This document shows, one piece after another, positions 1-64,000 of a stretch of DNA of 64,000 nucleotides (position 1 is the stretch's first letter; each line of letters begins with the position of its first letter). The position numbers and the translations under genes were made by a program. This stretch comes from an uncultured Bacteroidales bacterium (GTDB taxonomy: Bacteria > Bacteroidota > Bacteroidia > Bacteroidales > CAZLJX01). Under the pieces are notes generated by a model, which did no database searches, had not been told where the DNA came from, and saw only the letters and a program-made list of their open reading frames with translations. The stretch lies in NCBI GenBank assembly GCA_964559985.1, contig CAZLJX010000007.1:13-64012 (forward strand), in the 5' to 3' direction.

Positions 1-1051
1 CTTTAATCTGTTTAATACGGTCGGCGATATTTTTCTTTTCACCAGCTCCGTTTACAATGGTAGTATTGTCTTTATCGATGGTAATTTTTTCACAACGTCC
101 AAGCATATCTATTTTTGCTGCATCGAGCTTAAGACCTTTTTCTTCGGTAATAACCATACCGCCGGTAAGAATTGCAATATCTTCGAGCATTTCTTTACGA
201 CGATCGCCAAATCCAGGAGCTTTAACGGCAGCTACTTTCAATGTTCCTCTTAAACGGTTAACCACCAGGGTAGCCAGGGCTTCTCCATCAACATCTTCGG
301 CAATAATCATGAGGGGACGTCCGGTTTGTGCCACAGCCTCAAGTACCGGAAGCATATCTTTTAAAGTGGATATTTTTTTATCGTGAATCAGGATAAATGG
401 ATTTTCGAGGTCGGTTTCCATTTTCTCAGGGTTGGTAATAAAATAAGGTGAAATATATCCACGGTCAAACTGCATACCTTCAACTACCTCAACAGTTGTT
501 TCAATACCTTTGGCTTCTTCAACTGTAATAACCCCTTCTTTGTTGACTTTATGCATTGCTTCGGCTATCAGTTTCCCGATATCCGGGTCGTTATTGGCCG
601 ATATGGCAGCAACCTGTTCAATTTTCTGAAAATCATCACCAATTTCATGCGACTGGGCTTTCAGGCTTTCTATCACTTTGGCAACGGCTTTGTCAATACC
701 GCGTTTCAGGTCCATTGGATTGGCACCGGCAGTGACGTTTTTTAAACCCACTGCAATCATTGATTGTGCCAGCACGGTAGCTGTAGTAGTGCCATCACCT
801 GCATTATCAGAAGTTTTTGAAGCAACTTCTTTGACCATTTGGGCACCCATGTTCATCCATGGATCGGCAAGTTCAATTTCCTTGGCAACGGTAACCCCGT
901 CTTTGGTAATCTGCGGAGCACCAAATTTTTTCTCAATTACTACATTGCGTCCTTTCGGTCCCAATGTTACTTTTACTGCATTTGAAAGCTCGTCAACACC
1001 TTTTTTCAAAAGGTTACGGGCTTCGATATTGAATCTGATCTGTTTTCCCAT
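1..1051 (-). CDS. groL: Chaperonin GroEL (5' part; runs off the left edge of the window)
   Basis: Not in the ORF track. Manual translation from ATG at 1051: [37 protein letters not shown]...[13 protein letters not shown]...[13 protein letters not shown]...[15 protein letters not shown]; directly downstream of groES. Confidence 0.98.
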
Positions 1052-1078
1052 AATAAATAATTATTTAATTTTTAATTT

Positions 1079-1342
1079 TCAGATAATTGCTAATACATCG
1101 CTTTGCGACATAACCAGGTAATTTTTTCCGTCTACATTGATTTCGGTACCACTATATTTACCATAAAGAACAGTGTCGCCCGGTTTAATTTCCATGGGTT
1201 CATCTTTTTTTCCGGCCCCGGTCGAAATAACTTTTCCGGCTTGTGGCTTTTCTTTTGCCGAATCGGGAATGATAATGCCACTTGCGGTTTTTTCTTCAGC
1301 CGGAAGCGGCTCAACGATGATTTTATTCAAAATTGTTTTCAT
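1079..1342 (-). CDS. groS: Co-chaperonin GroES
   Basis: [19 protein letters not shown] mobile loop, [13 protein letters not shown]; adjacent to groEL. Confidence 0.98.
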
Positions 1343-1390
1343 AAATTTTATATTAATGATTAATTATGTTTTTTCCGAAGGTGCTCCTTT

Positions 1391-1406
1391 ACACAATTTG
1401 TGCCAA
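1391..1406 (-). promoter_or_regulatory. Possible sigma54-like -24/-12 element or palindromic operator upstream of groES
   Basis: Minus strand reads TTGGCACAAATTGTGT: perfect -24 TGGCAC, but GT instead of GC at -12. Also contains the palindrome CACAA-T-TTGTG (1392-1402). Confidence 0.3.
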
Positions 1407-1592
1407 AATTATTATTCCATGATTTTTAAACCATGCCGATGAACCTGGTTCCTTCTGCAAAAAACCATATCGTAAACGTAATTCACTGAATACTAAAATA
1501 TTTATTAGTTCTATCGTTTCCCAATATTTTATTTCAGGCTAAATATGGACGCGAATACCATTATATATATTGACAGATTTATTTAACGGTAT

Positions 1593-1628
1593 AAAAAAAA
1601 ACTGCCAGCATGTCAGCATACCGGCAGT
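1593..1628 (-). terminator. Intrinsic terminator after secG
   Basis: Minus strand ACTGCCGGTATG-CTGA-CATGCTGGCAGT hairpin (with G-U pairs) followed by a T-run. Confidence 0.8.
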
Positions 1629-1647
1629 TGAATGATGAATAATTTTT

Positions 1648-1980
1648 TTAATTATTATTTTGCTGGTCATTGGCCGGAGGAGTCTGTGCCGGAGTGGCTG
1701 GCAGGTTAATATTTTTAACCTGTTCTTCAATAGCCGATTGTTCGGTTTGGACTTCATCCCTGGGGATCAACATGGCAGCCAGCAGACATAATACAAAAAG
1801 GGTTGCAACAAGATACCAGGTAGCTTTTTCAAGAAAATCGGCCGATTTGCGTGCACCCATGATCTGGTTTGCTGCTGAAAAATTGGCAGCTAAACCGCCT
1901 CCTTTTGAATTCTGAACCAATACAAATAGTATGAGCAGAATACAAACAATAAAAATTAAAATGGAAACAATGATATACAT
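1648..1980 (-). CDS. secG: Preprotein translocase subunit SecG
   Basis: Two TM segments, VLVQNSKGGGL and FLEKATW motifs. Confidence 0.95.
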   Translation of the reverse strand: MYIIVSILIFIVCILLILFVLVQNSKGGGLAANFSAANQIMGARKSADFLEKATWYLVATLFVLCLLAAMLIPRDEVQTEQSAIEEQVKNINLPATPAQTPPANDQQNNN

Positions 1981-1981
1981 G

Positions 1982-2758
1982 TTATTTGATGGTTAAGTTA
2001 TTTTGATTTTGAATTAACTGTTTGATTTTTTCAATTTGGTCGGCAAAGTAAATACTTTTTTCCGGATATTTCAAACTTAAATTCTGATAGTTTATAATAG
2101 CCTTATGGTAAAGGCCTTGCTTAATATATATTTTTGCCAGGGTTTCGGAAAATAATTCCGGGGCCGGTTGTTCATCAAGAAGATCTTTTGAGGGTTGCAC
2201 TGCCTGAGAGGCAACAGGCACAATCCTTGGTTTTTCTTCGATGAATTTTTCAATCAGCAATTGTTTCCGTTCTTTTTGGCTATCATTACTTTTTAATTCG
2301 TCTTCAATCTTTGCATTGTCTGTATCATTTGCAGAAATATCAAAATGATCTTCCATTGATTCAACACCTTCAACGGGTTTGGTTTGTACAGGCTCTCCGG
2401 AAGGAGCATCATCAAGTAGTTCAAAATAGAAATCGTCAGGCCATTCTGGCTGGTCATGCTTGGTTTCCTGTGCCGGTTTAGGCATTGGTGATCTGGTTTC
2501 AAAAACAGCCTGAGTCGGGAAAAGAATTGTTTTGTTGAGCAGCAGGTATAATTTTTTACGACTGGGAACAGATATGGCAGTTTTTTTTAATTCTTCGTCA
2601 AATTTAATATGCCCGAGATTATGCAGACTTTTGGTGTAAAGCATCCGGGCGGCTCCGAAAAAAGGATATTCTTCAATAATCTGAACTAATTCGTGCCTGG
2701 CTCTTTCGTCAAGCAATTCGGGATATTCGAGGTATTGTCTGAACTGACTGATATTCAT
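1982..2758 (-). CDS. Conserved Bacteroidota hypothetical protein (TPR-like helical N- and C-terminal parts, acidic linker)
   Basis: YPFFGAARMLYTKSL N-terminus and FSETLAKIYIKQG...LKYPEKSIYFADQI C-terminus; lies between lptE and secG as usual in the phylum. Confidence 0.75.
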   Translation of the reverse strand: MNISQFRQYLEYPELLDERARHELVQIIEEYPFFGAARMLYTKSLHNLGHIKFDEELKKTAISVPSRKKLYLLLNKTILFPTQAVFETRSPMPKPAQETKHDQPEWPDDFYFELLDDAPSGEPVQTKPVEGVESMEDHFDISANDTDNAKIEDELKSNDSQKERKQLLIEKFIEEKPRIVPVASQAVQPSKDLLDEQPAPELFSETLAKIYIKQGLYHKAIINYQNLSLKYPEKSIYFADQIEKIKQLIQNQNNLTIK

Positions 2759-2764
2759 ATAATC

Positions 2765-3268
2765 TTACCAGTTTGCTACCGATTTATTAAAAATATCTTC
2801 CGTTAATTCTTCTACAATGCTTTCAATCAGCGATTCCTGGACATCTTCAAGGTTTTTACGGCTGTCGTAATCGGCATATCTCGAAAAACGAGATTCAAAA
2901 TTTTGTTTTGGATTGTACGCATTTGAAAATCTGACATTAACAACAATAGTAAGCCTGTTGAAAGCAGCCTGATCTCCACTCTGAATAGCAACCGGGCTGG
3001 TGTTGTAATCGACTATTTCGCCTTCAAAATTCAGATCGCCGGCCGAAGATACCAACAATAAACTGGTTTGGTTTAAAAACCTGTCTTTCAGTTTCTCGGA
3101 AAAAACAACAGCCAACCGCGGATGCACCAGGGGGGCATTGTTTGGAAACTCACTGACCGATACCGTTTTTACTTCGGGAGATATGGAGGCTCCCGTAAAA
3201 CTGTATTTTACAGTACAGGTTTCCATTACAAAACAACACAAAAACAGAATAAATACTCTTAAAATCAT
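2765..3268 (-). CDS. lptE: LptE-family (LPS assembly) lipoprotein
   Basis: Start moved to ATG 3268 (MILRVFILFLCCFVMETCTVKYSFTGASISPEVKTVSV...); the longer ORF-track version overlaps the upstream gene. Confidence 0.8.
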   Translation of the reverse strand: MILRVFILFLCCFVMETCTVKYSFTGASISPEVKTVSVSEFPNNAPLVHPRLAVVFSEKLKDRFLNQTSLLLVSSAGDLNFEGEIVDYNTSPVAIQSGDQAAFNRLTIVVNVRFSNAYNPKQNFESRFSRYADYDSRKNLEDVQESLIESIVEELTEDIFNKSVANW

Positions 3269-3272
3269 ATTA

Positions 3273-4511
3273 TTATTCCAGGTTATGTTCTTTGATTTTA
3301 CGATATAGTGTCCTTTCCGAAATTCCCAATTCATCGGCAGCAAGTTTTCTTTTTCCTTTATGCTTTTCCAGTGCTTTTTTAATAAATTCAATTTCCTTTT
3401 CAGTAAGCGATAAAGATTCTTCAATAATTTCTTCGGTGTCCTGAATATTCTGAATACCTATATCATTGGTCGCATAACCTGTTACGTGGGCAGTTTCGGG
3501 CGTAAGTTCAATTTTATTGTTGTCGGGGTTGATGATACGTTCAAAAACCGTATCGGTTCCTGCAGGCATTGCTACATCACCGGGGACATACTGCATCAGG
3601 GTATTTACAAGTCTTTTAAGTTCATTTACATCTTTTTTCATATCGAATAATACCTGGTACAATATTTCTCTTTCGGATGAAAAAGTCCTTTCGTCGGTTG
3701 TTTTAAGGCGTGCAGGTAAAAACGAAACATTAGAAGCAGGCAGGTAATTTTGAAGCGCACTGGCATTGATCAGGCGGTTCTGCTCAATGATTGAAATCTG
3801 CTCGGTGATATTTTTTAATTGTCTCACATTTCCGGGCCAGCTGTAACTCTCAAGCAAATGACGGGCGTCATCGGTAAGTTCAATCGGAGGCATCCGGTAT
3901 TTGTCAGCAAAATCGGAGGCAAATTTACGGAACAACAGATGAATATCTTCTTTGCGGTTGCGAAGCGGAGGAATAATGATAGGAACAGTGTTGAGCCGGT
4001 AAAAAAGATCTTCCCTGAATTTTCCGTTTGAAACCACTTCCATCATATTGACATTGGTAGCAGCTACAACCCTGACATTGGTTTTTTGAGTTTTTGACGA
4101 ACCCACCTTTAAATATTCTCCGGTTTCGAGTACCCTGAGTAGCCTTACCTGCGTTGATAGCGGGAGTTCAGCAACTTCGTCAAGAAAAATAGTTCCGCCG
4201 TTAGCTTCTTCAAAATATCCTTTACGGCTTTCGGTAGCTCCAGTAAAGGAGCCTTTTTCATGGCCAAACAATTCGCTGTCGATGGTTCCTTCAGGAATAG
4301 CTCCGCAGTTAACTGCAATATATTGCCCGTGTTTCCGGGCACTATACTGATGGACAATCTGCGGAAAGTTCTCTTTACCGGTGCCGCTTTCACCGGAAAT
4401 CAGTACCGACAGATCGGTAGGTGCAACCTGTATTGCAACCTCAATAGCACGATTTAAGGCACTGTTATTACCAATAATACCAAATCGTTGTTTAACCTGT
4501 TGAATATTCAT
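3273..4511 (-). CDS. Sigma54-dependent enhancer-binding protein (AAA+ plus Fis-type HTH) with no N-terminal regulatory domain
   Basis: Walker A GESGTGKE, ESELFGHEKGSFTGA (GAFTGA-like), Walker B FLDEV, FREDLFYRL, WPGNVRQL, C-terminal AADELGISERTLYRKIK. Confidence 0.95.
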   Translation of the reverse strand: MNIQQVKQRFGIIGNNSALNRAIEVAIQVAPTDLSVLISGESGTGKENFPQIVHQYSARKHGQYIAVNCGAIPEGTIDSELFGHEKGSFTGATESRKGYFEEANGGTIFLDEVAELPLSTQVRLLRVLETGEYLKVGSSKTQKTNVRVVAATNVNMMEVVSNGKFREDLFYRLNTVPIIIPPLRNRKEDIHLLFRKFASDFADKYRMPPIELTDDARHLLESYSWPGNVRQLKNITEQISIIEQNRLINASALQNYLPASNVSFLPARLKTTDERTFSSEREILYQVLFDMKKDVNELKRLVNTLMQYVPGDVAMPAGTDTVFERIINPDNNKIELTPETAHVTGYATNDIGIQNIQDTEEIIEESLSLTEKEIEFIKKALEKHKGKRKLAADELGISERTLYRKIKEHNLE

Positions 4512-4566
4512 AATGATCTTAATAACATGCCGGATTAATGTAAAAACCTCTAACCTGACATTTTGA

Positions 4567-4574
4567 CAAAGTTA
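4567..4574 (-). promoter_or_regulatory. Bacteroidota housekeeping promoter -7 element
   Basis: TAACTTTG on the minus strand ~55 bp upstream of the bEBP start; matches TAnnTTTG. Confidence 0.6.
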
Positions 4575-4650
4575 ATAATTTAAGTCAGAAAAATCAGAAT
4601 TTAAACGATAATTAAAATAACAGGAGCGGATAGGCAGCATTAAGTCAAAA

Positions 4651-6486
4651 CTACTCAACGGTTACTGATTTAGCCAGGTTTCTGGGCTGATCGACATTAC
4701 AGCCTCTCATTACGGCCATATGGTATGCCAGAATCTGCAAAGGCACTACTGTAAGCAAAGGCGATAAAGGTTCGGCTACTTCAGGGATTTCAAGGGTATA
4801 ATCGGCCATTTTGGAAATTGTATTGTCGTTTTCGTTGACAATAGCAATCACAATACCTTTTCTGGCCTTGACTTCCTGAATATTGCTGACAATTTTTTCA
4901 TACGTTGAATCTTTGATGGCTAATACCACAACCGGCATTTTTTCATCAATAAGGGCAATTGGGCCATGTTTCATTTCAGCTGCCGGATAGCCTTCGGCAT
5001 GGATATAGGAAATTTCTTTCAGTTTTAATGCTCCTTCAAGCGCAACAGGGAATAAATATCCTCTTCCGAGGTAAAGCGAATTGGAAGTAGATTTAAACAA
5101 TTGGGCAATGGTTTTATACTTTTCGTGATTTCCTAAAATTTTTTCAAGTTTTGATGGTATCTCATATAATTTCTCTATCAGCTTGTGATATTGATTGTTG
5201 CTTAAAACTTTCCGTTTAAAACCCAGCAAAATAGCCATCATGGCTAAAACAGTCACCTGGGCGGTAAATGCTTTGGTTGAAGCCACCCCTATTTCAGGTC
5301 CGGCATGGGTGTAAACACCTGCATCGGTTTCGCGTGGTATGCTCGAACCCACAACATTACAGATACCCAATACCAAGGCTCCGGCTTTTTTAGCCAGCCG
5401 TATGGCTGCAAGTGTATCGGCAGTTTCGCCGCTCTGGCTGATGGCAATAATAATATCATCTTTTGAAATAATCGGATTGCGGTACCGGAATTCAGATCCA
5501 TATTCCACTTCAACAGGAATACGCGATAACTCTTCAAAAAGATATTCTCCCACAAGGCCTGCATGCCATGATGTTCCACAACCAACAATAATGATTCGCT
5601 TTGCCTCGATAAGTCGTGGCAGCACATTAAACAGACCGCCAAGCTGAATATTTTTAAGATCCTGTGTAATACGTCCCCTAAATGTATCTTTGATTGCCCG
5701 GGGTTGTTCAAAAATTTCCTTCAGCATAAAATGATCGAACCCATTTTTGTCAATTTCACCAATTTCAAGGTCAACGGTTTGTACTTTTGGTTCGAGCAAA
5801 TCATTGCGTATGGTTTTTAGTGATAAGCCTTCACGTGTAAGTATGGCTATATCATCGTCGTTCAGATAAATTACCGAGTGGGTGTGTTCGACAATGGGAG
5901 TGGCATCTGAGGCAATAAAATATTCACCTTTGCCAACACCAATTACAAGGGGACTGCCCTTTCGTGCTGCAATAAGCATATTGGGCTCATCGCGGCAAAT
6001 AATAGCCAGACCATAAGCCCCAACAACTTTTGAAAGTGCCAGCCTTACTGCCATTTCGGCACTGATATTTCCTTTCAGGTAAATATATTCAATCAGGTTG
6101 GCAAGAATTTCAGTATCTGTTTCACTTTTAAAGCTGTAACCTCTGTTTTCCAGTTTTTCTTTCAGTCGTGCATAATTTTCAATAATGCCATTATGAATAA
6201 CAACAAAAATTCCGTTTTGCGATAAATGAGGATGAGCATTAACATCGCTGGGTTCGCCATGGGTTGCCCATCTTGTATGGCCAATACCGACTGTACTTTT
6301 GGTTTGGTTTTTTGGAATAAACGCTTCCAGGTCAGTGACTTTCCCTTTTTTCTTAAATATCTTTATTTCTTTGTTTATCAATGATATACCAGCTGAATCA
6401 TAACCTCTGTATTCAAGCCTTTTCAAACCATTAATAATAATAGGATAAGCCTGACGTGGCCCGATATAACCGACTATTCCGCACAT
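4651..6486 (-). CDS. glmS: Glutamine--fructose-6-phosphate aminotransferase (isomerizing)
   Basis: MCGIVG start, LEYRGYDSAG, GHTRWATHG, SQSGETADT, VASTKAFT, RNLAKSVTVE end. Confidence 0.99.
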   Translation of the reverse strand: MCGIVGYIGPRQAYPIIINGLKRLEYRGYDSAGISLINKEIKIFKKKGKVTDLEAFIPKNQTKSTVGIGHTRWATHGEPSDVNAHPHLSQNGIFVVIHNGIIENYARLKEKLENRGYSFKSETDTEILANLIEYIYLKGNISAEMAVRLALSKVVGAYGLAIICRDEPNMLIAARKGSPLVIGVGKGEYFIASDATPIVEHTHSVIYLNDDDIAILTREGLSLKTIRNDLLEPKVQTVDLEIGEIDKNGFDHFMLKEIFEQPRAIKDTFRGRITQDLKNIQLGGLFNVLPRLIEAKRIIIVGCGTSWHAGLVGEYLFEELSRIPVEVEYGSEFRYRNPIISKDDIIIAISQSGETADTLAAIRLAKKAGALVLGICNVVGSSIPRETDAGVYTHAGPEIGVASTKAFTAQVTVLAMMAILLGFKRKVLSNNQYHKLIEKLYEIPSKLEKILGNHEKYKTIAQLFKSTSNSLYLGRGYLFPVALEGALKLKEISYIHAEGYPAAEMKHGPIALIDEKMPVVVLAIKDSTYEKIVSNIQEVKARKGIVIAIVNENDNTISKMADYTLEIPEVAEPLSPLLTVVPLQILAYHMAVMRGCNVDQPRNLAKSVTVE

Positions 6487-6489
6487 AAC

Positions 6490-7782
6490 CTAAATGATTG
6501 AATAAGTTATTATTAATTTCATAGCCTTTGAACTTCCGTAGTTTTTTAATACAGCCTTTTGGACCCGGCTGCTGCTTTTATATGGGTGTAAATAAAACGA
6601 ACAACGGGTTTTGTGTTTCTCCATTAAATCCTGAAAAAACAATGGGATTAGAAATTCATATTGCTTTTTTGATGAATTATAGGTGGCACCATCATAGCTA
6701 TATCCGGTACTTGATTGCACAAGATAATCGGGAAGGTAAAATTCCGTTCCTGTCTCGTCAATTCCCTTGAGCACCAGTTTTTCGCACATGGTGAACGGCA
6801 ATTCTGCATTGAATGTTTCCACAGGCAGAATCAGGCTGGCTTTATTAATAACAATTTTCGGATTTTCGTAAAGAAAATCCAGTCCATTGATATCAATTCT
6901 GCTAATCAGGCTGTTGCCAGACATGATATAATAAACAGTATCGCTATAAGCTGTATCGTTTAAATACCGGCGAATTGGGTCTGAAAAGGAAGGCTGTGGA
7001 AAATTAAAGGTCGATCCGTAAAAAATAAAGTTATATTTGACGACTATTGCTGAATCAGCCGAATCACGGCTAAAATACATTGTAATATATGATTTTTTAG
7101 CCAGGTCGAATGAAACCACTGCAGAAGGTTCATTAGATTGATCTACTGCAAAATACAATCCTTTGAAAAAATTGTTGAATTCAGTCTGGCTGTGAAGTTT
7201 ACGATGATTCTCAACCATTTTGTCCATCAGGAATGTTGGCATTTTAAGGGTAATATTGCCGGTTTTGGGAATAAAATGTTGCTGCGCAAGCAATACCGGA
7301 TAAAACAGGTTATTTCTTGAAAGCTTCCCCCGGTAAGTGGTATCGAGATGGGTAATTTTTTCCCTGAGTTCGAAAACATTAAGGGTAAGTACTTTTGAAA
7401 CATCTCCGCTTGATCCGCTGATATTAAGGGTCATCAGCATGGAATCGCGGTTAAAATAAACTAATGTATCTGCAAGGGTTGTATCCACTTTTTCAAGATA
7501 AACTTCTGTCATGATTTCCGATACATGATTTCCGAAAACAGAATCATAAATTTTCCCAAAAACGGGTAAATCAGGTTTTACAAAAGCAGAATCATCGGCC
7601 ATTGTGCGGGCATGAATATTGGTGGTACTGTCGCGCACCACCTCAATGAGTGTCCCTTTGGGTTGAATATCCAGGCCTATAATACTTGAATCTTCTTTAC
7701 ATGAATGTTGTAATGAAACAGCAGCAACAATTAAAAAAAATAATGTTATTCTATTTGGATGAATTTGAAAGGATTTGGTCAT
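6490..7782 (-). CDS. DUF4270-family lipoprotein
   Basis: Signal plus QHSC lipobox from ATG 7782, then KEDSSIIGLDIQP; conserved position between glgA and glmS in Bacteroidota. Start uncertain (ORF extends to 7890). Confidence 0.7.
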   Translation of the reverse strand: MTKSFQIHPNRITLFFLIVAAVSLQHSCKEDSSIIGLDIQPKGTLIEVVRDSTTNIHARTMADDSAFVKPDLPVFGKIYDSVFGNHVSEIMTEVYLEKVDTTLADTLVYFNRDSMLMTLNISGSSGDVSKVLTLNVFELREKITHLDTTYRGKLSRNNLFYPVLLAQQHFIPKTGNITLKMPTFLMDKMVENHRKLHSQTEFNNFFKGLYFAVDQSNEPSAVVSFDLAKKSYITMYFSRDSADSAIVVKYNFIFYGSTFNFPQPSFSDPIRRYLNDTAYSDTVYYIMSGNSLISRIDINGLDFLYENPKIVINKASLILPVETFNAELPFTMCEKLVLKGIDETGTEFYLPDYLVQSSTGYSYDGATYNSSKKQYEFLIPLFFQDLMEKHKTRCSFYLHPYKSSSRVQKAVLKNYGSSKAMKLIITYSII

Positions 7783-8569
7783 AAAATGCCGAATAAGTAT
7801 CAATATAAGTATCGTTATTATGAAAAATATGAGGTTTTTTAATCGTTTCAACAAATTGCTGAATGGAATCATTAACCGGCTGGCTGACAAATATCACACC
7901 ATCTGAGTTCGAAATGCCGACTTTAAGAATATTTTCGTAATTGGCCGGGTCTAAAATTTTAAGATCTTTTTCAGTAATCCCTTCCATTTTTATTTTACGC
8001 TTAATGGTTTTGTCGAAAACCGTATCGTTTTCGTCGCCGTTATAAATTGAAAAAATAACTTTTGAATGGCTGAACAATGGATTTTCGTTATACGCTTTTT
8101 TGATATATAAAGGTACTATGCTGGTGAACCATCCGTGGCAATGTATAATATCCGGAGCCCAGCGAAGTTTTTTTGCAGTTTCAATTACCCCTTTGGCAAA
8201 AAATACCATCCGTTCGTCATTATCCTGGTAAAATTGCTGCGATTGATCTTTTAAAATAAACTTACGCTGAAAATAATCCTCATTATCAATAAAATAGACC
8301 TGCATCCTGGCCGACTGAATAGAGGCCACTTTAATAATCAATGGGTGGTCTGAATCATCTATAATCAGGTTCATCCCCGATAAGCGTATAACCTCATGCA
8401 ACTGGTTGCGTCTTTCGTTGATGCATCCGAATTTGGGCATAAAAGTTCTGATTTCCCTTCCCTTTTCCTGAATGGATTGGGGCAGATGACGGCTTATTAC
8501 CGACATTTCATTTTCAGGAAGGTAGGGTGTTATTTCCTGTGAAATGTAAAGTATTTTTGTTTTTTTCAT
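7751..8569 (-). CDS. Short glycogen/starch synthase-like GT5 N-terminal-domain protein (Bacteroidota type)
   Basis: KILYISQEITPYLPE, IRTFMPKFGCINERRNQLHEVIRLSGMNL, PDIIHCHGW. Confidence 0.85.
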   Translation of the reverse strand: MKKTKILYISQEITPYLPENEMSVISRHLPQSIQEKGREIRTFMPKFGCINERRNQLHEVIRLSGMNLIIDDSDHPLIIKVASIQSARMQVYFIDNEDYFQRKFILKDQSQQFYQDNDERMVFFAKGVIETAKKLRWAPDIIHCHGWFTSIVPLYIKKAYNENPLFSHSKVIFSIYNGDENDTVFDKTIKRKIKMEGITEKDLKILDPANYENILKVGISNSDGVIFVSQPVNDSIQQFVETIKKPHIFHNNDTYIDTYSAFYDQILSNSSK

Positions 8570-8619
8570 CGCAAGTTAAAATTGGCTGGCAATTGCTTAT
8601 ACATAAAAATCCGGTTTTG

Positions 8620-8627
8620 CAAAATTA
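8620..8627 (-). promoter_or_regulatory. Promoter -7 element for glgA-like/DUF4270/glmS
   Basis: TAATTTTG on the minus strand, 50 bp upstream of the start. Confidence 0.55.
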
Positions 8628-8758
8628 CGAAAATTTATGATATTCTCAATCTATACCTATAAAGTTGGATAACAGAACGAAATTACATAAGTAATATTTT
8701 AGTTTTGAAGTAATTTGTTTATTTTTTTACTTTGCACCTCTTTTTTATGTTTTAAATT

Positions 8759-9613
8759 ATGGATATTATCAATAAAGCGGATGAAATGCATCATGTGGTC
8801 GCAAAGGCAAGAACCAGAGGACTTACCATTGGTTTTATTCCTACGATGGGAGCCTTACATCCGGGGCATTTATCGCTGATGGAAAAATCGGTAAAAGCAG
8901 GCAATTACACCATTGTGAGCATTTATGTTAACCCGGCACAGTTTAACGATAAAACCGACTTTGTGAGGTATCCGAGAAGCCTGAAAAAAGATGTTGAATT
9001 AATTTCAACAATCAAATGTGATGTAGTGTTTGCCCCCGATGATGCAGAAATTTATCCCAAACCCGATAACCGCATTTTCGATTTCGGATACCTCGATAAA
9101 ATCATGGAAGGGAAGTACCGGCCCGGACATTTCAACGGTGTTGCAAAAGTTGTCAGCCGTCTTTTTGATATCGTAAAACCAGATATTGCCTATTTTGGAG
9201 AAAAAGATTTTCAACAGCTGGCTATCATCAGGGAAATGGTGAAAAAATTAAATTATCAGGTAAACATTACCGGATGCCCTATTTTCCGTGAACCGGACGG
9301 GCTGGCTATGAGTTCGAGAAATATGCTTCTTACACCGGAAATGCGACGTTTCTCGCCAGCCATTTACCAGGCTTTGAAAAAAGCTGAAGAATTTGTATTT
9401 TTAAAACCGGTAGATGAATGCAAAAAAATAGTAATTTCAGAAATTGAAAAAAATACCCGGTTAAAAACAGAGTATTTCGAAATTGTCGATAATGACAGCC
9501 TTGAGCCACTTACACAATGGAATTATAAAAAACCCGCCAGGGGTTGTGTGGCTGTACATGCCGGCGAAATAAGGCTGATTGATAATTTTTTGTACCATTT
9601 TAATAAAAGTTAA
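8759..9613 (+). CDS. panC: Pantoate--beta-alanine ligase
   Basis: PTMGALHPGHLSL (HIGH-like), SIYVNPAQF, RPGHFNGV, FGEKDFQQ, DGLAMSSRN, RLIDN. Confidence 0.98.
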   Translation: MDIINKADEMHHVVAKARTRGLTIGFIPTMGALHPGHLSLMEKSVKAGNYTIVSIYVNPAQFNDKTDFVRYPRSLKKDVELISTIKCDVVFAPDDAEIYPKPDNRIFDFGYLDKIMEGKYRPGHFNGVAKVVSRLFDIVKPDIAYFGEKDFQQLAIIREMVKKLNYQVNITGCPIFREPDGLAMSSRNMLLTPEMRRFSPAIYQALKKAEEFVFLKPVDECKKIVISEIEKNTRLKTEYFEIVDNDSLEPLTQWNYKKPARGCVAVHAGEIRLIDNFLYHFNKS

Positions 9614-9619
9614 AAGCCC

Positions 9620-9973
9620 ATGTTAATTGAAGTATTAAAATCAAAAATTCATAAAGTCACTGTTACCGAAGCCAACCTGAATTATGTGGGAAGTGTAACC
9701 ATTGATGAAGACCTGATGGAAGCTGCCAGCCTGATTGAAAACGAAAAAGTTCACGTACTTAACCTTAGCAATGGCGAAAGGCTTGAAACCTATGTAATTA
9801 AGGGGAAAAGAGGAAGTGGCGTCATTTGTATGAATGGCCCTGCTGCACGGAAAATACAGGTCGGAGATATCGTAATTATTTTATCGTTTGCTTATATGGA
9901 ATTGAGCGAAGCCCGCAATTTCAAACCCAGCCTGCTTTTTCCCGACACCAACACCAACAAACTTATTTCCTGA
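9620..9973 (+). CDS. panD: Aspartate 1-decarboxylase
   Basis: [17 protein letters not shown] cleavage site, [14 protein letters not shown]. Confidence 0.98.
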
Positions 9974-9983
9974 TTATTATAAT

Positions 9984-10472
9984 ATGGATAAATCAGACAT
10001 CATTCGGCAAAAAATATATAACCAGGAAAATATTTCAGAAATTTTAGCTTACTGGAAATTTACATCTAAAAAAGTGGTATTTACCAATGGTTGTTTCGAT
10101 ATTATACATCGTGGCCATATTGAATACCTTGCAAAAGCAGCCTCACTGGGTGATGTATTAATGATCGGATTAAATACCGACGCTTCGGTGCGCAGGCTTA
10201 AAGGCGAAGGAAGGCCTGTACAGGACCAGAATTCAAGAGCACTCATTCTAGCCTCCTTCTTTTTTATTGATGCTGTTGTATTTTTCGATGACGACACTCC
10301 TGCCAATCTTATTGAAGCTGTTCAACCCGATGTGTTAGTCAAAGGAGGTGATTATAAGCCTGATAAAATTGTAGGTGCCGATACCGTTCAGAAAAAAGGC
10401 GGACTGGTTACCACCATTCCTTTTGTAGAAGGATTTTCAACCACAAGTATTTTAAAGTCAGTAATCAAATAG
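9984..10472 (+). CDS. rfaE2: D-glycero-beta-D-manno-heptose 1-phosphate adenylyltransferase (RfaE domain II-like)
   Basis: VFTNGCFDIIHRGH, GLNTDASVRRLKGEGRP, LVKGGDY, GFSTTSI. Confidence 0.9.
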   Translation: MDKSDIIRQKIYNQENISEILAYWKFTSKKVVFTNGCFDIIHRGHIEYLAKAASLGDVLMIGLNTDASVRRLKGEGRPVQDQNSRALILASFFFIDAVVFFDDDTPANLIEAVQPDVLVKGGDYKPDKIVGADTVQKKGGLVTTIPFVEGFSTTSILKSVIK

Positions 10473-10492
10473 TATTTTTAAAAAGTATTTTT

Positions 10493-10500
10493 TATCTTTG
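10493..10500 (+). promoter_or_regulatory. Promoter -7 element for the lipoprotein-radA-ABC ATPase run
   Basis: TATCTTTG, 15 bp before the ATG at 10516. Confidence 0.6.
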
Positions 10501-10515
10501 TACAATTAAAGACTG

Positions 10516-10956
10516 ATGAAAATGAAGCATATTATCATTTTTCTTATTTTAGTGATGGCATTTCTTGGTTGCAGAAAGCGCTACGAAACAGATATTGTTG
10601 GCATGTGGCAGCTGGTTCCTTTTAACCAGCCAGATACCAACGATGTTTATATATGGGAATTTGGCGGGGCAGATATTCTGAAGCGTTATGCTATACCAAA
10701 TCCTGGAACTGAAGCAGATACCCTTGAAAATATTTATTTTATCAGCAAAGATATCAGGTATGTTTATGTTGAGATTGATACTTCTGATCTGCATCCCTTT
10801 CTGCCAATGCATGATGAAGAAGGGAAGTACCGCATTGATTATCTGAAAGATGGCATTTTGAAAATTACCCGTGTCAGCTTACCCGGGGGCCATCCGGAAG
10901 CACCATATATGCGAAGGGAATTCAAACAGTATATTCCGCCCAGTGCAAAAAAATAA
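10516..10956 (+). CDS. Hypothetical lipoprotein, lipocalin-like
   Basis: Signal plus FLGC lipobox; IVGMWQL (GxW) right after the Cys, as in lipocalin-like folds. Confidence 0.6.
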   Translation: MKMKHIIIFLILVMAFLGCRKRYETDIVGMWQLVPFNQPDTNDVYIWEFGGADILKRYAIPNPGTEADTLENIYFISKDIRYVYVEIDTSDLHPFLPMHDEEGKYRIDYLKDGILKITRVSLPGGHPEAPYMRREFKQYIPPSAKK

Positions 10957-12298
10957 AAAAATTTTTGTCTGTCAGAATTGCGGGGCTCAATCGGTAAAAT
11001 GGATAGGTAAGTGTCCTTCGTGCAACGAATGGAACTCATATACCGAAGAAATAGTCACTCCTGTCAGATCTTCTTCTTTTTCAGCAAACAGTAGCGGTGA
11101 TCCATTGCATATCGACCAGATTGACCAGGTTGTGACCAACCGCATCCATCTGCCAGGGAATGAATTCAACCGTGTCCTTGGCGGAGGGCTGGTAGCAGGA
11201 TCGGTTGTTCTGCTGGGCGGAGAACCCGGCATTGGAAAATCAACACTGGTGCTACAAACTGCATTGCAAATCGAATTAAAAAAAGTTTTATACATATCAG
11301 GCGAAGAAAGTCCGCAGCAATTAAAAATCAGGGCGTCGCGGCTTCAGTCCAAAGCCAGCCAGGTTTATATTTTATCTGAAACTCATCTTGAAAATATTCT
11401 CAATACTGTTGATAAATTTAACCCCGATATCATTATTGTTGACAGTATTCAGACTTTATTTTCTGAAAAAATTGAATCAATCCCAGGCAGCATTTCACAG
11501 GTGCGTGAATGTGCCTTTGTCTTGATGGAACTGGCAAAAAAGAAAAACATACCATGTATCCTCATTGGTCATATTACCAAAGATGGCTCAATTGCCGGCC
11601 CAAAATTACTTGAACACATGGTCGATACAGTTGTTCAGTTTGAGGGAGACCAAAATCATCTTTACCGGATTTTGAGAGCGCATAAGAATCGTTTTGGTCC
11701 GACTTCTGAAATTGGCATTTATACGATGCACAATGATGGTTTACGCGAGGTTGAAAATCCTTCGGAACTTCTGCTTTCATCACATAAACTCAATTTAAGC
11801 GGCGTTGCCATTGGTGCATCCCTCGAAGGGATCAGGCCTTTGCTTATTGAGGTACAATCGCTTGTAAGCTCGGCCGTTTATGGCACACCTCAGCGATCTG
11901 CTACCGGTTATGATATCAGACGGTTGAATATGTTGCTGGCGGTTCTCGAAAAAAGGGCAGGATTCAGACTTTCAGCAAAAGATGTTTTTTTAAACATTGC
12001 CGGCGGAATTAAAATGTACGATCCTGCTATCGATCTGGCCATCATGGTTTCGGTTATCTCGTCCGATCTGGATGCTCCGGTGAATCATAAAAGCTGTTTT
12101 GCTGCAGAAATTGGCCTTTCGGGTGAAATACGACCAGTTACGCGTGTCGATCAGCGAATTTACGAAGCTGATAAACTTGGGTTCGAACAAATTTTCATTT
12201 CATCGTTCAGCCCGGTAGCTTTCGATCGAAGCCTGAATAAAATAAAAGTACAGCAGGTGGCAAAAATCAGCGATGTGCTGAAACTACTTTTTAAGTAA
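10943..12298 (+). CDS. radA: DNA repair protein RadA/Sms
   Basis: Probable GTG start at 10943; CQNC..KWIGKCPSC zinc finger, GEPGIGKST, KNRFG, Lon-like C-terminus (EIGLSGEIRPV). Confidence 0.97.
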   Translation: MQKNKKIFVCQNCGAQSVKWIGKCPSCNEWNSYTEEIVTPVRSSSFSANSSGDPLHIDQIDQVVTNRIHLPGNEFNRVLGGGLVAGSVVLLGGEPGIGKSTLVLQTALQIELKKVLYISGEESPQQLKIRASRLQSKASQVYILSETHLENILNTVDKFNPDIIIVDSIQTLFSEKIESIPGSISQVRECAFVLMELAKKKNIPCILIGHITKDGSIAGPKLLEHMVDTVVQFEGDQNHLYRILRAHKNRFGPTSEIGIYTMHNDGLREVENPSELLLSSHKLNLSGVAIGASLEGIRPLLIEVQSLVSSAVYGTPQRSATGYDIRRLNMLLAVLEKRAGFRLSAKDVFLNIAGGIKMYDPAIDLAIMVSVISSDLDAPVNHKSCFAAEIGLSGEIRPVTRVDQRIYEADKLGFEQIFISSFSPVAFDRSLNKIKVQQVAKISDVLKLLFK

Positions 12299-12301
12299 TT
12301 T

Positions 12302-13969
12302 ATGGACGATTATTTATTAAAAATCACTGGCCTTACCATTAATGCAAAAGACAAACCCGGCGACAAACTGGTTGATGGTGCAAACTTTATACTTCGCCGG
12401 AACGAATCGATTGGTATTGTAGGTGAATCTGGTTCGGGAAAGTCACTCACAGCACTATCCATTTTAGGACTTTTACCCAAAAACCTTACAATTACGGGCG
12501 AAATACTTTTTCAACATAAAAATAAAACCATCGACCTGAGAAATGCTCATGAAAAACAACTCCGGCAAATCAGGGGGAACGCAATTTCTATTATTTTTCA
12601 GGATCCTCTTACATCATTAAATCCTGCAAAAAAATGCGGATACCAGATTGCAGAAATGGTTACGGCTCATTTTAATGATACTGAAAAAGAGGTAAAAAAT
12701 AAAATAGAAGAAATTCTGAAACAAGTCAGGATAGAAGATTATTACCGGATTATCAATTCATATCCTTTCCAGCTTTCGGGCGGACAACGGCAAAGGGTAA
12801 TGATTGCTATGGCACTGATTAACAAGCCTGCCCTGATGATTGCCGATGAACCCACTACTGCACTTGATGTTACCGTACAAAAATCCATCATAACCCTGAT
12901 AAAGGAATTACAACACGAAAATAACAACTCGCTTATCTTTATCTCGCATGATCTGGGTCTTGTACGTCATGTAGCCGACCACCTGATTGTGATGGAAAAA
13001 GGCAAGGTGATTGAATCTGGCAGCAGTGATGAAATTTTTAATAACCCTCAGCATGAGTATACCAAAGGGCTTTTAATGTGCCGTCCGACTTTTAAAACCT
13101 TTTTCAGGCGTTTACCCACCATTGCTGATTATAAAAATAAAAATGTCGTTTTTACCCAAAAGACTGATCAGTCCAACAATAGTTTGACTGAAACAATTTT
13201 GCAGGTTGACAACATAAATGTTTCATATACAAGGAATAAACTATTCAGAAAAAATATTCCTTTCCAGGTTTTACAAAACATACAATTTTCGGTTTATAAA
13301 GGTGAAACCCTCGGTTTGGTTGGAGAATCGGGCAGCGGAAAAACAACCATAGGGAAAGCATTGCTAAGATTAATTTCTACCAGCAACGGAAATATAAAAT
13401 ACCATGGTCAGGATCTGGCTGCTATGGATAAAAAAGAGCTCAAAGCATTCCGGTCAAAAGTTCAGCTGATTTTCCAGGATCCTTATGCCTCGCTTAATCC
13501 AAGAATTACAGCAGGAAGGGCTATAGAAGAAGCTATGTTTGTCCATGGCATTGGACAATCGTTTCGCCAACGGAAGGAATTAATTATAGAATTACTTGAA
13601 AATGTTGGCCTTGATGATAAGTTTTTTCATCGTTATCCGCATCAGATGAGCGGTGGCCAACGCCAGAGAATAGTTATTGCCAGGGCATTATCGTTAAAGC
13701 CTGAATTTATTATCTGCGATGAGTCGGTATCAGCACTTGATGTATCGGTTCAGGCCCAGGTATTAAATTTATTAAATGAACTGAAAGATAAATATGATCT
13801 TACCTATATTTTTATTTCACACGACCTGGCAGTGGTAAAATATATGTCGGACCGGGTAATTGTTTTAAAAAGCGGACAAATCATGGAAGCAGGCCGGTGT
13901 GATGATGTTTTCACCAATCCTCAATCGGATTATACGCGTACCTTGATTGACAGTGTATACCAGATCTAA
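12302..13969 (+). CDS. Peptide/nickel-type ABC transporter ATP-binding protein (two ATPase domains)
   Basis: Two GESGSGK Walker A motifs, two YP(F/H)Q(L/M)SGGQRQR signatures, DEPTTALD and DESVSALD. Confidence 0.95.
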   Translation: MDDYLLKITGLTINAKDKPGDKLVDGANFILRRNESIGIVGESGSGKSLTALSILGLLPKNLTITGEILFQHKNKTIDLRNAHEKQLRQIRGNAISIIFQDPLTSLNPAKKCGYQIAEMVTAHFNDTEKEVKNKIEEILKQVRIEDYYRIINSYPFQLSGGQRQRVMIAMALINKPALMIADEPTTALDVTVQKSIITLIKELQHENNNSLIFISHDLGLVRHVADHLIVMEKGKVIESGSSDEIFNNPQHEYTKGLLMCRPTFKTFFRRLPTIADYKNKNVVFTQKTDQSNNSLTETILQVDNINVSYTRNKLFRKNIPFQVLQNIQFSVYKGETLGLVGESGSGKTTIGKALLRLISTSNGNIKYHGQDLAAMDKKELKAFRSKVQLIFQDPYASLNPRITAGRAIEEAMFVHGIGQSFRQRKELIIELLENVGLDDKFFHRYPHQMSGGQRQRIVIARALSLKPEFIICDESVSALDVSVQAQVLNLLNELKDKYDLTYIFISHDLAVVKYMSDRVIVLKSGQIMEAGRCDDVFTNPQSDYTRTLIDSVYQI

Positions 13970-16320
13970 TCAAAATAATCGCCTTCAACAGGTTCTTCAC
14001 TTCCTGTAGTAAGCGGATCGTCGTCGCAGTTTAAATCAATATTAAAATTGTCGGGTACTTCAAACTTATCATCGGTAAGCACATGCAATGCGGTATCGGC
14101 ATACATTTTCTGCATAAAAAGTGCCCATACAGGCAATGCCATATTAGCGCCCTGCCCAAGGGCAAGGTTGTCGAAATGAATACTACGTTCTTCACCACCC
14201 GTCCAGACACCTGAAACAAGTTTTGGTGTAACGCCTATAAACCAGCCGTCGCTGTGATTATTGGTAGTCCCTGTTTTTCCGGCTATTTCACTTTTCAGTT
14301 GGTATTTAATAATTAATCTCACTCCTGTCCCTTTTCTGATTACTCCTTTTAGAAGGTTTATCATCAGGTAAGCCGTCTGAGCATTAAATGCTTCTGTTTT
14401 ATCGGGCTGAAATGAGGCCAGCACATTTCCGTTTTTATCTTCAATACGGGTTACAAAAAGCGGGTCGACATGAACACCCTTATTGGCAAAAGTGGTATAG
14501 GCACTTACCATCTCACAAAGCGTTACATCGGCTACTCCTAGACAAACACTCGGAACAGGCGGAATGTAGCTTTTTATCCCCATCAATTTTACCATATCAA
14601 TGATGGGTTCGGGTTTAAACTGTTTCATCAGCCAGGCCGAAATATTATTTACTGAATTAGCCAAACCCCATTTGAGGGTTACCATTTTTCGTTCATATTT
14701 ATCTTTCGAAGAATTTTTTGGGGTCCATAGTTCTCCGGTCGGTAATACAAATGTAGTGGGGACATTGGGCACTTTATAACATGGACTATAACCTTCCTGC
14801 ATGGCAAGGGTATATAAAAAGGGTTTAAACGTACTTCCTGCCTGCCTTTTACTAAGTTTAACATGATCGTACTGAAAATGTTTGTAATTAATACCGCCGA
14901 CATATGTCCTTACATAACCGGTTTCAGGTTCAATAGAGATAAAACCGCAATGCAGATAATGTTTATAATATAAAATAGAATCGTATGGCGACATTACCGT
15001 GTCTCTTTCACCACGCCAGGAAAATACTGTCATTTCGGTTTTATGCCTGAAATTCTTCATAATAGAATCGTTGCTGAATCCTTTGTTTTTCAACACCCTG
15101 TACCGTTCACTGCGCCTGATAGATGTTTGTATAATCTGCTGTACTTCTTCGGGTTTTAGATCTTCAGCAAAAGGTGCACCGGGTTTTCCCTTTTTTTCGG
15201 CAAAAAAACCAGGTTGTAAATCTTTCCCCATGTGGAGGTAAACAGCTTCTTCGGCATATTTTTGCATTCTTGAATTGATGGTGGTATAAATTTTTATACC
15301 ATCTTTATATAATAAATATGGTGTGCCATCGGGTTTAAGGTTTTTATTGCACCACCCGAAAAGCGGGTTATTTTCCCATTCAATAGAGTCTTCAAGATAC
15401 ATATCGTGGCTCCAGTAATTTTTCCTTGATGGTTTATTCGCAGTCAGTGTCATCCTCAGATATTCCCTGAAATAAGTCGCCAATCCTTCGGTATGGCTTT
15501 GTGACATATAATACAAATGTAATGGCAATGCTGAAAGGCTGTCGAAACTTTCCCTGTCAATAAATTTATATTTCAACATTTGCGATAAAACAACATTGCG
15601 ACGGTATATGGCCCGGTTGGGGTTTCTTACAGGGTTATAATACGATGGTGCTTTAAGTACACCTACCAGTAATGCAGCCTGTTCAATTTTCAGGTCTCCC
15701 GGAGGGCAATTAAAAAAAGTATATGACGCAGTATTAATTCCAAAAGATTGGCTTCCAAAAGGAACAGTATTGAGATACATCAAAATAATTTCTTCTTTGG
15801 TGTAATTCCGTTCGAGTTTAACAGCGGTGACCCATTCTTTCATTTTTGCAATCCCCAGATTAATTTTCCGCATTACACTGGTATAATAAACGGTAGTGTC
15901 GCGGGGAAACAGATTTTTAGCCAATTGCTGGGTGATGGTGCTTCCTCCTCCTTTTGAATTACCTGTCAAAACACCATAGATAACCCTTAAGGTCGCCTTA
16001 AAATCAATCCCCGAGTGGCGCGTGAAACGGTAATCTTCGGTTGCAATCAGGGCTTTTATCAAGTGGGGTGATAATTCGTGATATTCAACAAACGTGCGGT
16101 TTTGAAAATAATATTTGCCCAGCACAACCTGATCATCAGAAATTACTTCCGAAGCAAGGCTGCTTTTTGGGTTTTCCAGTTCTTCAAAAGTGGGCATAAA
16201 GCCCAGTTTTCCATTAATAATTAATATAAACAATAATGCTACAAAAAGAAATGGCATAATAATGATGGCATATAAGCCAATTAAATACTTATTTTTCAAT
16301 ATGGCTTTTTTTATTTCCAT
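13966..16320 (-). CDS. Class A penicillin-binding protein (PBP1A; transglycosylase plus transpeptidase)
   Basis: ATEDYRFTRHSGID, GGSTITQQLAKN, RQAGSTFKPF (SxxK), SVN (SxN), GKTGTT. Confidence 0.95.
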   Translation of the reverse strand: MEIKKAILKNKYLIGLYAIIIMPFLFVALLFILIINGKLGFMPTFEELENPKSSLASEVISDDQVVLGKYYFQNRTFVEYHELSPHLIKALIATEDYRFTRHSGIDFKATLRVIYGVLTGNSKGGGSTITQQLAKNLFPRDTTVYYTSVMRKINLGIAKMKEWVTAVKLERNYTKEEIILMYLNTVPFGSQSFGINTASYTFFNCPPGDLKIEQAALLVGVLKAPSYYNPVRNPNRAIYRRNVVLSQMLKYKFIDRESFDSLSALPLHLYYMSQSHTEGLATYFREYLRMTLTANKPSRKNYWSHDMYLEDSIEWENNPLFGWCNKNLKPDGTPYLLYKDGIKIYTTINSRMQKYAEEAVYLHMGKDLQPGFFAEKKGKPGAPFAEDLKPEEVQQIIQTSIRRSERYRVLKNKGFSNDSIMKNFRHKTEMTVFSWRGERDTVMSPYDSILYYKHYLHCGFISIEPETGYVRTYVGGINYKHFQYDHVKLSKRQAGSTFKPFLYTLAMQEGYSPCYKVPNVPTTFVLPTGELWTPKNSSKDKYERKMVTLKWGLANSVNNISAWLMKQFKPEPIIDMVKLMGIKSYIPPVPSVCLGVADVTLCEMVSAYTTFANKGVHVDPLFVTRIEDKNGNVLASFQPDKTEAFNAQTAYLMINLLKGVIRKGTGVRLIIKYQLKSEIAGKTGTTNNHSDGWFIGVTPKLVSGVWTGGEERSIHFDNLALGQGANMALPVWALFMQKMYADTALHVLTDDKFEVPDNFNIDLNCDDDPLTTGSEEPVEGDYFD

Positions 16321-16463
16321 TAGAAATATTTTTAAACATTTATAATTAAGGTAATTATAATACGATTTCGGGCATTAAAAGTAGTAAATTAATTGTAAAT
16401 TTTGATTATCGCTACATATTTGTTTTAATTTGCAGAAAAAATTTAAGCCTATTTTCAATTCCT

Positions 16464-18797
16464 ATGGAAGATCATCTTGTCATCGTCGAATCACCGGCAA
16501 AAGCAAAAACCATTGAAAAATTTTTAGGAAAAGATTTTCTTGTTAAATCCAGTTTTGGCCATATCAGGGATTTATCGAAAAAAGATCTTGGAATTGAAAT
16601 CGAACACGATTTTAAACCCATTTACGAAGTCCCTTCCGATAAAAAAAAGGTTGTTGACGAATTGAAAAAACTTTCATCCAAGGCCAAAGTTGTCTGGCTG
16701 GCATCTGATGAAGACCGTGAGGGAGAAGCCATTGCCTGGCACCTGGCAGAAGTTTTAAAATTGAAAGAAGAAAAAATAAGGCGTATTGTTTTTCACGAAA
16801 TTACCAAGGATGCCATTTTACATTCCATTGAAAATCCAAGGGCAATTGATCACAACCTTGTCAATGCCCAGCAGGCAAGGCGTATCCTGGACCGGTTGGT
16901 TGGATTTGAATTATCGCCCCTTTTATGGAAAAAAATTAAACCTTCACTCTCAGCCGGGCGTGTACAATCGGTTGCTGTAAGGTTAATTGTTGAGCGTGAA
17001 AGAGAAATCATGGCTTTCAAATCAGAATCATATTTTAAAATTACCGGTTATTTTTTCGAATCTGATAAAAATGTCAATGTTTTCAAAGCCGAGTTAAATA
17101 AAAAATTCCAGGCTTCAGAAGAAGTCAGGAAATTTTTAGAACGCTGTAAATCAGCGCATTTTACAATTGCCGATACACAGGTTAAACCTTTTAAAAAATC
17201 TCCACCACCCCCTTTTACTACATCAACCTTGCAGCAGGAAGCAAGCCGTAAATTCGGTTTTTCCGTATCGCAAACCATGACCATTGCCCAGCACTTGTAT
17301 GAAGCTGGTCATATTACCTATATGCGTACCGATTCAACCAACCTATCCGATCTGGCATTAGGAGTATCAAAAAATGTTATCACCGGACAGTTTGGCGATA
17401 AATATTATAAGTTCAGGCAATACAAAACCAAAATAAAAGGTGCGCAGGAAGCCCACGAAGCTATCAGGCCGACCTTCATCGATCATGAAAATATTGAAGG
17501 TAATACCAACGAAAAAAAACTTTACACCCTGATACGAAAAAGGACACTGGCATCGCAAATGGCAGATGCACAACTGGAAAAAACAGTTCTGACCATAGAC
17601 ATTTCAGGCTCGGAACATAAATTTATCGCAAGTGGTGAGGTAATCAAATTTGATGGATTTTTAAAACTTTATACGGAAAGTGTTGAAGAAGATAACGAAG
17701 AATCAGGACATATCCTGTTACCACGTCTGGCAGTAAATCAGGAAATATATTTCAATACCATTGAAGCATCCCAACGTTTTACCCATGCCCCTGCCAGGTA
17801 TTCAGAAGCCAGTCTTGTTAAAAGGCTTGAAGAACTTGGCATCGGACGGCCTTCGACCTACGCACCAACAATTTCTACGATTCAGGCAAGGGGTTATATA
17901 TTAAAAGAAGACCGGCCTGGTTTTACAAGAAAATATGAATATATATTTTTAAATGACAATGTCATTAAATCAGAACTAAAAACCGAAAATTCGGGAAGTG
18001 AAAAATCAAAATTATTTCCGACAGATATCGGCATGGTTGTTAATGATTTTCTTGTAAATCACTTTCAGAATATCCTTGATTTTAATTTCACTGCATCGGT
18101 TGAAAAAGATTTTGATGAAATAGCCGAAGGAAATGTTGAATGGGTTAAAATGATTAAAAAGTTTTATAAAAACTTTCACCATCAGATCGTTGAAACAACC
18201 AAAACTTCTGAAAGGGGTTTAGGAGAAAGGATACTGGGAACTGAGCCAGCTTCTGGACAAAAAGTGATGGTCAGGATAGGAAAATTCGGGCCTATGGTTC
18301 AGATTGGTGAAAATGATGGTGACCAGAAGCCCCGCTATGCTCCTTTAAGGAAAGATCAGTTAATTGAAACAATTACACTTGAACAGGCACTTGAATTATT
18401 TAAGCTCCCGCGGGAGGTTGGCGATTTTGAAAATGAAAAAATTGTTGCTGCCATTGGACGATTCGGGCCTTACCTGAAACATAACAATAAATTTTATAGC
18501 CTCCCAAAAGGGAACGACCCGCTCACTATTTCTGCCGACGATGCCGTGAGAATAATCAAGGATAAAAGAACAACCGAAAAAAATAAAATAATTCAGGATT
18601 TTTCGAAGGATGCAGGCATTATGGTTCTTAACGGGCGCTATGGACCCTATATCACCATGGCTAAAGAAAATTTCAGGATTCCAAAAGGTACCGATCCGGC
18701 CACACTTACTGTTGAGATGTGCCGGCAAATTATTGAAAAACAACAGCAAAGCGGAAAAAGCAAAACAAAGGCACCTTTCAAAAAACGAAAAAAATAA
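16464..18797 (+). CDS. topA: DNA topoisomerase I with C-terminal repeats
   Basis: VIVESPAKAKTI, ASDEDREGEAI, SAGRVQS, ITYMRTDS (catalytic Tyr), GIGRPSTYA; repeated GRFGPY/GRYGPY C-terminal modules. Confidence 0.98.
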   Translation: MEDHLVIVESPAKAKTIEKFLGKDFLVKSSFGHIRDLSKKDLGIEIEHDFKPIYEVPSDKKKVVDELKKLSSKAKVVWLASDEDREGEAIAWHLAEVLKLKEEKIRRIVFHEITKDAILHSIENPRAIDHNLVNAQQARRILDRLVGFELSPLLWKKIKPSLSAGRVQSVAVRLIVEREREIMAFKSESYFKITGYFFESDKNVNVFKAELNKKFQASEEVRKFLERCKSAHFTIADTQVKPFKKSPPPPFTTSTLQQEASRKFGFSVSQTMTIAQHLYEAGHITYMRTDSTNLSDLALGVSKNVITGQFGDKYYKFRQYKTKIKGAQEAHEAIRPTFIDHENIEGNTNEKKLYTLIRKRTLASQMADAQLEKTVLTIDISGSEHKFIASGEVIKFDGFLKLYTESVEEDNEESGHILLPRLAVNQEIYFNTIEASQRFTHAPARYSEASLVKRLEELGIGRPSTYAPTISTIQARGYILKEDRPGFTRKYEYIFLNDNVIKSELKTENSGSEKSKLFPTDIGMVVNDFLVNHFQNILDFNFTASVEKDFDEIAEGNVEWVKMIKKFYKNFHHQIVETTKTSERGLGERILGTEPASGQKVMVRIGKFGPMVQIGENDGDQKPRYAPLRKDQLIETITLEQALELFKLPREVGDFENEKIVAAIGRFGPYLKHNNKFYSLPKGNDPLTISADDAVRIIKDKRTTEKNKIIQDFSKDAGIMVLNGRYGPYITMAKENFRIPKGTDPATLTVEMCRQIIEKQQQSGKSKTKAPFKKRKK

Positions 18798-18806
18798 ATC
18801 CCGCTG

Positions 18807-19940
18807 ATGGAATTGTTTCAATATCTTGACCCCTATCTTCAGAAGGCTCATTATGAAGAATTTACATTTGGTAGTCATATCAAACGCTTTTCTGAACTGG
18901 CATTCCATCTGCCGGATATCAGGGCTGGAATTATAGGAATACCCTTCTGCAACAGCGAATTCAATTTGGGATCACATCAAGCCCCCGACCTGATCAGGGA
19001 AGAATTATACCAACTTACATGGCATAAAAACGAATATGGTATCGCTGATTTTGGAAATATTAAACCTGGTCAGAATCTCAGTGATACCCACCACGCCATT
19101 TCATTTGTTATCCATCAAATGGTTTCGCAAAACATTATACCGGTTATCATTGGTGGCGATGTCGGAAACATGCTTCCGGTAGTCAATGGATTTTATAATC
19201 ACCTTCCTGAAATTTCCATTACCGGAATATGCCCTGATATTGCAGTAACCGGCGATGAAAACAAACAAACTTATTTTGAAAAGTTAATCTTACTGAACAA
19301 TCCCGAAATAAAAGATTATCATATCTTAGGCTATCAGAATTATTATATCACACCGCAACATCTTGATTTTATTCATCAGTTGGGGTTCAATGCGGTACGA
19401 CTTGGGAATCTGCGTTCAAATATCGCTGATGCTGAGCCATATATGCGCGACACTGATTTGATAAGTTTTCAGATAGGATCGGTAAAAACTGCTGATGCCC
19501 CCGGCTATGTACGTGTTACCCCAAACGGATTTCAGAGCGACGAAATCTGCCAGCTAGCCCGCTTTTCAGGATCAGGAAGTAAAATCAGTGCCTGGGCTTT
19601 GTGGGATGTCAATCCTGTTTATGATAAAAACAGGCTGACTTTAGCCTTGTCAGCACAAATAATATGGCATTTTTTAGAAGCATTATCCAATCGTGTCATT
19701 GAATTTCCTTCAGCCGACACCTCCCTTTTTGCCAATTATCACGTATCATCCGAGTTGCACGACTATGCCATCCGATTTTTCCGTAGTTTACGCACCGATC
19801 GCTGGTGGGCAGAGATTAACTTTAATAATCAAACATCAACCCATTATATACCATGTACTTACGATGACTATCGCCTGACATGTAATAACGAAATCCCCGA
19901 GAAATTCTGGAAATTTTTTCAAAAATTTATTAAAAAATGA
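18807..19940 (+). CDS. Arginase/formimidoylglutamase-fold protein, probably non-catalytic
   Basis: GIIGIP...APDLIREELYQL, DFGNI, PNGFQSDEICQLARFSG, LSAQIIWHFLE. The canonical GGDH, DAHxD and DxD metal motifs are not recognisable. Confidence 0.75.
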   Translation: MELFQYLDPYLQKAHYEEFTFGSHIKRFSELAFHLPDIRAGIIGIPFCNSEFNLGSHQAPDLIREELYQLTWHKNEYGIADFGNIKPGQNLSDTHHAISFVIHQMVSQNIIPVIIGGDVGNMLPVVNGFYNHLPEISITGICPDIAVTGDENKQTYFEKLILLNNPEIKDYHILGYQNYYITPQHLDFIHQLGFNAVRLGNLRSNIADAEPYMRDTDLISFQIGSVKTADAPGYVRVTPNGFQSDEICQLARFSGSGSKISAWALWDVNPVYDKNRLTLALSAQIIWHFLEALSNRVIEFPSADTSLFANYHVSSELHDYAIRFFRSLRTDRWWAEINFNNQTSTHYIPCTYDDYRLTCNNEIPEKFWKFFQKFIKK

Positions 19941-20083
19941 TAAATTTTTTTTCCGGAGTATTGATTTCTAACAATAATTTATAATTTTAACCGCTTAATA
20001 CTTATTAACAAGAAATGTTAATATCGTTTGGATATCGTGATAATTTTATTAATTTTACCGATTAAAGGAATTTATTTTTTTAC

Positions 20084-21037
20084 ATGAACAGCCTTTCATA
20101 TATAAGGTTTTTTGCGTTGATGGTATTTGCATTGCTTTTTGCCGATATTGCTGCTGCCCAGCAAGATCCAATGGTAACGCAAAATATGTTCAACCAGCTT
20201 GCCATTAACCCTGGATATGCAGGAAGCATCGACGGTATTGAAGCCAATGCTATCATCAGAAATCAATACATGGGCTTTGAAGGAGCACCGGTTACCCAGT
20301 TTTTCAATGTTCATTCAGGCCTTAAATTTTTAGGACACAAACATGGTGTGGGTTTAAGTTTAATCAACGATGCCATAGGATTTGACAACAATCTTGGCGT
20401 GAAACTGAATTATGCCTACCGTACCACAGCCGGAGCGGGTGATTTGGGAATAGGATTATATGCCGGCTTTTTAAATAAAAACATGAAAGGACAGAAATGG
20501 GTTTATCCTGATGGAACAGGTGGATCGACCGATAACCTTGTACCAACCACCGAACAAAAACCTATGGTTTTTGATATGGGACTGGGATTGTATTATAAGA
20601 TAGATAACCTTTATATGGGGCTTTCTTTTGCACATCTGACCAAACCCGAAGTTAAATACAGCGATGGTTCATCATTTATCGGACGTTCCTATTTTCTGAC
20701 TGTCAGTTACAATTACCAGTTGACAAATCCCTTGTTTGAATTACGGCCTTCCCTGTTTATTTGTTCTGACATAGCGTCAAACCAGGTTGGAATTAACAGC
20801 CTGCTTTACTATAATAAACGTTTTTGGGGAGGTTTTACCTATCGCACTGTTGATGCCATTTCGGTAATGGCAGGTCTTGAAATGCTCGGGGGATTACAAT
20901 TAAGTATTGCTTACGATATCAACACTTCGGCACTGCGTACCTATAACAGTGGTTCGCTGGAAGTGATGGTAGGCTATGCATTTACGTTTAAAGTTGAAAA
21001 AGATAAAAAAACCTATAAAAGTATTCGGTATTTATAG
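20084..21037 (+). CDS. porP: T9SS outer-membrane protein, PorP/SprF family
   Basis: Signal; QQDPMVTQNMFNQLAINPGYAG, IRNQYMGFEGAPVT, GSLEVMVGY; upstream of porK. Confidence 0.9.
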   Translation: MNSLSYIRFFALMVFALLFADIAAAQQDPMVTQNMFNQLAINPGYAGSIDGIEANAIIRNQYMGFEGAPVTQFFNVHSGLKFLGHKHGVGLSLINDAIGFDNNLGVKLNYAYRTTAGAGDLGIGLYAGFLNKNMKGQKWVYPDGTGGSTDNLVPTTEQKPMVFDMGLGLYYKIDNLYMGLSFAHLTKPEVKYSDGSSFIGRSYFLTVSYNYQLTNPLFELRPSLFICSDIASNQVGINSLLYYNKRFWGGFTYRTVDAISVMAGLEMLGGLQLSIAYDINTSALRTYNSGSLEVMVGYAFTFKVEKDKKTYKSIRYL

Positions 21038-21094
21038 ATTTGGATATTAATAATATTTTTTAGAATTTTAGGTCATATTTATATACGAAGGTTT

Positions 21095-22471
21095 ATGAGA
21101 AAGTTGTTTGTTTTCGTAGTAGTAGCAATCGCCTTAACCTGGGGATGCAAGAACCAGGGAACCGGTGAATTGACCGGCGTTATGGAACGCCCTCAGTTTA
21201 GTGAGGACCCGCCAGCCGGCATGGTTTATGTAAAATCAGGTAGCTATACCATGGGTCCAAATGATCAGGATGTACCCTGGGCCATGACTGCCCAGGCAAA
21301 AACAGTTTCGACGGCCGCTTTCTGGATGGACGAAACTGAAATTACCAACAACGAATATCGCCAGTTTGTTTATTGGGTGCGCGATTCACTGGCATATCGC
21401 CTTCTTGGAGAAACCATTCCTGACTACCTTAAATCAGAAGATGAATTTGGCGAACCCATTGAACCACCCTATATCCAATGGGAAATGCCTTTGGAATGGA
21501 ACGGTCAGGAAGAAAGAGGCATCCTTGAACCTTTGTATATCCCTGTAAATGAACGTTTCTACAGAAGAAGGACCATCGATGCCCGCAAACTGAATTTTGA
21601 ATATTTCTGGATCGACTACCGTCAGGCAGCCCAAAAATTCAGCTTCGACAACGAAGTCCGCAGACGTTACAATTACAAAACAGGGCAATATGATGGAGAA
21701 GTTTATGATGCCAATGGCGTTAAATCACCTATTAAAGACCGCTCTTCATTTATTTTACACGATGTGATTAATGTATATCCTGACACCTTATGCTGGATCA
21801 GTGACTTTACCTATTCCTACAACGAACCTATGGCCAATATGTATTTCTGGCATCCATCCTATGATAATTATCCTGTAGTAGGGGTTTCGTGGAAACAAGC
21901 CAATGCTTTTTCCATCTGGAGAACTTTCTATATGAACTCAGAACGATTTAAAATTGGTATGCCTGAAGTTCAGGACTACCGGCTGCCTAAAGAATCAGAA
22001 TGGGAATATGCTGCACGCGGCGGACTTGATTTAAGTATGTATCCATGGGGTGGCTATTACACACGTAACGACCAGGGATGTTTCGTTACCAATTTTAAAC
22101 CATTAAGAGGTAATTACGTTGACGATGGTGCTCTGAACACGAATATCGTGGCCGCTTATCCTCCAAACGATTTCGGTTTGTACGACATGTCCGGTAACGT
22201 AGCTGAATGGACAAGCAATGCCTATGACGAATCGGCCTATAGCTTTACCCACGATCTTAATCCTGATTATCATTATCATGCACTGGCAAACGACCCTCCT
22301 GCAATGAAACGCAAAGTGGTACGCGGAGGTTCGTGGAAAGATATCGGTTATTACCTGCAATGCGGCACCCGAACTTATGAATACCAGGATACTGCCAAAT
22401 CGTATATCGGATTCCGTTGCGTACGTGCTTATATGGGTGCAGACGAAAATGCAACTTCCCGCGTTTATTAA
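21095..22471 (+). CDS. gldK: T9SS ring lipoprotein PorK/GldK
   Basis: TWGC lipobox, GELTGV, FWMDETEITNNEYRQF, NYPVVGVSWKQANAF, EWEYAARGG, GLYDMSGNVAEW, GFRCV (FGE-sulfatase fold). Confidence 0.95.
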   Translation: MRKLFVFVVVAIALTWGCKNQGTGELTGVMERPQFSEDPPAGMVYVKSGSYTMGPNDQDVPWAMTAQAKTVSTAAFWMDETEITNNEYRQFVYWVRDSLAYRLLGETIPDYLKSEDEFGEPIEPPYIQWEMPLEWNGQEERGILEPLYIPVNERFYRRRTIDARKLNFEYFWIDYRQAAQKFSFDNEVRRRYNYKTGQYDGEVYDANGVKSPIKDRSSFILHDVINVYPDTLCWISDFTYSYNEPMANMYFWHPSYDNYPVVGVSWKQANAFSIWRTFYMNSERFKIGMPEVQDYRLPKESEWEYAARGGLDLSMYPWGGYYTRNDQGCFVTNFKPLRGNYVDDGALNTNIVAAYPPNDFGLYDMSGNVAEWTSNAYDESAYSFTHDLNPDYHYHALANDPPAMKRKVVRGGSWKDIGYYLQCGTRTYEYQDTAKSYIGFRCVRAYMGADENATSRVY

Positions 22472-22491
22472 ATAATTTAATATTTTCATTT

Positions 22492-23631
22492 ATGTCAATT
22501 ACCGAATTAGTCGAGAGTAAGGGTTATAAAAAACTGATGACCAAAGTATATGGATGGGGAGCTTCTGTTGTACTGATGGGTGCATTGTTTAAAATACAAC
22601 ACTGGCCCGGAGCTTCTTATATGCTTATTATCGGGATGGGAACTGAAGTAATCATCTTTTTCCTTTCAGCTTTTGAACCACTTCACGAAGAACTTGACTG
22701 GACACTGGTATATCCCGAACTTGCAGGAATGACTGATGATTTTGATGAGCCATCGCCGGGTAAAGGAAAAGATAAAGACCGTAAAAAACGTGATTTCGAG
22801 AAAATATCACGACTTTCTGTTGAAGAAGAACTGGCTTCGCTTCAAGGGGCCGGGCAACCGGGTGCTGGCGGAGTTCAGGGAGGAACAGTTAGCGGGCAGG
22901 TGACAGGACAGGTGACAGGACAGGTGACAGGAAGCATCTCAGGCAATGTAAAAATAGGTAGTACCTATGCATTGGAACGTTTTGATGAATTACTTGAAAA
23001 ATCAAATGTTGGGACAGAGCTTTTCGACAAACTTGGTGAAGGACTGAATAATTTTGCCAAAACCGCCGATAAACTCAAAGATATTTCAAATGCTGCCATG
23101 GCATCGGACGAATTTGCTAAAAATCTTTCCTCGGCAAGTAAATCGGTGAACCAGTTTTCAGAAAAATATACACAAAACTCTGAATCATTGGGTAATGCCA
23201 TGAATCAGTTAATCGATTCATTTTCAGGTTCTGCTTCAGCCATTGCTACCGGTGGCAGCCAGATTTCAGGCATCATTCAGAATAATAATTCACAACTGGC
23301 ACAAACCTACAAAACCCTGATTGATGCACTCAATAGTGATATTGACCAGATAAAACAAATTCATGGTAATTACAGCGACCAGATGGGATCAATGAACAGG
23401 CAGCTTTCGGCTATTAATTCCATTTATGAATTGCAGCTCCAGGCAACCAATAATTACCTGAAATCAGCACAGGATATGTATGATGGCCTTAACCAGATGA
23501 TGTCAAATCTGCATCAATCGGTCGAAGAAACACAGCGTTACCGCAATGAGATGAATCAACTGAGCCAGAATCTTGCAGCCCTTAATGCTGTTTATGGCAA
23601 TATGCTGACTGCAATGAACGCTACAAATTAA
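22492..23631 (+). CDS. gldL: T9SS motor subunit PorL/GldL (long form)
   Basis: ATG 22492; YGWGASVVLMGALFKIQHWPG, EVIIFFLSAFEP, DWTLVYPEL; C-terminal LNAVYGNMLTAM. Confidence 0.95.
   Translation: MSITELVESKGYKKLMTKVYGWGASVVLMGALFKIQHWPGASYMLIIGMGTEVIIFFLSAFEPLHEELDWTLVYPELAGMTDDFDEPSPGKGKDKDRKKRDFEKISRLSVEEELASLQGAGQPGAGGVQGGTVSGQVTGQVTGQVTGSISGNVKIGSTYALERFDELLEKSNVGTELFDKLGEGLNNFAKTADKLKDISNAAMASDEFAKNLSSASKSVNQFSEKYTQNSESLGNAMNQLIDSFSGSASAIATGGSQISGIIQNNNSQLAQTYKTLIDALNSDIDQIKQIHGNYSDQMGSMNRQLSAINSIYELQLQATNNYLKSAQDMYDGLNQMMSNLHQSVEETQRYRNEMNQLSQNLAALNAVYGNMLTAMNATN
22897..22932 (+). repeat. Perfect 12-bp tandem repeat x3 inside gldL (encodes QVTG x3)
   Basis: CAGGTGACAGGA at 22897, 22909 and 22921. 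Confidence 0.95.
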
Positions 23632-23651
23632 TTTATTAAGAGTAATTTATT

Positions 23652-25220
23652 ATGGGCCACGGCAAAGAAACACCCAGGCAAAAAATGATAGGTATGATGT
23701 ACCTGTTTCTTACTGCTATGCTGGCACTCAACGTTTCAAAAGATGTGTTGAATGCCTTTGTTGCAGTAAATGTCAGTGTTTCAAAAACAATAGACAATTT
23801 TGCAAAAAAGAACCAAAAGGTTTACGATGATTTCGACAAGGCTAAAGCCGAAAATCCGACCAAAGTCGGGACATGGCATGGAAAAGCTTTTGAGGTAAAG
23901 CAAAGGGCAGACAGCCTGGTGGAATTAGTAAGAAAAATACAGGTTGAGATCATCAGAAAAGCTGATGGTATGGATGCTCCATCTATCAGGCATGATGGTT
24001 CAATTAATACCGACAGCATTGTTGCCAAAGACCAACTGGATGTACCAGCCGAAATCATGGTAGGGGCAACTGGTATCGGAAGAGGAACCGACCTTAAAAA
24101 AGCCATAGTTTCATTCCGTGAATACCTTACCGGCCTTGTTAACCCAAAAGACACATTAATAAGAACATCGATAGAAAACAACCTTGATACTGCCGATCCA
24201 CCACCTAAAGAAGGGGAGACCAAAAACTGGGAGAGAGAACATTTTGAGCACCTGCCACTGGTTGCTGTTATTACATTACTGACAAAAATTCAGAGCGACG
24301 TCAGAAATTCTGAAGCCGATATCATTAACTATCTCTATAACCAAATTGAAGCCCAGTCATTTAAATTTAACAAACTGGAAGCTATTGTCATCCCAAAATC
24401 CGATTATGTATTAAAAGGATCGACTTATGAAGCCGAAGTAGTTTTGGCTGCTTTTGACACTACCCAAAAACCCCGTATAATTGTGGGCGGCAGCGAACTT
24501 CCGATCAACAATAAAGCCCGTGGCCTTTTTAAAAGGCAGGGCACTACCATTGGCTATCAGACATGGAAAGGAGAGGTTGAATTTAAAGCTCCTGACGGAA
24601 CCATTAAAACCTACCCGTTCGATAGCAAATTTCAGGTTGCCGAACCAAACCTGGTAATATCGCCAACCAAAATGAACGTTTTTTATTACGGGCTTGAAAA
24701 TCCGGTTGAAATATCTGTACCTGGAGTTACATCCGATAAAATTACCCCGATTTTAAGTAATGCTTCTATGCGCCGTGAAGGGAATACCTATTATATAAAG
24801 CCAGATAAACCCGGCGGATTGGTTACTATTAAAGTGATGGCCGAAATTAACGGCGAAAAGCGATCGATGGGAGAAAAGGAATTTCGTGTAAAAATCGTTC
24901 CACGTCCTATCGCAAAAGTGCTTGGTAAAGATAAAGGGGATATTACCAGAAACGAATTGCTGGCTGCCGATGGAGTTGTTGCCGTTCTTGAAGACTTCCT
25001 GTTTGACCTGAAATTTACGGTTAAGGAATTCAGGGTTACTGTTACTATTGGAGGTTACACCAAGGAATTGGATTCAAAAAGCAACCGGTTTACCATGGAC
25101 CAGAAAAATCTTATCAAAGAATTAAAACCCAATTCAAAACTTATTATTGAAGATATTAAATCAATTGGTCAGGATGGGAGAACCAATGATTTATCACCTA
25201 TTGTATTTAAAGTGAAATAA
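23652..25220 (+). CDS. gldM: T9SS motor subunit PorM/GldM
   Basis: ETPRQKMIGMMYLFLTAMLALNVSKDVL, FEHLPLVAVITLLTKIQSDV, TKMNVFYYGLENPVEISVPG. Confidence 0.96.
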   Translation: MGHGKETPRQKMIGMMYLFLTAMLALNVSKDVLNAFVAVNVSVSKTIDNFAKKNQKVYDDFDKAKAENPTKVGTWHGKAFEVKQRADSLVELVRKIQVEIIRKADGMDAPSIRHDGSINTDSIVAKDQLDVPAEIMVGATGIGRGTDLKKAIVSFREYLTGLVNPKDTLIRTSIENNLDTADPPPKEGETKNWEREHFEHLPLVAVITLLTKIQSDVRNSEADIINYLYNQIEAQSFKFNKLEAIVIPKSDYVLKGSTYEAEVVLAAFDTTQKPRIIVGGSELPINNKARGLFKRQGTTIGYQTWKGEVEFKAPDGTIKTYPFDSKFQVAEPNLVISPTKMNVFYYGLENPVEISVPGVTSDKITPILSNASMRREGNTYYIKPDKPGGLVTIKVMAEINGEKRSMGEKEFRVKIVPRPIAKVLGKDKGDITRNELLAADGVVAVLEDFLFDLKFTVKEFRVTVTIGGYTKELDSKSNRFTMDQKNLIKELKPNSKLIIEDIKSIGQDGRTNDLSPIVFKVK

Positions 25221-25235
25221 TTAATACCTACCAGG

Positions 25236-26078
25236 ATGAAAAGGATATTTCTTACATTAGTCATTGTTGCGAATCTGGTTACGTTTGGTAGTGCACAGAT
25301 TCTTGATGGTATTTACGAAAACGAACATGTTCCGAGCCGCAGGCCGGTGCCTTATTATTTTATCCGTGAGGCCGACATGATGTGGACAAAACGTATCTGG
25401 AGAATTGTTGACCTGCGTGAAAAAATCAACCATCCGTTGTATTATCCGGTTACAAAAATAGGATCACGCATGAGTCTGATTGATCTGTTGCTCTGGGGTA
25501 TAAAAAACGAAGGCCTGGTAGCTTATAAAACTACCGATGACCGTTTTACTGCTCCGATGACTACCAATGATATTGATGTTGAATTTGATGCCGTTCCAAG
25601 AACTGTCCAGCAGGAAGATCCTGAAACCGGACAGATGAAAGAAATTACCATTCAGGGATCCATTACAAGCTCTGAGGTAAAACAATACATGCTTAAAGAA
25701 GAATGGTTTTTCGATAGGCAACGCAGCAGCCTCGATGTCAGAATTATAGGACTTTGCCCTATAAGATTTTATAAAAAAAGCCTGGGTACCGGACAGGATG
25801 AAGAAGAAAGGAAAAAACAGGTTTTCTGGATTTATTTCCCCGAAGCACGCCGCATATTGGCCAACCACGAAGTTTTTAATCCTTTCAACGATTCCGACCG
25901 TAAAACTTTTGATGATATCTTTTTCAAACGCCGTTTCAGTAGTTTTGCCGTAAGACAGTCAAATGTTTATGACGACCGTGAGATAATGGAATACAGGCAT
26001 GGCGTACAGGCAATGCTTGAAGCTGAAAAAATAAAAGATATGATTTTTAAACTCGAGGTTGATCTTTGGGAATATTAA
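25236..26078 (+). CDS. gldN: T9SS ring protein PorN/GldN
   Basis: READMMWTKRIWRIVDLREKINHPLYYP, KEEWFFDRQRS, FWIYFPEAR, TFDDIFFKRRFSS, DLWEY end. Confidence 0.96.
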   Translation: MKRIFLTLVIVANLVTFGSAQILDGIYENEHVPSRRPVPYYFIREADMMWTKRIWRIVDLREKINHPLYYPVTKIGSRMSLIDLLLWGIKNEGLVAYKTTDDRFTAPMTTNDIDVEFDAVPRTVQQEDPETGQMKEITIQGSITSSEVKQYMLKEEWFFDRQRSSLDVRIIGLCPIRFYKKSLGTGQDEEERKKQVFWIYFPEARRILANHEVFNPFNDSDRKTFDDIFFKRRFSSFAVRQSNVYDDREIMEYRHGVQAMLEAEKIKDMIFKLEVDLWEY

Positions 26079-26096
26079 TACAAGCTATATCATTGA

Positions 26097-26130
26097 AAAA
26101 AAGGTATTTCAATTATGAAATGCCTTTTTT
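26097..26130. terminator. Bidirectional terminator between convergent gldN and the ABC substrate-binding gene
   Basis: AAAAAAGGTATTTC-AATTAT-GAAATGCCTTTTTT inverted repeat with A/T tracts on both sides. Confidence 0.8.
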
Positions 26131-27770
26131 TATTTTTTCCGGGCGTATTTCAAAACAAGAAGATTCATGGGGTTTGGCTCCAGTCCGGTTATGTTGCAAT
26201 GTACAAATCTGACAATACGGTCATAATAGAGAGGTACTACCGGGGCTTCTGCTACAATAATGCTGTCCATCTGCCGGTATAACCCGAATCTTATTTTTTC
26301 ATCAGTAGTATTAAGGGCTTTTTCATAAAGCTGATCAAATTTAACGTTTCTGAAATGAAAATAATTCGGGCCGGATGGGCTGAAATTTTTACTGTAAAAT
26401 AAAGCAAGATAATTTTCGGCATCGGGGTAATCGGCAATCCATGACCCTCTGAAAAAAGGCAATTTTGCCTGTGCCACCATTTCTCTGAAACTTGCTCCGG
26501 TGCTGACCTCAATATCTATTTTTATACCAATATCCATCAGTTCGTGCTGGATGTATTCGCACAAATCAACATAATCTGAAGTTGTCATCAATGTAATGGC
26601 AGGCAGTCCATTTCCTTCCGGGAACCCGGCCGACGCCAGCAGTATACGAGCTTTGTCGGGATTGTAATCGTATCCTTTTAAAGAAGTGGAAAATGAAGGT
26701 AACCCTTCGGGAATAAAACCCTGCAGGGCAGCATTACCAATGTTATTGCGCATGTATCGTATCATTTTTCCCCTGTCAAATCCATAATTGATTGCCAAAC
26801 GTATGGCTTTAAACCTGACAGGGCTGTTTGCAATTCTTTCAGAATTTGTATCAATAAGAAAACCAAGATATTCTGTATTGAGATAAGGACGGGTAATCAT
26901 TTTAATTTTACCCGCATATCTGCTTCTGAGTGTCCCGTTACGTGTTACCAGTTCATCTTTGAAAGTCGGATGTAAGCCACTGATAATATCAAGATTTCCT
27001 TTAATGAATTCGAGAAATTCACTTTGCTTGTCGGCAATAAAAGTAATGGAAACAGCTTCAAGGTGTGGAAGTGTTGTACTATCAGAATCGATTTCGAAAT
27101 AATCTGGATTACGGCTAAAAATGAGCTTTTCGCCATCCTTCCAGTATTTAAAGGAAAATGGACCTGTACCAACCGGTTTTCGTCCAAAACCAGACCCATA
27201 AGCTTTTACAGCTTCGTATGGCACAACCGAGCAATACTGCATGGTTAAAATTCCAGGCAGTGGAGGAAAAGCCTGCTTCAGATAAATACGAAAAGTTGAG
27301 TCGTTAACCGCTTCAAAACCCGAATCAGCCTTTTCAAGGTCAACAAATCCAAATATCCACGCTCCGGGCGAAGCGACCTGTGGATTGATAATTCTTTTAA
27401 AACTATACACAAAATCAGCTGCCACAACGTTGCGCCCTTTATTTTCTTTTGAGCCAAACACTTCGGAACGATGGAAAAAAACATCATTCCTTAATTGAAA
27501 GGTGTATATTTTACCATCGGTAGAAATTGAAAATTTTTTAGCGATACATGGCTTTATTTCAAGCGAAGTTGATAATTGCAATAATCCGTTGAATAACTGA
27601 TTAACAGGCCAGATGGTGGTTTGATTTCGTGCAAAAACCGGATCGAGCGTAGCTATCCCTTTTGATTCATTATAGCGAAATACTTTGTCGTTGTAATGTT
27701 TTTCGCCTGGCCCGCAACCAAAAATAAGCCATACAAAAATCAGATATACAATAAAACGGGTTTGCAACAT
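26130..27770 (-). CDS. ABC transporter substrate-binding lipoprotein (family 5, peptide/nickel)
   Basis: IFGC lipobox; FRYNESKGIATLDP, YTFQLRNDVFFH, PVGTGPFSF, GSWIADYPDAENYL. Confidence 0.92.
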   Translation of the reverse strand: MLQTRFIVYLIFVWLIFGCGPGEKHYNDKVFRYNESKGIATLDPVFARNQTTIWPVNQLFNGLLQLSTSLEIKPCIAKKFSISTDGKIYTFQLRNDVFFHRSEVFGSKENKGRNVVAADFVYSFKRIINPQVASPGAWIFGFVDLEKADSGFEAVNDSTFRIYLKQAFPPLPGILTMQYCSVVPYEAVKAYGSGFGRKPVGTGPFSFKYWKDGEKLIFSRNPDYFEIDSDSTTLPHLEAVSITFIADKQSEFLEFIKGNLDIISGLHPTFKDELVTRNGTLRSRYAGKIKMITRPYLNTEYLGFLIDTNSERIANSPVRFKAIRLAINYGFDRGKMIRYMRNNIGNAALQGFIPEGLPSFSTSLKGYDYNPDKARILLASAGFPEGNGLPAITLMTTSDYVDLCEYIQHELMDIGIKIDIEVSTGASFREMVAQAKLPFFRGSWIADYPDAENYLALFYSKNFSPSGPNYFHFRNVKFDQLYEKALNTTDEKIRFGLYRQMDSIIVAEAPVVPLYYDRIVRFVHCNITGLEPNPMNLLVLKYARKK

Positions 27771-27920
27771 TTTCTTTAATGATTATGACTGCAATTTGGC
27801 AAAAAATAACTTACGCAGGATAAGCATAGTTTATATTTTAACACTAAATTATAATAAAACCATAAAGTATAAAAAATTAAGTAGGCAGGTTATAATTCAA
27901 TAAAAAAGTATTAACTTTCA

Positions 27921-28036
27921 CCTGATTAGTATCAGTGGTTTTGGGTAATTCATCAATTTCCGGCGATTAATCACTATACAATATGGAAATTGAAGTGTTT
28001 TCATGGTCACTTATTCCCAATCACTGATAACATTGG
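27921..28036 (+). ncRNA. Candidate 6S RNA (Bacteroidota type): rod-like hairpin with central bubble
   Basis: Nested complementarity ATCAGTG(27931)/CACTGAT(28022), TTGGG(27941)/CCCAA(28016) and TCAATTTCC(27953)/GGAAATTGA(27985), with an asymmetric unpaired bubble between the stems; TAACTTTC promoter-like element at 27912-27919 just upstream. Confidence 0.55.
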
Positions 28037-28061
28037 TAAAAACCTAATAATATCAATTGTT

Positions 28062-29051
28062 ATGAAATCAGAAGATAAAAATTTACCGCAACCGGAAAAT
28101 CCGGCAGAAGAACAACCGCTGGCAAATACACCTGCAGCAGGAGACGAAAGTGGGGCCAAAAAAGTCAAAGAAATGAACGAAGGTATTCATGTAAAAAAAG
28201 ACAAACATAAAAAAGATAAACATAAAAAAGACAAACATGAAAAGCTGGATAAAGCTGACATGTATAATGAAAAAGGAAAGCTGAAAAATGAATTTTATGA
28301 GGAAGAACTTGCAAGGCTTCAGATTGAACTGGTAAAAATGCTTGAATGGATTAAATTTAAAGGATTGAGGGTTGTGGTATTATTTGAAGGGCGCGATGCA
28401 GCCGGAAAAGGAGGCGTAATTAAAAGGATAACCGAAACTTTAAATCCACGTTACTGCAGGGTAGTAGCCCTGGGCGTGCCAACCGAAAAAGAAAAAACCC
28501 AATGGTATTTTCAACGTTATATTACCCATCTTCCAGCCGCTGGCGAAATGGTACTTTTTGACCGTAGCTGGTACAACCGTGCCGGCGTTGAAAGGGTTAT
28601 GGGTTTTTGTTCTGAAAAACAATACTGGGATTTTATGGCTGCCTGCCCTACCCTTGAGCGTTTGCTGATACATGATGGAATTATCCTGGTAAAATACTGG
28701 TTCTCAGTTAGCGAAGACGAACAGGAGAAAAGATTCCAGTCAAGGCTCAGCGACCCCACCCGGAGATGGAAACTCAGCCCGATGGATCTTGAGTCGCGCT
28801 CAAAATGGATTGAATACTCCAAAGCGAAGGACGAAATGTTTGCCTATACCGATACCAAACATTCACCGTGGTATGTAGTTGATGCCGATGATAAGAAAAA
28901 AGCCAGGCTCAATTGTATTCATCATCTGTTAAGCCTTGTTCAATATGAAGACCTGACACCGCCAAAACTCGAACTTCCAAAACGAACCGACACCAAAGGA
29001 TATGTCAGGCCCCCGATTACCGAACAGACATTTATACCAAAAGTATATTAA
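28062..29051 (+). CDS. ppk2: Polyphosphate kinase 2 (class I-like) with charged N-terminal extension
   Basis: Start moved to ATG 28062 (MKSEDK). FEGRDAAGKGG Walker A, WYFQRY, FDRSWYNRAGVERVMGF, WKLSPMDL. Confidence 0.95.
   Translation: MKSEDKNLPQPENPAEEQPLANTPAAGDESGAKKVKEMNEGIHVKKDKHKKDKHKKDKHEKLDKADMYNEKGKLKNEFYEEELARLQIELVKMLEWIKFKGLRVVVLFEGRDAAGKGGVIKRITETLNPRYCRVVALGVPTEKEKTQWYFQRYITHLPAAGEMVLFDRSWYNRAGVERVMGFCSEKQYWDFMAACPTLERLLIHDGIILVKYWFSVSEDEQEKRFQSRLSDPTRRWKLSPMDLESRSKWIEYSKAKDEMFAYTDTKHSPWYVVDADDKKKARLNCIHHLLSLVQYEDLTPPKLELPKRTDTKGYVRPPITEQTFIPKVY
28194..28238 (+). repeat. 15-bp tandem repeat x3 encoding KKDKH in the PPK2 N-terminus
   Basis: AAAAAAGACAAACAT / AAAAAAGATAAACAT / AAAAAAGACAAACAT. 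Confidence 0.95.
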
Positions 29052-29093
29052 AAGTTGCAGAAAAAGGAGAAATTAATTACGCTGTTAATTGTA

Positions 29094-30956
29094 TTATTTT
29101 TCGAATTCAAGTATTGTAGCTGATTTCGGCATTAAAGTGATTTTTTGACTGACATCAATGGTATTTCCAAGAATGAGGCTTTTAGCTGTTGAAAATGATT
29201 TTAAAATTTCAGAAAACCTATACATATTCAAATCATTAACTTGTTGATTTTTATTAAGTATTACCATAACAGCTTTTTCAGGTAGTACCCTGAAATAAAC
29301 ATAAACTCCGTTTTCGGGAATAAAGTGAATGAATTTGCCCGTTTGAACTGCAGCATTATTTTTACGCCAATTGAGCATTAATTTAACAAAATCAAAAATT
29401 TCATTCTGCCCGGGTTTATCAATAAGATTGAAACCGTTTTCTACATCCCCAACCCATCCACCCGGAAAATCCTGCCTGATAAAGCCATGTCCCTGATGCT
29501 CAAGGCCTGTCATTGCAATTTCCGTTCCATAATATATCTGGGGTATACGGTTGGTGGTAAGCAGGAATGCCAATGCCATTTTAAAAAATGCGGTATCTCT
29601 TCCAACATTTTCGAAAAACCTTGTAAGATCATGATTATCGACAAAACCAACCACTTTCCCGGGTTGTGCAAATAAAAAATCCTGTGCCATGTGATAATAA
29701 AGTCTAAAAAGGCCATCGGTCCATGAGTCTGGTTCGGTGAAAGCTTTTGCAAGTGCATACGATAGCGGGAAATCAGTCACTGAATTTAATCCTGTTTCAA
29801 AATCGCCCTGCAAACCTTTTCCCTGTTGCCATGCAGCGGTAATTGCTATGGTTTGTTCCCATGTTTCGCCCAAAATAGTAAACGAAGGATATTCACTCAT
29901 GATACGTTTTGCCCAACCTGACATCGGACTTTTAAAAGGATACGGCCATGTATCCATCCTAATAGCATCAATGCCGGCAAATTCAATCCACCACAGGGTA
30001 TTTTGCGTAAGGTAAGCCATTAATCTTGGGTTTTGCTGGTTGAGGTCGGCCATATGGTGGTCAAACCAACCGGTATTCATCAGGTTGCGGTCATATTCTG
30101 ATGCATAGGGGTCGGTAATGGTTGCTGCCCTGAAATTGGAACGCGTGAAAACAGGATGAGCATTGATCCAGTCACTGTCGGGTAAATTTTTTATGATGGA
30201 CGAATGAATGGATAAATGATTAAAAACCATATCCATCACAACCTTCAGGTTTTTTTCGTGGGCATTTTTCACCAGGTCATGGTATTCGTCGTTGGTGCCA
30301 AGTCTTGGATCAACCTTATATAAATCGGTAATGGCATAGCCGTGGTAAGAGTATGACGGGTTATTGTTTTCGAGTACCGGAGTTGGCCACACTGCCGTAA
30401 CGCCCAACCTGGAAAGGTAATCCAGATGGTCGGTAATTCCTTTCAGGTCTCCTCCATGGCGGCCGTCAGGGTTTTTCCTGTTGCATTTTTCAATGGTTTC
30501 AGTATGGTTGTCGTTGGCAGGGTTTCCGTTGGCAAAACGGTCGGGCATGAGCAGGTAAATAACATCACCGGGGCCAAACCCGGAATGAGCATTTTGCCCA
30601 TCGCGGGCTTTTATTTCGTAATCAACCGATATAAAAATTTTTTTGTTTTTGATGAAGTTGATTCTACCGGTTCCTGGCAATGTATTATCTGAAATTTTCA
30701 GGTCAACAAACATATAACCTTTATTTTTTGAAGTTTCAAAGCGTATCACCGAAATTCCAGGAAAAATGATTTCAGGAGTTAATGCTTCCAGTTCATTACC
30801 ATAAACTAATAATTGCATGGTATCGGTTGTAAACCCGGCAAACCAGAAAGGCGGATCAATTCGGGAGATCGTTGGTTTAGCTTCCAAAGGGTTAACACTT
30901 TTTGAACCAAGAAAGATTATTAAACAATAAGAAAGGATCAGATGATTAATTTTCAT
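29094..30956 (-). CDS. Secreted GH13 alpha-amylase/neopullulanase/cyclomaltodextrinase (SusA-like)
   Basis: Signal; ISRIDPPFW N-domain, IYLLMPDRFANG, HGGDLKG, SYHGYAITD, catalytic IRMDT / GETW / DNHD. Confidence 0.93.
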   Translation of the reverse strand: MKINHLILSYCLIIFLGSKSVNPLEAKPTISRIDPPFWFAGFTTDTMQLLVYGNELEALTPEIIFPGISVIRFETSKNKGYMFVDLKISDNTLPGTGRINFIKNKKIFISVDYEIKARDGQNAHSGFGPGDVIYLLMPDRFANGNPANDNHTETIEKCNRKNPDGRHGGDLKGITDHLDYLSRLGVTAVWPTPVLENNNPSYSYHGYAITDLYKVDPRLGTNDEYHDLVKNAHEKNLKVVMDMVFNHLSIHSSIIKNLPDSDWINAHPVFTRSNFRAATITDPYASEYDRNLMNTGWFDHHMADLNQQNPRLMAYLTQNTLWWIEFAGIDAIRMDTWPYPFKSPMSGWAKRIMSEYPSFTILGETWEQTIAITAAWQQGKGLQGDFETGLNSVTDFPLSYALAKAFTEPDSWTDGLFRLYYHMAQDFLFAQPGKVVGFVDNHDLTRFFENVGRDTAFFKMALAFLLTTNRIPQIYYGTEIAMTGLEHQGHGFIRQDFPGGWVGDVENGFNLIDKPGQNEIFDFVKLMLNWRKNNAAVQTGKFIHFIPENGVYVYFRVLPEKAVMVILNKNQQVNDLNMYRFSEILKSFSTAKSLILGNTIDVSQKITLMPKSATILEFEK

Positions 30957-30983
30957 ATAAACATGATTTTTATTTTCAGATTT

Positions 30984-31634
30984 TCAAGGTTTTCGATGCG
31001 AAAAGAGCCATTGGTAAAATTCATCGGAAAGATAAACATCTGTCCAGCAGTCGTGTCCATAACCTTTCATTTCAATAAATTCAGGATTTCCACCGGCTGC
31101 TTTCACAGCCTCGTTCATTTCGTAACTTTTGGCAATGGGAATGATTTCATCGTTTGTGCCGTGATAGGTGCGGACAGGCATTTTCTTTAATTGATGCGCC
31201 AGGTGTGTCAAGCCACCGCCACAGATCGGAGCTATGGCAGCAAATAATCCGGGATGTTCACCGGCAAAATTCCATGTGGCAAATCCTCCCATACTTAGCC
31301 CTGTTAAATAAACTCTTTTAGCATCAATGGCATAAAAACGCATCATATCGCCATAGAAAGAAAACAATTTTGAAGTTTCCCATCTTTCACCTGAATTGCA
31401 CTGGGGAGCCAGAACAAGTGCAGATAAATGGGCATTTTTCATTTTTGTAAAAATCGGGTGTTTTTCTATTTTAGACAGATCGTGCCCGCGTTCAAGTGCC
31501 CCATGAATAAAATAAATCAACGGAAAAGGCATTACGCCGTTATATCCGGGAGGAAAGTAGGCGATATAGTTATAGACCGAGCTGTTTTCGTCATTTCTGT
31601 CGGAATAGATCTGCTTAATAAGCCCTTTCATCAT
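30984..31634 (-). CDS. Alpha/beta hydrolase (phospholipase/carboxylesterase, predicted peptidase type)
   Basis: FIHGALERG, LAPQC, LTGLSMGG (GxSxG), HGTNDE, GHDCW triad, APICGG. Confidence 0.88.
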   Translation of the reverse strand: MMKGLIKQIYSDRNDENSSVYNYIAYFPPGYNGVMPFPLIYFIHGALERGHDLSKIEKHPIFTKMKNAHLSALVLAPQCNSGERWETSKLFSFYGDMMRFYAIDAKRVYLTGLSMGGFATWNFAGEHPGLFAAIAPICGGGLTHLAHQLKKMPVRTYHGTNDEIIPIAKSYEMNEAVKAAGGNPEFIEMKGYGHDCWTDVYLSDEFYQWLFSHRKP

Positions 31635-31759
31635 TTATATTAAACCTTTTCTCTGCAATGTAGTGAATATTTGTGCTGTACTGACGTAATTTCATCAACA
31701 CCATATAAAAATAATCATTTTGTGTGTAAATTTTGGTGAACCTTTATGTTTATTATGCT

Positions 31760-33631
31760 TTAAACAGAATCAGTAAAGAATTTTTTTATGGTTTTTTCCA
31801 TCAGATCAATCAGTTCGTTAATCCGGTATGGCTTACCGATATAATCATCAAAACCGGCCGCCACGCATTTTTCTTTCATGTCTCTCGAAACAAAAGCAGT
31901 AATAGCAATTACAGGTGTATGAACCGGGGTACCCGATTCTATTTCCCTGATTTTTCTTATAACTTCAAATCCATCGGAACCAGGCATTTCAAGATCGAGT
32001 AAAACAAGATGAAATTTTCGTTTATAAAAATGCTCAATTGCCTGATTTCCATTTGATGCCACAACAATTTCGTTCACTTTGTTTTTAATCCCGAACAATA
32101 AAACCTGAAGGTTGGTTGTATTGTCTTCTGCCACAAGAATAATACTGTCTGATAATTGATTGATTCTGGCATTAACCAAAGGCCCGGTAACAGCCTGCTC
32201 AAATTTCTGTTTCAAAACGGAATAATTTTCCGGTTTGTCCATGCTTTTTGCCAACATCATTGAAAACCAAAAAATCACTTCATCACCCATTTTTCTAACA
32301 CCAATATCGCCCCGATAATTTTTCAAAATCTGCTTTGAAATAGAAAGATTATATAAATAATGATAGTCGCTGGCTACAGATTCATTTTTACAATCAATGC
32401 CATCAAAATAGCCGAAAAGGTCGCTATTTTTCAGACTTTTTAACGAAGACGCTGCAATACTCTTTGTCGAAAACTCAAAAATAATTTCGGCTTCGGTGAC
32501 AAACTCCTGTTTGATATAAAGCCGGATATCAATTCCTGGCTTGGTGGATGAATGAATCCTAACGGTTTCGCAAACATTGTAAAATAATTTGGTAATAAGG
32601 TTGGGATTTCCATAAAAATATAGTTTAAGACTATCAGGAAAATGAATATTAAAATCGGTTTTATTTTCAAATTCTGTTTGTTGATAAATGGAAATAAACC
32701 GGTTTATCGTCTCGTAAAGCGAGAAATATACTTCTTCATAGCGGCTGTTTACTCCAGATTCGAGCAGATTATTGATTTCGTCTACTTCCTTTACGAGGGT
32801 ATTGACAATATTTCCCACTGTATTGATGTATTCTTTCCTTTCAGAGTCAAGGTTAGAATTGCGTATCATAGGCATTAACCCAACAATGCTGTTGAGTGTT
32901 GTACGTATATGGTGCGAAAGATGTAAGATAACTTCGGTTTTGGTGCGGGTTGAATTATCGGCCTCCAGGTAAAGATTTTCGAATTCGCCAATTTTTCGTT
33001 TTTTCCGGTACAAGATAAAAGCAGAAATAATATAAATAAAAATGTAAACGCTCAGGAATCTTAATTCAAAAACAAGCTGGTATTCAGGATAGTAATGTTT
33101 TACCGGAGGAATAAAAAATAATAGTAAGGCAAAAAACAATGGAATGGCGGCAACCTGTGTACCGCGCCTGAAACCTAAAACGGTTAATGAAATGGGTGGT
33201 AAAATATAAAACCACAAATATGAAGCATTTTGAAAAGTTGAAACAAACAGGAATGAACTAACCATAAAAGCCAGAAAAGTCACAGCAAAAACAGAAGAAA
33301 ACCTGATATTCTTGGTATATTTCAAATATAAAAAATTGAAAAGAATAGCAATCAGCGACAAAGCCAATACAATCACAAGGCCATATAGCTGCTGCACAAT
33401 GGCAATAATGGCATAAAGAACACAGAATACCGATCCGGTCAATGTAAATACATTGATAATAAATACATTATCAACAACCTCGGAATCGTATTTCTCTTCC
33501 ATGTTGAAGGTGAAAAAATTCAGCAGTTTTTTGAGTGTCATAACGGTAAGAAATGAAAGTAGATGTAATTCATTATCCGAAAAGTTATTGGCTAAAGATA
33601 AATAATTAATGACATAAAATGAATATGTCAT
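31760..33631 (-). CDS. Multi-TM hybrid sensor: degenerate HisKA/HATPase plus intact receiver domain
   Basis: ~6 TM helices; SHHIRTTLNSIVG H-box-like; LSISKQIL...GDIGV...FWF remnant; REC motifs VAEDN, LLDLEMPGSDG, IAITA, KPY. Start may be ATG 33502. Confidence 0.8.
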   Translation of the reverse strand: MTYSFYVINYLSLANNFSDNELHLLSFLTVMTLKKLLNFFTFNMEEKYDSEVVDNVFIINVFTLTGSVFCVLYAIIAIVQQLYGLVIVLALSLIAILFNFLYLKYTKNIRFSSVFAVTFLAFMVSSFLFVSTFQNASYLWFYILPPISLTVLGFRRGTQVAAIPLFFALLLFFIPPVKHYYPEYQLVFELRFLSVYIFIYIISAFILYRKKRKIGEFENLYLEADNSTRTKTEVILHLSHHIRTTLNSIVGLMPMIRNSNLDSERKEYINTVGNIVNTLVKEVDEINNLLESGVNSRYEEVYFSLYETINRFISIYQQTEFENKTDFNIHFPDSLKLYFYGNPNLITKLFYNVCETVRIHSSTKPGIDIRLYIKQEFVTEAEIIFEFSTKSIAASSLKSLKNSDLFGYFDGIDCKNESVASDYHYLYNLSISKQILKNYRGDIGVRKMGDEVIFWFSMMLAKSMDKPENYSVLKQKFEQAVTGPLVNARINQLSDSIILVAEDNTTNLQVLLFGIKNKVNEIVVASNGNQAIEHFYKRKFHLVLLDLEMPGSDGFEVIRKIREIESGTPVHTPVIAITAFVSRDMKEKCVAAGFDDYIGKPYRINELIDLMEKTIKKFFTDSV

Positions 33632-33722
33632 AAAATATTAAAGCCGGTTAAATTTAAATCAATGATCAATTTGGGTTTAGGTTATATTAAAATAGTACCG
33701 CTGGTAAACACCGAAAAATATT

Positions 33723-33730
33723 TAACTTTG
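33723..33730 (+). promoter_or_regulatory. Promoter -7 element
   Basis: TAACTTTG, ~64 bp upstream of ATG 33794. Confidence 0.5.
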
Positions 33731-33793
33731 GTTCAGGAAAATCTTTGTATAAAACCAACCGCTTTGATCTGGATAAACAAATATCGTTTAAAA

Positions 33794-34459
33794 ATGATAA
33801 AACCACTGGTTTTTGCTTTTTGCCTGTTTTTTTTTCAATGGGTTTTATCACAGTCAGATACAATAAAATATAAACCCTATTCATCCGATTTCAGGTTTCG
33901 CGAAGGCATTTATCTGAATTTTGAACAGGTAAAATATAATCAGCCTGTAGCAAAACAAAACATTATCAGCACCGTAAATCCCTACGACCTGTATTTTTTT
34001 GAAAAAATACTGGATGAACAAACCATTGCTTTTTACGATCAGTTCGGGGTAAGAAACGAGGTTAAAACTTCGCAAATATGGGGATTCTCGCGAAAAGGGG
34101 CATTGTATATCAATTATTCAGGCGATTTTAACCGGATTCCGGTAGTTGGCAGTATTTGTCATTTTGTAGCCACAGTCATTGTTTACGAAGACAGGTATCC
34201 GTCAAGTTATTATTCACCTTATTATTATGGTTACCAGCCCACGCGACAAACAAGCAGTGAAATAAGGCAGTTTTTACTTGATTTTGAAACCGGAAGGGTG
34301 ATGGAATTTACCACCGATAATGTTTTGATATTCCTGGCACGCGACAAAGAACTGTATGATGAGTATAACAATTTATCGAACCGGAAAAAAAGACAGCTTA
34401 AATTCTTATATATCCGTAAATACAATGAAAAACATCCAATCATGTTTCCGGTAAAATAA
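33794..34459 (+). CDS. Secreted hypothetical protein; remote paralogue of the 43335-43946 protein
   Basis: Start moved to ATG 33794 (MIKPLVFAFCLFFFQWVLSQ signal). Shared blocks GIY..F....N.P, WGF...YIN, DF.TG, RD.EL..EY and YIR.Y.EKH. Confidence 0.75.
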   Translation: MIKPLVFAFCLFFFQWVLSQSDTIKYKPYSSDFRFREGIYLNFEQVKYNQPVAKQNIISTVNPYDLYFFEKILDEQTIAFYDQFGVRNEVKTSQIWGFSRKGALYINYSGDFNRIPVVGSICHFVATVIVYEDRYPSSYYSPYYYGYQPTRQTSSEIRQFLLDFETGRVMEFTTDNVLIFLARDKELYDEYNNLSNRKKRQLKFLYIRKYNEKHPIMFPVK

Positions 34460-34531
34460 GTCAAAGGCGAAATAAAAATTTTTATTACTTTTATTTTTCA
34501 AAACAAAAAGAAACAACCTAAAAACAATAAT

Positions 34532-35380
34532 ATGAAAAGAATACTTTACGCAGTACTTATCAGTTGTTCCGTATTATCGGTATCAGCTCAGATATCAGTA
34601 GGTACACCCGAGCAGTTGGCGCAGTTTTTCCGCACCAAAACCATTGTATTACTTATCGACAATCCTACCAGTGAATATAACCGTATCATGAAAGAGGCGG
34701 TTGAAAAATACTGGAAATTAACCCCATACGAATTCGTACCTTATACGAAAGATGAGTTTAACAAAATCAGGATGGACACATCGTTATCGTTTCTGAAACT
34801 TAGCACCGTAACTTATCCGAATGATGATGTAAAACAACAATATTATTTTTTAACGGTCTCGTTGGGTGGCAAATATAAAGCTGCTGTCGAAATGCCTGAA
34901 ATAGCTTCAATACCTGTATGCTATGTCGAATCGCAGGAAGATTACTTTGCCTATAAAGCCCCCATGCTGTTAAAATTTATTATAAACCATATCGAAATTG
35001 CCAAGGCAAATCCAAAATTAAAGACAAAAAAAGCCCCCGGATATTATAAGAAACAGCTTCCCGGATTGAAACAGAACACCCTGTATGTTATTTCAGATGA
35101 ATTGGGCAAAGACATGAATGAAAACACGATAAAATCTGTATATCAACATCCTGTAAAAATAGTAAGCCGGGACGAAGCAGCAAAAATTATTGAGAAAGGC
35201 GATAAAAACGCAGCATTTATTCACCTGATTGGCGCACAAGAAGTTAAAAAGAAAGGCCGCTGTTACAAGATGGCAATGAATGCTGGCACCGGAATGCTAT
35301 ATTCGCTTAAATGGCACATGATCAATGAAAAAACGCCTGATGCCATGACACTTAAAGATTTTAAAGCAATAAGCAAATAG
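34532..35380 (+). CDS. Secreted hypothetical protein
   Basis: Signal peptide MKRILYAVLISCSVLSVSAQ; 282-aa ORF in line with its neighbours; no family recognised. Confidence 0.7.
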   Translation: MKRILYAVLISCSVLSVSAQISVGTPEQLAQFFRTKTIVLLIDNPTSEYNRIMKEAVEKYWKLTPYEFVPYTKDEFNKIRMDTSLSFLKLSTVTYPNDDVKQQYYFLTVSLGGKYKAAVEMPEIASIPVCYVESQEDYFAYKAPMLLKFIINHIEIAKANPKLKTKKAPGYYKKQLPGLKQNTLYVISDELGKDMNENTIKSVYQHPVKIVSRDEAAKIIEKGDKNAAFIHLIGAQEVKKKGRCYKMAMNAGTGMLYSLKWHMINEKTPDAMTLKDFKAISK

Positions 35381-35417
35381 TTCCTGAAAATAATTAACAC
35401 CTCATTCATATACATGT

Positions 35418-37097
35418 ATGGCTGATGATAATAAAGTAATTTTTTCGATGGTAGGGGTGAGTAAAACCTTTCCACCTCATAAAAAAGTGCTCAGCAATAT
35501 CTATTTATCGTTTTTTTATGGTGCCAAAATAGGAATCATCGGGCTTAACGGTTCAGGAAAATCGACATTAATGAAAATTATTGCCGGTGTCGAAAAATCA
35601 TTTGACGGGCAGGTGGTTTTTTCGCCCGGTTATTCCATCGGATATCTTGAACAGGATCCAAAACTTGATGAGACAAAAACCGTGAAAGAAATTGTTCAGG
35701 AAGGCACCCAGGAAATTGTTGATTTACTGAAAGAATATGAAGAGGTAAATAATAAATTTGCCGAACCGATGGACGATGCAGCCATGAATAAGCTCATTGC
35801 CAGGCAGGGAGAACTCACCGAATTGATCGATCAGCACAATGGATGGGAACTTGATGTTAAACTGGAACGTGCCATGGATGCTTTGCGTTGTCCTGAGCCC
35901 GACCTGATGATAAAAAATCTTTCGGGTGGAGAAAAACGCCGGGTGGCACTCTGCAGGCTGCTGTTGCGGGAACCCGATATCCTGTTGCTTGATGAACCAA
36001 CCAATCATCTTGATGCAGAATCGATACAATGGCTCGAACAACATTTACAACAATACAAAGGCACGGTGATAGCCATTACCCACGACCGTTATTTTCTGGA
36101 TAATGTAGCCGGCTGGATCCTTGAACTTGACCGGGGAGAAGGCATCCCGTGGAAAGGCAATTACAGTTCATGGCTTGAACAAAAAACCAAACGCCTCGAA
36201 ACAGAAGAAAAACAAATCAGCAAACGCCGTAAAACCCTCGAACATGAGCTTGAATGGGTGCGTATGGCACCCAGGGCAAGGCAGGCCAAATCAAAAGCCA
36301 GGCTATCGGCCTATGAAAAAATGATGAATGAAGATATTAAACAAAAAGAAGAACGCCTCGAAATTTTTATACCGAATGGACCAAGGCTGGGAAATTCGGT
36401 CATTGATGTAATGAATGTGAGTAAATCATTTGGCAATAAATTATTATTTGAGAATCTCACATTTAGCCTGCCACCAGCCGGCATTGTGGGAGTGATTGGC
36501 CCCAACGGAGCAGGAAAAACGACGCTTTTCAGACTTATAATGGGGCAGGAAGCCCCTGATGCAGGCACCTTCCAGGTTGGAGAAACCGTAAAAATAGGTT
36601 ATGTTGACCAGGAACATATTTCAATCGACCCTGAAAAATCAGTTTATGAAGTGGTTTCTGACGGAAACGAGCTGATGATGCTGGGAGGCAGGCAAATAAA
36701 TTCCAGGGCTTATCTTGGAAGGTTTAATTTTTCAGGCGCCGATCAGGAAAAAAAATGTGGTATGCTTTCGGGAGGCGAAAGAAACAGGCTGCATTTAACA
36801 CTGACCCTGAAATCGGAAGCCAATGTCTTACTGCTTGACGAACCTACCAACGATATTGATGTAAATACATTAAGAGCCTTGGAAGAAGGTCTGGAAAATT
36901 TTGCAGGCTGTGCCGTGGTTATTTCGCATGACCGCTGGTTTCTCGACCGGGTAGCCACACACATTCTGGCTTTTGAAGGCAATTCGCAAGTTTATTTTTT
37001 CGAAGGTTCTTACTCGGAATATGAGGAAAACCGCCGGAAACGAATGGGTGATGAAGGACCAAAACGGATCAGGTATAAAAAACTGGTAAAAGACTAA
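35418..37097 (+). CDS. ettA: Energy-dependent translational throttle protein EttA (ABC-F)
   Basis: LSFFYGAKIGIIGLNGSGKST, LSGGEKRRVAL, GEGIPWKGNYSSWLEQK, ELEWVR..RARQAKSKARL, LSGGERNR. Confidence 0.97.
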   Translation: MADDNKVIFSMVGVSKTFPPHKKVLSNIYLSFFYGAKIGIIGLNGSGKSTLMKIIAGVEKSFDGQVVFSPGYSIGYLEQDPKLDETKTVKEIVQEGTQEIVDLLKEYEEVNNKFAEPMDDAAMNKLIARQGELTELIDQHNGWELDVKLERAMDALRCPEPDLMIKNLSGGEKRRVALCRLLLREPDILLLDEPTNHLDAESIQWLEQHLQQYKGTVIAITHDRYFLDNVAGWILELDRGEGIPWKGNYSSWLEQKTKRLETEEKQISKRRKTLEHELEWVRMAPRARQAKSKARLSAYEKMMNEDIKQKEERLEIFIPNGPRLGNSVIDVMNVSKSFGNKLLFENLTFSLPPAGIVGVIGPNGAGKTTLFRLIMGQEAPDAGTFQVGETVKIGYVDQEHISIDPEKSVYEVVSDGNELMMLGGRQINSRAYLGRFNFSGADQEKKCGMLSGGERNRLHLTLTLKSEANVLLLDEPTNDIDVNTLRALEEGLENFAGCAVVISHDRWFLDRVATHILAFEGNSQVYFFEGSYSEYEENRRKRMGDEGPKRIRYKKLVKD

Positions 37098-38560
37098 TTG
37101 TAATATTTTTGCACAGGATTTTGATGATATAAATCTATCGCAACAATAATGGCTGTATAACCCCAGAAAAGCATCGATACTTTATCGGTATCGAGAAAAT
37201 TATTCATAATGCCATGAAGGTAATAGGTAACCAGGCCCAGAAAAGACCCTAATACAATGATTCTGATTTCGCCTTCTGCCGTAAGGATTAATCTTCGTGC
37301 TGTATATATGGTACATATTACAACAGCAATAAACGATAACATACCAAAAAATCCCGATTCAGATAAAGGACCAAGATATTCGCTATGGGCATTGCCAAGA
37401 GTTCCGGCATTTGTGCTGATATATGATTTTTCAAATGCCCGCTGGTAGGGAGCGTATTTAAACATAAAGGTCCCGGGACCCCAACCGAACAAAGGTTTGT
37501 CTGCAAACATGCGTACAGCGCAACTCCAGCGGTTGAGCCTTTCCTTATTGGATGCATCGTTGGTAACATTTGAAATAGATTGCATATGCTGCGCTATATT
37601 TTCAGACGAATGGGCTTTGTTTCGTTCAAGCTGGATTTGAATCTGTGTCCAAGATGACCACAAAATAATCACCAATAAAAGGGATGCAACTGCAATAAAA
37701 GTAAAACTTATTTTAAACCTGAATATCACAAAAACACCAAATGCTGCTATAACACCAATCCAGGCAGCCCTTGTGTAAGAAAATATTAATGCAATAATCA
37801 GTATAGCAGTTGCGAAAAGATAAATGAACCTTATTGCTGAAGAATATGCTTTATTAAAACCCAGAGCAGTGACTACCGGAATTAAAAAAGCCAATACCGC
37901 TCCGTATGATGTGTGGTCTTTATAAAAAGGGTTGCATGCCCAATAAGCGATGGTTTTGTCGAAAATACCATAAAAAGAATGCCTGATAAGCGTGTAGGCA
38001 ATCACGATAAACAAGGGGGTAAGATAAAGCCAGATAAACCTTTTAATATTTTTTATATTAAAAAACAATTGGGAAGTGAGAAAATAAAACGCCACGATAA
38101 ACCAGGCATGAGCAAGGGTAAATTTTATAGAAACAACTGGCATAGTGCTTGTCAGAGAGGTGATTAACATCCATCCAAGATAAAAATATATGGCCACTGA
38201 TACGGGGTGTTGAAGTAATTTCCGGTCAATTTTACGATCAAACAGAAGTTTCATGATGAATAATAGTAAAATGCCGGCCAGCAAAGGTTCAGACGGAAGG
38301 TTCATGTCAAATTCAAAGCCCTGGGCAATTTCTTTAAGCGGGATGCTGAGCGGCACCATAAAAAAAACTGCATATAGCAGCCAGTCTAACCGGTAAAAAG
38401 CCAGCCACAAAACAGCCAGCAAAAAAGGCAGAAAGAGAAAATAATAAAACTCTGAATACAGTAAAATGCTGTTAACCAGTATAAATCCAACAACCCCTGT
38501 TAAAAGCCAGAAACGATCGGATTTAGGTTTCTCAATAAATTCAAGAATCGGATCTTTCAC
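37094..38560 (-). CDS. O-antigen ligase family membrane protein
   Basis: ~12 TM helices; SYTRAAWIG, ERLNRW..A.RMF.DKPLFGWGPG, NAHSEYL (Wzy_C/WaaL motifs). Confidence 0.88.
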   Translation of the reverse strand: MKDPILEFIEKPKSDRFWLLTGVVGFILVNSILLYSEFYYFLFLPFLLAVLWLAFYRLDWLLYAVFFMVPLSIPLKEIAQGFEFDMNLPSEPLLAGILLLFIMKLLFDRKIDRKLLQHPVSVAIYFYLGWMLITSLTSTMPVVSIKFTLAHAWFIVAFYFLTSQLFFNIKNIKRFIWLYLTPLFIVIAYTLIRHSFYGIFDKTIAYWACNPFYKDHTSYGAVLAFLIPVVTALGFNKAYSSAIRFIYLFATAILIIALIFSYTRAAWIGVIAAFGVFVIFRFKISFTFIAVASLLLVIILWSSWTQIQIQLERNKAHSSENIAQHMQSISNVTNDASNKERLNRWSCAVRMFADKPLFGWGPGTFMFKYAPYQRAFEKSYISTNAGTLGNAHSEYLGPLSESGFFGMLSFIAVVICTIYTARRLILTAEGEIRIIVLGSFLGLVTYYLHGIMNNFLDTDKVSMLFWGYTAIIVAIDLYHQNPVQKYYN

Positions 38561-39548
38561 CGGATTTCAGGTTATCGAGTATTAAAAGAATAAGAATAGT
38601 CAGCAAAAATGCACCGGCAGTACTTGCCAGCACAATAATCCAGCGAATAGGATATGCTTTTTTCTCGGCCTTCACTGCTTTACTCACCACAAATTTATAA
38701 GGAAGGTCATTATCGAGGTCGATTTTTGCTTCCATATATTTATTTTTCAGCATGGTAAGTCTGCCAATCATATATGAAAGCTGTTCGCTGAGTGAATTGT
38801 ATGAACTCCCATATTGAGAAAGAATTTTCATTTTTTCTTCCAGCATTTTAATACCCTGTGTTTTACCTTGTGCAATAGCAGTGGCATAAGCATCGTTGAA
38901 TACTTCGGCCTGTGCATTGTAATTGTTAATTCCCATTTTACGGATTTTTGCCAAAGAGTCTTCAATAATATTCATTTGCTTCGCGTAATACAGGTATTCT
39001 CTTTCAACAATTTTATAAGCTTTCAGAGCCCTTTGGCGCATCATTTTATTCATTACCGTATCAATCACTTCAGTAATGTAATTAGCCATATCGGAAGCAG
39101 TTTGAGGATCGCGGTCAAGCACCTCAATATCAATAGATAAAAATTCGGTCCGTTTAAATTTAATATTTTCTGTAAATTTACGAAAAAGGGTCGTCCTGGG
39201 GTATTTGGTGTTTGTATCAATCTCATAATGGGTCATTAAATCAAATTTCTCAATCACCAGGTTACGGATATCGTCTGAATGAAGTACCTGCATCATCTGG
39301 TCGAGTTCATCATCGCCACCAAACTGCAGCAGATTTTTATAAGCAATGTTGTCGCTCAGCAGGTTGTGCGACACCGAACCGGCAGCGACAGGAAATATAG
39401 TAACCACTGATTTATAGCGTGGTACAATAAGCAAAGAGATTACCATCGAGGTAACTGCAGCCAGCAAAGTGAGGGCAATGATAGGTTTGCGTTTTTCGAT
39501 CAGTAATTTGAAAAGTTTTACAGAAGTCCAGGAATAAGTAGGTTGCAT
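38541..39548 (-). CDS. Wzz-type polysaccharide chain-length determinant
   Basis: N- and C-terminal TM helices flanking a coiled-coil region; PRYKSVVTIFP and KAVKAEKKAYPIRW. Confidence 0.85.
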   Translation of the reverse strand: MQPTYSWTSVKLFKLLIEKRKPIIALTLLAAVTSMVISLLIVPRYKSVVTIFPVAAGSVSHNLLSDNIAYKNLLQFGGDDELDQMMQVLHSDDIRNLVIEKFDLMTHYEIDTNTKYPRTTLFRKFTENIKFKRTEFLSIDIEVLDRDPQTASDMANYITEVIDTVMNKMMRQRALKAYKIVEREYLYYAKQMNIIEDSLAKIRKMGINNYNAQAEVFNDAYATAIAQGKTQGIKMLEEKMKILSQYGSSYNSLSEQLSYMIGRLTMLKNKYMEAKIDLDNDLPYKFVVSKAVKAEKKAYPIRWIIVLASTAGAFLLTILILLILDNLKSGERSDS

Positions 39549-39626
39549 GCGATAATATTTTCAATATTTGAGGCTTCAAAAATAATAAAAAGCCGGTTAT
39601 AAAAACGAAATCCTTTAAAATGAAGA

Positions 39627-41015
39627 TTATTTTCTGAATTTTTTTACAAAATCGTCTACCTCTTTAACCCCGCCCTGGTAGATAAGATAACCATTGTAGG
39701 GTTCACGCGAGGTTATTTCATCATTAACCGGGGTAAGCATCATATCAATCACTTTCTGCCGCTCGGTGGTTTGTCCCAAAACCCAGCCCAGCTTAATATA
39801 AGCGGTTTCGGGCAGCATATTCTCCAGGGGCACAATTCCTTTGGCCATCAGGTCGCGGCCGGTGTCATAAACGAACATATGGGCATAACCCCAGAGGGTT
39901 TGTACGGTCATAAAAACATGAATTCCTTTTGCTGCAGCCCTTTCGATGGCCGGGTACAAAGGCTTGTTGATATGGCCTAACCCGGTACCGGCAATGATTA
40001 TTCCTTTATAACCATTATCAATAAGCGAATCAATCATATCGGGGTGCATATTGGGATAATAATATACAATGGCAACCCTTTCCTCGAAAAAGGGTAAAAC
40101 AGTGACATTTTTATCTTTCCGCCGGTGATTGTAGTCTTCTTTAATAGGGACAACACCCTTTAATGTAACTGTTCCGACAGGAGTATCGCTGATGGTCCGG
40201 AAAGTGCTTCTGTATGAGGAATGCATTTTCCTGACCCTTGTGCCTCGGTGCAAAAAATCATATTCATCGCTGGTTGGGCCGAACATGCAAACCATTACTT
40301 CGGCAATATTTCCATGGCCGGCAGCAAAGCAGGCATGCATCAGGTTAAGGGCTGCATCGCTTGATGGCCTGTCCGATGAACGCTGCGAACCTACCAGAAT
40401 AATGGGAACCGGTGAATTCTGAACCATAAAAGTCAATGCAGCTGCGGTATGTGATAGCGTATCTGTGCCATGGGCAACCACAATGCCATCGATACCGTTT
40501 TCAATTTCACGGCCAATTGATTTTGCCAACGTTTTATATTGTTCAGGACCCATATTTTCGCTAAATACCGCAAATAATTTCTCGGTTGAAAGGTTACAGA
40601 TTTTTGCCAGTTCTGGCACCGAACCATATAATTCGCCCGGTGTAAAAGCCGGAATAACAGCACCTGTACGGTAATCAAGCCTTGAAGCAATGGTTCCGCC
40701 GGTACCAAACAGTTTTACATGGGGCAACCCTTTAGTTACCGGAAACTGTTTTTCAGGAATTTTGTAATTGGCTTTCTGGTATCCGGCTTCTTTCATTTTC
40801 AAAATAGTGCGGATATCAATGCCAATGTTATAACCTGTAGCAATTTTTAAAACCAGGTGCTGGTCATCATCGTTTTCGGCCCGTGGCAGAATAGTCCCCT
40901 TGAATTCGCCCCGTGTAGTATCAATAATGGCAGTTCCCCAGACCCTGACATTATATTTCTTGAGTGTTGCAAGAGCAGCACCTTTATAACCCTGATATAT
41001 GTCGTCCATAGCCAT
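39627..41015 (-). CDS. gatD: Glu-tRNA(Gln) amidotransferase subunit D (archaeal-type GatD, glutaminase)
   Basis: GatD-specific N-terminal domain (GTILPR...LVLKIATGYNIGI), then asparaginase core TGGTIASRLDYRTGAV, HGTDT, GSQRSSDRPSSD, HRGTRVRKMH, MLPETAYIKLGWVLG. Confidence 0.93.
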   Translation of the reverse strand: MAMDDIYQGYKGAALATLKKYNVRVWGTAIIDTTRGEFKGTILPRAENDDDQHLVLKIATGYNIGIDIRTILKMKEAGYQKANYKIPEKQFPVTKGLPHVKLFGTGGTIASRLDYRTGAVIPAFTPGELYGSVPELAKICNLSTEKLFAVFSENMGPEQYKTLAKSIGREIENGIDGIVVAHGTDTLSHTAAALTFMVQNSPVPIILVGSQRSSDRPSSDAALNLMHACFAAGHGNIAEVMVCMFGPTSDEYDFLHRGTRVRKMHSSYRSTFRTISDTPVGTVTLKGVVPIKEDYNHRRKDKNVTVLPFFEERVAIVYYYPNMHPDMIDSLIDNGYKGIIIAGTGLGHINKPLYPAIERAAAKGIHVFMTVQTLWGYAHMFVYDTGRDLMAKGIVPLENMLPETAYIKLGWVLGQTTERQKVIDMMLTPVNDEITSREPYNGYLIYQGGVKEVDDFVKKFRK

Positions 41016-41025
41016 AATTCAAAAT

Positions 41026-42996
41026 TTATTGTTTATCAATCGATTGGGATAACTCGGTCAATGGCATATTTCCCAGTGCCAGGTGTCTAAGTTGCCCCAT
41101 AATCCAGTGGTGCCTTCCGTCCACTTTAAAATTACGGCGGGTTTCATCGAATTTTTTATTCATATTTTCAATAGCACCGGTTATATCATTTACATGACGT
41201 TTGCGGAATTTTATGGTTTCAAGCACACTTTCAAAATCAAGGCTCGGATTTGAATATAAAACCGGAAGCATGTAACGGGCAAGGTTGATATGCACTTTTT
41301 TTCTGGTAAGAAATTCAAACATTTTATAAATTTTATTATAACTCACCGGACTTTTGCCTTTATACCGGCCTTCCATATTTTTCACGGTCTGGCCCATAAA
41401 GGTTCCGGCAAAACGTGGAGAAATTTCCAGCTCAGTGATCATTTTTTCAATGACCGGGAAAAGGTTTTTACTCAGAATAAAAGTATAGGTATCAGCCGGA
41501 ATCTTCCATTTTACAAGTTGTTCGTAACGTTGATGAATCAATGTCGGAACATTCTTCCTGACACGTTCAATATATTCATCTTCAAGCGGAATAGGAGCTG
41601 AATCCGTATCGGGATACATGCGGTCGGCTCCGGGTAAAACACGTTCAAAAACAGTGGTGCCATCGGGAAAAGGTTTGCGGGTTTCAGACGGAACACCGGC
41701 AAAAGCCATCCTGCATCTTTCTTCAACTGTTTCAACAGCGGTGGGGATATCGGCTTCGGGCCCCCAAAGGATAATCTGCGCATCATTGATTCCTGCCTGG
41801 GTCTTTTTTCGGATCAATTCAAATACTTCTTCTTTTTCAACAGGTTCAATATCTTCTGAACAAATCATGTTAGGTTTTTCGATACAGGCAATTACTTTAA
41901 GCCGGTTGATCAGTTCGTCATAAAAAGGTTTAGACGGCTGGGTAAAGTGTGACAAAACACCCTTAAACATTGGCAGGTTGACAGCAATAATTTTTTCCCC
42001 TCGATTAAATGCTTTATGAATATGTGGGCAAGAAAACTTCATTTTATAATAATCTGTCTCGAACCATGTCATTTTCCATTCTTCAGGATTTGACATTCTT
42101 TTCAGCAGCAATTCCCTGATATGCAGCAAAGCCCATTGTCTGAATGCTTCGTTGTGGGATAAAGCCGGTATCCATCGGTTATGTGAAACACCTTTAATTT
42201 CAACCCTTGTGCCTCCCTGGCAGCTTACATTCACATCTTCCCTGCCCGCTCCTATTCCGGTTCGTACTTTTCCGGTGCTGCGGTTCAAAAAACGAATATA
42301 CTCAGCAGCTTCCATCAATTCATCGGGAGACAACAGTTCGGGTTTTGTTACTGTTTCTATAAGCGGCATTCCCAACCGGTCGGTTTTATAAATCCGGTTA
42401 TGGCCTATATCAGAAACTTCGCGGCACGAATCTTCTTCAATGGATAATTGGATTAAACCCACCTTTTTATTCCGCAGGTTGATTTCACCCTCAACACCAA
42501 GAATTGCAGTACGCTGAAAACCAGTAGGAATACTGCCATCGAGATATTGTTTGCGGGTGATATGTACTTCGCCTACCACATTCAGTTTTGATAATAAGGT
42601 AATCTCGAGGGCTATGTCGAGTGCTTCACGATTAATTTTAAATGGCGGGGTATCGTCAATTTCGTAAGTGCAGGCAGTTTCGTTACTGATACGGTAAAAA
42701 ATATTTTTACGTGTTTTAAATTCCATCAAAGCCGTCCCGTCATACTGTCCAAGTTCTGAAAGTGCTGGCCGCATGTGCCTGATAATTTCAGCCTCAAAAT
42801 TTTCGTCATCGAAATAACGTCCTGCCGGACAACGGCAAAACAGTTTTTCCCTGGTTTTTAACTGCTGATGTACTTCAAGTCCCGATTTAAAACCAATACG
42901 GCGGTAATCTGCATCGGTAGCATTTTTACGTTCAACATAACCAACCTGTTGCCTGGTGGTACTAAAATTCTCTAATGGATTAAAAGCCGGTTCCAT
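41026..42996 (-). CDS. gatE: Glu-tRNA(Gln) amidotransferase subunit E (archaeal-type GatE)
   Basis: GLEVHQQL..KLFCRCP, RPALSELG, DGSIPTGFQRT, EEDSCR, DRLGMPLIE, DVNVS..GGTRVEIKGV, AspRS-like insertion (~aa 310-440), VPSETR..DGTT..R.LPGADRMYPDTD; 10 bp upstream of gatD. Confidence 0.93.
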   Translation of the reverse strand: MEPAFNPLENFSTTRQQVGYVERKNATDADYRRIGFKSGLEVHQQLKTREKLFCRCPAGRYFDDENFEAEIIRHMRPALSELGQYDGTALMEFKTRKNIFYRISNETACTYEIDDTPPFKINREALDIALEITLLSKLNVVGEVHITRKQYLDGSIPTGFQRTAILGVEGEINLRNKKVGLIQLSIEEDSCREVSDIGHNRIYKTDRLGMPLIETVTKPELLSPDELMEAAEYIRFLNRSTGKVRTGIGAGREDVNVSCQGGTRVEIKGVSHNRWIPALSHNEAFRQWALLHIRELLLKRMSNPEEWKMTWFETDYYKMKFSCPHIHKAFNRGEKIIAVNLPMFKGVLSHFTQPSKPFYDELINRLKVIACIEKPNMICSEDIEPVEKEEVFELIRKKTQAGINDAQIILWGPEADIPTAVETVEERCRMAFAGVPSETRKPFPDGTTVFERVLPGADRMYPDTDSAPIPLEDEYIERVRKNVPTLIHQRYEQLVKWKIPADTYTFILSKNLFPVIEKMITELEISPRFAGTFMGQTVKNMEGRYKGKSPVSYNKIYKMFEFLTRKKVHINLARYMLPVLYSNPSLDFESVLETIKFRKRHVNDITGAIENMNKKFDETRRNFKVDGRHHWIMGQLRHLALGNMPLTELSQSIDKQ

Positions 42997-43290
42997 ATTC
43001 CTATCATTAAAATTTCCGGTATAAAAAGCCGAAAAATTAAGGAATTTTTATTACAACTCATTAAAAAAGCCTGATTACTTAATCATTTAAATGCCAAAAA
43101 TTCAGGAAAAGCGGTTACGATTTTATTTGAAAACCGTAAAAAACTAAAATATAGCGCATTGGTGTCGATTCATACGGACCAATTTTCAAACACCCTGAGA
43201 CACCAAATCACTGGCAGATTATTATAATATCATCCATTATTTATGATATAAATTTTACAAGATTGTTTATGGTGATACCGTAAAAAGAAG

Positions 43291-43298
43291 TAAATTTG
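43291..43298 (+). promoter_or_regulatory. Promoter -7 element for the first gene of the caspase cassette
   Basis: TAAATTTG, 36 bp upstream of ATG 43335. Confidence 0.5.
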
Positions 43299-43334
43299 AA
43301 AAATTTAAGCCCGACCATTAACAAACTGCTTTTT

Positions 43335-43946
43335 ATGAAAACAATTGCCATTATTTTCTTTTTAAGTTTTTTCATTCAGATTTCTTATGCACAGAAAACC
43401 ATTATCGATGATTGCCAGAACCTGAAACCGGGAATTTATAAAACATTTGATGAATTCAGATGCAATGCTCCTTCTATTGCTTTGGAATACGAAGTTGAAA
43501 AAATTAATGACCTGGCCTGCCGGCTCAACATTCAGAAAGAAAAAACAGAATTTATTGGCCCGGTATGGGGATTTTGCGATGGAAAAACAGCGTATATCAA
43601 TGTTGATCAGAATATGTCAGGAAGGAAAGTATTCAGGCCTGGTTCATTGTTTATGAAAATTCAATATATCGGCCGTTATTGCTATTATTTGTTTTCATCG
43701 GTGGCTTATACCAATATTTATGCAACCGGCCAGTACCTACCCTATGCAATTGATTTTAATACCGGTTTGGAAATGTGTTTAAACTGCGATATAAATTTCT
43801 GGTTTATAAAACAATCGTGGTTTAAAAAAATTATGACACGCGATTATGAATTATGGAATGAATATAAAAAAGACAAAACCGGTGGAGATTTATTTTTAAA
43901 ATATATCAGACTTTATTCAGAAAAACATAATTATGAAGTATTATAA
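43335..43946 (+). CDS. Secreted hypothetical protein; paralogue of the 33794-34459 protein
   Basis: Start moved to ATG 43335 (MKTIAIIFFLSFFIQISYAQ signal); LKPGIYKTFDEFRCNAP, VWGFCDGKTAYIN, IDFNTG, RDYELWNEY, YIRLYSEKH. Confidence 0.75.
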   Translation: MKTIAIIFFLSFFIQISYAQKTIIDDCQNLKPGIYKTFDEFRCNAPSIALEYEVEKINDLACRLNIQKEKTEFIGPVWGFCDGKTAYINVDQNMSGRKVFRPGSLFMKIQYIGRYCYYLFSSVAYTNIYATGQYLPYAIDFNTGLEMCLNCDINFWFIKQSWFKKIMTRDYELWNEYKKDKTGGDLFLKYIRLYSEKHNYEVL

Positions 43947-44034
43947 TTAACCGGCATAATGCGGGCTATTTTACGGACTTTGGATATAACTATTATTCTT
44001 TTAACAATTAATGCATTTTAACGCTTAAAAATTA

Positions 44035-44042
44035 TAAGTTTG
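44035..44042 (+). promoter_or_regulatory. Promoter -7 element for the two caspase genes
   Basis: TAAGTTTG, 20 bp upstream of ATG 44063. Confidence 0.55.
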
Positions 44043-44062
44043 GTTATAAACACAATACAACA

Positions 44063-45496
44063 ATGAAAACCTATTCAACCCTGATCATTGCCCTGTTATT
44101 GGCAGGGTGCACCACTCCAAGCCGCCTGGGTGTCAATTATAAAGGAAAACAAGTGATTAACACTTTTACCACCACCATTGACAATCCGAATATTGATCTG
44201 ACGGTTTCGCCCCTTTCAAAAGAAGATAATGGATATGATGTGAAAGTTCTCAGGAAAAATTTCATTGCCAGTGTGTATAAAAACGAAAAATTATCGGGTG
44301 TTTTACAACAATTTCCGAATGCTAAAATTGAAATGGAAATTGCTGCTTCAGAAGATATTCATAGAACATGGCTGCTTGATATCCCTTTCTTTTATCCGTG
44401 TTGCGGTTATTGGCCATTAACCCCATGGTGGGGATCAACCAATTTATCGGCCCGCATGACTGTTTCAGCCCAGGGTGCTTTTTCCAGTGAATTTAATTTT
44501 ATGGCACAGGAACCATTTTTTATAGCATTATATCCCTATTACCGCGCCGGACGAATTATGACTGAAAACTATTCACTTGCCTACAATAAGCTGTTTGATC
44601 AGGTAAAAAAATATCCCTTTGATGAATTGACAGGAAAAATGAATATTCAGCCTGTTGCCATGTATCCGGGGCAAAATAAGTATTCATTTATACGAAAGTC
44701 GGACGTTGATAACAATATTCCCGAAACAGCAAAATTGAATGAAAACCGTTTTGCTCTCATTATCGGAAACGAAGATTATTCATCGCAGCAAACCGACCTT
44801 ACCACAGAAGCCAACGTCCCCTTTGCCCGCGACGATGCCAGTGCTTTTAACGAATATGCCATTAAGGTACTGGGTATACCACAGGAAAATATAACCTTTA
44901 TGCTCGATGCCACTTCAGGTAAAATGAAACAGGCTTTGGATAAAATGAATAAACTGGCCAAAAACAGCATGGGAAATGCCGAATTATTCTTTTACTACGC
45001 CGGGCATGGTCTTCCGGATGAGGTTAGCAAAGAGCCTTACCTTATTCCTGTCGATATTAGTGGTAATAATGTTGCCGATGGTATAAAACTGGAATATGTG
45101 TACCAAAAACTTACCGAATACCCAAGTAAAAATGTTACCGTTTTTCTCGATGCCTGTTTCAGTGGTGGTGCCCGAAACCAGGGACTTATTGCTGCACGTG
45201 GTGTAAAAGTGAAACCTAAAGAAAATATGGTAAAAGGAAAACTGGTGGTATTTACAGCTTCAACGGGTGAGCAGTCTTCGCTTTCGTACAAAGATAAAGG
45301 CCATGGCTTGTTTACTTATTTTTTACTTCTGAAATTGAAAGAAACTCAGGGTAATATCACTTATAAAGAATTATCGGACTACCTGATGCAACAGGTTGGC
45401 CTTAAATCAGTAATGCTCAACAATAAAGAGCAGAACCCGCAGGTCAATGTTAGTCCTGAAATTCAAAACCAATGGCAAAACTGGAAATTAAAATAA
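44063..45496 (+). CDS. Lipoprotein with C-terminal caspase-like (peptidase C14) domain
   Basis: LAGC lipobox; unknown ~190-aa N-domain; RFALIIGNEDY, FYYAGHG (catalytic His), FLDACFSG (catalytic Cys), HGLFTYFLL. Confidence 0.9.
   Translation: MKTYSTLIIALLLAGCTTPSRLGVNYKGKQVINTFTTTIDNPNIDLTVSPLSKEDNGYDVKVLRKNFIASVYKNEKLSGVLQQFPNAKIEMEIAASEDIHRTWLLDIPFFYPCCGYWPLTPWWGSTNLSARMTVSAQGAFSSEFNFMAQEPFFIALYPYYRAGRIMTENYSLAYNKLFDQVKKYPFDELTGKMNIQPVAMYPGQNKYSFIRKSDVDNNIPETAKLNENRFALIIGNEDYSSQQTDLTTEANVPFARDDASAFNEYAIKVLGIPQENITFMLDATSGKMKQALDKMNKLAKNSMGNAELFFYYAGHGLPDEVSKEPYLIPVDISGNNVADGIKLEYVYQKLTEYPSKNVTVFLDACFSGGARNQGLIAARGVKVKPKENMVKGKLVVFTASTGEQSSLSYKDKGHGLFTYFLLLKLKETQGNITYKELSDYLMQQVGLKSVMLNNKEQNPQVNVSPEIQNQWQNWKLK
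44705..45489 (+). repeat. Direct repeat copy 1 (caspase domain); copy 2 lies 1346 bp downstream
   Basis: 44705-45298 vs 46051-46644: 594 bp with 2 synonymous mismatches by eye. 45299-45394 is a diverged patch. 45395-45489 vs 46741-46835: 95 bp with 3 synonymous mismatches. Confidence 0.95.
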
Positions 45497-45507
45497 GCAC
45501 TTAGTTT

Positions 45508-46842
45508 ATGAAATGGATATGCCTATCATTATTAGCTACATTGGCAATTATATTAAGTTCTTGCGCAACAATTATATACGGCACTAAACAAACCATTTCA
45601 GTCCAGTCAGACCCCAGCGATGCCGAGGTCTATATCAATGGAAAATATTATGGAAATACACCCTGCCTGGTTTCTGTAAAACGGAAACAAAAGAAAAGCG
45701 ATATCAATGAAAAAAATGAATTACATTATATATTAAAAAAATCCGGTTATGAAGACCGGCATATCATTGATCACAGAAGAATTACATGGGCCGCTTATCT
45801 TGATGGTTACTTAAATGTTCCGTTTGGTTTATTGTTTATTGCATCCTGTGCCGGCGATCCGGAAGTAGCAGGTACCGGCTGGAGTATCGGGCTGCCAATG
45901 GTAGCATCAATTCCACTGGATATGATGACAGGTTCATTATATTCTTATAATAAACTGATTGAGGCCAACTTAAATATTGATATTTATAAAAAAATTGAAC
46001 CTGGAAATAATAAAAATGCCAAAGATTACACTTACATAAGAAACGCCGATGTTGATAACAATATTCCCGAAACAGCAAAATTGAATGAAAACCGTTTTGC
46101 ACTCATTATCGGGAACGAAGATTATTCATCGCAGCAAACCGACCTTACCACAGAAGCCAACGTCCCCTTTGCCCGCGACGATGCCAGTGCTTTTAACGAA
46201 TATGCCATTAAGGTACTGGGTATACCACAGGAAAATATAACCTTTATGCTCGATGCCACTTCAGGTAAAATGAAACAGGCTTTGGATAAAATGAATAAAC
46301 TGGCCAAAAACAGCATGGGAAATGCCGAATTATTCTTTTACTACGCCGGGCATGGTCTTCCGGATGAGGTTAGCAAAGAGCCTTACCTTATTCCTGTCGA
46401 TATTAGTGGTAATAATGTTGCCGATGGTATAAAACTGGAATATGTGTACCAAAAACTTACCGAATACCCAAGTAAAAATGTTACCGTTTTTCTCGATGCC
46501 TGTTTCAGTGGTGGTGCCCGAAACCAGGGACTTATTGCTGCACGTGGTGTAAAAGTGAAACCTAAAGAAAATATGGTAAAAGGAAAACTGGTGGTATTTA
46601 CAGCTTCAACGGGTGAGCAGTCTTCGCTTTCGTACAAAGATAAAAGTCATGGATTATTTACCTACTTCCTGTTGTTGAAGCTACAAGAATCTCAAGGTGA
46701 AGTTACATATAAAGAATTATCAGATTATCTTTCCCTAAAAGTTGGCCTCAAATCAGTAATGCTCAACAATAAAGAGCAGAACCCGCAGGTCAATGTCAGT
46801 CCTGAAATTCAAAACCAGTGGCAAAACTGGAAATTCAGATGA
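45508..46842 (+). CDS. Lipoprotein with PEGA-like N-domain and C-terminal caspase-like (peptidase C14) domain
   Basis: LSSC lipobox; ISVQSDPSDAEVYINGKYYGNTP (PEGA-like); hydrophobic hairpin; same YAGHG / DACFSG dyad as the upstream gene. Confidence 0.9.
   Translation: MKWICLSLLATLAIILSSCATIIYGTKQTISVQSDPSDAEVYINGKYYGNTPCLVSVKRKQKKSDINEKNELHYILKKSGYEDRHIIDHRRITWAAYLDGYLNVPFGLLFIASCAGDPEVAGTGWSIGLPMVASIPLDMMTGSLYSYNKLIEANLNIDIYKKIEPGNNKNAKDYTYIRNADVDNNIPETAKLNENRFALIIGNEDYSSQQTDLTTEANVPFARDDASAFNEYAIKVLGIPQENITFMLDATSGKMKQALDKMNKLAKNSMGNAELFFYYAGHGLPDEVSKEPYLIPVDISGNNVADGIKLEYVYQKLTEYPSKNVTVFLDACFSGGARNQGLIAARGVKVKPKENMVKGKLVVFTASTGEQSSLSYKDKSHGLFTYFLLLKLQESQGEVTYKELSDYLSLKVGLKSVMLNNKEQNPQVNVSPEIQNQWQNWKFR
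46051..46835 (+). repeat. Direct repeat copy 2 (caspase domain)
   Basis: See copy 1; constant offset of 1346 bp. Confidence 0.95.
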
Positions 46843-46875
46843 AAATAACAGCTGAGACAGCTTACCTGTTATTTT
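46842..46875. terminator. Probable bidirectional terminator between caspase gene 2 and the convergent dipeptidase
   Basis: AAAATAACAG...CTGTTATTTT inverted repeat with inner TGAG/CTTA pairing. Confidence 0.65.
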
Positions 46876-46920
46876 CGTTTTTTGCAAGGCAGGTTCACCT
46901 GAAATAGGATAAGTTTCCTT

Positions 46921-48291
46921 TTATTTTCTTTCTTCGCAGAATTTTAGGTAAAAAGTAGCTATGGTCTCAATACCTTTGAAGTAATTCCAAAGTGGAAAAT
47001 TCTCATTGGGTGAATGGATGGCATCTGTGCCAAGCCCAAAGCCGAGCAGTAAGGATTTTAAGCCCAAAATTTCTTCAAAAGTTGCAATAATGGGAATGCT
47101 GCCTCCACTACGCACCGGTATAGGTTTTTTTTCGAATGTTTCCAAGTAAGCTTTTTCTGCAGCACGGTAAGGTGCAAAATCAGTTGGAGTTGAATAGGGC
47201 TGACCACCATGATGGGTTTGCACTTTAACTGTAACACAATCGGGAGCAATTTTCCGGAAATGGTCTTCAAACAATTTCCCTATTTTTTTATAATCCTGGT
47301 TAGCAACAAGACGCATTGATATTTTTGCATTGGCTTTTGAAGGCAGCACAGTTTTTGAACCTTCGCCGGTATAACCACTCCATATTCCGTTTACATCAAG
47401 GGTTGGCCTTATTCCGGTACGCTCAATGGTTGAATATCCTTTTTCGCCCCAAAGCGATTGTATACCCAACTCATTTTTATATTGTTCTTCAGAGAAAGGA
47501 GCTTTTGACATTTCGTCACGTTCGGTTGCACTGAACTGCAATACATCGTCATAAAATCCCGGGATAGTAATTCGTCCGGCGTCATCGTGCAACGATGCAA
47601 TAAGTTTACAGAGAATATTGGCCGGGTTAGCAACCGCACCTCCAAAAAGGCCTGAATGTAAATCATGATCGGGGCCTGTAACCTCGACCTCCATATATGC
47701 CAGGCCTCGTAGCCCAACAGTAATCGATGGAACATCCTGTGCAATCATGGATGTATCTGACACCAGGATAAAATCGGCTTTCAACATTTCTTTATGCTGC
47801 CGGCAAAAATCAGGCATACTTGTTGACCCGACTTCTTCTTCACCTTCAATCATGAATTTAACATTGCATTTCAACTGGTTGGTTTTAACAAGGTATTCAA
47901 ATGCTTTGGCATGCATCAATGACTGTCCTTTATCGTCGTCGGCGCCACGGGCAAAAATTTTACCATCACGGATTTCCGGTTCAAACGGATTTGATTTCCA
48001 CAAATCAAGCGGATCGACCGGCATAACATCCATGTGGGCATACACCAACACCGTTGGCAATGCGCTATCAATAATTTTTTCGCTATAAGTTACCGGATTA
48101 CCTTGAGTTTCAAAAACTTCAGCTTTATCGGCTCCGGCATTGAGCAACAGATTTTTCCAGCATTCAGCTGCTTTATACATATCGGGTTTGTGCTCAGGAA
48201 TGCTGCTTACCGATGGAATACGCAGCAATGTAAACAGCTCATCGATAAAACGCTGCCGGTTCTGATCGATGTATTGGTGAATCGTTTGCAT
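46921..48291 (-). CDS. M20-family dipeptidase
   Basis: YAHMDVMP, ARGADDDKGQ, IEGEEE, VSDT, DLHSG.FGG, GGSIPI, AIHSPNE. Confidence 0.93.
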   Translation of the reverse strand: MQTIHQYIDQNRQRFIDELFTLLRIPSVSSIPEHKPDMYKAAECWKNLLLNAGADKAEVFETQGNPVTYSEKIIDSALPTVLVYAHMDVMPVDPLDLWKSNPFEPEIRDGKIFARGADDDKGQSLMHAKAFEYLVKTNQLKCNVKFMIEGEEEVGSTSMPDFCRQHKEMLKADFILVSDTSMIAQDVPSITVGLRGLAYMEVEVTGPDHDLHSGLFGGAVANPANILCKLIASLHDDAGRITIPGFYDDVLQFSATERDEMSKAPFSEEQYKNELGIQSLWGEKGYSTIERTGIRPTLDVNGIWSGYTGEGSKTVLPSKANAKISMRLVANQDYKKIGKLFEDHFRKIAPDCVTVKVQTHHGGQPYSTPTDFAPYRAAEKAYLETFEKKPIPVRSGGSIPIIATFEEILGLKSLLLGFGLGTDAIHSPNENFPLWNYFKGIETIATFYLKFCEERK

Positions 48292-48297
48292 TGTTTT

Positions 48298-48900
48298 TCA
48301 GTATTTAATTTTCCCTTTGTACGAATTGGAAAGATATAAAGTAACCTGCAATCCTGCAATAGGATAATGCCTGGTCAGGTGGGCAAAAATACCAATTCCT
48401 ATTCCCATGTCGTAAACAGGTTTATACACCAGGTCAGCAGCAAGGTACAGCGATGGTTCAAAAAATGCTTTATAATATTTTGAACTATCTTCGATATGAT
48501 GAAAATTATAACCAATGGCACAACCCGGCCCGGCAATCAGGCTAAGGTTTACTGATGAATTTTCAAACCTGTATCCGCTACCCAGATGAAAACCTTTATG
48601 CGACTGGATAGAGGTTACAGTATCGTCACTGTTATGGAATAAAAAACTCTCGGCCTGGTAAACAAATCCCCCATTAATGATAAAACGGCTAACCGGAATA
48701 TAAAGCTCAGCCCTGAAATCCGATTCACGGTTGCGGTTCTTAAAGTTGTAGCCTTCGCCCATCGAAAGTGTAAGATAACTGGCATTTTTTCTGAATATCT
48801 TGTTGTCAATAATGGTGTCGCGGTCAGCATACTGAGCATTGCACAACGCAAATGACAAACCCAGCAATCCTGTTATCAAACCAAAAAACTTCAAGTACAT
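48298..48900 (-). CDS. Hypothetical exported protein, possibly a small beta-barrel
   Basis: Signal peptide; alternating aromatic/Gly beta-strand pattern (FHLGSGYRFE, GIGIGIFAHL, AGLQVTLYL). Confidence 0.6.
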   Translation of the reverse strand: MYLKFFGLITGLLGLSFALCNAQYADRDTIIDNKIFRKNASYLTLSMGEGYNFKNRNRESDFRAELYIPVSRFIINGGFVYQAESFLFHNSDDTVTSIQSHKGFHLGSGYRFENSSVNLSLIAGPGCAIGYNFHHIEDSSKYYKAFFEPSLYLAADLVYKPVYDMGIGIGIFAHLTRHYPIAGLQVTLYLSNSYKGKIKY

Positions 48901-49053
48901 TATTAATAATTTTTTTTAACCTGAGGCCAGATAATGGAAATAATGAAACAATCCATTTTTTAACTATGGCAAATATAATGTATTTCCAAACCGGAAAAAA
49001 TGTTACAACTTATGAAGTAAAAAATCGATTTATACGATGCGTAAAAACTAATA

Positions 49054-49635
49054 TTATTTTTCAAGCATTCCGGGTGGTAATGTACGAGCCACCAATTCAA
49101 GTTCGTTAAACCAGCCCTCACCATATTTTTGTATAAGCGCCTGCTTCAAAAACATATAGACAGGCATATCGGTTTTTTTCCCCAGGCAAACTGCATCTTT
49201 ACAGATTTGATTTTCATCGTAATTTACCGCTTCATAATTTTTATACATGGTAATTCTGACCGGATACAGAAAGCATGAAAGCGGTTTACGAAAAGAAATC
49301 ACTCCATCGCTAAACGCTTTTTCAATAGCACAGCGGGTGACATCGTTTTCTGTGTACGAATAGGCACAGTGCTGCTGGTGTATAAGCGGTGTAACATAAT
49401 CGCCATCGCTGTCGATGACATAGACACCGTGTTTTTCAATTGATTTTATACCTTCCGGGGTTAAATAAGGTTTTATAGAAAGATAAAGCTCATCAAGAAC
49501 AAGTAACTCGTCCTGTTCGAGTGGAGCCCCCGATGCCCCTTCAACACAACAGGCCCCTTTGCATTTCAGCAGGTCACAGGTAAATTTCTGTTTTATCAGG
49601 TCAAGACTGACGAGGGTCCGGCCAATTTCAATCAT
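49054..49635 (-). CDS. DUF3109-family Cys-rich protein
   Basis: FTCDLLKCKGACCVEGASGAPL, RCAIEKA, KPLSCFLYPVR, FLKQALIQKYGEGW. Confidence 0.88.
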   Translation of the reverse strand: MIEIGRTLVSLDLIKQKFTCDLLKCKGACCVEGASGAPLEQDELLVLDELYLSIKPYLTPEGIKSIEKHGVYVIDSDGDYVTPLIHQQHCAYSYTENDVTRCAIEKAFSDGVISFRKPLSCFLYPVRITMYKNYEAVNYDENQICKDAVCLGKKTDMPVYMFLKQALIQKYGEGWFNELELVARTLPPGMLEK

Positions 49636-49637
49636 AT

Positions 49638-51164
49638 TCAGGTCAGAAGCAACGATTTTCCTTTCATGATGGTGGGTTGCGCAAGCCCCATTAACTGAAT
49701 GATGGTAGGAGCCACATCGGCAAGAATACCTGGTTGAATGGCCTTAAACCGTTCAGATACCAGCAGTGATGGAACCGGATTTGTACTGTGGTTTGTATTT
49801 GGCGATCCATCTTCGTTAAGGGCCATATCGGCATTGCCATGATCGGCAATGAGCAATACCTCGTACCCGTTTTTTAAGGCAGCATCAACCACTTCTCCCA
49901 CACAACTGTCAACGGTTTCAACCGCCCTGATGATGGCATTGTAAACCCCTGTATGCCCTACCATATCACCATTGGCAAAATTCACACAAATAAAATGATG
50001 GGTTTGTTTATTTATCTGTCCTATTAATGCTTCTTTCACCTCAATAGCACTCATTTCAGGTTTCATATCATAGGTCGGAACCTTAGGTGAAGGTATCAGG
50101 ATACGTTTTTCATTACAAAATTCTGTTTCACGTCCCCCGCTGAAAAAAAAGGTTACATGGGCATATTTTTCTGTTTCGGCAATTCGCAGCTGGTTTAAAC
50201 CCGCCTTTGAAACAATCTCACCCAGGGTGTCGGTCAGGTTGTCTTTTTCGAAAATAACTTCCACATCATTAAATTTATCATCATACCTTGTCATGGTAAG
50301 GTAACGTAATGGAATGGTATAAAGTCCATGTTCAATGATATCCCGTTGGGAAAGGGCAATGGTCATTTCCCTGAGTCTGTCGGTACGGAAGTTGAAACAG
50401 AAAACCACATCGCCTTCCTCAATGGTGGCTAAAGGTTTGCCATCCTGACCCGTAACAACAATAGGTTTAATAAACTCATCGGTAACATTTTCATCGTATG
50501 ACTCCTTCATAGCCTGCAGCGGGTCGGTAGTAAATTTTCCTGTGCCATTCACCAGCATATCATAGGCAATTTTAATCCTTTCCCACCGGTTATCGCGGTC
50601 CATGGCGTAGTAACGTCCAACTACCGATGCAATTTTACCTGATGAAGCAGAAAGATGTTGCTGGAGGTTCTTCATGTAACCTAATCCGCTCCTTGGATCT
50701 GTATCGCGACCATCGGTAAAGGCATGGATAAATAAATTTTCAATTCCCATAGCATGGGCTACATCGCAAATGGCATATAAATGGGTATCCATCGAATGCA
50801 CCCCACCATCGGAAACCAGGCCGAGCAGGTGAATTTTTTTTCCGAATTCTTTGGCATACTGAAAAGCTTCGTTAAGAATGGGATGTGAAGCAAAACTGCC
50901 ATCTTTGATAGCCAGATTAATGCGAACAAGGTCCTGGTAAACAACACGTCCGGCTCCGATATTCAGATGACCAACCTCACTGTTACCCATTTGTCCTTCA
51001 GGCAGACCAACGTGCTCGCCGCTTGCATTCAGAAACGAGTTCGGGTATTTTTCAAAAAGTTTGTCCATGTGAGGTGTGTTGGCTGAAAAAATAGCATCGC
51101 TGGCATCTTTTTTACCTATTCCCCATCCATCAAGTATGATTAAAATTACTTTATTGTTTTCCAT
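49638..51164 (-). CDS. gpmI: 2,3-bisphosphoglycerate-independent phosphoglycerate mutase
   Basis: [18 protein letters not shown] (catalytic Ser), [40 protein letters not shown]. Confidence 0.98.
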
Positions 51165-51167
51165 GTA

Positions 51168-51983
51168 TCAGATAGCATTGATTAATTCTGTAATAATGGC
51201 GGTCATTTTTGGTTCTGCCTCTCCAGCAACATTCTGTACTTCCTCATGGGTGGTTTCATCTTCGGGTTTATCTTTTTGTGCCACATTGGTAATGATTGAC
51301 ATGCCAAAAACCTTTATTCCCATGTGATGAGCCACAATCACTTCGGGAACAGTAGACATACCGGTAGCATCAGCTCCCCAAAGCCTGAACATACGATATT
51401 CGGCAGGTGTTTCCAAAGTTGGTCCGCTACTGCCTATATAAACACCCTTTTGCACTTTAATGTTCAGCTTTCCGGCAATTTGTTCTGCCATAGCAATATA
51501 ACCAGGGAAATAGGTCTGCGACATATCGGGAAACCTGGTGCCCAGTTCATTGTAGTTCTTACCGCGTAAAGGATGTTGCGGGAAAAAATTGATATGATCG
51601 GTGATAATCATCAGATCGCCTGCTTTAAAGGCAGGGTTTAGCCCACCGGCTGCATTTGAAACAATCAGGGTTTTTATGCCAAGGAACTTCATGACACGAA
51701 TCGGGAAAGTGACCAGGTTCATATCATAACCTTCATAAAAATGAAACCTGCCCTGCATGGCTACCACTTTTTTATTTCCCAGTTTACCAAAAATCAAACG
51801 CCCGGAATGGCCTTCAACCGTAGAGACCGGGAAATTTGGAATATCTTGGTATTCAAATATATAACTTGCTTCAATTTTTGTTCCCAGTCCACCAAGTCCG
51901 CTTCCAAGGACAATTCCTGCTTCCGGCTCAAAACCGGTACGCTGACTTAAAAAAGCCGCTGTTTCTTTGTATTTTTCAATCAT
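51168..51983 (-). CDS. punA: Purine-nucleoside phosphorylase (trimeric type)
   Basis: IVLGSGLG, STVEGHSG, MQGRFHFYEGY, GPTLETPAE, GMSTVPE, IITN. Confidence 0.95.
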   Translation of the reverse strand: MIEKYKETAAFLSQRTGFEPEAGIVLGSGLGGLGTKIEASYIFEYQDIPNFPVSTVEGHSGRLIFGKLGNKKVVAMQGRFHFYEGYDMNLVTFPIRVMKFLGIKTLIVSNAAGGLNPAFKAGDLMIITDHINFFPQHPLRGKNYNELGTRFPDMSQTYFPGYIAMAEQIAGKLNIKVQKGVYIGSSGPTLETPAEYRMFRLWGADATGMSTVPEVIVAHHMGIKVFGMSIITNVAQKDKPEDETTHEEVQNVAGEAEPKMTAIITELINAI

Positions 51984-52039
51984 AATCAGTGAATTTTGAA
52001 AATAAAAAGTGCAATTTATCCGAAAAACCTCAATTATTC

Positions 52040-52070
52040 AAAAAAAAACCCGGCATTTTAAAACCGGGTT
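52040..52070 (-). terminator. Intrinsic terminator after tRNA-Phe
   Basis: Minus strand AACCCGG-TTTTAAAATG-CCGGGTT followed by a T-run. Confidence 0.85.
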
Positions 52071-52080
52071 CTTTTAAGGG

Positions 52081-52153
<73 letters not shown>

Positions 52154-52171
52154 CTTTTTAAAAATGCAGGG

Positions 52172-52179
52172 CAAAGATA
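52172..52179 (-). promoter_or_regulatory. Promoter -7 element for tRNA-Phe
   Basis: TATCTTTG on the minus strand, 18 bp upstream of the tRNA. Confidence 0.7.
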
Positions 52180-52369
52180 CAAGAAAGAAATTATGATACA
52201 ATATCTGTTTGAAAAAAAATATTAAAATATTAGTAAATAATAAGTTATGACTATTTCTTGCTTTTTAGGTATGCTGATATCATCCGGTTTCAGGATGTCT
52301 GAAATAAAGATCATAAAAAATCTTTTATCAACAAGGTGTCGATTTCTTTTTTTCAGAAACCCGTAGTTA

Positions 52370-55033
52370 ATGCTTAATTTTGTGGTTTCCCGGAGTATCA
52401 GGTTTTTAAAATCAATTAAATTGTCGTCAGATAATTACGTAAATACACCCTTGATGAAGCAGTACCGGATGTTTAAATCAAAACATCCCGATGCTATTTT
52501 ATTATTCAGGGTTGGCGATTTTTACGAAACATTCGGACAGGATGCTATCAAAGCGTCTGAAATACTTGGTATTACACTTACACGACGTGCCAACGGATCG
52601 GCTTCATTTGTCGAACTGGCTGGTTTTCCGTACCATGCGCTCGATACTTATCTTCCAAGGTTAGTAAGGGCCGGACAGCGTGTTGCCATCTGCGAACAAC
52701 TTGAAGACCCCAAACTGGCCAAAGGAATTGTAAAACGAGGAATTACCGAAATGGTTACTCCCGGTGTTTCTATCAATGATCATATCCTTAACCACCGTGA
52801 AAATAATTTCCTGGCAGCTTTTTATCCTGATAAAAATATGGCCGGTGTGGCTTTTCTCGATATTTCCACCGGTGAATTTTATACCGCCGAAGGGAATTTT
52901 GATTATATCGACAAACTGATGCAAACCCTCAATCCGAAAGAAATTTTATACGAACGGAGTAAAAAAGCAAGGTTTGCCGAGCTTTTTGGCGATCAGTTTT
53001 ACAGCTACCCGCTCGACGAATGGATTTTCAACCTCGATACAGCAACCGATCGCCTGCAAAAACAATTTGAAACACAAACGCTGAAAGGTTTTGGTATTCA
53101 ATCTTTCAATGCCGGTATTGTTGCTGCCGGTGCTATCCTTTTTTACCTCGATCTTACCAGTCACGAAAATCTTAAAAATATTACCGGCATTTCGCGCATC
53201 GATCAGGATCAGTATGTTTGGCTCGATAAATTCACTATACGCAACCTTGAACTATTTGCTCCGTTAAATGAAAATGGCAAAGCTTTGGCTGATGTAATTG
53301 ACCGTACACTAAGCCCGATGGGATCAAGGATGCTGAAAAGATGGATTGCCCTGCCTCTGAAAAATACAGCCTTTATTAATGAAAGACTCGATGTAATTGA
53401 ATATCTGGTTCATAACAAGGAAATAAAACAACAATTTCAGTCACATATCAAAATCATTGGTGACCTCGAGCGCATCATCACCAAAGTGGCTATGCAGCGT
53501 GTTACACCCCGCGAACTGCTTCAGCTTGGCATGGCGCTTAATGGTGTTACCGAAGTAAAAAACCTGGCTTCAGAGTCATCCTGTGATGCGCTGAAACGTA
53601 TTGCAGAACAATTAAATCCATGTTTTTCAGTTCGCGACCGTATTCTTGCCGAGATCAATCCCGAATGTCCAAACCAGCTGGTAAAAGGAGGTGTTATTGC
53701 CACAGGAATTTCTGAAGAACTTGACCAGTTGCGTCAGATTGCTTTTTCAGGAAAAGATTTTCTGCTAAAAATACAGGAAAGAGAAATTCTCAGCACAGGA
53801 ATTAATTCACTAAAAATAAGCTTTAACAACGTTTTCGGCTATTACATCGAAGTACGTAATACCCACAAAGATAAAGTTCCGCCCGAATGGATACGCAAGC
53901 AAACCCTTGTGAGTGCCGAACGTTACATCACCCCTGAACTGAAAGAATACGAAGAAAAAATTCTGGGTGCCGAAGAAAAAATTGTTAGCCTTGAAACAAA
54001 CCTTTTTAATCAGCTGGTTGCCGATATTGGCGGGTATATCGAAGCCATTCAGCTCGACGCTACACTCATAGCCCGTATCGATTGCTTCTGGTCACTGGCT
54101 GAAGTCGCCATGCAAAACAATTATTGCAGGCCAGAGATAAACGAATCGCTGGTGATAGATATATGCGAAGGAAGGCATCCGGTAATTGAAAAACAACTAC
54201 CTGTTGGTGAGCCCTATATTACCAATGATGTACTGCTCGATGAAAACGATCAACAGATCATTATTGTCACAGGACCTAATATGGCCGGAAAATCTGCTTT
54301 GTTGCGACAAACAGCCCTGATTGTGCTTTTGGCCCAAGTGGGTTCATTTGTGCCTGCAAAAAGTGCTTCTATCGGCATGGTAGATAAAATTTTCACCCGT
54401 GTCGGAGCATCCGATAATATCTCCCTGGGCGAATCAACATTTATGGTGGAAATGAATGAAGCTTCGAGCATTCTCAATAATCTTTCACCCCGCAGCCTGG
54501 TTCTTTTTGACGAACTGGGGCGCGGAACCAGCACCTACGACGGAATTTCAATAGCCTGGGCTATTGTGGAATATATTCACGAACATCCCTATGCAAAAGC
54601 AAAAACATTGTTTGCTACGCATTACCACGAATTGAACGAGATGGAAAAATCGTTTGCAAGGGTAAAAAATTATAATGTTTCAGTCAGAGAGGTGGGCAAT
54701 AAAGTGATTTTTCTGCGCAAACTTGTCAAGGGAGGTTCGGAACATAGCTTTGGCATTCATGTAGCCCGAATGGCAGGGATGCCCAAAAGTGTTGTAACCA
54801 GGGCTGAAAAAATTCTTGCTGATTTTGAAACCGAAAACCGGAAAGGTAACCTTGCCAAACCTGTCGACAAACTGGCATCGCACCGCGAAGGCTACCAGCT
54901 TTCGATTTTCCAGCTCGACGACCCTGTATTGAAACAAATACGCGACCAGATAAAAAACATCGATATCAACAACCTTACACCCGTTGAAGCCCTGAATAAA
55001 CTGAATGAAATAAAAAAAATTACCGGGCTGTAA
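52370..55033 (+). CDS. mutS: DNA mismatch repair protein MutS
   Basis: [72 protein letters not shown]. True start may be TTG 52421. Confidence 0.98.
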
Positions 55034-55034
55034 T

Positions 55035-55077
55035 CCTGAAATATCAAATATAACGATTGAGAGGTATTTCAGGTTTT
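55035..55077 (+). terminator. Possible terminator hairpin after mutS
   Basis: CCTGAAATA...TATTTCAGG 9-bp stem, large loop, followed by TTTT. Confidence 0.4.
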
Positions 55078-55241
55078 GCCAATAAAAATCCTGTACTGCT
55101 GCAATATATTATCATCCTTGAGATTTCTTTGTGATTGTATAGAAACCGTAACGGGAAATGGGTATCAATTACTATAGTAGCGAAGTATGAGCGTAATTCA
55201 GACCCTGTTTAATACCTCAAATGCTTTCCAAAGGCACAATA

Positions 55242-55661
55242 TTAAAACAACAACTTGTCCTTCTTTTTCAAAGTTGCCGGGTTTATGGTTACCACCATGG
55301 TGAACGCAGCTGTTTTGCGCAGCAGGGTTATGATTTTTTCTTCGCTACGCACGGGAAAAGAAGCCTGTATTTTTAAAAAATAATCGATGTTTTTCAATTC
55401 GGGCAAATAGTAAAAATTCTGGTAACGGTTTGCAACAAGCTGGTATGTACACATTGCCACTGTATCATCAAAAACAAACCTGTGAAAATGAATGTTTTCA
55501 ACTTCGGGGTGGGTTTGCAGGGGTTCTGCCTCAGTCATGGTAATTTTAAGGGTTTTGTTTATCATATTGCAGATAGCAGCAGGCATTTCAGTTGAAACAA
55601 GTCCGAAAAGCAGGAAATGAAAATCAGGCTCCAGGATCAGCTTTGGCTTGGCCTTTATCAT
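55242..55661 (-). CDS. IPExxxVDY-family protein
   Basis: YYLPELKNIDYFLKI matches the family motif; usual position downstream of rnc in Bacteroidota. Confidence 0.75.
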   Translation of the reverse strand: MIKAKPKLILEPDFHFLLFGLVSTEMPAAICNMINKTLKITMTEAEPLQTHPEVENIHFHRFVFDDTVAMCTYQLVANRYQNFYYLPELKNIDYFLKIQASFPVRSEEKIITLLRKTAAFTMVVTINPATLKKKDKLLF

Positions 55662-55681
55662 AATATTTAATTTTGAAGGCT

Positions 55682-56425
55682 TTATTGCCTCATTGATGGA
55701 TGAAATAAAAAATCGGATTTTTCGAGTGCTTCCCTGGATGCATTTTGTTCAGCTTCTTTTTTTGAGCATCCCGATCCTGTTCCGGCAAGCTGGTTACCGA
55801 TAAAAATTTCGGATATAAAAACCGGGTTGTTTTTGGTACTATCCGGTTCCTGAAATGTATCGAAAGTAATATGCAATTTGCATTTCTGGATATGCTCAAG
55901 CAGCAGGCTTTTAAAATTAGAATCTAAAACACGTATTTTTTCCAGGTCAATATATTTGGTTAAAATCTGCTCAGTAAAAAAATGATAAGCCGTTTTATAT
56001 CCTTTATCAACAAATATGGCACCTATGAGTGCTTCAAAAGCATCGCCAAAAATGTGTTTTTTCGAAGTGGCCGAACCGGGATAGCGGATAAGTCTCCAGA
56101 GTCCGGTTTTCATCGACAGTTCGTACAGAATTTCTCCATTCACAATGCGTGAACGCATTACTGTAAGAAAACCTTCGTTCTGATCGGGATAAATTTTAAA
56201 CAGGTATTCAGCAACAATGGCATCCAGAACGGCATCACCAAGAAATTCAAGCCTTTCATTATTTTCAGTGGTAATCTTATAAGTATTTCCCAAAGAACGG
56301 TGTGTCAGGGCAATCCGGTAAAGTTGAATGTTATTTGGCTCAAAACCAACAATATTACTTATCAACCTGCGGAATTCCTTTTCAGGAGAAAGAAAATATT
56401 TTAGCTTAATAAGTACCTTAAGCAC
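55682..56425 (-). CDS. rnc: Ribonuclease III
   Basis: ALTHRS, NERLEFLGDAVL, GDAFEALIGAIFVDKG, dsRBD with GSGCSKKEAEQNA. Confidence 0.97.
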   Translation of the reverse strand: MLKVLIKLKYFLSPEKEFRRLISNIVGFEPNNIQLYRIALTHRSLGNTYKITTENNERLEFLGDAVLDAIVAEYLFKIYPDQNEGFLTVMRSRIVNGEILYELSMKTGLWRLIRYPGSATSKKHIFGDAFEALIGAIFVDKGYKTAYHFFTEQILTKYIDLEKIRVLDSNFKSLLLEHIQKCKLHITFDTFQEPDSTKNNPVFISEIFIGNQLAGTGSGCSKKEAEQNASREALEKSDFLFHPSMRQ

Positions 56426-56428
56426 AGG

Positions 56429-57682
56429 TTATTTTGAAAACTTTTTAAAAATAACAGAAGCATTATGACCACCAAAGCCAAAAGTGTTGCTGAGCGCTAT
56501 GTTGACAGGGCGTTTTTGGGCCACATTTGGTGTCAGGTTTAATTTCGGATCGATGTTGGGATCCACATTTTTCAGATTAATGGTCGGAGGCACAGTATCG
56601 TGCAAAATAGCAAAAATGGTAGCCAATGCTTCAACGGCTCCGGCTGCTCCAAGCAAATGCCCGGTCATTGATTTGGTTGAACTGATATTCAGCTTGTAGG
56701 CATGTTCACCAAAAACTTTAATAATGGCTTGCAGTTCAGCAACATCCCCAAGAGGTGTGGCGGTGCCATGTACATTGATATAATCAATATCTTCGGGTTT
56801 GATACCGGCATCGTTGATGGCATTCTGCATTACCTTGGCAGCTCCCAGACCTTCGGGATGCGGTGCTGTAAGGTGGTAAGCATCGGCGCTCATTCCGGTA
56901 CCAATTACTTCGGCATAAATGCGTGCTCCACGCTGAATGGCGTGCTCGTATTCTTCCAGAATAAAGGCAACACCACCTTCGCCCATTACAAAACCATCGC
57001 GTGACACATCGAAGGGACGTGAAGCGGTAAGATATTCCTCGTTGTTGGTGGAAATGGCCTGCATGGCATTAAAACCACCCATTCCGGCTTCATTTATTGC
57101 TGCTTCAGATCCGCCTGTAACAAATATTTTGGCTTTGCCCAGCCGGATATAGTTGGTAGCATCAATGATGGCATTTGATGAAGAAGCACAGGCTGAAACT
57201 GTTACAAAATTAGGCCCCCTGAAATTATATTTCATGGAAATATGTCCGGCAGCAATATCGCTGATCATCTTCGGGATAAAGAAAGGGCTGAAGCGGGGAT
57301 TATAATCCCCTGCAACATAACCTTTCACTTCTTCGTAGCAAGCATTAATTCCACCTATACCCGAACCCCAGATAACTCCTGCCATATCATGGTCAATGGT
57401 CTCAAGGTTAAGACCAGAATCCTTGATGGCCTGATCCGCTGATACAAGGGCATACTGTGCAAATAAATCAAGCTTTTTTGCTTCCTTACGGTCAAAATGT
57501 GTTCCCGGATCATAATTTTTAACTTCACAGGCAAATTTGGTTTTAAACCTCGATGAATCGTAATGGGTTATCGGACCTGCACCGCTAACACCTTTTTCAA
57601 TGTTTTCAAAAAACTCTTTGACATTGTTTCCGATTGGCGTAATAGCACCTAATCCAGTAACAACTACCCGTTTCAATTCCAT
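56429..57682 (-). CDS. fabF: 3-oxoacyl-ACP synthase II
   Basis: MELKRVVVTGLG, VSACASS (catalytic Cys), FVMGEG, NVHGTATPLGD, TKSMTGHLLGAAG, SNTFGFGGHN. Confidence 0.98.
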   Translation of the reverse strand: MELKRVVVTGLGAITPIGNNVKEFFENIEKGVSGAGPITHYDSSRFKTKFACEVKNYDPGTHFDRKEAKKLDLFAQYALVSADQAIKDSGLNLETIDHDMAGVIWGSGIGGINACYEEVKGYVAGDYNPRFSPFFIPKMISDIAAGHISMKYNFRGPNFVTVSACASSSNAIIDATNYIRLGKAKIFVTGGSEAAINEAGMGGFNAMQAISTNNEEYLTASRPFDVSRDGFVMGEGGVAFILEEYEHAIQRGARIYAEVIGTGMSADAYHLTAPHPEGLGAAKVMQNAINDAGIKPEDIDYINVHGTATPLGDVAELQAIIKVFGEHAYKLNISSTKSMTGHLLGAAGAVEALATIFAILHDTVPPTINLKNVDPNIDPKLNLTPNVAQKRPVNIALSNTFGFGGHNASVIFKKFSK

Positions 57683-57743
57683 ACAATTCACCTTTAAATG
57701 AAGTCAAAAAAAAATACTGTTAATGCAAAAAATTCAGCAGTCC

Positions 57744-57980
57744 TTATTTTGCATTGGCTTCGATATAGGAAATGGCATCTCCTACCGTGCCGATTTTTTC
57801 AGCCTGATCGTCAGGAATGGCAATATTGAATTCTTTTTCAAATTCCATAATTAATTCAACCGTGTCAAGAGAGTCTGCGCCTAAATCGTTTGTAAAACTT
57901 GCAGTTGGAACTACTTCGTTTTCATCAACGCCTAATTTATCTACAATGATAGCTTTTACTCTTGTTGAAATGTCAGACAT
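57744..57980 (-). CDS. acpP: Acyl carrier protein
   Basis: [20 protein letters not shown] (phosphopantetheine Ser). Confidence 0.99.
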
Positions 57981-58130
57981 AGTTTTAGGTTTTTTAGTTA
58001 GTACTCATTTTTAAATAAAAATAATGGGCAAAGAAATGAATTTACCGAAAATAAAAAAAATAAATTGCGAAAAATGTTCATCAGGTCGGTCAAAAAAAAA
58101 TGCAACATATTAATTTTCATATTTATACAA

Positions 58131-58724
58131 TCAGAATGGTGGTTCCGGCTTCAGGGAATTTGCTTCGGCGGTATCAAATTTTGAAATTCCACCCGATACT
58201 ATAAATTTCATAATATCAGCTGCATTGCCTTCCAGCAGGGTTATTTTTGATTTCGGAACAATATACAATTCTCCAAGCATTCCGTATGAACTTGGAAAAT
58301 AAACAGCAGCCTTTTCGCTTTCGGGTTGCATGAAATGTAACTCATCCTGGGTAAGAAATCCAAGCCGTTCCATATCATTGCCTACTTTTACCAGTACCGG
58401 AATGTTAAATTTTTTCTCTTTTCCGACAAATGCCGAAAAAAGATCTTTGACAGAAGTGTACATCAATTTTATCAGTGGAGCCTTGTCAATCATCTTAAAA
58501 AACACATTCATGGCTGGTTGCGTGATGATAATTTTAGTAAGAAATCCCATCAAGGTTATTCCCGATATGAGTACCAGTAATCCCAGCCCCGGAAACTCAA
58601 AATCCAAAAGATTATCGACAAATTTAAAAACCTGGAAAATAATATATAGTGTTACAGCGATGGGCCCGATAAAAATAAGCCCCTGAAAAAAATATCCTGG
58701 TAGTTTTCTGATGAATGCTTTCAT
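58131..58724 (-). CDS. DUF502-family membrane protein
   Basis: FFQGLIFIGPIAVT, PLIKLMYTSVKD, VYFPSSY, IMKFIVSGG. Confidence 0.85.
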   Translation of the reverse strand: MKAFIRKLPGYFFQGLIFIGPIAVTLYIIFQVFKFVDNLLDFEFPGLGLLVLISGITLMGFLTKIIITQPAMNVFFKMIDKAPLIKLMYTSVKDLFSAFVGKEKKFNIPVLVKVGNDMERLGFLTQDELHFMQPESEKAAVYFPSSYGMLGELYIVPKSKITLLEGNAADIMKFIVSGGISKFDTAEANSLKPEPPF

Positions 58725-58772
58725 AATGGTATTTTTTAAATAAATAATGTTTTTTTATCAATGCATCTCATT

Positions 58773-60644
58773 TTATGTTTTAGCCCGCTGAGGCCTGATC
58801 ATATTTTCAGGTGTAAGAATTTCATCGAGCTGTTCTTTGGTAAGCAGCTTTTTCTCAAGCACCAGTTCGTACACCCCTTTATTTTGTTCCAATGCTTCTT
58901 TTGCAACCTGTGTAGATGCTTCGTAACCAATTACCGGATTCAGAGCGGTTACCAGTCCAATACTGTTTTCTACAAGTTGCCGGCATCGCTTTTCATTGGC
59001 AGTAATACCATCAATGCATTTGAGGCGCAGGGTATTCATTCCGTTTTTGAGCATTTCTATGGATTCGAAGAGGCTCTGAACAATTACAGGTTCCATGACA
59101 TTCAGTTCAAGTTGTCCGGCTTCAACGGCAAAAGTCACTGTAAGATCATTACCTATAACTTTGTAGGCAATCTGGTTAACCACTTCGGGGATTACCGGGT
59201 TTACTTTTCCAGGCATGATGGACGATCCGGGCTGCATAGGTGGCAGATTTATCTCGTTAATTCCGGTCCGTGGTCCTGATGACAGTAACCTCAAATCGCT
59301 GCATATTTTTGAAAGTTTAACCGCAAGGCGTTTAATGGCAGAGGAATACATGATAAATGCCCCGGAGTCCTGGGTAGCTTCGACCAGGTTTTTTGCCAGC
59401 ACCATGTCAAACCCTGTAATTGAGGCAAGGTGCATTACGCATTTTTCTGCATATCCTTCAACACTGTTTATTCCTGTGCCAATGGCGGTTGCTCCCATAT
59501 TAACCTCAAGAAAAAGCCTGACATTCTGCTCCAGCCGGTCGGTTTCTTCCGATAATGTAACAGCCCAGGCTTCAAATTCCTGTCCAAGGGTCATGGGTAC
59601 AGCATCCTGCAACTGAGTACGTCCCATTTTGATAACATGGGAAAATTCCTTTGCCTTGCGGTTAAACGAGTCAATAAGATCGTTCAGGGTTTCAATAAGA
59701 CCTATATTGGCAAATAATAAGGCAATTTTTATTGCAGTAGGGTATGCATCGTTGGTTGATTGGGACAGATTAACATGATTGTTGGGATGGCAAAACTGGT
59801 ATTCACCTTTCTGATGCCCGAGCAGCTCAAGGGCACGGTTGGCAATTACTTCGTTGGCATTCATATTGGTCGATGTTCCGGCCCCTCCCTGTATCATATC
59901 CACAACAAAATGACGGTGATACTTGCCATTGATAATTTCATTGCATGCACCGATTATGGCATTGGCAACAGGGGGTTCAATCAGTCCAAGATCAAGATTA
60001 GCCATGGTTGCTCCCATTTTAACAATAGCCAGTGATTTAATAAATTGTGGAAAAAAACTAAGTGTAATTCCACTAATGTTAAAATTTTCCATTCCCCTTA
60101 ATGTCTGAATACCATAATAGGCTTCGTCAGGAACCTGGCGTTCGCCAAGCAGATCGTGTTCGTTACGGTATTTGCCTGATATATATTGACTCCCGGGGTT
60201 TACGACATGCGAATTGGCATGATGCATGCGGCGGGTAATCACCCTGCCCAGCTGTGTAAACATTTTAAGGGCTATTTCGTGATTCTGCCTGAAAAGCGAC
60301 AGAATATCCTCTTTTTTCAGCTTATAGGTTTTCACATCGGTAACAGCCCGGCAGTTGGTGGTATGCGGAGAATTATCGAACAAACAACCTTCGCCCATAA
60401 AATCGCCCCTGGTAAAATAGGCCAGTCTTTTCTCTTTTCCATGTGCCGTGGTTTTATATAATTCACATTCACCTCCTGCAATAATATGAATGGCAGCGCG
60501 TGGACCATTTTCCTGGAAAATGATTGAACCTGGCTTAAACTCCTGAAGTGAAAAATGCATGCATGTTTCTTTCAGTTCGTCCATGGTTAATGTTTCAAAC
60601 AGGTTGACCTGCTGGATAAATTCACAAAGTTTAATTTCGCTCAT
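58773..60644 (-). CDS. aspA: Aspartate ammonia-lyase with N-terminal cNMP-binding (CAP_ED-like) domain
   Basis: aa ~10-140: IIFQEN..., GECELYK, RGDFMGEGCLFDNSPHTTNCRA. aa ~155-623: DLLGERQVP..YYGIQTLR, QGGAGTSTNMNANEV, SQSTNDAYPT, KMGRTQLQDA, GSSIMPGKVNP. Confidence 0.93.
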   Translation of the reverse strand: MSEIKLCEFIQQVNLFETLTMDELKETCMHFSLQEFKPGSIIFQENGPRAAIHIIAGGECELYKTTAHGKEKRLAYFTRGDFMGEGCLFDNSPHTTNCRAVTDVKTYKLKKEDILSLFRQNHEIALKMFTQLGRVITRRMHHANSHVVNPGSQYISGKYRNEHDLLGERQVPDEAYYGIQTLRGMENFNISGITLSFFPQFIKSLAIVKMGATMANLDLGLIEPPVANAIIGACNEIINGKYHRHFVVDMIQGGAGTSTNMNANEVIANRALELLGHQKGEYQFCHPNNHVNLSQSTNDAYPTAIKIALLFANIGLIETLNDLIDSFNRKAKEFSHVIKMGRTQLQDAVPMTLGQEFEAWAVTLSEETDRLEQNVRLFLEVNMGATAIGTGINSVEGYAEKCVMHLASITGFDMVLAKNLVEATQDSGAFIMYSSAIKRLAVKLSKICSDLRLLSSGPRTGINEINLPPMQPGSSIMPGKVNPVIPEVVNQIAYKVIGNDLTVTFAVEAGQLELNVMEPVIVQSLFESIEMLKNGMNTLRLKCIDGITANEKRCRQLVENSIGLVTALNPVIGYEASTQVAKEALEQNKGVYELVLEKKLLTKEQLDEILTPENMIRPQRAKT

Positions 60645-60719
60645 TGTAATATAATTTTAGCAATTATTAACGGAGAGAAGATACAAAAAGTTTTTGATGT
60701 TTGAATCAAATCATTGATG

Positions 60720-60750
60720 CAGGTTTCAATTTTAAAGTAAACAGGTTTCA
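60720..60750. promoter_or_regulatory. 9-bp direct repeat (22-bp period) in the divergent aspA / membrane-protein promoter region
   Basis: CAGGTTTCA at 60720-60728 and 60742-60750. Confidence 0.35.
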
Positions 60751-60866
60751 GTATAAAACAGACCATCTTTATATTGTGTTTTCAGAAGCCATGTTTAATG
60801 AAAGGGTAATAAATTATTATTGCTATTTTAGTTCCCTGTAAAATATGAAGCAATTGAGAAAATAAT

Positions 60867-61403
60867 ATGAAACCCGATATTAAAAAATTATTTGAACCCC
60901 ATGAAATATCAGAAACAGGTGAAAATTCTATGATATTGACATACCACCAGGGTTGTATAGAAACAGCACTGGCCTGGTTTATAAGGTTGCTTTTTCCGAT
61001 AATAAACCTGCTTATCGCTATTGTTGAAACCATATGCATTGTTAACGGCTTATTGATGGATGAACTTATCATTGCAGTGGGTGTACATCTTGCCTTGATA
61101 TTGTTTTCATATTATCTGGTTTACAATTTTCCACCGGTAAGAGTAACTTTTGAAAACAAAAAGCTTGTATTAAAAAAGAAAAAGTTCATTTCAGGTACGC
61201 GTACTATTGAGTTAGAATGGGAACAGTTACAAAAAATCAGATCATCTGTTTTTTCAGTTAAGGGGGTTCTTAAACTTGAAATGCACGTAATAACCAAGGA
61301 TGGGAGGCGTATCTTATTATTCAGGCCTATTATTAAAAACCATGAAGAGGGTAACTTGATCAAGGAATATATTGCAGGTAAACTTAAACTTCAGGTTAGT
61401 TAA
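60867..61403 (+). CDS. Hypothetical membrane protein (2 TM plus a basic, possibly PH-like C-domain)
   Basis: Two hydrophobic helices, then RVTFENKKLVLK...IELEWEQLQKI. Confidence 0.6.
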   Translation: MKPDIKKLFEPHEISETGENSMILTYHQGCIETALAWFIRLLFPIINLLIAIVETICIVNGLLMDELIIAVGVHLALILFSYYLVYNFPPVRVTFENKKLVLKKKKFISGTRTIELEWEQLQKIRSSVFSVKGVLKLEMHVITKDGRRILLFRPIIKNHEEGNLIKEYIAGKLKLQVS

Positions 61404-61544
61404 ACCGGTGCTCCTTCGTTAACCAATAAATGTGAGGCATTGGTTGTATACTATTACCTATCAGCCGGTTTCTCTCATTATTGTAACCAACAATGTCATT
61501 GGTTTATCCGGTAATTACATCTAATAAAAAATGACATCTATAGC

Positions 61545-61577
61545 AAAAAAATAGCCCCGCCAGAACGGCAGGGCTAT
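61545..61577 (-). terminator. Intrinsic terminator after the acyl-CoA dehydrogenase gene
   Basis: Minus strand ATAGCCCTGCC-GTTCT-GGCGGGGCTAT followed by a T-run. Confidence 0.85.
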
Positions 61578-61594
61578 ATATTCAAAATACATTT

Positions 61595-63367
61595 TTAAAA
61601 CTTATATAAATTATCTTCAATCAGCTTGTCGGCAATACGGCGGCGTGCATCTTTCACATTTACTGGTTTAACAGAGGTCAGTACCGAAACGGCACGCAAC
61701 AACTGATCAAGATTTGCCGGATTCATTGAAGAGAATGCATCACTGGCAAGTTTGCTGATTCTGGCAGCTGCATCGTAAACAAAAACATCAAGAATATCTT
61801 TGTAAATACTTGCATTGCCACTTTTCTGTCCCAGTTTTTCGACTCTCAATGCCAGTGATTCTGCCACATATAGATTCATGATCATATCTGATATATTATT
61901 AAGTACTTCCTGTTCCTGTGCAATTTTTTTATCGAATTGCTTCTGGGCAGCTAAAATGGCGACCAGCACCAGCTTCTTGAAATTAGCTGCATATCGTTTT
62001 TTCTCTTCAAAATATCCCTCACCGGTTTTTTGACCGTCAGATACCGATGCCAGTGCATCATAAACTTTTTGAGCTTCGCCAAACAGGTCATAATCGCCTT
62101 TCATGGCACGTTTCATGGCTGTATCGACAACCAGCAGGCGGTTAATTTCGTTGGTACCTTCAAAAATACGGTTGATGCGTGAATCGCGGTAGCTCCTTTC
62201 AACGGCCATCTCAGCCGAATAGCCCATGCCACCATGAATCTGTACCCCTTCGTCAACAACAAAATCGAGCATTTCTGATCCATATACTTTCAGAATGGCA
62301 TCTTCAACAGCATAATGACTGATGGCCTCGATGGTGGCACGGCCTTTTTCCATACCCCCTGCAAGAAAATGGTCAAGCATCACATCAATATCCTTGCTAA
62401 CACGGTAAATGGCTGATTCGTGAGCAAATTGTCTGATCACCATTTCGGCAAGTTTATGCTTTATTGCGCCGAAGGTACTGATATGAACTCCAAATTGCTT
62501 GCGTTCGTTGGCATATTTTACCGAATTGGTAATGGTTTCTTTGGCAGCACCAATGACATTGGCACCCAATTTCATACGTCCCATGTGAAGAATACTGAGA
62601 GCAACCCGGAAACCTTCTCCCCGCTGACCTATCAGATTTTCAACCGGTACTTTCACATCGTTATAATATATCTGTGCTGTTGATGAACCTTTAATTCCCA
62701 TTTTATGTTCATCGGGACCAATTACGACACCGGGATAATTTTTTTCAACAATAAAAGCACTTAATACGCGGTCGTTGTCAATTTTTGCAAATACAACCTG
62801 GGTATCGGCAAAACCAGCATTGGTAATCCACATTTTCTGTCCGTTGATGATATAATATTTACCATCATCCGATAGTTTTGCCTGGGTTTTACCTGAATTG
62901 GCATCACTTCCAGCGCCCGGTTCGGTAAGGCAGTAACAACCGATTAATTCACCGGTTGCCAGTTTTGTAACATAGCGCTGGCGTTGGTCTTCGTTGCCAT
63001 AATACATAATGGGTAAAGTGCCTATACCACAATGTGCCATAAAAGCTACCGAAAAAGAATAACCTGCCCCGATAGTCTCGGCAACCAGCATTTGTGTAAG
63101 AAATGATTGTCCGAAACCTCCATATTGTTCAGGAATGGAAACACCCATCAAACCGAGCTCGCCCGCTTTTTTCAGTATCGATTTCATCAGTTCGCGGTCG
63201 CCTTTGTCAAGATTGTCAAGATTTGGGTAAACCTCGGTTACAATAAAATCGCGGCAGGTTTGGGCAATCATTTTTTGTTCTTCATCGAATTCTTCGGGTA
63301 TAAAAACATCTTTGGCATCGATATTCTTCACGAGGAATTCACCACTTTTTAGCAAAATATTTTCCAT
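61595..63367 (-). CDS. Acyl-CoA dehydrogenase (long, FadE-like)
   Basis: YCLTEPGAGSDA, GQKMWITNAG, KMGIKGSST, RKQFG, QIHGGMGY, RIFEGTNEINR, C-terminal extension. Confidence 0.95.
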   Translation of the reverse strand: MENILLKSGEFLVKNIDAKDVFIPEEFDEEQKMIAQTCRDFIVTEVYPNLDNLDKGDRELMKSILKKAGELGLMGVSIPEQYGGFGQSFLTQMLVAETIGAGYSFSVAFMAHCGIGTLPIMYYGNEDQRQRYVTKLATGELIGCYCLTEPGAGSDANSGKTQAKLSDDGKYYIINGQKMWITNAGFADTQVVFAKIDNDRVLSAFIVEKNYPGVVIGPDEHKMGIKGSSTAQIYYNDVKVPVENLIGQRGEGFRVALSILHMGRMKLGANVIGAAKETITNSVKYANERKQFGVHISTFGAIKHKLAEMVIRQFAHESAIYRVSKDIDVMLDHFLAGGMEKGRATIEAISHYAVEDAILKVYGSEMLDFVVDEGVQIHGGMGYSAEMAVERSYRDSRINRIFEGTNEINRLLVVDTAMKRAMKGDYDLFGEAQKVYDALASVSDGQKTGEGYFEEKKRYAANFKKLVLVAILAAQKQFDKKIAQEQEVLNNISDMIMNLYVAESLALRVEKLGQKSGNASIYKDILDVFVYDAAARISKLASDAFSSMNPANLDQLLRAVSVLTSVKPVNVKDARRRIADKLIEDNLYKF

Positions 63368-63388
63368 ATCAGGTATTATTTATTGTTA

Positions 63389-64000
63389 TTACAAATCGAG
63401 CGCCTGAACGACAAGTTCGGCAATATCTAAATTTTTCATTTCTTCTTCTTTATTTTTGTATTTGATCCCATCGGTCATCATGGTCATACAAAACGGGCAT
63501 GCAGTGGCAATAACGGTGGCCCCTGTTTTCAGAACATCTTCGGTGCGTTCGATAAACACTTCTTTATTTCCTTTTTCTGCTTCTTTAAACATCTGTGCAC
63601 CTCCGGCTCCGCAACAAAGGGCAAAACTCCTGTTACGGTGCATCTCATAAATTTTCCCGGCTAAATGTTTCAGAATCCGGCGGGGTGGCTCATATATATT
63701 ATTTGCCCTGCCAAGGTAGCATGGGTCATGGTAGGTTATTTTTACTGAAGCCAGGGTTTCTTTATTAATGTTGAGCTTCTTTTCAGCCATGGCATTATCA
63801 ATGAATTCAAGATAATTAATTACTTCGTACTGGCCACCAAGGTCGGGGTATTCGTTTTTAAAAATATTGTAACAATGCGGGCAAATGGTAATAATTTTTT
63901 TTATTTCATAAGCTTTAAACAATTCAATATTCTGTAAAGCCTGCATCTGATAAAGCATTTCATTACCGGCCCTCCTGGCAGGGTCTCCTGTACATGATTC
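63389..64000 (-). CDS. CCG-domain Fe-S protein (FadF/HdrD-like), 3' part; runs off the right edge of the window
   Basis: Frame is open to 64000 (ESCTGDPARRAGNE...); TICPHC, TYHDPCYLGR, LCCGAGG, TACPFCMTM. Confidence 0.9.
   Translation of the reverse strand, partial: ESCTGDPARRAGNEMLYQMQALQNIELFKAYEIKKIITICPHCYNIFKNEYPDLGGQYEVINYLEFIDNAMAEKKLNINKETLASVKITYHDPCYLGRANNIYEPPRRILKHLAGKIYEMHRNRSFALCCGAGGAQMFKEAEKGNKEVFIERTEDVLKTGATVIATACPFCMTMMTDGIKYKNKEEEMKNLDIAELVVQALDL

Follow-up and report, generated by a model that had tools for sequence, protein, structure and literature searches.

The gatE-gatD operon found in the window, i.e., the whole 64,000-nucleotide stretch of Bacteroidales DNA analyzed here, is predicted from its sequence to encode a working tRNA-dependent amidotransferase of the GatDE type, long resident in its host lineage and part of a bacterial clade, and we assign this reading a probability of about 0.65. 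The predicted function is most likely the amidation of Glu-tRNA(Gln). GatDE is called archaea-only in reviews up to 2022, and the preliminary description of this locus was right to give this restriction as the textbook view, which is what the papers searched state. The archaea-only distribution itself is contradicted by the Bacteroidota host of the window and by relatives in at least 597 GTDB species genomes.

The locus consists of gatE (tRNA-dependent amidotransferase subunit E, 656 aa; positions 41026–42996, minus strand) and gatD (glutaminase/asparaginase-type subunit D, 462 aa; 39627–41015, minus strand). Both ORFs start with ATG and are uninterrupted, and the spacer between them is 10 bp (41016–41025, minus strand; TAA-attttgaatt-ATG), so the ORF list agrees with the adjoining, same-strand, unbroken arrangement described earlier. 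The window is a stretch of Bacteroidota chromosome that contains a T9SS PorP/GldK/L/M/N cluster at 20084–26078 and other bacterial genes, including those for EttA, MutS, RNase III, FabF, TopA, PBP1a, RadA, and GlmS, as the claim of Bacteroidota-type flanks implied. The companion claim of a Bacteroidota-type promoter motif was not confirmed for the gatDE locus. The presumed site of the operon promoter is the 299-bp region upstream of gatE (42997–43295, minus strand), which ends at a divergent ORF at 43296; no TAnnTTTG motif was found in the 300 nt upstream of gatE, sigma-70-like matches there were no commoner than in shuffled sequence, and the terminator scan was also at chance level. Among 32 window genes ranked by closeness to the pooled codon usage, gatE was 5th and gatD 11th, and the codon usage and GC content of the pair are native to the window. 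Downstream of gatD, a 78-bp gap is followed by a same-strand ORF of 335 aa with no NCBIfam family match, and then by an O-antigen-ligase-like gene.

The small subunit scored 487.2 bits against the GatD model NF003217 (cut-off 310; E-value 3e-146) and 486.5 bits against TIGR02153 (cut-off 324). Its domains are GatD_N (aa 36–73; PF18195, 41.6 bits, cut-off 25.7), Asparaginase N (aa 100–284; PF00710), and Asparaginase C (aa 313–426; PF17763), all encoded on the minus strand. The best structural matches by sequence were 1zq1_A (4e-114) and 2d6f_A (2e-108), in which TGGTIAS, HGTDT, and VRKMH were aligned; in the window protein the motifs lie at aa 105–108 (TGGT), 182–186 (HGTDT), and 262–265 (RKMH), and the GatD-specific N-terminal domain and asparaginase-type motifs reported earlier were thus both recovered. 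The catalytic residues of GatD are the nucleophilic Thr in TGGT, the Thr-Asp in HGTDT, and the Lys in RKMH. The Asparaginase N and C domains also occur in type I L-asparaginase (AnsA), whose broader subfamily model, TIGR00519, is likewise passed by GatD (355 bits, cut-off 260.5), as superfamily membership predicts. However, the GatD equivalogs give the higher score (487 bits), GatD_N is present, and the gene adjoins gatE, whereas the asparaginase equivalogs NF008304 and NF006998 remain far below their cut-offs; a misannotated AnsA was therefore rejected.

The large subunit exceeded the cut-off of the GatE model NF003107 by only 4 bits (460.4 vs. 456; E-value 9e-138) and that of TIGR00134 more clearly (388.9 vs. 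319.55). GatB models gave 42–116 bits against cut-offs of 315–680, and the best of them (116.2 bits, cut-off 338) was below the GatB equivalog threshold. The closest PDB sequences were 1zq1_C (6e-83) and 2d6f_C (4e-81). All GatE motifs named in the preliminary description were located in the 656-aa protein: GLEVHQQL (aa 39–46), KLFC (51–54), EED (187–189), PLIE (211–214), and RMYPDTD (459–465). The catalytic cradle with an inserted AspRS-like domain (41566–42885, minus strand) covers aa 38–477 and matches PF02934. The stretching of the 277-position Pfam GatB_N model over this whole span implies an insertion of roughly 160 aa, of the kind typical of GatE; the AspRS-like part is roughly aa 300–432. 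The earlier claim of such an insertion is borne out by this stretching and by an alignment to the two archaeal GatE structures that runs unbroken through it. A PF02938 match was present in a relative, and a Foldseek search with the GatE model returned GatE structures first and weak AspRS matches. By alignment, the Mg2+ ligands His43, Glu187, and Glu214 correspond to H15, E157, and E184 of M. thermautotrophicus, and they are invariant in 45 bacterial-clade and 84 archaeal sequences, save for one gap at the archaeal His position. In the M. thermautotrophicus enzyme, these ligand residues are needed for both kinase and transamidase activity (PMC2330236).

The C-terminal helical and YqeY-like tail region of GatE (aa 473–655; 41032–41580, minus strand) was more divergent. 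NF003107 aligned aa 28–652 of the protein with positions 3–623 of its 630, and the bacterial-clade GatE profile aligned end to end with P. abyssi GatE, including the ...MGrvM..RG.. motif of the tail. The tail model PF02637 was detected in nearly all non-Bacteroidales members of the bacterial GatE clade, but it was undetected in the window GatE and usually also in the Bacteroidales subclade. In archaeal GatE, this region reads the D-loop of the tRNA. The AF2 model of the window protein had a pLDDT of 89.8 overall and 75–95 in the helices of aa 473–655. Its best Foldseek matches were 1zq1_C and 2d6f_C/D (TM 0.79–0.82), whereas TM values with most GatB structures were lower (0.59–0.75). A misannotated GatB was rejected, since the GatE equivalog cut-offs were passed, the GatB ones were failed, and the predicted fold is nearest to archaeal GatE. 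Together with the catalytic residues, these HMM results and the fold uphold the view that the two genes encode true, intact GatD and GatE; in the HMM searches, both proteins passed the GatD/GatE equivalogs and failed those of GatB and the named asparaginases.

In comparison with archaeal GatDE (1ZQ1 from Pyrococcus abyssi; 2D6F from Methanothermobacter thermautotrophicus with tRNA(Gln)), the window contains the same two-gene system, with the same GatD (GatD_N, asparaginase fold, and asparaginase motifs) and the same GatE cradle, with its AspRS-like insertion and Mg2+ ligands (TM ∼0.8); the helical and tail domains are probably shared as well. The differences are the bacterial host, the identity (about 30–39% for GatE and 43–47% for GatD), an N-terminal extension of ∼28 aa and the more divergent tail in the window GatE, and the membership of this protein in a distinct bacterial clade that is well supported and marked by fixed substitutions of its own. 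Bacterial GatCAB shares the overall three-step transamidation predicted for the window enzyme, and its GatB subunit is a paralog of GatE that has the cradle and YqeY-like tail in common with it (GatB alignments cover GatE profile positions 26–50, 107–278, and 422–644). However, GatB lacks the AspRS-like insertion, and the glutaminase of GatCAB is the amidase-signature GatA with GatC, in contrast to the asparaginase-type GatD.

A census of gatDE, made with patterns drawn from the bacterial clade, gave the figure of at least 597 GTDB species genomes, and the best 80 of these were nearly all Bacteroidales/Bacteroidota. Cultured carriers among the matches belong to Marinifilum, Labilibaculum, and Perlabentimonas; isolates include Marinifilum fragile (4.79-Mb single contig) and M. 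flexuosum DSM 21950. Alongside Bacteroidales, the bacterial GatE clade extends over several FCB-group and sediment phyla; members include Calditrichia, KSB1, Latescibacteria, Krumholzibacteria, Aminicenantes, and others, and the named members represent at least seven bacterial lineages besides Bacteroidota. Of the 75 related loci that extend far enough to hold gatD, 69 had this gene directly after gatE on the same strand (spacers from an overlap of −8 to tens of bp), and six loci had gatE without gatD within 10 kb. Identity followed the same gradient in both subunits (Bacteroidales > other bacterial phyla > archaea): GatD was 72.5–82% identical across Bacteroidales, 57–67% in other bacterial phyla, and 43–47% in archaea, and GatE was 58–65% identical across Bacteroidales. 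The level of identity of both proteins across Bacteroidales points to purifying selection. By sequence comparison, the window gatDE belongs to a large clade of bacterial GatDE and is not a one-off transfer. The bacterial copies are already auto-named GatD/GatE in NCBI and JGI, and our full-text literature searches found no paper that describes bacterial GatDE.

In an unrooted neighbor-joining tree, the bacterial GatE clade was monophyletic in 100/100 bootstraps, with the Bacteroidales sequences on a long stem nested in this multi-phylum clade. The large subunit of the window thus fell among the bacterial GatE proteins, and its nearest non-bacterial neighbors were Asgard archaea (Heimdallarchaeota, Hodarchaeales, Thorarchaeota, and Odinarchaeota MAGs), whose GatE is well separated from the bacterial clade (100% bootstrap). 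In 83–84% of the bootstraps, the bacterial clade and nine Asgard-like sequences, only four of them taxonomically named, were split off together from the other archaea. The best archaeal cluster (P0163, Heimdallarchaeota) had 39% identity (385 bits), and P. abyssi GatE had 33% in a structural alignment. Seven positions are fixed differently in the bacterial and archaeal clades, e.g., Ile156 vs. Asn and Asp463 vs. Glu. For rooting, three GatB sequences from PDB alignments were used as the outgroup over 398 shared columns. In this tree, archaeal monophyly was recovered in 19/200 bootstraps and the bacterial clade plus Asgard in 21/200, and the outgroup joined the Thor/Odin group, probably by long-branch attraction. 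An archaeal origin of bacterial GatDE is plausible, because the nearest neighbors in the unrooted tree are Asgard sequences, but unproven, because the GatB rooting gave no supported root. For the latter reason, the ancestry of bacterial GatDE may even reach back to the divergence from the archaeal enzymes, instead of starting with a late transfer from Asgard-like archaea. The earlier claim of a horizontally acquired archaeal pathway therefore stands in part: the archaeal source is plausible, but the acquisition is neither singular nor recent here. The native codon usage and GC content and the multi-phylum bacterial clade indicate that gatDE is not a recent import into this genome, and on sequence evidence it is a long-resident gene of its particular Bacteroidales lineage.

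In the mechanism that we propose, a GatD dimer would bind two GatE subunits, as homology suggests, and GatE would bind misacylated Glu-tRNA(Gln), the presumed substrate. GatE would phosphorylate the glutamyl gamma-carboxyl with ATP/Mg2+, using the ligands His43, Glu187, and Glu214. Ammonia would be freed from Gln or Asn at the asparaginase-type Thr/Asp/Lys site of GatD and channelled to GatE, yielding Gln-tRNA(Gln). The substrate would have to be supplied by a non-discriminating GluRS, which is presumably present. The identity elements read by archaeal GatDE in tRNA(Gln) are the A1-U72 pair and the D-loop, whereas bacterial tRNA(Gln) normally has U1-A72, so tRNA recognition by bacterial GatDE would have to differ from that of the archaeal enzyme; the cognate tRNA(Gln) of the window enzyme is presumably of the U1-A72 type. 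Recognition of A1-U72 by archaeal GatDE is described in PMC2330236, and in S. aureus tRNA(Gln) the U1-A72 pair is the one read by bacterial GatCAB. No tRNA-Gln and no glnS, gltX, or gatCAB genes were found in the window or in 89 related loci (∼1.45 Mb), a data set that covers loci rather than whole genomes; tblastn with an approximate E. coli GlnRS query gave no match in the window or related loci, and there was no second, GatB-like match. The difference in the tRNA, the divergent tail of the Bacteroidales subclade, the 4-bit margin on NF003107, and the failure to find tRNA-Gln, gltX, or glnS beside the operon in any locus all weigh against the main reading. We tentatively suggest, at rather less than even odds, that hundreds of Bacteroidales and other FCB-group or sediment bacteria have neither GlnRS nor GatCAB and make Gln-tRNA(Gln) solely through GatDE of the bacterial clade, which would have adapted to bacterial tRNA(Gln).

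Should this lineage possess GlnRS as well, the route through GatDE would be redundant, i.e., a chemically canonical GatDE would act as a backup or condition-specific route that could, for example, clear mischarged Glu-tRNA(Gln) or supply Gln-tRNA when free glutamine is scarce. The classical Bacteroidales surveyed all have glnS = 1, asnS = 1, and gatCAB = 0 (PMC4206432, Table S1), many bacteria retain an amidotransferase beside GlnRS and AsnRS (PMC4206432), and altered constraint could explain why the Bacteroidales subclade has a divergent tail and a long stem. However, 72–82% identity of GatD over hundreds of species is unexpected for a redundant enzyme, and the named gatDE carriers include no surveyed glnS-positive genus; we regard redundancy as somewhat unlikely. 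It is decidedly unlikely that the substrate has changed or widened, with bacterial GatDE amidating Asp-tRNA(Asn), either for asparagine synthesis on the tRNA or along with Glu-tRNA(Gln), and so filling the role of GatCAB in bacteria with GlnRS and AsnRS that lack an asparagine synthetase. GatCAB provides a precedent in Bdellovibrio and some Bacteroidetes (PMC4206432), and asnA, asnB, and gatCAB are missing in some Bacteroidales, e.g., P. gingivalis (PMC4206432, Table S1). The seven clade-specific positions would also fit such a change, but no known specificity determinant was seen to differ, and the active-site ligands and architecture of GatE are the same as in archaea.

Recruitment to non-translational tRNA-dependent amidation, e.g., in peptide or cell-envelope biosynthesis, is very improbable. 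The O-antigen-ligase-like gene beyond the 335-aa ORF could hint at such a role, as could one distant bacterial GatE (L085) that has an odd tRNA before it and a radical SAM/SPASM gene after it. Nevertheless, every feature for the canonical reaction is kept, and no neighbor other than gatD is conserved, the commonest families being an FtsX/MacB-like gene (23/82 loci) and a NUDIX gene (21/82). A recent direct transfer from an archaeon to this genome, which the treatment of GatDE as archaeal in family models and the literature and the Asgard affinity might suggest, was rejected as still less probable, because the closest relatives are found in hundreds of Bacteroidales (58–71% identity, against 39% for the best archaeal cluster), the bacterial clade is monophyletic, and the composition is native. 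An assembly chimera or archaeal contamination of a binned genome has a negligible probability and was also rejected, for although the contig is metagenome-style and many relatives are MAGs, gatDE lies between bacterial housekeeping genes on one contig of uniform composition and the same pair occurs in isolate genomes, the two Marinifilum isolates among them.

Teaching counts GatDE among the handful of translation enzymes specific to archaea. Its supposed absence from bacteria enters into debates on LUCA, on the failure of archaea to acquire GlnRS, and on how the enzyme co-evolved with archaeal tRNA(Gln) (PMC2330236, PMC9499178). The surprise is limited, because this enzyme chemistry is known and databases already name the genes correctly. 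Even so, gatD and gatE are unsafe as archaeal marker genes in metagenome binning. If the sole-route reading is right, then whether the bacterial clade is ancient or came by a late transfer, GatDE could no longer be called an archaeal signature, and bacterial data would make it possible to test whether LUCA had GatDE, as has been claimed. The bacterial clade also allows the date and donor of the acquisition by bacteria to be addressed. The culturable Marinifilum, Labilibaculum, and Perlabentimonas offer a tractable system for bacterial GatDE, in which its recognition of bacterial tRNA(Gln) and its possible replacement of GlnRS or GatCAB can be studied.

The gatE-gatD pair on the minus strand of the window consists of two uninterrupted ORFs, gatE (41026–42996, 656 aa) and gatD (39627–41015, 462 aa), separated by a 10-bp spacer (TAA-attttgaatt-ATG). 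The ORF listing and the spacer sequence agree with the preliminary description, which had reported two intact same-strand ORFs 10 bp apart, and each motif named in it was located at defined residues: TGGT (105–108), HGTDT (182–186), and RKMH (262–265) in GatD, and GLEVHQQL (39–46), KLFC (51–54), EED (187–189), PLIE (211–214), and RMYPDTD (459–465) in GatE. In the GatE of M. thermautotrophicus, His15, Glu157, and Glu184 are the three essential Mg2+ ligands (PMC2330236), and in our alignment they correspond to His43, Glu187, and Glu214 of the window GatE. These residues were unchanged in 45 of the 45 aligned GatE sequences of the bacterial clade, which comprises the Bacteroidales and several other bacterial phyla, and were also kept in the 84 aligned archaeal sequences, save for one gap at the His position. 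The active sites are intact.

Both proteins scored above the curated cut-offs of their own families. On NF003217 and TIGR02153 (cut-offs 310 and 324), GatD reached 487 and 486 bits, respectively; GatE passed NF003107 narrowly (460.4 bits, cut-off 456) and TIGR00134 with 388.9 bits (cut-off 319.55). Misassignment as GatB or as a named asparaginase was ruled out by the equivalog cut-offs: the top score of GatE on the GatB models was 116 bits, where 338 are required, and the scores of GatD on the named asparaginase equivalogs were far under theirs. As expected in this superfamily, GatD also exceeded the cut-off of the wider model for the type I asparaginase subfamily. In Pfam, GatD matched GatD_N and both asparaginase domains, and the 277-position GatB_N model was spread over residues 38–477 of GatE, a pattern that marks the GatE-specific insertion. 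The nearest solved structures were the archaeal GatDE crystal structures, both for GatE (1zq1_C, 6e-83; 2d6f_C, 4e-81) and for GatD (1zq1_A, 4e-114; 2d6f_A, 2e-108), and the catalytic motifs lined up in all four alignments. An AlphaFold2 model of GatE built from a 32-sequence alignment (pLDDT 89.8, pTM 0.86) retrieved archaeal GatE as the top Foldseek matches (target-normalised TM 0.79–0.82), followed by GatB (TM 0.59–0.75). Faint AspRS matches came from the insertion domain and, together with the stretched GatB_N match, confirm the AspRS-like insertion reported earlier. The Pfam tail model PF02637 had no match in the window GatE; the bacterial-clade profile aligned with P. abyssi GatE over residues 6–628, including the C-terminal YqeY-like motif. 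By curated cut-offs, aligned catalytic residues, and fold, the identification of the enzyme as GatDE is right.

The pair resides in a bacterial chromosome. The type IX secretion and gliding core PorP/SprF-GldK-GldL-GldM-GldN is complete at 20084–26078 on the plus strand, which fixes the phylum assignment as Bacteroidota. The window also carries bacterial housekeeping genes (GlmS, PanC, RadA, PBP1a, and TopA), genes for iPGM, PNP, MutS, RNase III, FabF, AspA, FadE, EttA, an M20 dipeptidase, and an O-antigen-ligase-like protein, and a tRNA-Phe; the bacterial character of the flanking genes noted earlier is thereby confirmed. The Bacteroidota-type promoter that had also been noted was not found: no TAnnTTTG motif occurred in the 300 nt 5′ of gatE, and scans for sigma-70 promoters and terminators at gatDE gave matches at chance level. 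The GC content of gatDE (0.41–0.44, vs. 0.33–0.43 over the window) and its codon usage (gatE ranked 5th and gatD 11th nearest to pooled usage among 32 window genes) are native and point neither to recent import nor to a chimeric join. No aminoacyl-tRNA synthetase, gatCAB, or tRNA-Gln lies within the 64-kb window. The region 37094–39548 (minus strand), 78 bp downstream of gatD, holds a 335-aa same-strand ORF with no NCBIfam match and then an ORF for an O-antigen-ligase/IctB-like membrane protein that overlaps it by 20 nt; this neighborhood is not common to related loci. Elsewhere, two tandem caspase-like paralogues (44063–45496 and 45508–46842, plus strand), which matched the EACC1-associated type NF047832 under its cut-off, differ in their N-terminal halves and are nearly identical in their C-terminal parts. 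A 300-nt repeat in this pair (44690–44989 vs. 46036–46335) is 98% identical and reflects a recent duplication, gene conversion, or an artifact of assembly.

We searched 1.84 billion representatives at 50% identity exhaustively with HMMER and obtained 593 clusters at E ≤ 1e-30, with a clear break between about 40 clusters at 42–61% identity to the query (400–910 bits) and the remainder at 30–39%. In simple neighbor-joining distance trees (130 sequences, 611 columns, Kimura distances), the 42–61% group and the Bacteroidales were united in a single clade in all 100 bootstraps, and the Bacteroidales subclade within it was likewise recovered in all 100. Its named members were all bacterial (Calditrichia, candidate division KSB1, Krumholzibacteria, Latescibacteria, Aminicenantes, Desulfaltia, and CSSED10-310), and the three non-Bacteroidales contigs with informative neighbors were likewise bacterial, the first carrying a sigma-54 activator and an RND/OEP efflux system, the second MurC/MurD, MraZ, RsmH, and Lnt, and the third flagellin and FliS. 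The enzymes of P. abyssi and M. thermautotrophicus fell in the other clade, together with sequences named as Thermoprotei, Acidilobaceae, Desulfurococcaceae, and Diapherotrites. For GatD, identity to the window protein was 72.5–82% in Bacteroidales, 57–67% in other bacterial phyla, and 43–47% in the two archaeal structures; because this gradient is the same as that of GatE, the two subunits evidently traveled together.

The preliminary description had proposed that a bacterium acquired an archaeal operon. The GatDE enzyme is real, but the window sequence is nested in a multi-phylum bacterial clade with full bootstrap support and has native codon usage, and this account should be replaced. In the unrooted tree, the nearest neighbors of the bacterial clade were nine sequences, of which the four with names were all Asgard (Heimdallarchaeota, Hodarchaeales, Thorarchaeota, and Odinarchaeota). 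A split that set the bacterial clade together with these nine apart from other archaea was recovered in 83 of 100 and 169 of 200 bootstraps, and a grouping of the bacterial clade with the Heimdallarchaeota cluster alone in 118 of 200. An outgroup of three GatB sequences, put together from PDB alignments, did not fix the root. The trees are consistent with a bacterial clade that may be either nested within Asgard, by transfer into bacteria, or sister to all archaeal GatE.

The archaea-only distribution assumed earlier does not hold. The best 120 matches in a collection of 5.8 billion proteins were 61–71% identical to the window GatE; sources with a name called them “Glu-tRNA(Gln) amidotransferase subunit GatE,” and the named sources were Bacteroidales, Bacteroidia, and Bacteroidota MAGs and the cultured Marinifilum fragile and Perlabentimonas. 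A GTDB scan of one genome per species for KQYLDGSI and [DNE]RMYPDTD, peptide patterns typical of this clade, matched at least 600 stretches, of which at least 597 were confirmed relatives. The system is strongly conserved over hundreds of species. The best 80 of these loci were 58–65% identical and almost all from Bacteroidales or Bacteroidota, including Marinifilum flexuosum DSM 21950, Perlabentimonas gracilis, Labilibaculum euxinus A4, and Labilibaculum sp. K2S. Among 82 loci, namely these 80, the window, and the one on the 4.79-Mb contig of M. fragile (ENA ERZ21878204), gatD directly followed gatE on the same strand in 69; in seven, the contig ended too early to judge. The remaining six Bacteroidales loci (L015, L024, L032, L034, L061, and L079) had an intact gatE and, by tblastn, no gatD despite about 10 kb of downstream sequence, indicating that the genes are unlinked, or gatD is missing, in about 8% of the carriers compared. 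No other gene family adjoined the pair in more than 23 of the 82 loci, and no tRNA-Gln was found near gatDE in the related loci scanned. Only gatD consistently adjoins gatE, so the conserved unit is the gatE-gatD pair itself.

Two distant bacterial gatE loci carry tRNA genes beside gatE. L085, an NCBI MAG contig (GCA_964554005.1) that also encodes flagellin, has a deep-branching gatE (473–2416) followed, in place of gatD, by a radical SAM/SPASM gene (2403–3416) overlapping it by 14 nt. At this single locus, a plus-strand tRNA (328–399) lies 70 nt upstream of gatE, and its UUA anticodon would read the UAA stop codon. Its acceptor stem (xGGGG...CCCCA) and G73 match a bacterial tRNA(Gln) sequence, but position 1–72 is an A-A mismatch. 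The flagellin gene ends in TAA and no in-frame TAA occurs in four L085 genes, so nothing points to recoding there. At L086, a normal tRNA-Lys(CUU) (2794–2868, plus strand) lies 50 nt downstream of a deep-branching gatE with no gatD in the following 3.5 kb; this tRNA is probably there by coincidence.

The canonical GatDE reaction is the best-supported reading of these sequences. GatE would bind Glu-tRNA(Gln) and phosphorylate its gamma-carboxyl, GatD would hydrolyze Gln or Asn, and the ammonia would pass by a channel to GatE to give Gln-tRNA(Gln); we infer that the subunits form a D2E2 complex, that Glu-tRNA(Gln) is the substrate, and that an ND-GluRS is the partner. In these genomes, GatDE may be the only source of Gln-tRNA(Gln) or, if GlnRS coexists, a backup. 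Archaeal GatDE reads A1-U72 of tRNA(Gln) (PMC2330236). At seven alignment columns, the bacterial clade has fixed one residue and the archaeal clade another (Met75/Leu, Thr88/Ala, Thr110/Leu, Asp115/Glu, Ile156/Asn, Cys371/Gly, and Asp463/Glu); these are candidates for adaptation to bacterial tRNA(Gln). The Bacteroidales tail (aa 473–655) is so divergent that PF02637 is usually undetected, although the model still matches almost every bacterial-clade member outside the Bacteroidales; this divergence may also reflect such adaptation. In addition, Bacteroidales GatE is about 28 aa longer at the N terminus than its archaeal counterpart, and AlphaFold2 confidently predicts a helix in this extension (aa 7–18).

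GatDE is indeed regarded as archaea-specific: a 2008 review called it “an archaeal signature protein” (PMC2330236), and a 2021 review places it “only in archaea” (PMC8007984). A survey from 2014 covering 547 bacterial genera (PMC4206432, Table S1) lists the classical Bacteroidales (Bacteroides, Barnesiella, Alistipes, Porphyromonas, Prevotella, Odoribacter, Paludibacter, and Parabacteroides) with glnS and asnS and without gatCAB, and several Cytophagia with gatCAB and without glnS; even within the phylum, the route to Gln-tRNA(Gln) is thus not uniform. That table includes none of the named gatDE carriers. A full-text literature search, with most subscription journals outside its coverage, found no paper on bacterial GatDE. 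The system had been put forward as under-described, which applies to the searchable literature but not to the databases, where the NCBI and JGI pipelines already name these proteins GatD and GatE; neither the chemistry nor the genes themselves are new to the record. What is seemingly undescribed in the searchable literature is the distribution of GatDE in bacteria, which contradicts a standing textbook statement.

Follow-up and report, generated by a model that had tools for sequence, protein, structure and literature searches.

Reviews up to 2022 treat GatDE as a signature of the archaea, an enzyme whose evolution was coupled to that of archaeal tRNA(Gln) (PMC2330236, PMC2811023, PMC9499178). 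A gatE-gatD pair in the 64,000-nt stretch of Bacteroidales DNA analyzed here (the window) raises the question of what such an enzyme does in a bacterium, and whether its sequence reflects a change of role. The initial annotation noted that GatE departs from the archaeal consensus at conserved motifs and proposed a possible change in tRNA or substrate specificity.

The two genes form an intact operon for a GatDE-type tRNA-dependent amidotransferase, with gene identity, catalytic residues, and fold all directly supported (Table 1). GatE scores 388.9 bits against TIGR00134 (cut-off 319.55) and 151.4 bits against PF02934, and at 460.4 bits barely clears the NF003107 cut-off of 456; GatD scores 486.5 bits against TIGR02153 (cut-off 324) and also matches PF00710, PF17763, and PF18195. 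Among PDB sequences, GatE matches 1zq1_C at 6e-83 and 2d6f_C at 4e-81. GatD aligns to Pyrococcus abyssi GatD (1zq1_A) with an E value of 4e-114 and conserved TGGTIA, HGTDT, and RKMH segments; its Thr / Thr-Asp / Lys asparaginase center is present, with all catalytic residues intact. The AF2 model of GatE (pLDDT 92.8, pTM 0.89) keeps the four-domain fold with its AspRS-like insertion domain, and Foldseek ranks the two solved GatEs best and GatB chains lower, with TM-scores, normalized by target length, of 0.84 to 1zq1_C (508 columns) and 0.81-0.82 to 2d6f_C/D.

Table 1. Features of the gatE-gatD locus, numbered from the first position of the window
Feature	Positions	Strand	Description
gatE	41026..42996	-	656-aa tRNA-dependent kinase/amidotransferase subunit; cradle domain, AspRS-like insertion, helical domain, YqeY-like tail
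gatD	39627..41015	-	462-aa asparaginase-type glutaminase subunit; starts 10 nt past the gatE stop, one operon
Presumed gatE promoter region	42997..43295		Divergent intergenic region of 299 nt preceding gatE
Mg2+/kinase-site stretch with H43, E187, E214	42355..42870	-	Aligned to M. thermautotrophicus H15, E157, E184
Loop and third motif GKVRTGIGAGREDVNVS, residues 242-258	42223..42273	-	Located where S. aureus GatB has its 3-10 turn
Tail-domain motif WIMGQLRHLALGNM, residues 631-644	41065..41106	-	In place of LMG..M...RG[KR].DG
N-terminal extension, residues 1-28	42913..42996	-	Specific to the Bacteroidales clade

The gatE-gatD adjacency is preserved in eight of nine loci compared, and no extra gene or tRNA is conserved beside the pair in these nine. 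An Rfam search of the region upstream of gatE returned neither a leader nor a riboswitch, no clear instance of the Bacteroidetes TAnnTTTG promoter element was found there, and the search for terminator signals of the operon gave nothing usable. An alternative is that the pair is a relic of horizontal transfer that is decaying and no longer functional; in its favor, the enzyme is functionally redundant on paper and, in two relatives, the reported match spans one in-frame stop. However, both reading frames are intact here, the catalytic residues are invariant over many families and phyla, base composition matches the host, and of 40 other families in the order, 13 keep GatE, with GatD alongside, at 55-64% identity; we give the relic explanation almost no probability. 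The spread over these families points to long purifying selection, and a recent transfer is also disfavored by the base composition and the identity between families.

The four motifs singled out by the initial annotation, CTYEIDDTPP (residues 109-118), RKQYLDGSIPTGFQRT (148-163), GAGREDVNVS (249-258), and RMYPDTD (459-465), are all in the translation, as is the N-terminal extension of about 25 aa (MEPAFNPLENFSTTRQQVGYVERKN); the segment WIMGQLRHLALGNM is also present but is not the end of the protein, since 12 further residues follow. Majority forms among 83 presumed archaeal representatives (CLVE.DEEPP, RK.V.DGSNT.GFQRT, GTIRQD.N.S, and RMYPETD) bear out the archaeal consensus given in the initial annotation for the bulk of archaeal GatE. 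The departures are indeed systematic: they vary little or not at all among 14 Bacteroidales and a further 35 bacterial-clade members, of which eight carry a bacterial name and the other rows are unlabelled. None of the changes, which the annotation placed near the catalytic cradle, alters a catalytic residue: the counterparts (H43, E187, and E214) of the Mg2+/kinase-site residues H15, E157, and E184 of Methanothermobacter thermautotrophicus GatE (PMC2330236), together with R252, D254, N256, and S258 of the third motif, do not vary among 45 aligned sequences.

The bacterial GatEs group in a single clade (support 99 with FastTree and 100 with IQ-TREE SH-aLRT), which is sister to the Heimdallarchaeota GatEs (support 94 and 96, respectively) and has named members in Bacteroidales, Latescibacteria, Aminicenantes, Planctomycetota, and Myxococcales. 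The nearest archaeal relatives in both trees are Asgard GatEs, represented by Heimdall-, Thor-, and Odinarchaeota MAG proteins, and these carry many of the same residues. The Heimdallarchaeota protein P0166 has exactly RKQYLDGSIPTGFQRT and RMYPDTD, with CSYEIDETPP as its first motif, and the Thor- and Odinarchaeota proteins have CTYE.DETPP, RK.YLDGS.., and R.YPDTD; R.YPDTD and C[ST]YE.D.TPP are thus common to Asgard GatE and the Bacteroidales enzyme. Unlike the latter, Asgard GatEs retain GTIRQD, the DE of the first motif, and the tail RGK.DG, and are without the long N-terminal extension. Judged by this comparison of sequences, most of the motif departures are lineage marks of Asgard-type ancestry, not adaptations to bacteria, and the view of them as bacterial innovations falls away; most departures from the bulk archaeal consensus here mark the donor group, which calls for caution in reading them as adaptive. 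The proposal of adaptation or changed specificity is supported in part, by the systematic nature of the substitutions and by the U1-A72 pair of the tRNAs described below. The changes that stay specific to bacteria are GA[GA]R, KVRTG, and DD, and those specific to Bacteroidales are the tail and N terminus. The departures would have three sources: Asgard-type ancestry for most, a few changes in the bacterial clade beside the loop facing tRNA pair 1-72, and remodeling of the tail and N terminus in Bacteroidales only.

The bacteria-specific changes are GA[GA]R[EQ]D for GTIRQD, KVRTG for KVKRG just ahead of it, and DD for DE; over this stretch the group consensus is kvkRGiGtIRQD in archaea versus VRrG.GaaRqD in bacteria. 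Alignment to 2df4_B places the loop at the 3-10 turn (K183-E186) with which Staphylococcus aureus GatB reads tRNA pair 1-72 (PMC2811023), and the GA[GA]R and KVRTG changes lie at or next to it. Both host tRNA(Gln) genes have U1-A72 and A73, and tRNA(Asn) likewise has U1-A72, as had been expected of bacterial tRNAs; the 21 tRNA(Gln) genes read in relatives with and without GatDE also all have U1-A72, with G73 in one. Host tRNA(Gln) combines this weak first pair with a short D-loop, and tRNA(Glu) has G1.U72. No special or archaeal-type tRNA(Gln) was found in GatDE genomes, and A1-U72 occurs only in tRNA(Trp) among the 38 host tRNAs detected. Archaeal GatDE reportedly recognizes an A1-U72 pair (PMC2330236), and with U1-A72 in the tRNA(Gln) of host and relatives, the bacterial GatE cannot be reading that pair.

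The substitutions could, as a set, represent adaptation of an archaeal enzyme to this bacterial tRNA identity, as the U1-A72 pair throughout host tRNA(Gln) and the position of the GA[GA]R and KVRTG changes at or beside the counterpart of the GatB turn would suggest. However, Heimdallarchaeota GatE has two of the four motifs unchanged, and a third is just one or two positions away from the Asgard forms; moreover, the GatEs of Aminicenantes, Latescibacteria, and CSSED10-310, which are assumed to face bacterial tRNAs, do not share the tail change. We consider adaptation of the whole set decidedly improbable.

The translation apparatus of the host shows neither of two hallmarks of a GatDE pathway, namely absence of GlnRS with a non-discriminating GluRS, and an A1-U72 tRNA(Gln). 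Host GlnRS clears its cut-off with 746 bits. Within the order, 40 genomes out of 41 searched, a set that takes in G000, have GlnRS; of the 14 with GatE, 13 have it and only G005, at 82% completeness, does not. AsnRS and five AsnB-family genes also score above cut-off. Neither GatB nor a true GatA was found in the host genome; GatB is missing from Bacteroidales and present in 252 of 301 sampled Bacteroidota genomes. In the single host GluRS, the residue matching Thermus thermophilus Arg358, a marker of discrimination, is Arg, as it is in all 38 GluRS proteins read from genomes with or without GatDE, which leaves no visible dedicated source of Glu-tRNA(Gln). AspRS, read without N-terminal fragments from G018, G020, G027, and G037, has Leu and Lys at the positions of H31 and G83 of the Pseudomonas aeruginosa non-discriminating enzyme, as in Escherichia coli and regardless of GatDE; these two positions are reported to be discrimination markers by Bernard et al. 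2006. With both synthetases of the discriminating type by these markers, no source of mischarged tRNA is evident.

We favor the view that this is an intact GatDE of a bacterial branch sister to Heimdallarchaeota, and that its likeliest substrate, with about an even chance, is Glu-tRNA(Gln), amidated in an auxiliary or corrective route beside GlnRS. Counted for this reading are the family cut-offs, PDB matches, invariant catalytic residues, model, adjacency, distribution, and trees, together with the Asgard motif identity, the U1-A72 pair and short D-loop versus G1.U72 in tRNA(Glu), and a genome of another Bacteroidota class in which glnS immediately adjoins gatD-gatE in convergent orientation. 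Counted against it are the presence of GlnRS, the discriminating GluRS marker, U1-A72 in place of the archaeal A1-U72, and, in Bacteroidales, the loss of the D-loop-contacting RG[KR].DG and the long stem branch. The literature searched held no report of a bacterial GatDE and no measured activity for any; we infer the enzymatic activity, substrate, and physiological role, and propose a mechanism from conserved residues and fold. GatE would bind the aminoacyl-tRNA with its cradle, helical, and tail domains and phosphorylate the side-chain carboxylate with ATP/Mg2+ via H43, E187, and E214; GatD would free ammonia from Gln or Asn at its Thr / Thr-Asp / Lys center, and the ammonia would move to GatE and amidate the activated intermediate. 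The substrate would be Glu-tRNA(Gln) on a tRNA with U1-A72 and A73.

The closest known systems are the archaeal GatDEs of M. thermautotrophicus (2D6F, with tRNA(Gln)) and P. abyssi (1ZQ1), which have the same two-subunit architecture and adjacent genes, with cradle, AspRS-like insertion, helical, and tail domains in GatE, an asparaginase-like GatD, and all of the catalytic residues. Nonetheless, this GatE is only ~29-35% identical to the solved archaeal GatEs, and GatD is far closer to its P. abyssi counterpart than GatE is (385 versus 282 bits). Unlike archaeal GatDE, it resides in a bacterium with GlnRS, AsnRS, a bacterial-type GluRS, and U1-A72 rather than A1-U72 in tRNA(Gln), and its GatE has a different loop and third motif, a remodeled tail motif, and an extra N-terminal helix. 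GatB of the bacterial GatCAB (S. aureus 3IP4, 2DF4), a paralog of GatE, works by the same kinase/amidotransferase chemistry and recognizes the U1-A72 pair in bacterial tRNA(Gln) and tRNA(Asn); it differs from GatE in having the 3-10 turn and a Lys-rich tail motif, in lacking the AspRS-like insertion, and in partnering with the GatA amidase and GatC. A large bacterial GatDE branch that is sister to Asgard GatE and faces U1-A72 tRNA(Gln) is at odds with the archaea-only picture, as is its presence in cells with GlnRS and AsnRS, to which GatCAB is added in other parts of the phylum. It raises questions of how GatDE reads tRNA, why an apparently redundant amidotransferase is kept, and how the two routes to Gln-tRNA evolved.

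The Bacteroidales GatDE could instead be an Asp-tRNA(Asn) amidotransferase for tRNA-dependent Asn synthesis, the role of GatCAB in other bacteria with GlnRS and AsnRS; retention of GatCAB beside both synthetases in Bdellovibrio, Deinococcus, and Thermus is described in PMC4206432. The U1-A72 pair of tRNA(Asn) and the lack of GatB in Bacteroidales, set against its prevalence elsewhere in the phylum, would fit this role, and among 41 families of the order AsnA and GatDE are almost mutually exclusive, AsnA occurring in 1 of 15 GatDE genomes versus 15 of 26 without. These counts ignore phylogeny, the single-gene GluRS tree being too unresolved for independent contrasts, and AsnA is also rare outside the order; the exclusivity is suggestive of an Asn role, and we keep it only as a lead. 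The Leu/Lys pattern of AspRS is the discriminating one whether or not GatDE is present, the host also encodes AsnRS and five AsnB-family proteins, and 12 genomes of other classes carry GatB beside GatDE, so that GatDE is not needed there for Asn. The enzyme also retains the GatE-specific insertion domain, which clashes with AspRS in modeling (PMC2330236). Overall, we regard the Asp-tRNA(Asn) role as improbable.

Some parts of GatE changed within Bacteroidales only. Where archaeal and other bacterial GatEs (Aminicenantes, Latescibacteria, CSSED10-310) retain the D-loop-binding tail motif LMG..M...RG[KR].DG, this protein reads WIMGQLRHLALGNMPL, with the basic RG[KR] and the DG lost; the change to A.GN is clade-wide in Bacteroidales only, and is conserved there as hWiMGqLr..A.GNi. 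The helical tail itself is present and confidently modeled. The N-terminal extension has a motif, f.P..NY..T...IGYV.RK.AT, conserved across 14 Bacteroidales-clade members, and forms a confident helix at residues 7-18 of the AF2 model; other bacterial GatEs have ~10 extra residues at this end and archaeal GatEs none or almost none. The Bacteroidales GatEs sit on a long stem branch in both trees (0.63-0.84), and GatE has diverged far more than GatD from the GatDE of other Bacteroidota classes, being 46-52% identical versus 65%.

These features raise the prospect, which we think unlikely, that the Bacteroidales GatDE no longer serves Gln-tRNA(Gln) synthesis, and that the new tail motif and N-terminal helix fit the chassis to another tRNA-linked substrate or partner. 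It might act on a different acidic residue bound to a tRNA or tRNA-like molecule, or have a non-translational or regulatory role. The long stem branch, the replacement of RG[KR].DG by another motif that is itself conserved, the conserved extension of 25-28 residues, and the uneven divergence of the two subunits would all be consistent with such repurposing, as would the lack of any non-discriminating synthetase marker and the fact that GlnRS, AsnRS, and, in other Bacteroidota, GatCAB as well already cover every canonical role. An altered substrate or partner would explain why GatDE persists despite GlnRS, AsnRS, and discriminating-type markers in GluRS and AspRS. However, the catalytic and pocket motifs common to Glu-specific archaeal GatE are all intact, the tRNA-binding four-domain fold is kept with high model confidence, no extra gene or tRNA is conserved with the operon, and the present data suggest no alternative substrate. 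Close homologues of this GatE occur in Marinifilum, Ancylomarina, Perlabentimonas, and Bacteroidales MAGs, in keeping with a bacterial host, and with the three named genera as cultured hosts in the family, the questions raised by the bacterial GatDE branch are directly testable.

Reviews describe GatDE, a two-subunit tRNA-dependent amidotransferase, as archaea-only (PMC2330236, PMC2811023, PMC8007984, PMC9499178), and a literature search for bacterial GatDE found no paper; public databases already label these bacterial proteins GatE. In profile searches the host GatE matches PF02934 and scores 388.9 bits against TIGR00134 (cut-off 319.55) and 460.4 bits against NF003107 (cut-off 456), and the host GatD scores 486.5 bits against its own profile. 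Among solved structures, GatE comes closest to its P. abyssi and M. thermautotrophicus counterparts (6e-83 and 4e-81), and the best solved GatDE relative of GatD gives 4e-114. An AF2 model of GatE (pLDDT 92.8, pTM 0.89) retrieves 1zq1_C first in Foldseek (TM 0.84), then 2d6f_D (0.82), 2d6f_C (0.81), and GatB chains. GatE H43, E187, and E214, which are invariant across the aligned sequences, correspond to the M. thermautotrophicus catalytic residues H15, E157, and E184 (PMC2330236); no GatE catalytic residue is altered, and the GatD motifs TGGTIA, HGTDT, and RKMH are all intact. Judged by sequence, the operon codes for an amidotransferase of the GatDE type, catalytically intact and with predicted activity, that purifying selection has long maintained. 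One relative has an ORF between gatE and gatD, and in another genome gatD is unlinked, on a different contig. Just past a 216-aa ORF divergent from the host gatE lie two adjoining ORFs of one similarity family, and thus tandem paralogues.

Coordinates of gatE, gatD, and associated features in the window, the host genome (G000), and compared genomes
Feature	Position	Strand	Description
gatE	window 41026-42996	minus	656 aa (P0001); PF02934 and GatE equivalogs
gatD	window 39627-41015	minus	462-aa ORF (P0002), 10 nt downstream of gatE; TIGR02153 (GatD)
Wzz-like gene, then O-antigen-ligase gene		minus	follow gatD
Tandem paralogues	window 44063-46842	plus	477 and 444 aa
Host glnS and tRNA(Gln)-CUG gene	G000:C25:46632-48373		tRNA gene directly beside glnS
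Host tRNA(Glu)	G000:C32:15169-15241		outside the window
Unlinked gatD	G021:C20:19630-20832		different contig from gatE
ORF between gatE and gatD	L032 (G023:C28) 7779-9011		410 aa
Convergent glnS and gatD-gatE	L195 (G093:C45) 4918-9961		ends 3 nt apart

The initial annotation had listed departures of this GatE from an archaeal consensus and proposed adaptation to bacterial tRNA identity or a changed substrate. Every string that it quoted is found in the translation, although the tail motif WIMGQLRHLALGNM is followed by 12 further residues and is not the end of the protein. We aligned GatEs from 14 Bacteroidales, 35 more members of the same clade, and 83 presumed archaeal representatives with six GatBs; that consensus correctly describes most archaeal GatEs, and the whole clade shares the departures. 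Among three Asgard representatives (named Heimdall-, Thor-, and Odinarchaeota), the Heimdallarchaeota GatE has exactly RKQYLDGSIPTGFQRT and RMYPDTD, with CSYEIDETPP as its first motif, and other Asgard-group GatEs have CTYE.DETPP, RK.YLDGS.., and R.YPDTD. These matches identify three of the four motifs as Asgard-type lineage marks, so the observation stands but its interpretation as bacterial adaptation holds only in part, most of the cited substitutions tracing to Asgard ancestry. Two changes are specific to bacteria: DD replaces DE in the first motif, and GA[GA]R[EQ]D replaces GTIRQD in the third, with KVRTG for KVKRG just ahead. This last stretch aligns to the position of the S. aureus GatB 3-10 turn (K183-E186), which reads tRNA pair 1-72 (PMC2811023), and GatE has a short basic loop there. 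Adaptation to U1-A72 is plausible at the third motif and its preceding loop, the one place left for that idea.

In GatB-rooted trees the bacterial GatEs, most of them unnamed metagenome proteins, form one clade (support 99 in FastTree, 100 by SH-aLRT in IQ-TREE), with named members from Latescibacteria, Aminicenantes, Planctomycetota, Myxococcales, and CSSED10-310. The Heimdallarchaeota protein is its sister (support 94 and 96). FastTree nests the clade in a group with other Asgard-type sequences (support 88); in IQ-TREE these are separate lineages with an unresolved base.

The Bacteroidales GatEs have the longest internal branch (0.63-0.84), and share 46-52% identity with those of other Bacteroidota classes (65% for GatD). 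Their 25-28-residue N-terminal extension, modeled as a helix at residues 7-18, is conserved within the Bacteroidales clade and shorter or missing elsewhere. In GatEs of archaea, Asgard members included, and of most other bacteria, the tail reads LMG..M...RG[KR].DG (the GatB counterpart is VGQ.M..TKGKANP), whereas Bacteroidales have their own conserved hWiMGqLr..A.GNi in this domain, a reported binder of the tRNA D-loop (PMC2811023).

The host is a bacterium equipped for the complete direct pathway, and the closest homologues of its GatE occur in Marinifilum, Ancylomarina, Perlabentimonas, and numerous Bacteroidales MAGs. Its 3.57-Mb, 99% complete assembly encodes one GlnRS, one AsnRS, single bacterial GluRS and AspRS, and five AsnB-family genes; searches of it found no AsnA, GatB, or true GatA. 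In the host, U1-A72 is found in tRNA(Asn) and in both copies of tRNA(Gln), whose discriminator is A73; tRNA(Gln) of relatives with and without GatDE likewise has U1-A72. The usual first acceptor pair of tRNA(Glu) is G1-C72; the one tRNA(Glu) found in the host shows a G1.U72 wobble instead, together with A73. Amidation of Glu-tRNA(Gln), here U1-A72, is the most economical role, and we favor with moderate confidence an auxiliary or corrective pathway that works alongside GlnRS. All 38 GluRS sequences read, from genomes with and without GatDE, have Arg where T. thermophilus has Arg358. The lack of a visible source of mischarged tRNA in the host and the remodeled GatE tail both speak for a new substrate of the Bacteroidales branch, which we nonetheless consider doubtful. 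A switch to Asp-tRNA(Asn) seems more improbable still. At the sites matching P. aeruginosa H31 and G83, which Bernard et al. 2006 reportedly link to AspRS discrimination, AspRS of genomes with and without GatDE alike has Leu and Lys, as in E. coli.

Across the order, GatE occurs in 13 of 40 other families, accompanied by GatD. GlnRS was found in 40 of 41 genomes and in 13 of the 14 that carry GatE. AsnA is present in 1/15 genomes with GatDE versus 15/26 without (41 Bacteroidales families, host included; raw counts ignoring phylogeny); function, ecology, or phylogeny alone could account for this near-exclusivity. Of the 301 Bacteroidota genomes sampled, 252 have GatB above its cut-off, but none of the Bacteroidales among them does. 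Twelve Bacteroidota genomes of other classes (G081, G093, G097, G137, G141, G145, G184, G192, G208, G232, G268, and G283) have GatDE, GatB, GlnRS, and AsnRS together, and so encode the direct route plus two indirect ones. In one of these (locus L195) glnS converges on the gatD-gatE operon, and at L196, from the same family, it lies ~7.4 kb from gatE. Several families of the order, with or without GatDE, have a tRNA(Gln)-CUG gene ~90-120 nt away from glnS, as at G000:C25, G003:C6, and G004:C267. Bacteroidales-type GatEs (57-60% identity) also occur on contigs of MAGs labeled Aminicenantaceae, Ignavibacteriales, Cloacimonadota, Eubacteriales, and Chitinophaga (loci L099, L107, L118, L095, and L081), reflecting either mis-binning or recent transfer.

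Follow-up and report, generated by a model that had tools for sequence, protein, structure and literature searches.

Organisation of the locus

The window, that is, the whole 64,000-nucleotide stretch from an uncultured Bacteroidales bacterium that was analysed, carries on its plus strand two head-to-tail genes encoding lipoproteins that end in a C14 peptidase domain. Gene 1 (44063–45496, plus strand; 477 aa) is of the N1 type, and gene 2 (45508–46842, plus strand; 444 aa) is of the N2, or PEGA, type; the gene 1 ORF matches Pfam C14 at 1.2e-18, and gene 2 matches C14 at 2.1e-19 and PEGA at 1.4e-9. The spacer between them is 11 bp long and contains no TAnnTTTG motif, and gene 2 is probably co-transcribed with gene 1.

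Such a motif is present at 43291, near a small ORF (43335–43946, plus strand) that encodes a secreted protein (203 aa) with several conserved Cys residues, whose signal peptide is of the SPI type and ends in SYAQ, and for which searches of Pfam, NCBIfam, PADLOC and the PDB returned no match. It accompanies gene-1-type genes facultatively, on their 5′ side: homologues lie directly 5′ of such genes in L083 (96% identity), L003 (52%, 1e-71), L084 (two copies) and L088 (1e-73), and are absent from the gene-1-type loci of L001, L085, L087, L089 and L090. The other neighbours of the tandem are housekeeping genes (MutS, RNase III, FabF, GatD/E, M20 and iPGM), with the M20 peptidase gene adjoining it, and no NTPase, gasdermin, CRISPR, EACC1, toxin or other defence genes were found within ~10 kb on either side. 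The host organism is found in anaerobic digester and sludge communities.

Assembly of the tandem

We examined unitig depths in two independent metagenome runs, X1 and X2. Across the tandem, successive unitigs in X1 had depths of 50, 76, 54, 104, 45, 40 and 50. The tract at 44705–45298 is a single 594-bp unitig in X1 with a depth of 75.7 compared to ~50, which is 1.5× rather than 2×, and Logan contigs drop rare variants, so that the identity of the copies within each strain is approximate. The two copies of the divergent patch that follows form separate 165-bp unitigs, each at ~1×, in both X1 and X2, and the shared 47-bp unitig of a second near-identical tract reaches a depth of 104 in X1. A unitig at 45421–46080 connects the 3′ end of gene 1 to the N2 module in X1, and the graph of X2 has the same form. 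Within the shared tract, strain variants occur together.

The first-pass annotation had named misassembly of a single gene as one outcome that would overturn it. In that case the second C14 copy, or its near-identity to the first, would be a product of mis-joining or polishing, and the true genome would resemble the contig of L083, a 96–98% identical strain, which runs from the small ORF through N1 and one C14 domain into the downstream flank of gene 2; an exact repeat of 594 bp also exceeds the short-read length. The single gene of L083 is a hybrid that has the alleles of gene 1 at its 5′ boundary and those of gene 2 in its 3′ patch. This structure, however, is precisely the outcome to be expected when a k141 assembler collapses a tandem repeat. 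Moreover, the patches of both genes and the joining unitig are all at approximately single-copy depth in two independent runs, and two further samples yielded, in L001/L002, an assembly of the same tandem with 85% identical copies. An artefact is thus very improbable, and the unitig depths, with unique segments at ~1× and shared segments at 1.5–2×, support a true tandem. The L083 contig serves as a warning for annotation, as short-read assemblies can collapse such a tandem to one hybrid gene.

A shared caspase-like protease domain

The C14 module occupies residues 213–477 of gene 1 (44699–45493, plus strand), where it starts at a conserved SDVDxNIP motif, and residues 180–444 of gene 2 (46045–46839, plus strand). 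Both copies score far above the PF00656 Peptidase_C14 cut-off of 21.4 bits (68.1 bits for gene 1 and 70.6 for gene 2, covering profile positions 2–225 of 233), and they are 95.8% identical over 265 aa, within C-terminal halves that are 93% identical over 280 aa. The intact His-Cys dyad that had been noticed in both genes consists of His315 (45005–45007) and Cys365 (45155–45157) in gene 1 and of His282 (46351–46353) and Cys332 (46501–46503) in gene 2, all on the plus strand. In the predicted models, the YAGHG motif closes strand β3 at residues 307–318 (gene 1) or 274–285 (gene 2), the DACFSG motif closes strand β4 at 357–365 or 324–332, and the catalytic His and Cys are invariant in 41 homologues of gene 1 and 52 of gene 2. 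Foldseek searches returned MALT1 as the best match to both models (4.6e-12 for gene 1, followed by metacaspase 9, caspase-8 and GSU0716; 1.1e-11 for gene 2), and matches overall included MALT1, metacaspase 9, caspases 3/8/9, Yca1 and GSU0716 at E-values of 1e-8 to 1e-12. By profile and by model, both proteins belong to family C14 of clan CD (caspase-haemoglobinase fold), with a caspase-type α/β fold, and are predicted to be cysteine endopeptidases.

Two acidic residues of gene 1, Asp258 (44834–44836, plus strand) within helix α1 at 254–268 and Asp363 (45149–45151, plus strand) two residues before the catalytic Cys, are invariant in the gene 1 family and correspond to the S1-pocket positions D95/D211 of TbMCA2 and D365/D462 of MALT1 (PMC4357240), an assignment based on motif and secondary-structure position rather than on ligand superposition. 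Because acidic residues occupy both of these metacaspase/MALT1 positions, the enzymes are predicted to have a C14B-like acidic S1 pocket and to cleave after Arg or Lys. The L4 loop of gene 1 (residues 367–388) contains the invariant Arg371 and Arg379, and is followed in the model by β5, β6, α4 and α5; the Pfam match spans the whole caspase profile, and in its predicted fold the protease is closer in appearance to a complete caspase/paracaspase domain than to a p20 alone. The enzymes may become active only as dimers, or once the Arg-containing loop that follows the catalytic Cys has been cut. The inter-domain geometry of the models is uncertain (pTM 0.57–0.62).

Two unrelated N-terminal modules

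Gene 1 begins with a signal peptide and a LAGC lipobox (44063–44110, plus strand; L13-A-G-C16), the Cys16 of which (44108–44110) is kept in 90% or more of 41 homologues; 40 full-length homologues of the gene share 42–97% identity with it. Its AlphaFold model (pLDDT 79.5) places an α/β domain, N1, at residues 17–196 (44111–44650, plus strand), with strands at 44–49, 88–101, 119–136 and 140–156, helices at 59–83 and 158–183, and a low-confidence loop at 106–118. The odd hydrophobic segment remarked on earlier is an aromatic and Pro-rich loop at residues 103–124 (W-L-L-D-I-P-F-F-Y-P-C-C-G-Y-W-P-L-T-P-W-W-G), a motif that is nearly invariant. Gene 1 itself matches the NCBIfam model NF047770 (LBF_2127 family putative lipoprotein) weakly, at 18.7 bits (E = 1e-3) against an equivalog cut-off of 150 bits, and is therefore not a member of that family. 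An exhaustive phmmer search with N1 recovered 52 representative clusters, and 24 of 42 remote N1 relatives match NF047770, at up to 9e-23; many of these relatives carry CsgG, LpoB or DUF3280 domains in place of C14. As many of the remote relatives match NF047770, transitive homology relates N1 to that domain, and by this profile evidence the module that had been called unknown belongs to the LBF_2127-like lipoprotein domain superfamily. A flexible linker would connect N1 and the protease.

Gene 2 likewise starts with a signal peptide and lipobox, here LSSC (45508–45564, plus strand; L16-S-S-C19), with Cys19 (45562–45564) at least 90% conserved in 52 homologues, and it has hundreds of full-length homologues. 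The PEGA-like domain proposed for it can now be assigned to PF08308, which residues 29–61 match at 38.1 bits against a cut-off of 20.8; in the model (pLDDT 86.5 overall) it forms a β-sandwich at residues 27–89 (45586–45774, plus strand), with strands at 27–35, 40–43, 46–50, 53–58, 71–77 and 84–89 and pLDDT above 90. A weakly hydrophobic helical hairpin follows at residues 94–141 (45787–45930, plus strand; helices at 94–114, 121–132 and 134–141 in the model), which has the family motif D..TG(A/S)...Y at its end, with D138, G142 and Y147 at least 90% conserved, and the middle of which is a clade- or lineage-specific insertion of ~20 aa in the alignment. The β-sandwich and hairpin together (N2) would be linked to the protease in the same manner as N1. 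Comparison of the N1 and N2 halves with hhalign gave a probability of 0.5%, with no profile-level similarity, in agreement with the earlier impression that they share nothing.

Mosaic identity and gene conversion

Aligned in register (offset 1346), the two genes switch from ~30% to ~100% DNA identity at 44705/46051, which bears out the sharp switch seen at DVDNNIP in the first-pass annotation. Identity beyond this point is a mosaic. The first tract, of 594 bp (44705–45298, plus strand, paired with 46051–46644), contains 2 mismatches, with a dS of 0.016 and a dN of 0, as expected of a recent conversion tract. It is followed by an unconverted patch of 105 bp, or 35 codons (45299–45403, plus strand, paired with 46645–46749), that is ~67% identical, with 35 nucleotide differences, a saturated pS of 0.97 and a dN of 0.156. 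A second near-identical tract (45404–45489, plus strand, paired with 46750–46835) again has 2 mismatches, and the in-frame segment 45404–45493 has 4 differences and a dS of 0.15.

A neighbour-joining tree built from the C14 domains alone placed gene 2 inside the N1-type clade, beside gene 1, and likewise placed gene 2 of L001 (P0034) in that clade, beside its own tandem partner. The N2 relatives P0121–P0127 remain in an N2 C14 clade, so that the closest relatives of gene 2 by N-terminus retain a different C14 lineage. Within genomes, C14 identity is 96% in the window and 85% in L001, in both of which the genes lie 12–13 bp apart, compared to 57–59% in L003, where the small gene lies between the two. 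The 105-bp patches of gene 1 and gene 2 are both N1-clade-like. Judged from these alignments and the tree, the protease of gene 2 has been overwritten by that of gene 1 via intrachromosomal gene conversion, and repeatedly so, because the patch in gene 2 is also N1-like. The switch is sharp since the two genes cease to be homologous at SDVDxNIP, where the protease module begins, and the conversion tract ends together with the homology.

The first-pass annotation had read the same pattern as the grafting of interchangeable N-termini onto a constant caspase effector. A recent tandem duplication, after which one copy received a different N-terminal half, could account for near-zero divergence over ~600 bp and for the abrupt change at the edge of the domain. 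However, full-length orthologues of N2 exist whose C14 domains form a separate clade, the synonymous saturation of the 105-bp patch is impossible under recent duplication, and the pair in L003 is unhomogenised. We consider true grafting hardly credible; recent duplication with grafting is refuted by the present C14 tree. Both architectures are, on the homologues recovered, old, separately conserved and widespread Bacteroidota families, and the C14 lineage of gene 2 was replaced by that of gene 1. Given that a gene-1-type protease is found on a gene-2 scaffold in two lineages, under purifying selection, these comparisons also indicate that the protease module is functionally interchangeable. 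Taken as a whole, we consider it likely that the tandem consists of two ancient paralogous, exported and lipid-anchored C14 cysteine endopeptidases whose protease domains have been homogenised by conversion.

Distribution, pairing and possible cooperation

More than 580 stretches in species-representative genomes match this C14 subfamily, in which C14 is always C-terminal across Bacteroidota and is preceded by modules as varied as PEGA, N1, WD40, TPR, MORN, Sel1, WG repeats, CARDB and β-helix. The N1 and N2 pair is found in four or more lineages, and gene-1 types without the partner occur in L084, L087, L088 and L089; gene-2 types are mostly alone. Relatives with another partner at the same locus were found in L085 and L090, where a Glucodextran_B-like C14 protein lies beside the gene-1 type. 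The pairing of gene 1 and gene 2 is facultative, as both architectures often occur alone. Thus, the modularity proposed earlier holds at the level of the family, in which many N-terminal modules precede C14, and the pair is not an obligate two-part system.

A dedicated two-component envelope system would combine interchangeable sensors with a common caspase effector, would hetero-oligomerise or cross-activate, and might serve in cell death or antiphage defence. Hetero-oligomerisation of the two proteins is possible because their protease domains are nearly identical, so that any dimer interface would be compatible; in fold they are also similar to MALT1 and caspases, which are activated by dimerisation, the spacing of 11 bp points to co-transcription, the pair is recurrent, and PADLOC reports a generic "caspase" domain match at 1e-12. 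Against this, each architecture stands alone in many genomes and the partner type varies, the N-terminal modules resemble anchoring or binding domains rather than known sensors, the genomic context is housekeeping with no defence genes nearby, and cytoplasmic death substrates would be out of reach for an exported protease. The PADLOC hit is domain-level only, as is that to the EACC1-associated caspase model NF047832, at 69–70 bits against a cut-off of 140; in profile score, partner linkage and predicted location, the two proteins lack what defines antiphage or cell-death caspase effectors such as EACC1-associated caspases, gasdermin-activating proteases, CHAT/Craspase and NLR-like fusions. We consider a dedicated two-component system unlikely, and the death or antiphage role suggested in the first-pass annotation finds no backing at this locus.

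A more speculative version, to which we assign a low probability, is that Bacteroidota possess a periplasmic caspase-like network, in which conversion within tandem pairs like the present one would be selectively kept because identity of the protease domains allows differently anchored proteins to heterodimerise and cross-activate. If true, this would place an analogue of initiator/executioner caspase logic outside the cytoplasm, with dozens of differently targeted C14 enzymes built on one common dimerisation-competent protease module.

Predicted export and location in the cell envelope

Both proteins fit the lipobox [LVI][ASTVI][GAS]C with a conserved Cys and are predicted to be lipidated, and signal peptides are present in 79 of 88 C14-subfamily ORFs, which accords with the earlier view that the enzymes are exported and membrane-anchored. 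A location at the cell surface, or on vesicles, would make them proteases for nutrition or antagonism, with which a proteolytic digester organism breaks down external proteins. Other families of clan CD do include lipid-anchored proteases in Bacteroidota, namely C11 fragipain and the C25 gingipains. The adjacent M20 peptidase gene and the digester and sludge habitat of the host would also fit this role. So would the many surface lipoproteins of Bacteroidota (PMC5080379). Surface export of these lipoproteins is associated with a lipoprotein export signal (LES) of C-X-K-(D/E)2 or SDDDD (PMC5080379). We took K-(D/E)2, Q-A-(D/E)2 or a stretch of acidic residues between positions +2 and +6 from the Cys as the criterion, and found no LES in the mature N-termini of genes 1 and 2, where the Cys is followed by TTPSRL and ATIIYG, respectively, with no acidic residue; these localisation rules were established in a few Bacteroidota species. 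Neither protein has a T9SS C-terminal domain, because C14 ends both, and neither hydrophobic segment reaches the hydrophobicity of a transmembrane helix (maximum 19-residue Kyte-Doolittle value of 1.25). In addition, C14 enzymes are typically limited and site-specific in cleavage, and elsewhere the N1 superfamily is found in fusions with LpoB/CsgG-type domains, which are periplasmic. A digestive or antagonistic surface protease is therefore improbable.

Given the lack of a surface-export signal, a T9SS C-terminal domain and a true transmembrane helix, gene 1 and gene 2 most likely encode periplasm-facing, lipid-anchored envelope proteases. After Sec export and lipidation, both enzymes would sit on the periplasm-facing leaflet of a membrane, where the N-terminal modules would hold the protease and select its place or substrate; their likely role would be the processing or turnover of envelope proteins rather than cell suicide.

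Comparison with known systems

Prokaryotic caspase homologues have mostly been discussed as cytoplasmic cell-death or defence effectors. An exported, C-terminal protease preceded by varied binding or anchoring modules points instead, as far as sequence can tell, to a role in the cell envelope. The 2012 survey of Asplund-Samuelsson et al. described 112 architecture types of prokaryotic caspase homologues, regarded N-terminal helices as probable signal peptides and some members as likely extracellular, and counted 28 copies in Haliscomenobacter, a Bacteroidetes genome with a very high copy number (PMC3501461). Beyond that survey, the present locus and its subfamily add predicted lipoprotein anchoring, the N1 and PEGA architectures, a strictly C-terminal protease and the concerted evolution of tandem copies. 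Genes 1 and 2 are a modestly interesting, uncharacterised variant of the known C14 family.

Like the orthocaspases, such as MaOC1 of Microcystis aeruginosa PCC 7806, these enzymes have a C14 His-Cys dyad and an acidic S1 pocket with predicted Arg/Lys specificity, and occur in many accessory-domain architectures within one phylum. The characterised orthocaspases are cytoplasmic, with accessory domains usually C-terminal to the protease, and in PCC 7806 the p20 domains of different architectures cluster within the strain by "domain-swapping" (PMC5756287), which is analogous to the C14 homogenisation at this locus. In contrast, the protease here lies at the extreme C-terminus, after a signal peptide, lipobox and N-terminal modules, and is predicted to form a complete six-stranded caspase/paracaspase-type domain rather than a p20 alone; orthocaspases are defined by a p20 domain that lacks a p10-like region (PMC5756287). 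According to a 2017 review, only one orthocaspase had been biochemically characterised to that date.

MALT1 and the type I/II metacaspases gave the best Foldseek matches (target-normalised TM-score up to 0.70), and MALT1 and TbMCA2 likewise have an Asp on helix α1 and an Asp two residues before the catalytic Cys. The window proteins differ from them in sharing 16–18% sequence identity with them and in being bacterial and, by prediction, exported and lipid-anchored; they were not found to have a death domain, an Ig domain or a Ca-binding 280-loop. N1 resembles LBF_2127 (NF047770) and the LpoB/CsgG-type lipoproteins in its lipobox Cys and in the loop RT.ILD..FFYP..G..P.TP.WG, and is thereby placed in a lipoprotein-domain superfamily common to LpoB/CsgG-type proteins, but gene 1 has a protease where those proteins have an LpoB, CsgG or DUF3280-like domain.

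Lastly, gene conversion between bacterial paralogues has been described for RF1/RF2, mtrA copies and rRNA operons (PMC4530459, PMC4632066, PMC6002687). As in those cases, paralogues within a genome are closer than orthologues, and near-zero-dS tracts lie beside saturated segments. What differs is that conversion here is limited to one domain while the other halves are non-homologous, which amounts to a natural domain swap that can guide the design of chimeras and the choice of a representative enzyme to characterise.

Two lipoprotein peptidase genes share a mosaic C-terminal region

The two caspase-like genes, separated by an 11-bp spacer, comprise gene 1 (44063-45496, + strand), a 477-aa ORF, and gene 2 (45508-46842, + strand), a 444-aa ORF. 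ORF and Pfam checks placed both ORFs, their lipoboxes and their C14 ends where the first-pass annotation had them: each protein starts with a lipobox-ended signal peptide (LAGC with Cys16 in gene 1, LSSC with Cys19 in gene 2) and has Peptidase_C14 at its C-terminal end (68.1 and 70.6 bits; cut-off 21.4), and the domain of gene 2 that had been called PEGA-like is matched by Pfam PEGA. The C-terminal halves are 93% identical across 280 aa and 95.8% across the 265-aa domain, and profile-profile comparison recovered no relationship between the N-terminal halves (hhalign probability 0.5%), which had been described as unrelated.

With the copies aligned at a register offset of 1346 bp, DNA identity leaps from background to ~100% at 44705/46051, in the codons for DVDNNIP, precisely where a sharp switch had been noticed. 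Beyond the earlier description, the identical region is a mosaic. The near-identical tract of the gene-1 copy (44705-45298, + strand, 594 bp) differs from its gene-2 counterpart at two positions, both synonymous (dS 0.016); it is followed by a diverged patch (45299-45403, + strand; 46645-46749 in gene 2) with 35 differing positions in 35 codons (pS 0.97, dN 0.156), whose synonymous sites are saturated, and by a second tract nearly identical to gene 2 (45404-45489, + strand).

Metagenomic support for the tandem

The locus was detected in metagenomes from anaerobic digesters, sludge and wastewater. Unitig depth in run X1 was 50 for the upstream flank together with the N-terminal module of gene 1 (N1), 76 for the 594-bp shared segment, 54 for the gene-1 patch, 104 for a 47-bp shared segment, 45 for the unitig joining the 3' end of gene 1 to the N-terminal module of gene 2 (N2; 45421-46080), 40 for the gene-2 patch, and 50 for the downstream flank. 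These unitigs match the graph expected from a true tandem, and run X2 has the same depth pattern (about 9x versus about 15x). Copies of the two genes co-vary between strains, since strain variants within the shared tract lie on a single unitig and the gene-1 copy in X2 and a third run, X3, holds the window's gene-2 alleles at 44755 and 44767.

One hybrid gene replaces the tandem in L083 (1-3160 of an ENA k141 contig), from a strain 96-98% identical to the window. Its order is the small upstream ORF, N1, a single C14 domain and the flank downstream of gene 2, and its alleles are those of gene 1 at the 5' boundary and those of gene 2 in the 3' patch. This pattern is the one expected when the k141 assembler collapses a tandem repeat; the hybrid is either such a collapse or a real deletion variant generated by unequal crossover. 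The same hybrid gene is present in protein databases as P0001.

Gene conversion between old paralogues

Both full-length architectures are old families. Gene-1-type proteins (N1 and C14, 470-500 aa) have full-length homologues at 42-97% identity, and gene-2-type proteins (PEGA, a hydrophobic stretch and C14, 410-450 aa) have hundreds at 45-60%; these derive mostly from Bacteroidales, Tenuifilaceae, Salinivirgaceae, Williamwhitmania and Cytophagales MAGs, are annotated 'caspase family protein', and have an invariant catalytic His and Cys throughout both families. The order in the related loci L001/L002 is N1-type then N2-type, 13 bp apart; in L003 and the P0011 locus it is N2-type, a small gene, then N1-type. 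Directly adjacent pairs have C14 domains that are 96% (window) and 85% (L001) identical within the genome; in L003 the figure is just 57-59%.

A neighbour-joining tree built only from the C14 domains separated the proteases of the N1 and N2 types into their own clades, with two exceptions: gene 2 of the window and gene 2 of L001 (P0034) each fell in the N1 clade, sister to their own tandem partners. The proteins nearest gene 2 by N-terminus (P0121-P0127) have proteases of the N2 clade. The placement of gene 2's C14 within the N1 clade thus shows that its original domain was overwritten by that of gene 1, the donor. The diverged patch of gene 2 is also closer to the N1 than to the N2 type (64% versus 52%), which implies an older conversion, subsequent divergence, and a second, recent conversion that left the patch untouched. 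Recent duplication is excluded, since it could not leave synonymous saturation in the middle of nearly identical sequence; conversion between anciently duplicated genes could. On its 5' side the conversion tract stops exactly where the conserved module starts, at the motif SDVDxNIP, because homology stops at that point. The sharp switch had been taken for a graft junction; the mosaic DNA and the C14 tree indicate a conversion boundary instead. Other tandem C14 pairs lack homogenisation (L032, 29 bp apart, 46%; L024, 32%).

The first-pass finding is therefore real and well described, and its interpretation needs correcting. Genes 1 and 2 form a facultative tandem of two old lipoprotein C14 peptidases, each apparently functional without the other, and repeated gene conversion maintains the near-identity of the domain they share; the pair is not a demonstrated sensor and effector.

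Protease module, N-terminal modules and location

AlphaFold monomer models (pLDDT 79.5 for gene 1, 86.5 for gene 2) contain a six-stranded caspase-type domain connected to the N-terminal module by a disordered linker (residues 196-205 and 160-172, respectively). The best structural match by Foldseek was the MALT1 paracaspase (E about 1e-11 to 5e-12), and others included Arabidopsis metacaspase 9, caspases 8 and 9, yeast Yca1, and Geobacter GSU0716; the top 50 matches of the full models were to the caspase domain only, with none for N1 or N2. A PDB sequence search with the gene-1 family profile gave no useful match. Two acids are invariant, Asp258 on helix alpha1 and Asp363 two residues ahead of the catalytic Cys (DACFSG), and their positions correspond to the S1-pocket acids of TbMCA2 (Asp95, Asp211) and MALT1 (Asp365, Asp462; PMC4357240). 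From acids at both positions we infer cleavage after Arg/Lys rather than Asp. Following the catalytic Cys, residues 367-388 form a loop of low model confidence that includes invariant Arg371 and Arg379, possible candidates for autoprocessing or substrate-induced ordering.

N1 is modelled as an alpha/beta domain, in which the odd hydrophobic segment noted earlier is a loop and the module's most conserved motif. Despite the existence of full-length relatives, a word-index search with N1 alone returned nothing; an exhaustive phmmer search used instead yielded 52 representative clusters. Remote relatives, at least one from Myxococcota (a 'hypothetical protein' by cluster look-up), retain the lipobox Cys and the motif RT.ILD..FFYP..G..P.TP.WG, and 24 of 42 match the NCBIfam 'LBF_2127 family putative lipoprotein' (up to 9e-23). 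In many of them C14 is replaced by CsgG, LpoB, DUF3280, FlgO or TolB_N-type domains; N1 is accordingly a mobile, membrane-proximal lipoprotein module. The N1 superfamily profile had no useful match in a PDB sequence search. In the N2 model, a confidently predicted PEGA beta-sandwich leads into helices spanning 94-141, at whose end lies the family motif D..TG(A/S)...Y; ~20 residues of this helical region were inserted specifically in the window's clade.

The hydrophobic segments of N1 and N2 are below transmembrane level (maximum hydrophobicity 1.25), which would place the protease on the lipid-anchor side of the membrane. A single-pass transmembrane N2 with cytoplasmic C14 was rejected, given this low hydrophobicity and the Asp, Pro and Gly in the segment; it is also opposed by SPI-type relatives of the C14 subfamily that lack the segment and yet are exported. 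Both mature N-termini lack the acidic lipoprotein export signal needed for Bacteroidota surface display (PMC5080379), and neither protein has room for a T9SS C-terminal domain. On these sequence features, both proteins are predicted to be periplasm-facing.

Their most likely role would be limited proteolysis, with cleavage after basic residues on the periplasmic side of a membrane and with the N-terminal modules setting the position or substrate of the protease. Hetero-dimerisation is an attractive possibility, because dimerisation activates the nearest relatives of the fold and the protease domains of the two proteins hardly differ.

Genomic neighbourhood and partners

N1-type genes have an N2 partner in the window, L001, L003 and the P0011 locus, and stand alone in L084, L087, L088 and L089; N2-type genes are usually solitary. 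In line with the earlier idea of interchangeable modules, a search of relatives for other N-termini at this locus found a C14 partner with a Glucodextran_B-like N-terminal module in L085 (5356-7814) and L090 (7501-9930), which belong to a more distant N1-type clade. This neighbour is accompanied by a conserved secreted protein of 214-215 aa, 68% identical between the two loci, an arrangement that looks like a second pairing of a small protein with C14.

Upstream of gene 1, a small ORF (43335-43946) encodes a 203-aa secreted protein that may be a partner. Within the closest subclade, homologues immediately precede the N1-type genes of L083, L003, L084 (twice) and L088; the protein is absent at L001, L085, L087, L089 and L090. 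Pfam, NCBIfam and PADLOC revealed no known domain in it, and a PDB sequence search gave no useful match.

Housekeeping genes surround the pair in the window (GatD/GatE-like, M20 peptidase, DUF3109, iPGM, PNP, MutS, RNase III, FabF, ABC-F, Wzy/Wzz). The suggested association with antiphage defence or regulated cell death was not borne out, as no defence or cell-death partner lies among them and the defence-related profile matches are generic, the EACC1-caspase match being under its cut-off. Within a few kb of the C14 pair, L003 (1-2404) and L001 (220-615) have genes for FHA-Ser/Thr kinase, PP2C and SpoIIE-type phosphatase; conserved linkage was rejected, these genes being absent from the window and other N1-type loci, and their proximity is probably coincidental. 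Scans for sigma-70-type promoters and terminators were at chance level, TAnnTTTG motifs occupied suggestive positions in about the number given by chance, and the locus was not found in RNA-seq runs.

Two adjacent minus-strand genes (39627-42996) resemble a Glu-tRNA(Gln) amidotransferase pair of the GatD/GatE type: one product, of 462 aa, has GatD_N and asparaginase domains, and the other, of 656 aa, has a GatB/GatE catalytic domain. This type is regarded as archaeal and is therefore unexpected in a Bacteroidota genome; possible explanations are horizontal transfer and a function other than this one. Adjoining the M20 peptidase gene is an ORF of 200 aa (48298-48900, - strand) that lacks a Pfam match, begins with a signal-like sequence and apparently encodes an exported protein, and a single tRNA gene (52081-52153, - strand) is the sole Rfam match in the 64-kb window.

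The wider C14 subfamily and known systems

Species-representative genomes contain at least 581 confirmed matching stretches. In every one of 79 loci retrieved, the protein ends in the C14 module, which is preceded by N-terminal regions of about 145 to >1,000 aa; the domains seen there include CARDB/Ig-like, WD40, WG repeats, MORN, Sel1, TPR, right-handed beta-helix and Glucodextran_B-like. Signal peptides were present in 79 of 88 subfamily ORFs, mostly SPI type with ...AQ/SQ, the rest being mostly partial ORFs, and lipoboxes are chiefly confined to the N1 and N2 types. The proposal of a constant effector with interchangeable N-termini thus holds at the family level, not as a system freshly assembled here. 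SDVDxNIP (44699-44722 and 46045-46068 in the window) opens the C14 module in essentially all subfamily architectures, and its D-x-D-x-N pattern resembles a Ca2+-binding loop.

A 2012 survey of prokaryotic caspase homologues had already noted this modular theme, including likely exported members (PMC3501461). The single paper found to mention both a PEGA domain and a caspase, on OCTIN/FGE (PMC5915273), is irrelevant to the gene-2 architecture. Accessory domains of characterised orthocaspases are usually C-terminal (PMC5756287), whereas those of this subfamily are N-terminal, and its predicted export also sets it apart from them in compartment. For the homogenised C14 domains of the window there is a literature precedent in Microcystis aeruginosa PCC 7806, where p20 domains of different architectures cluster within the strain, a pattern termed 'domain-swapping' (PMC5756287).
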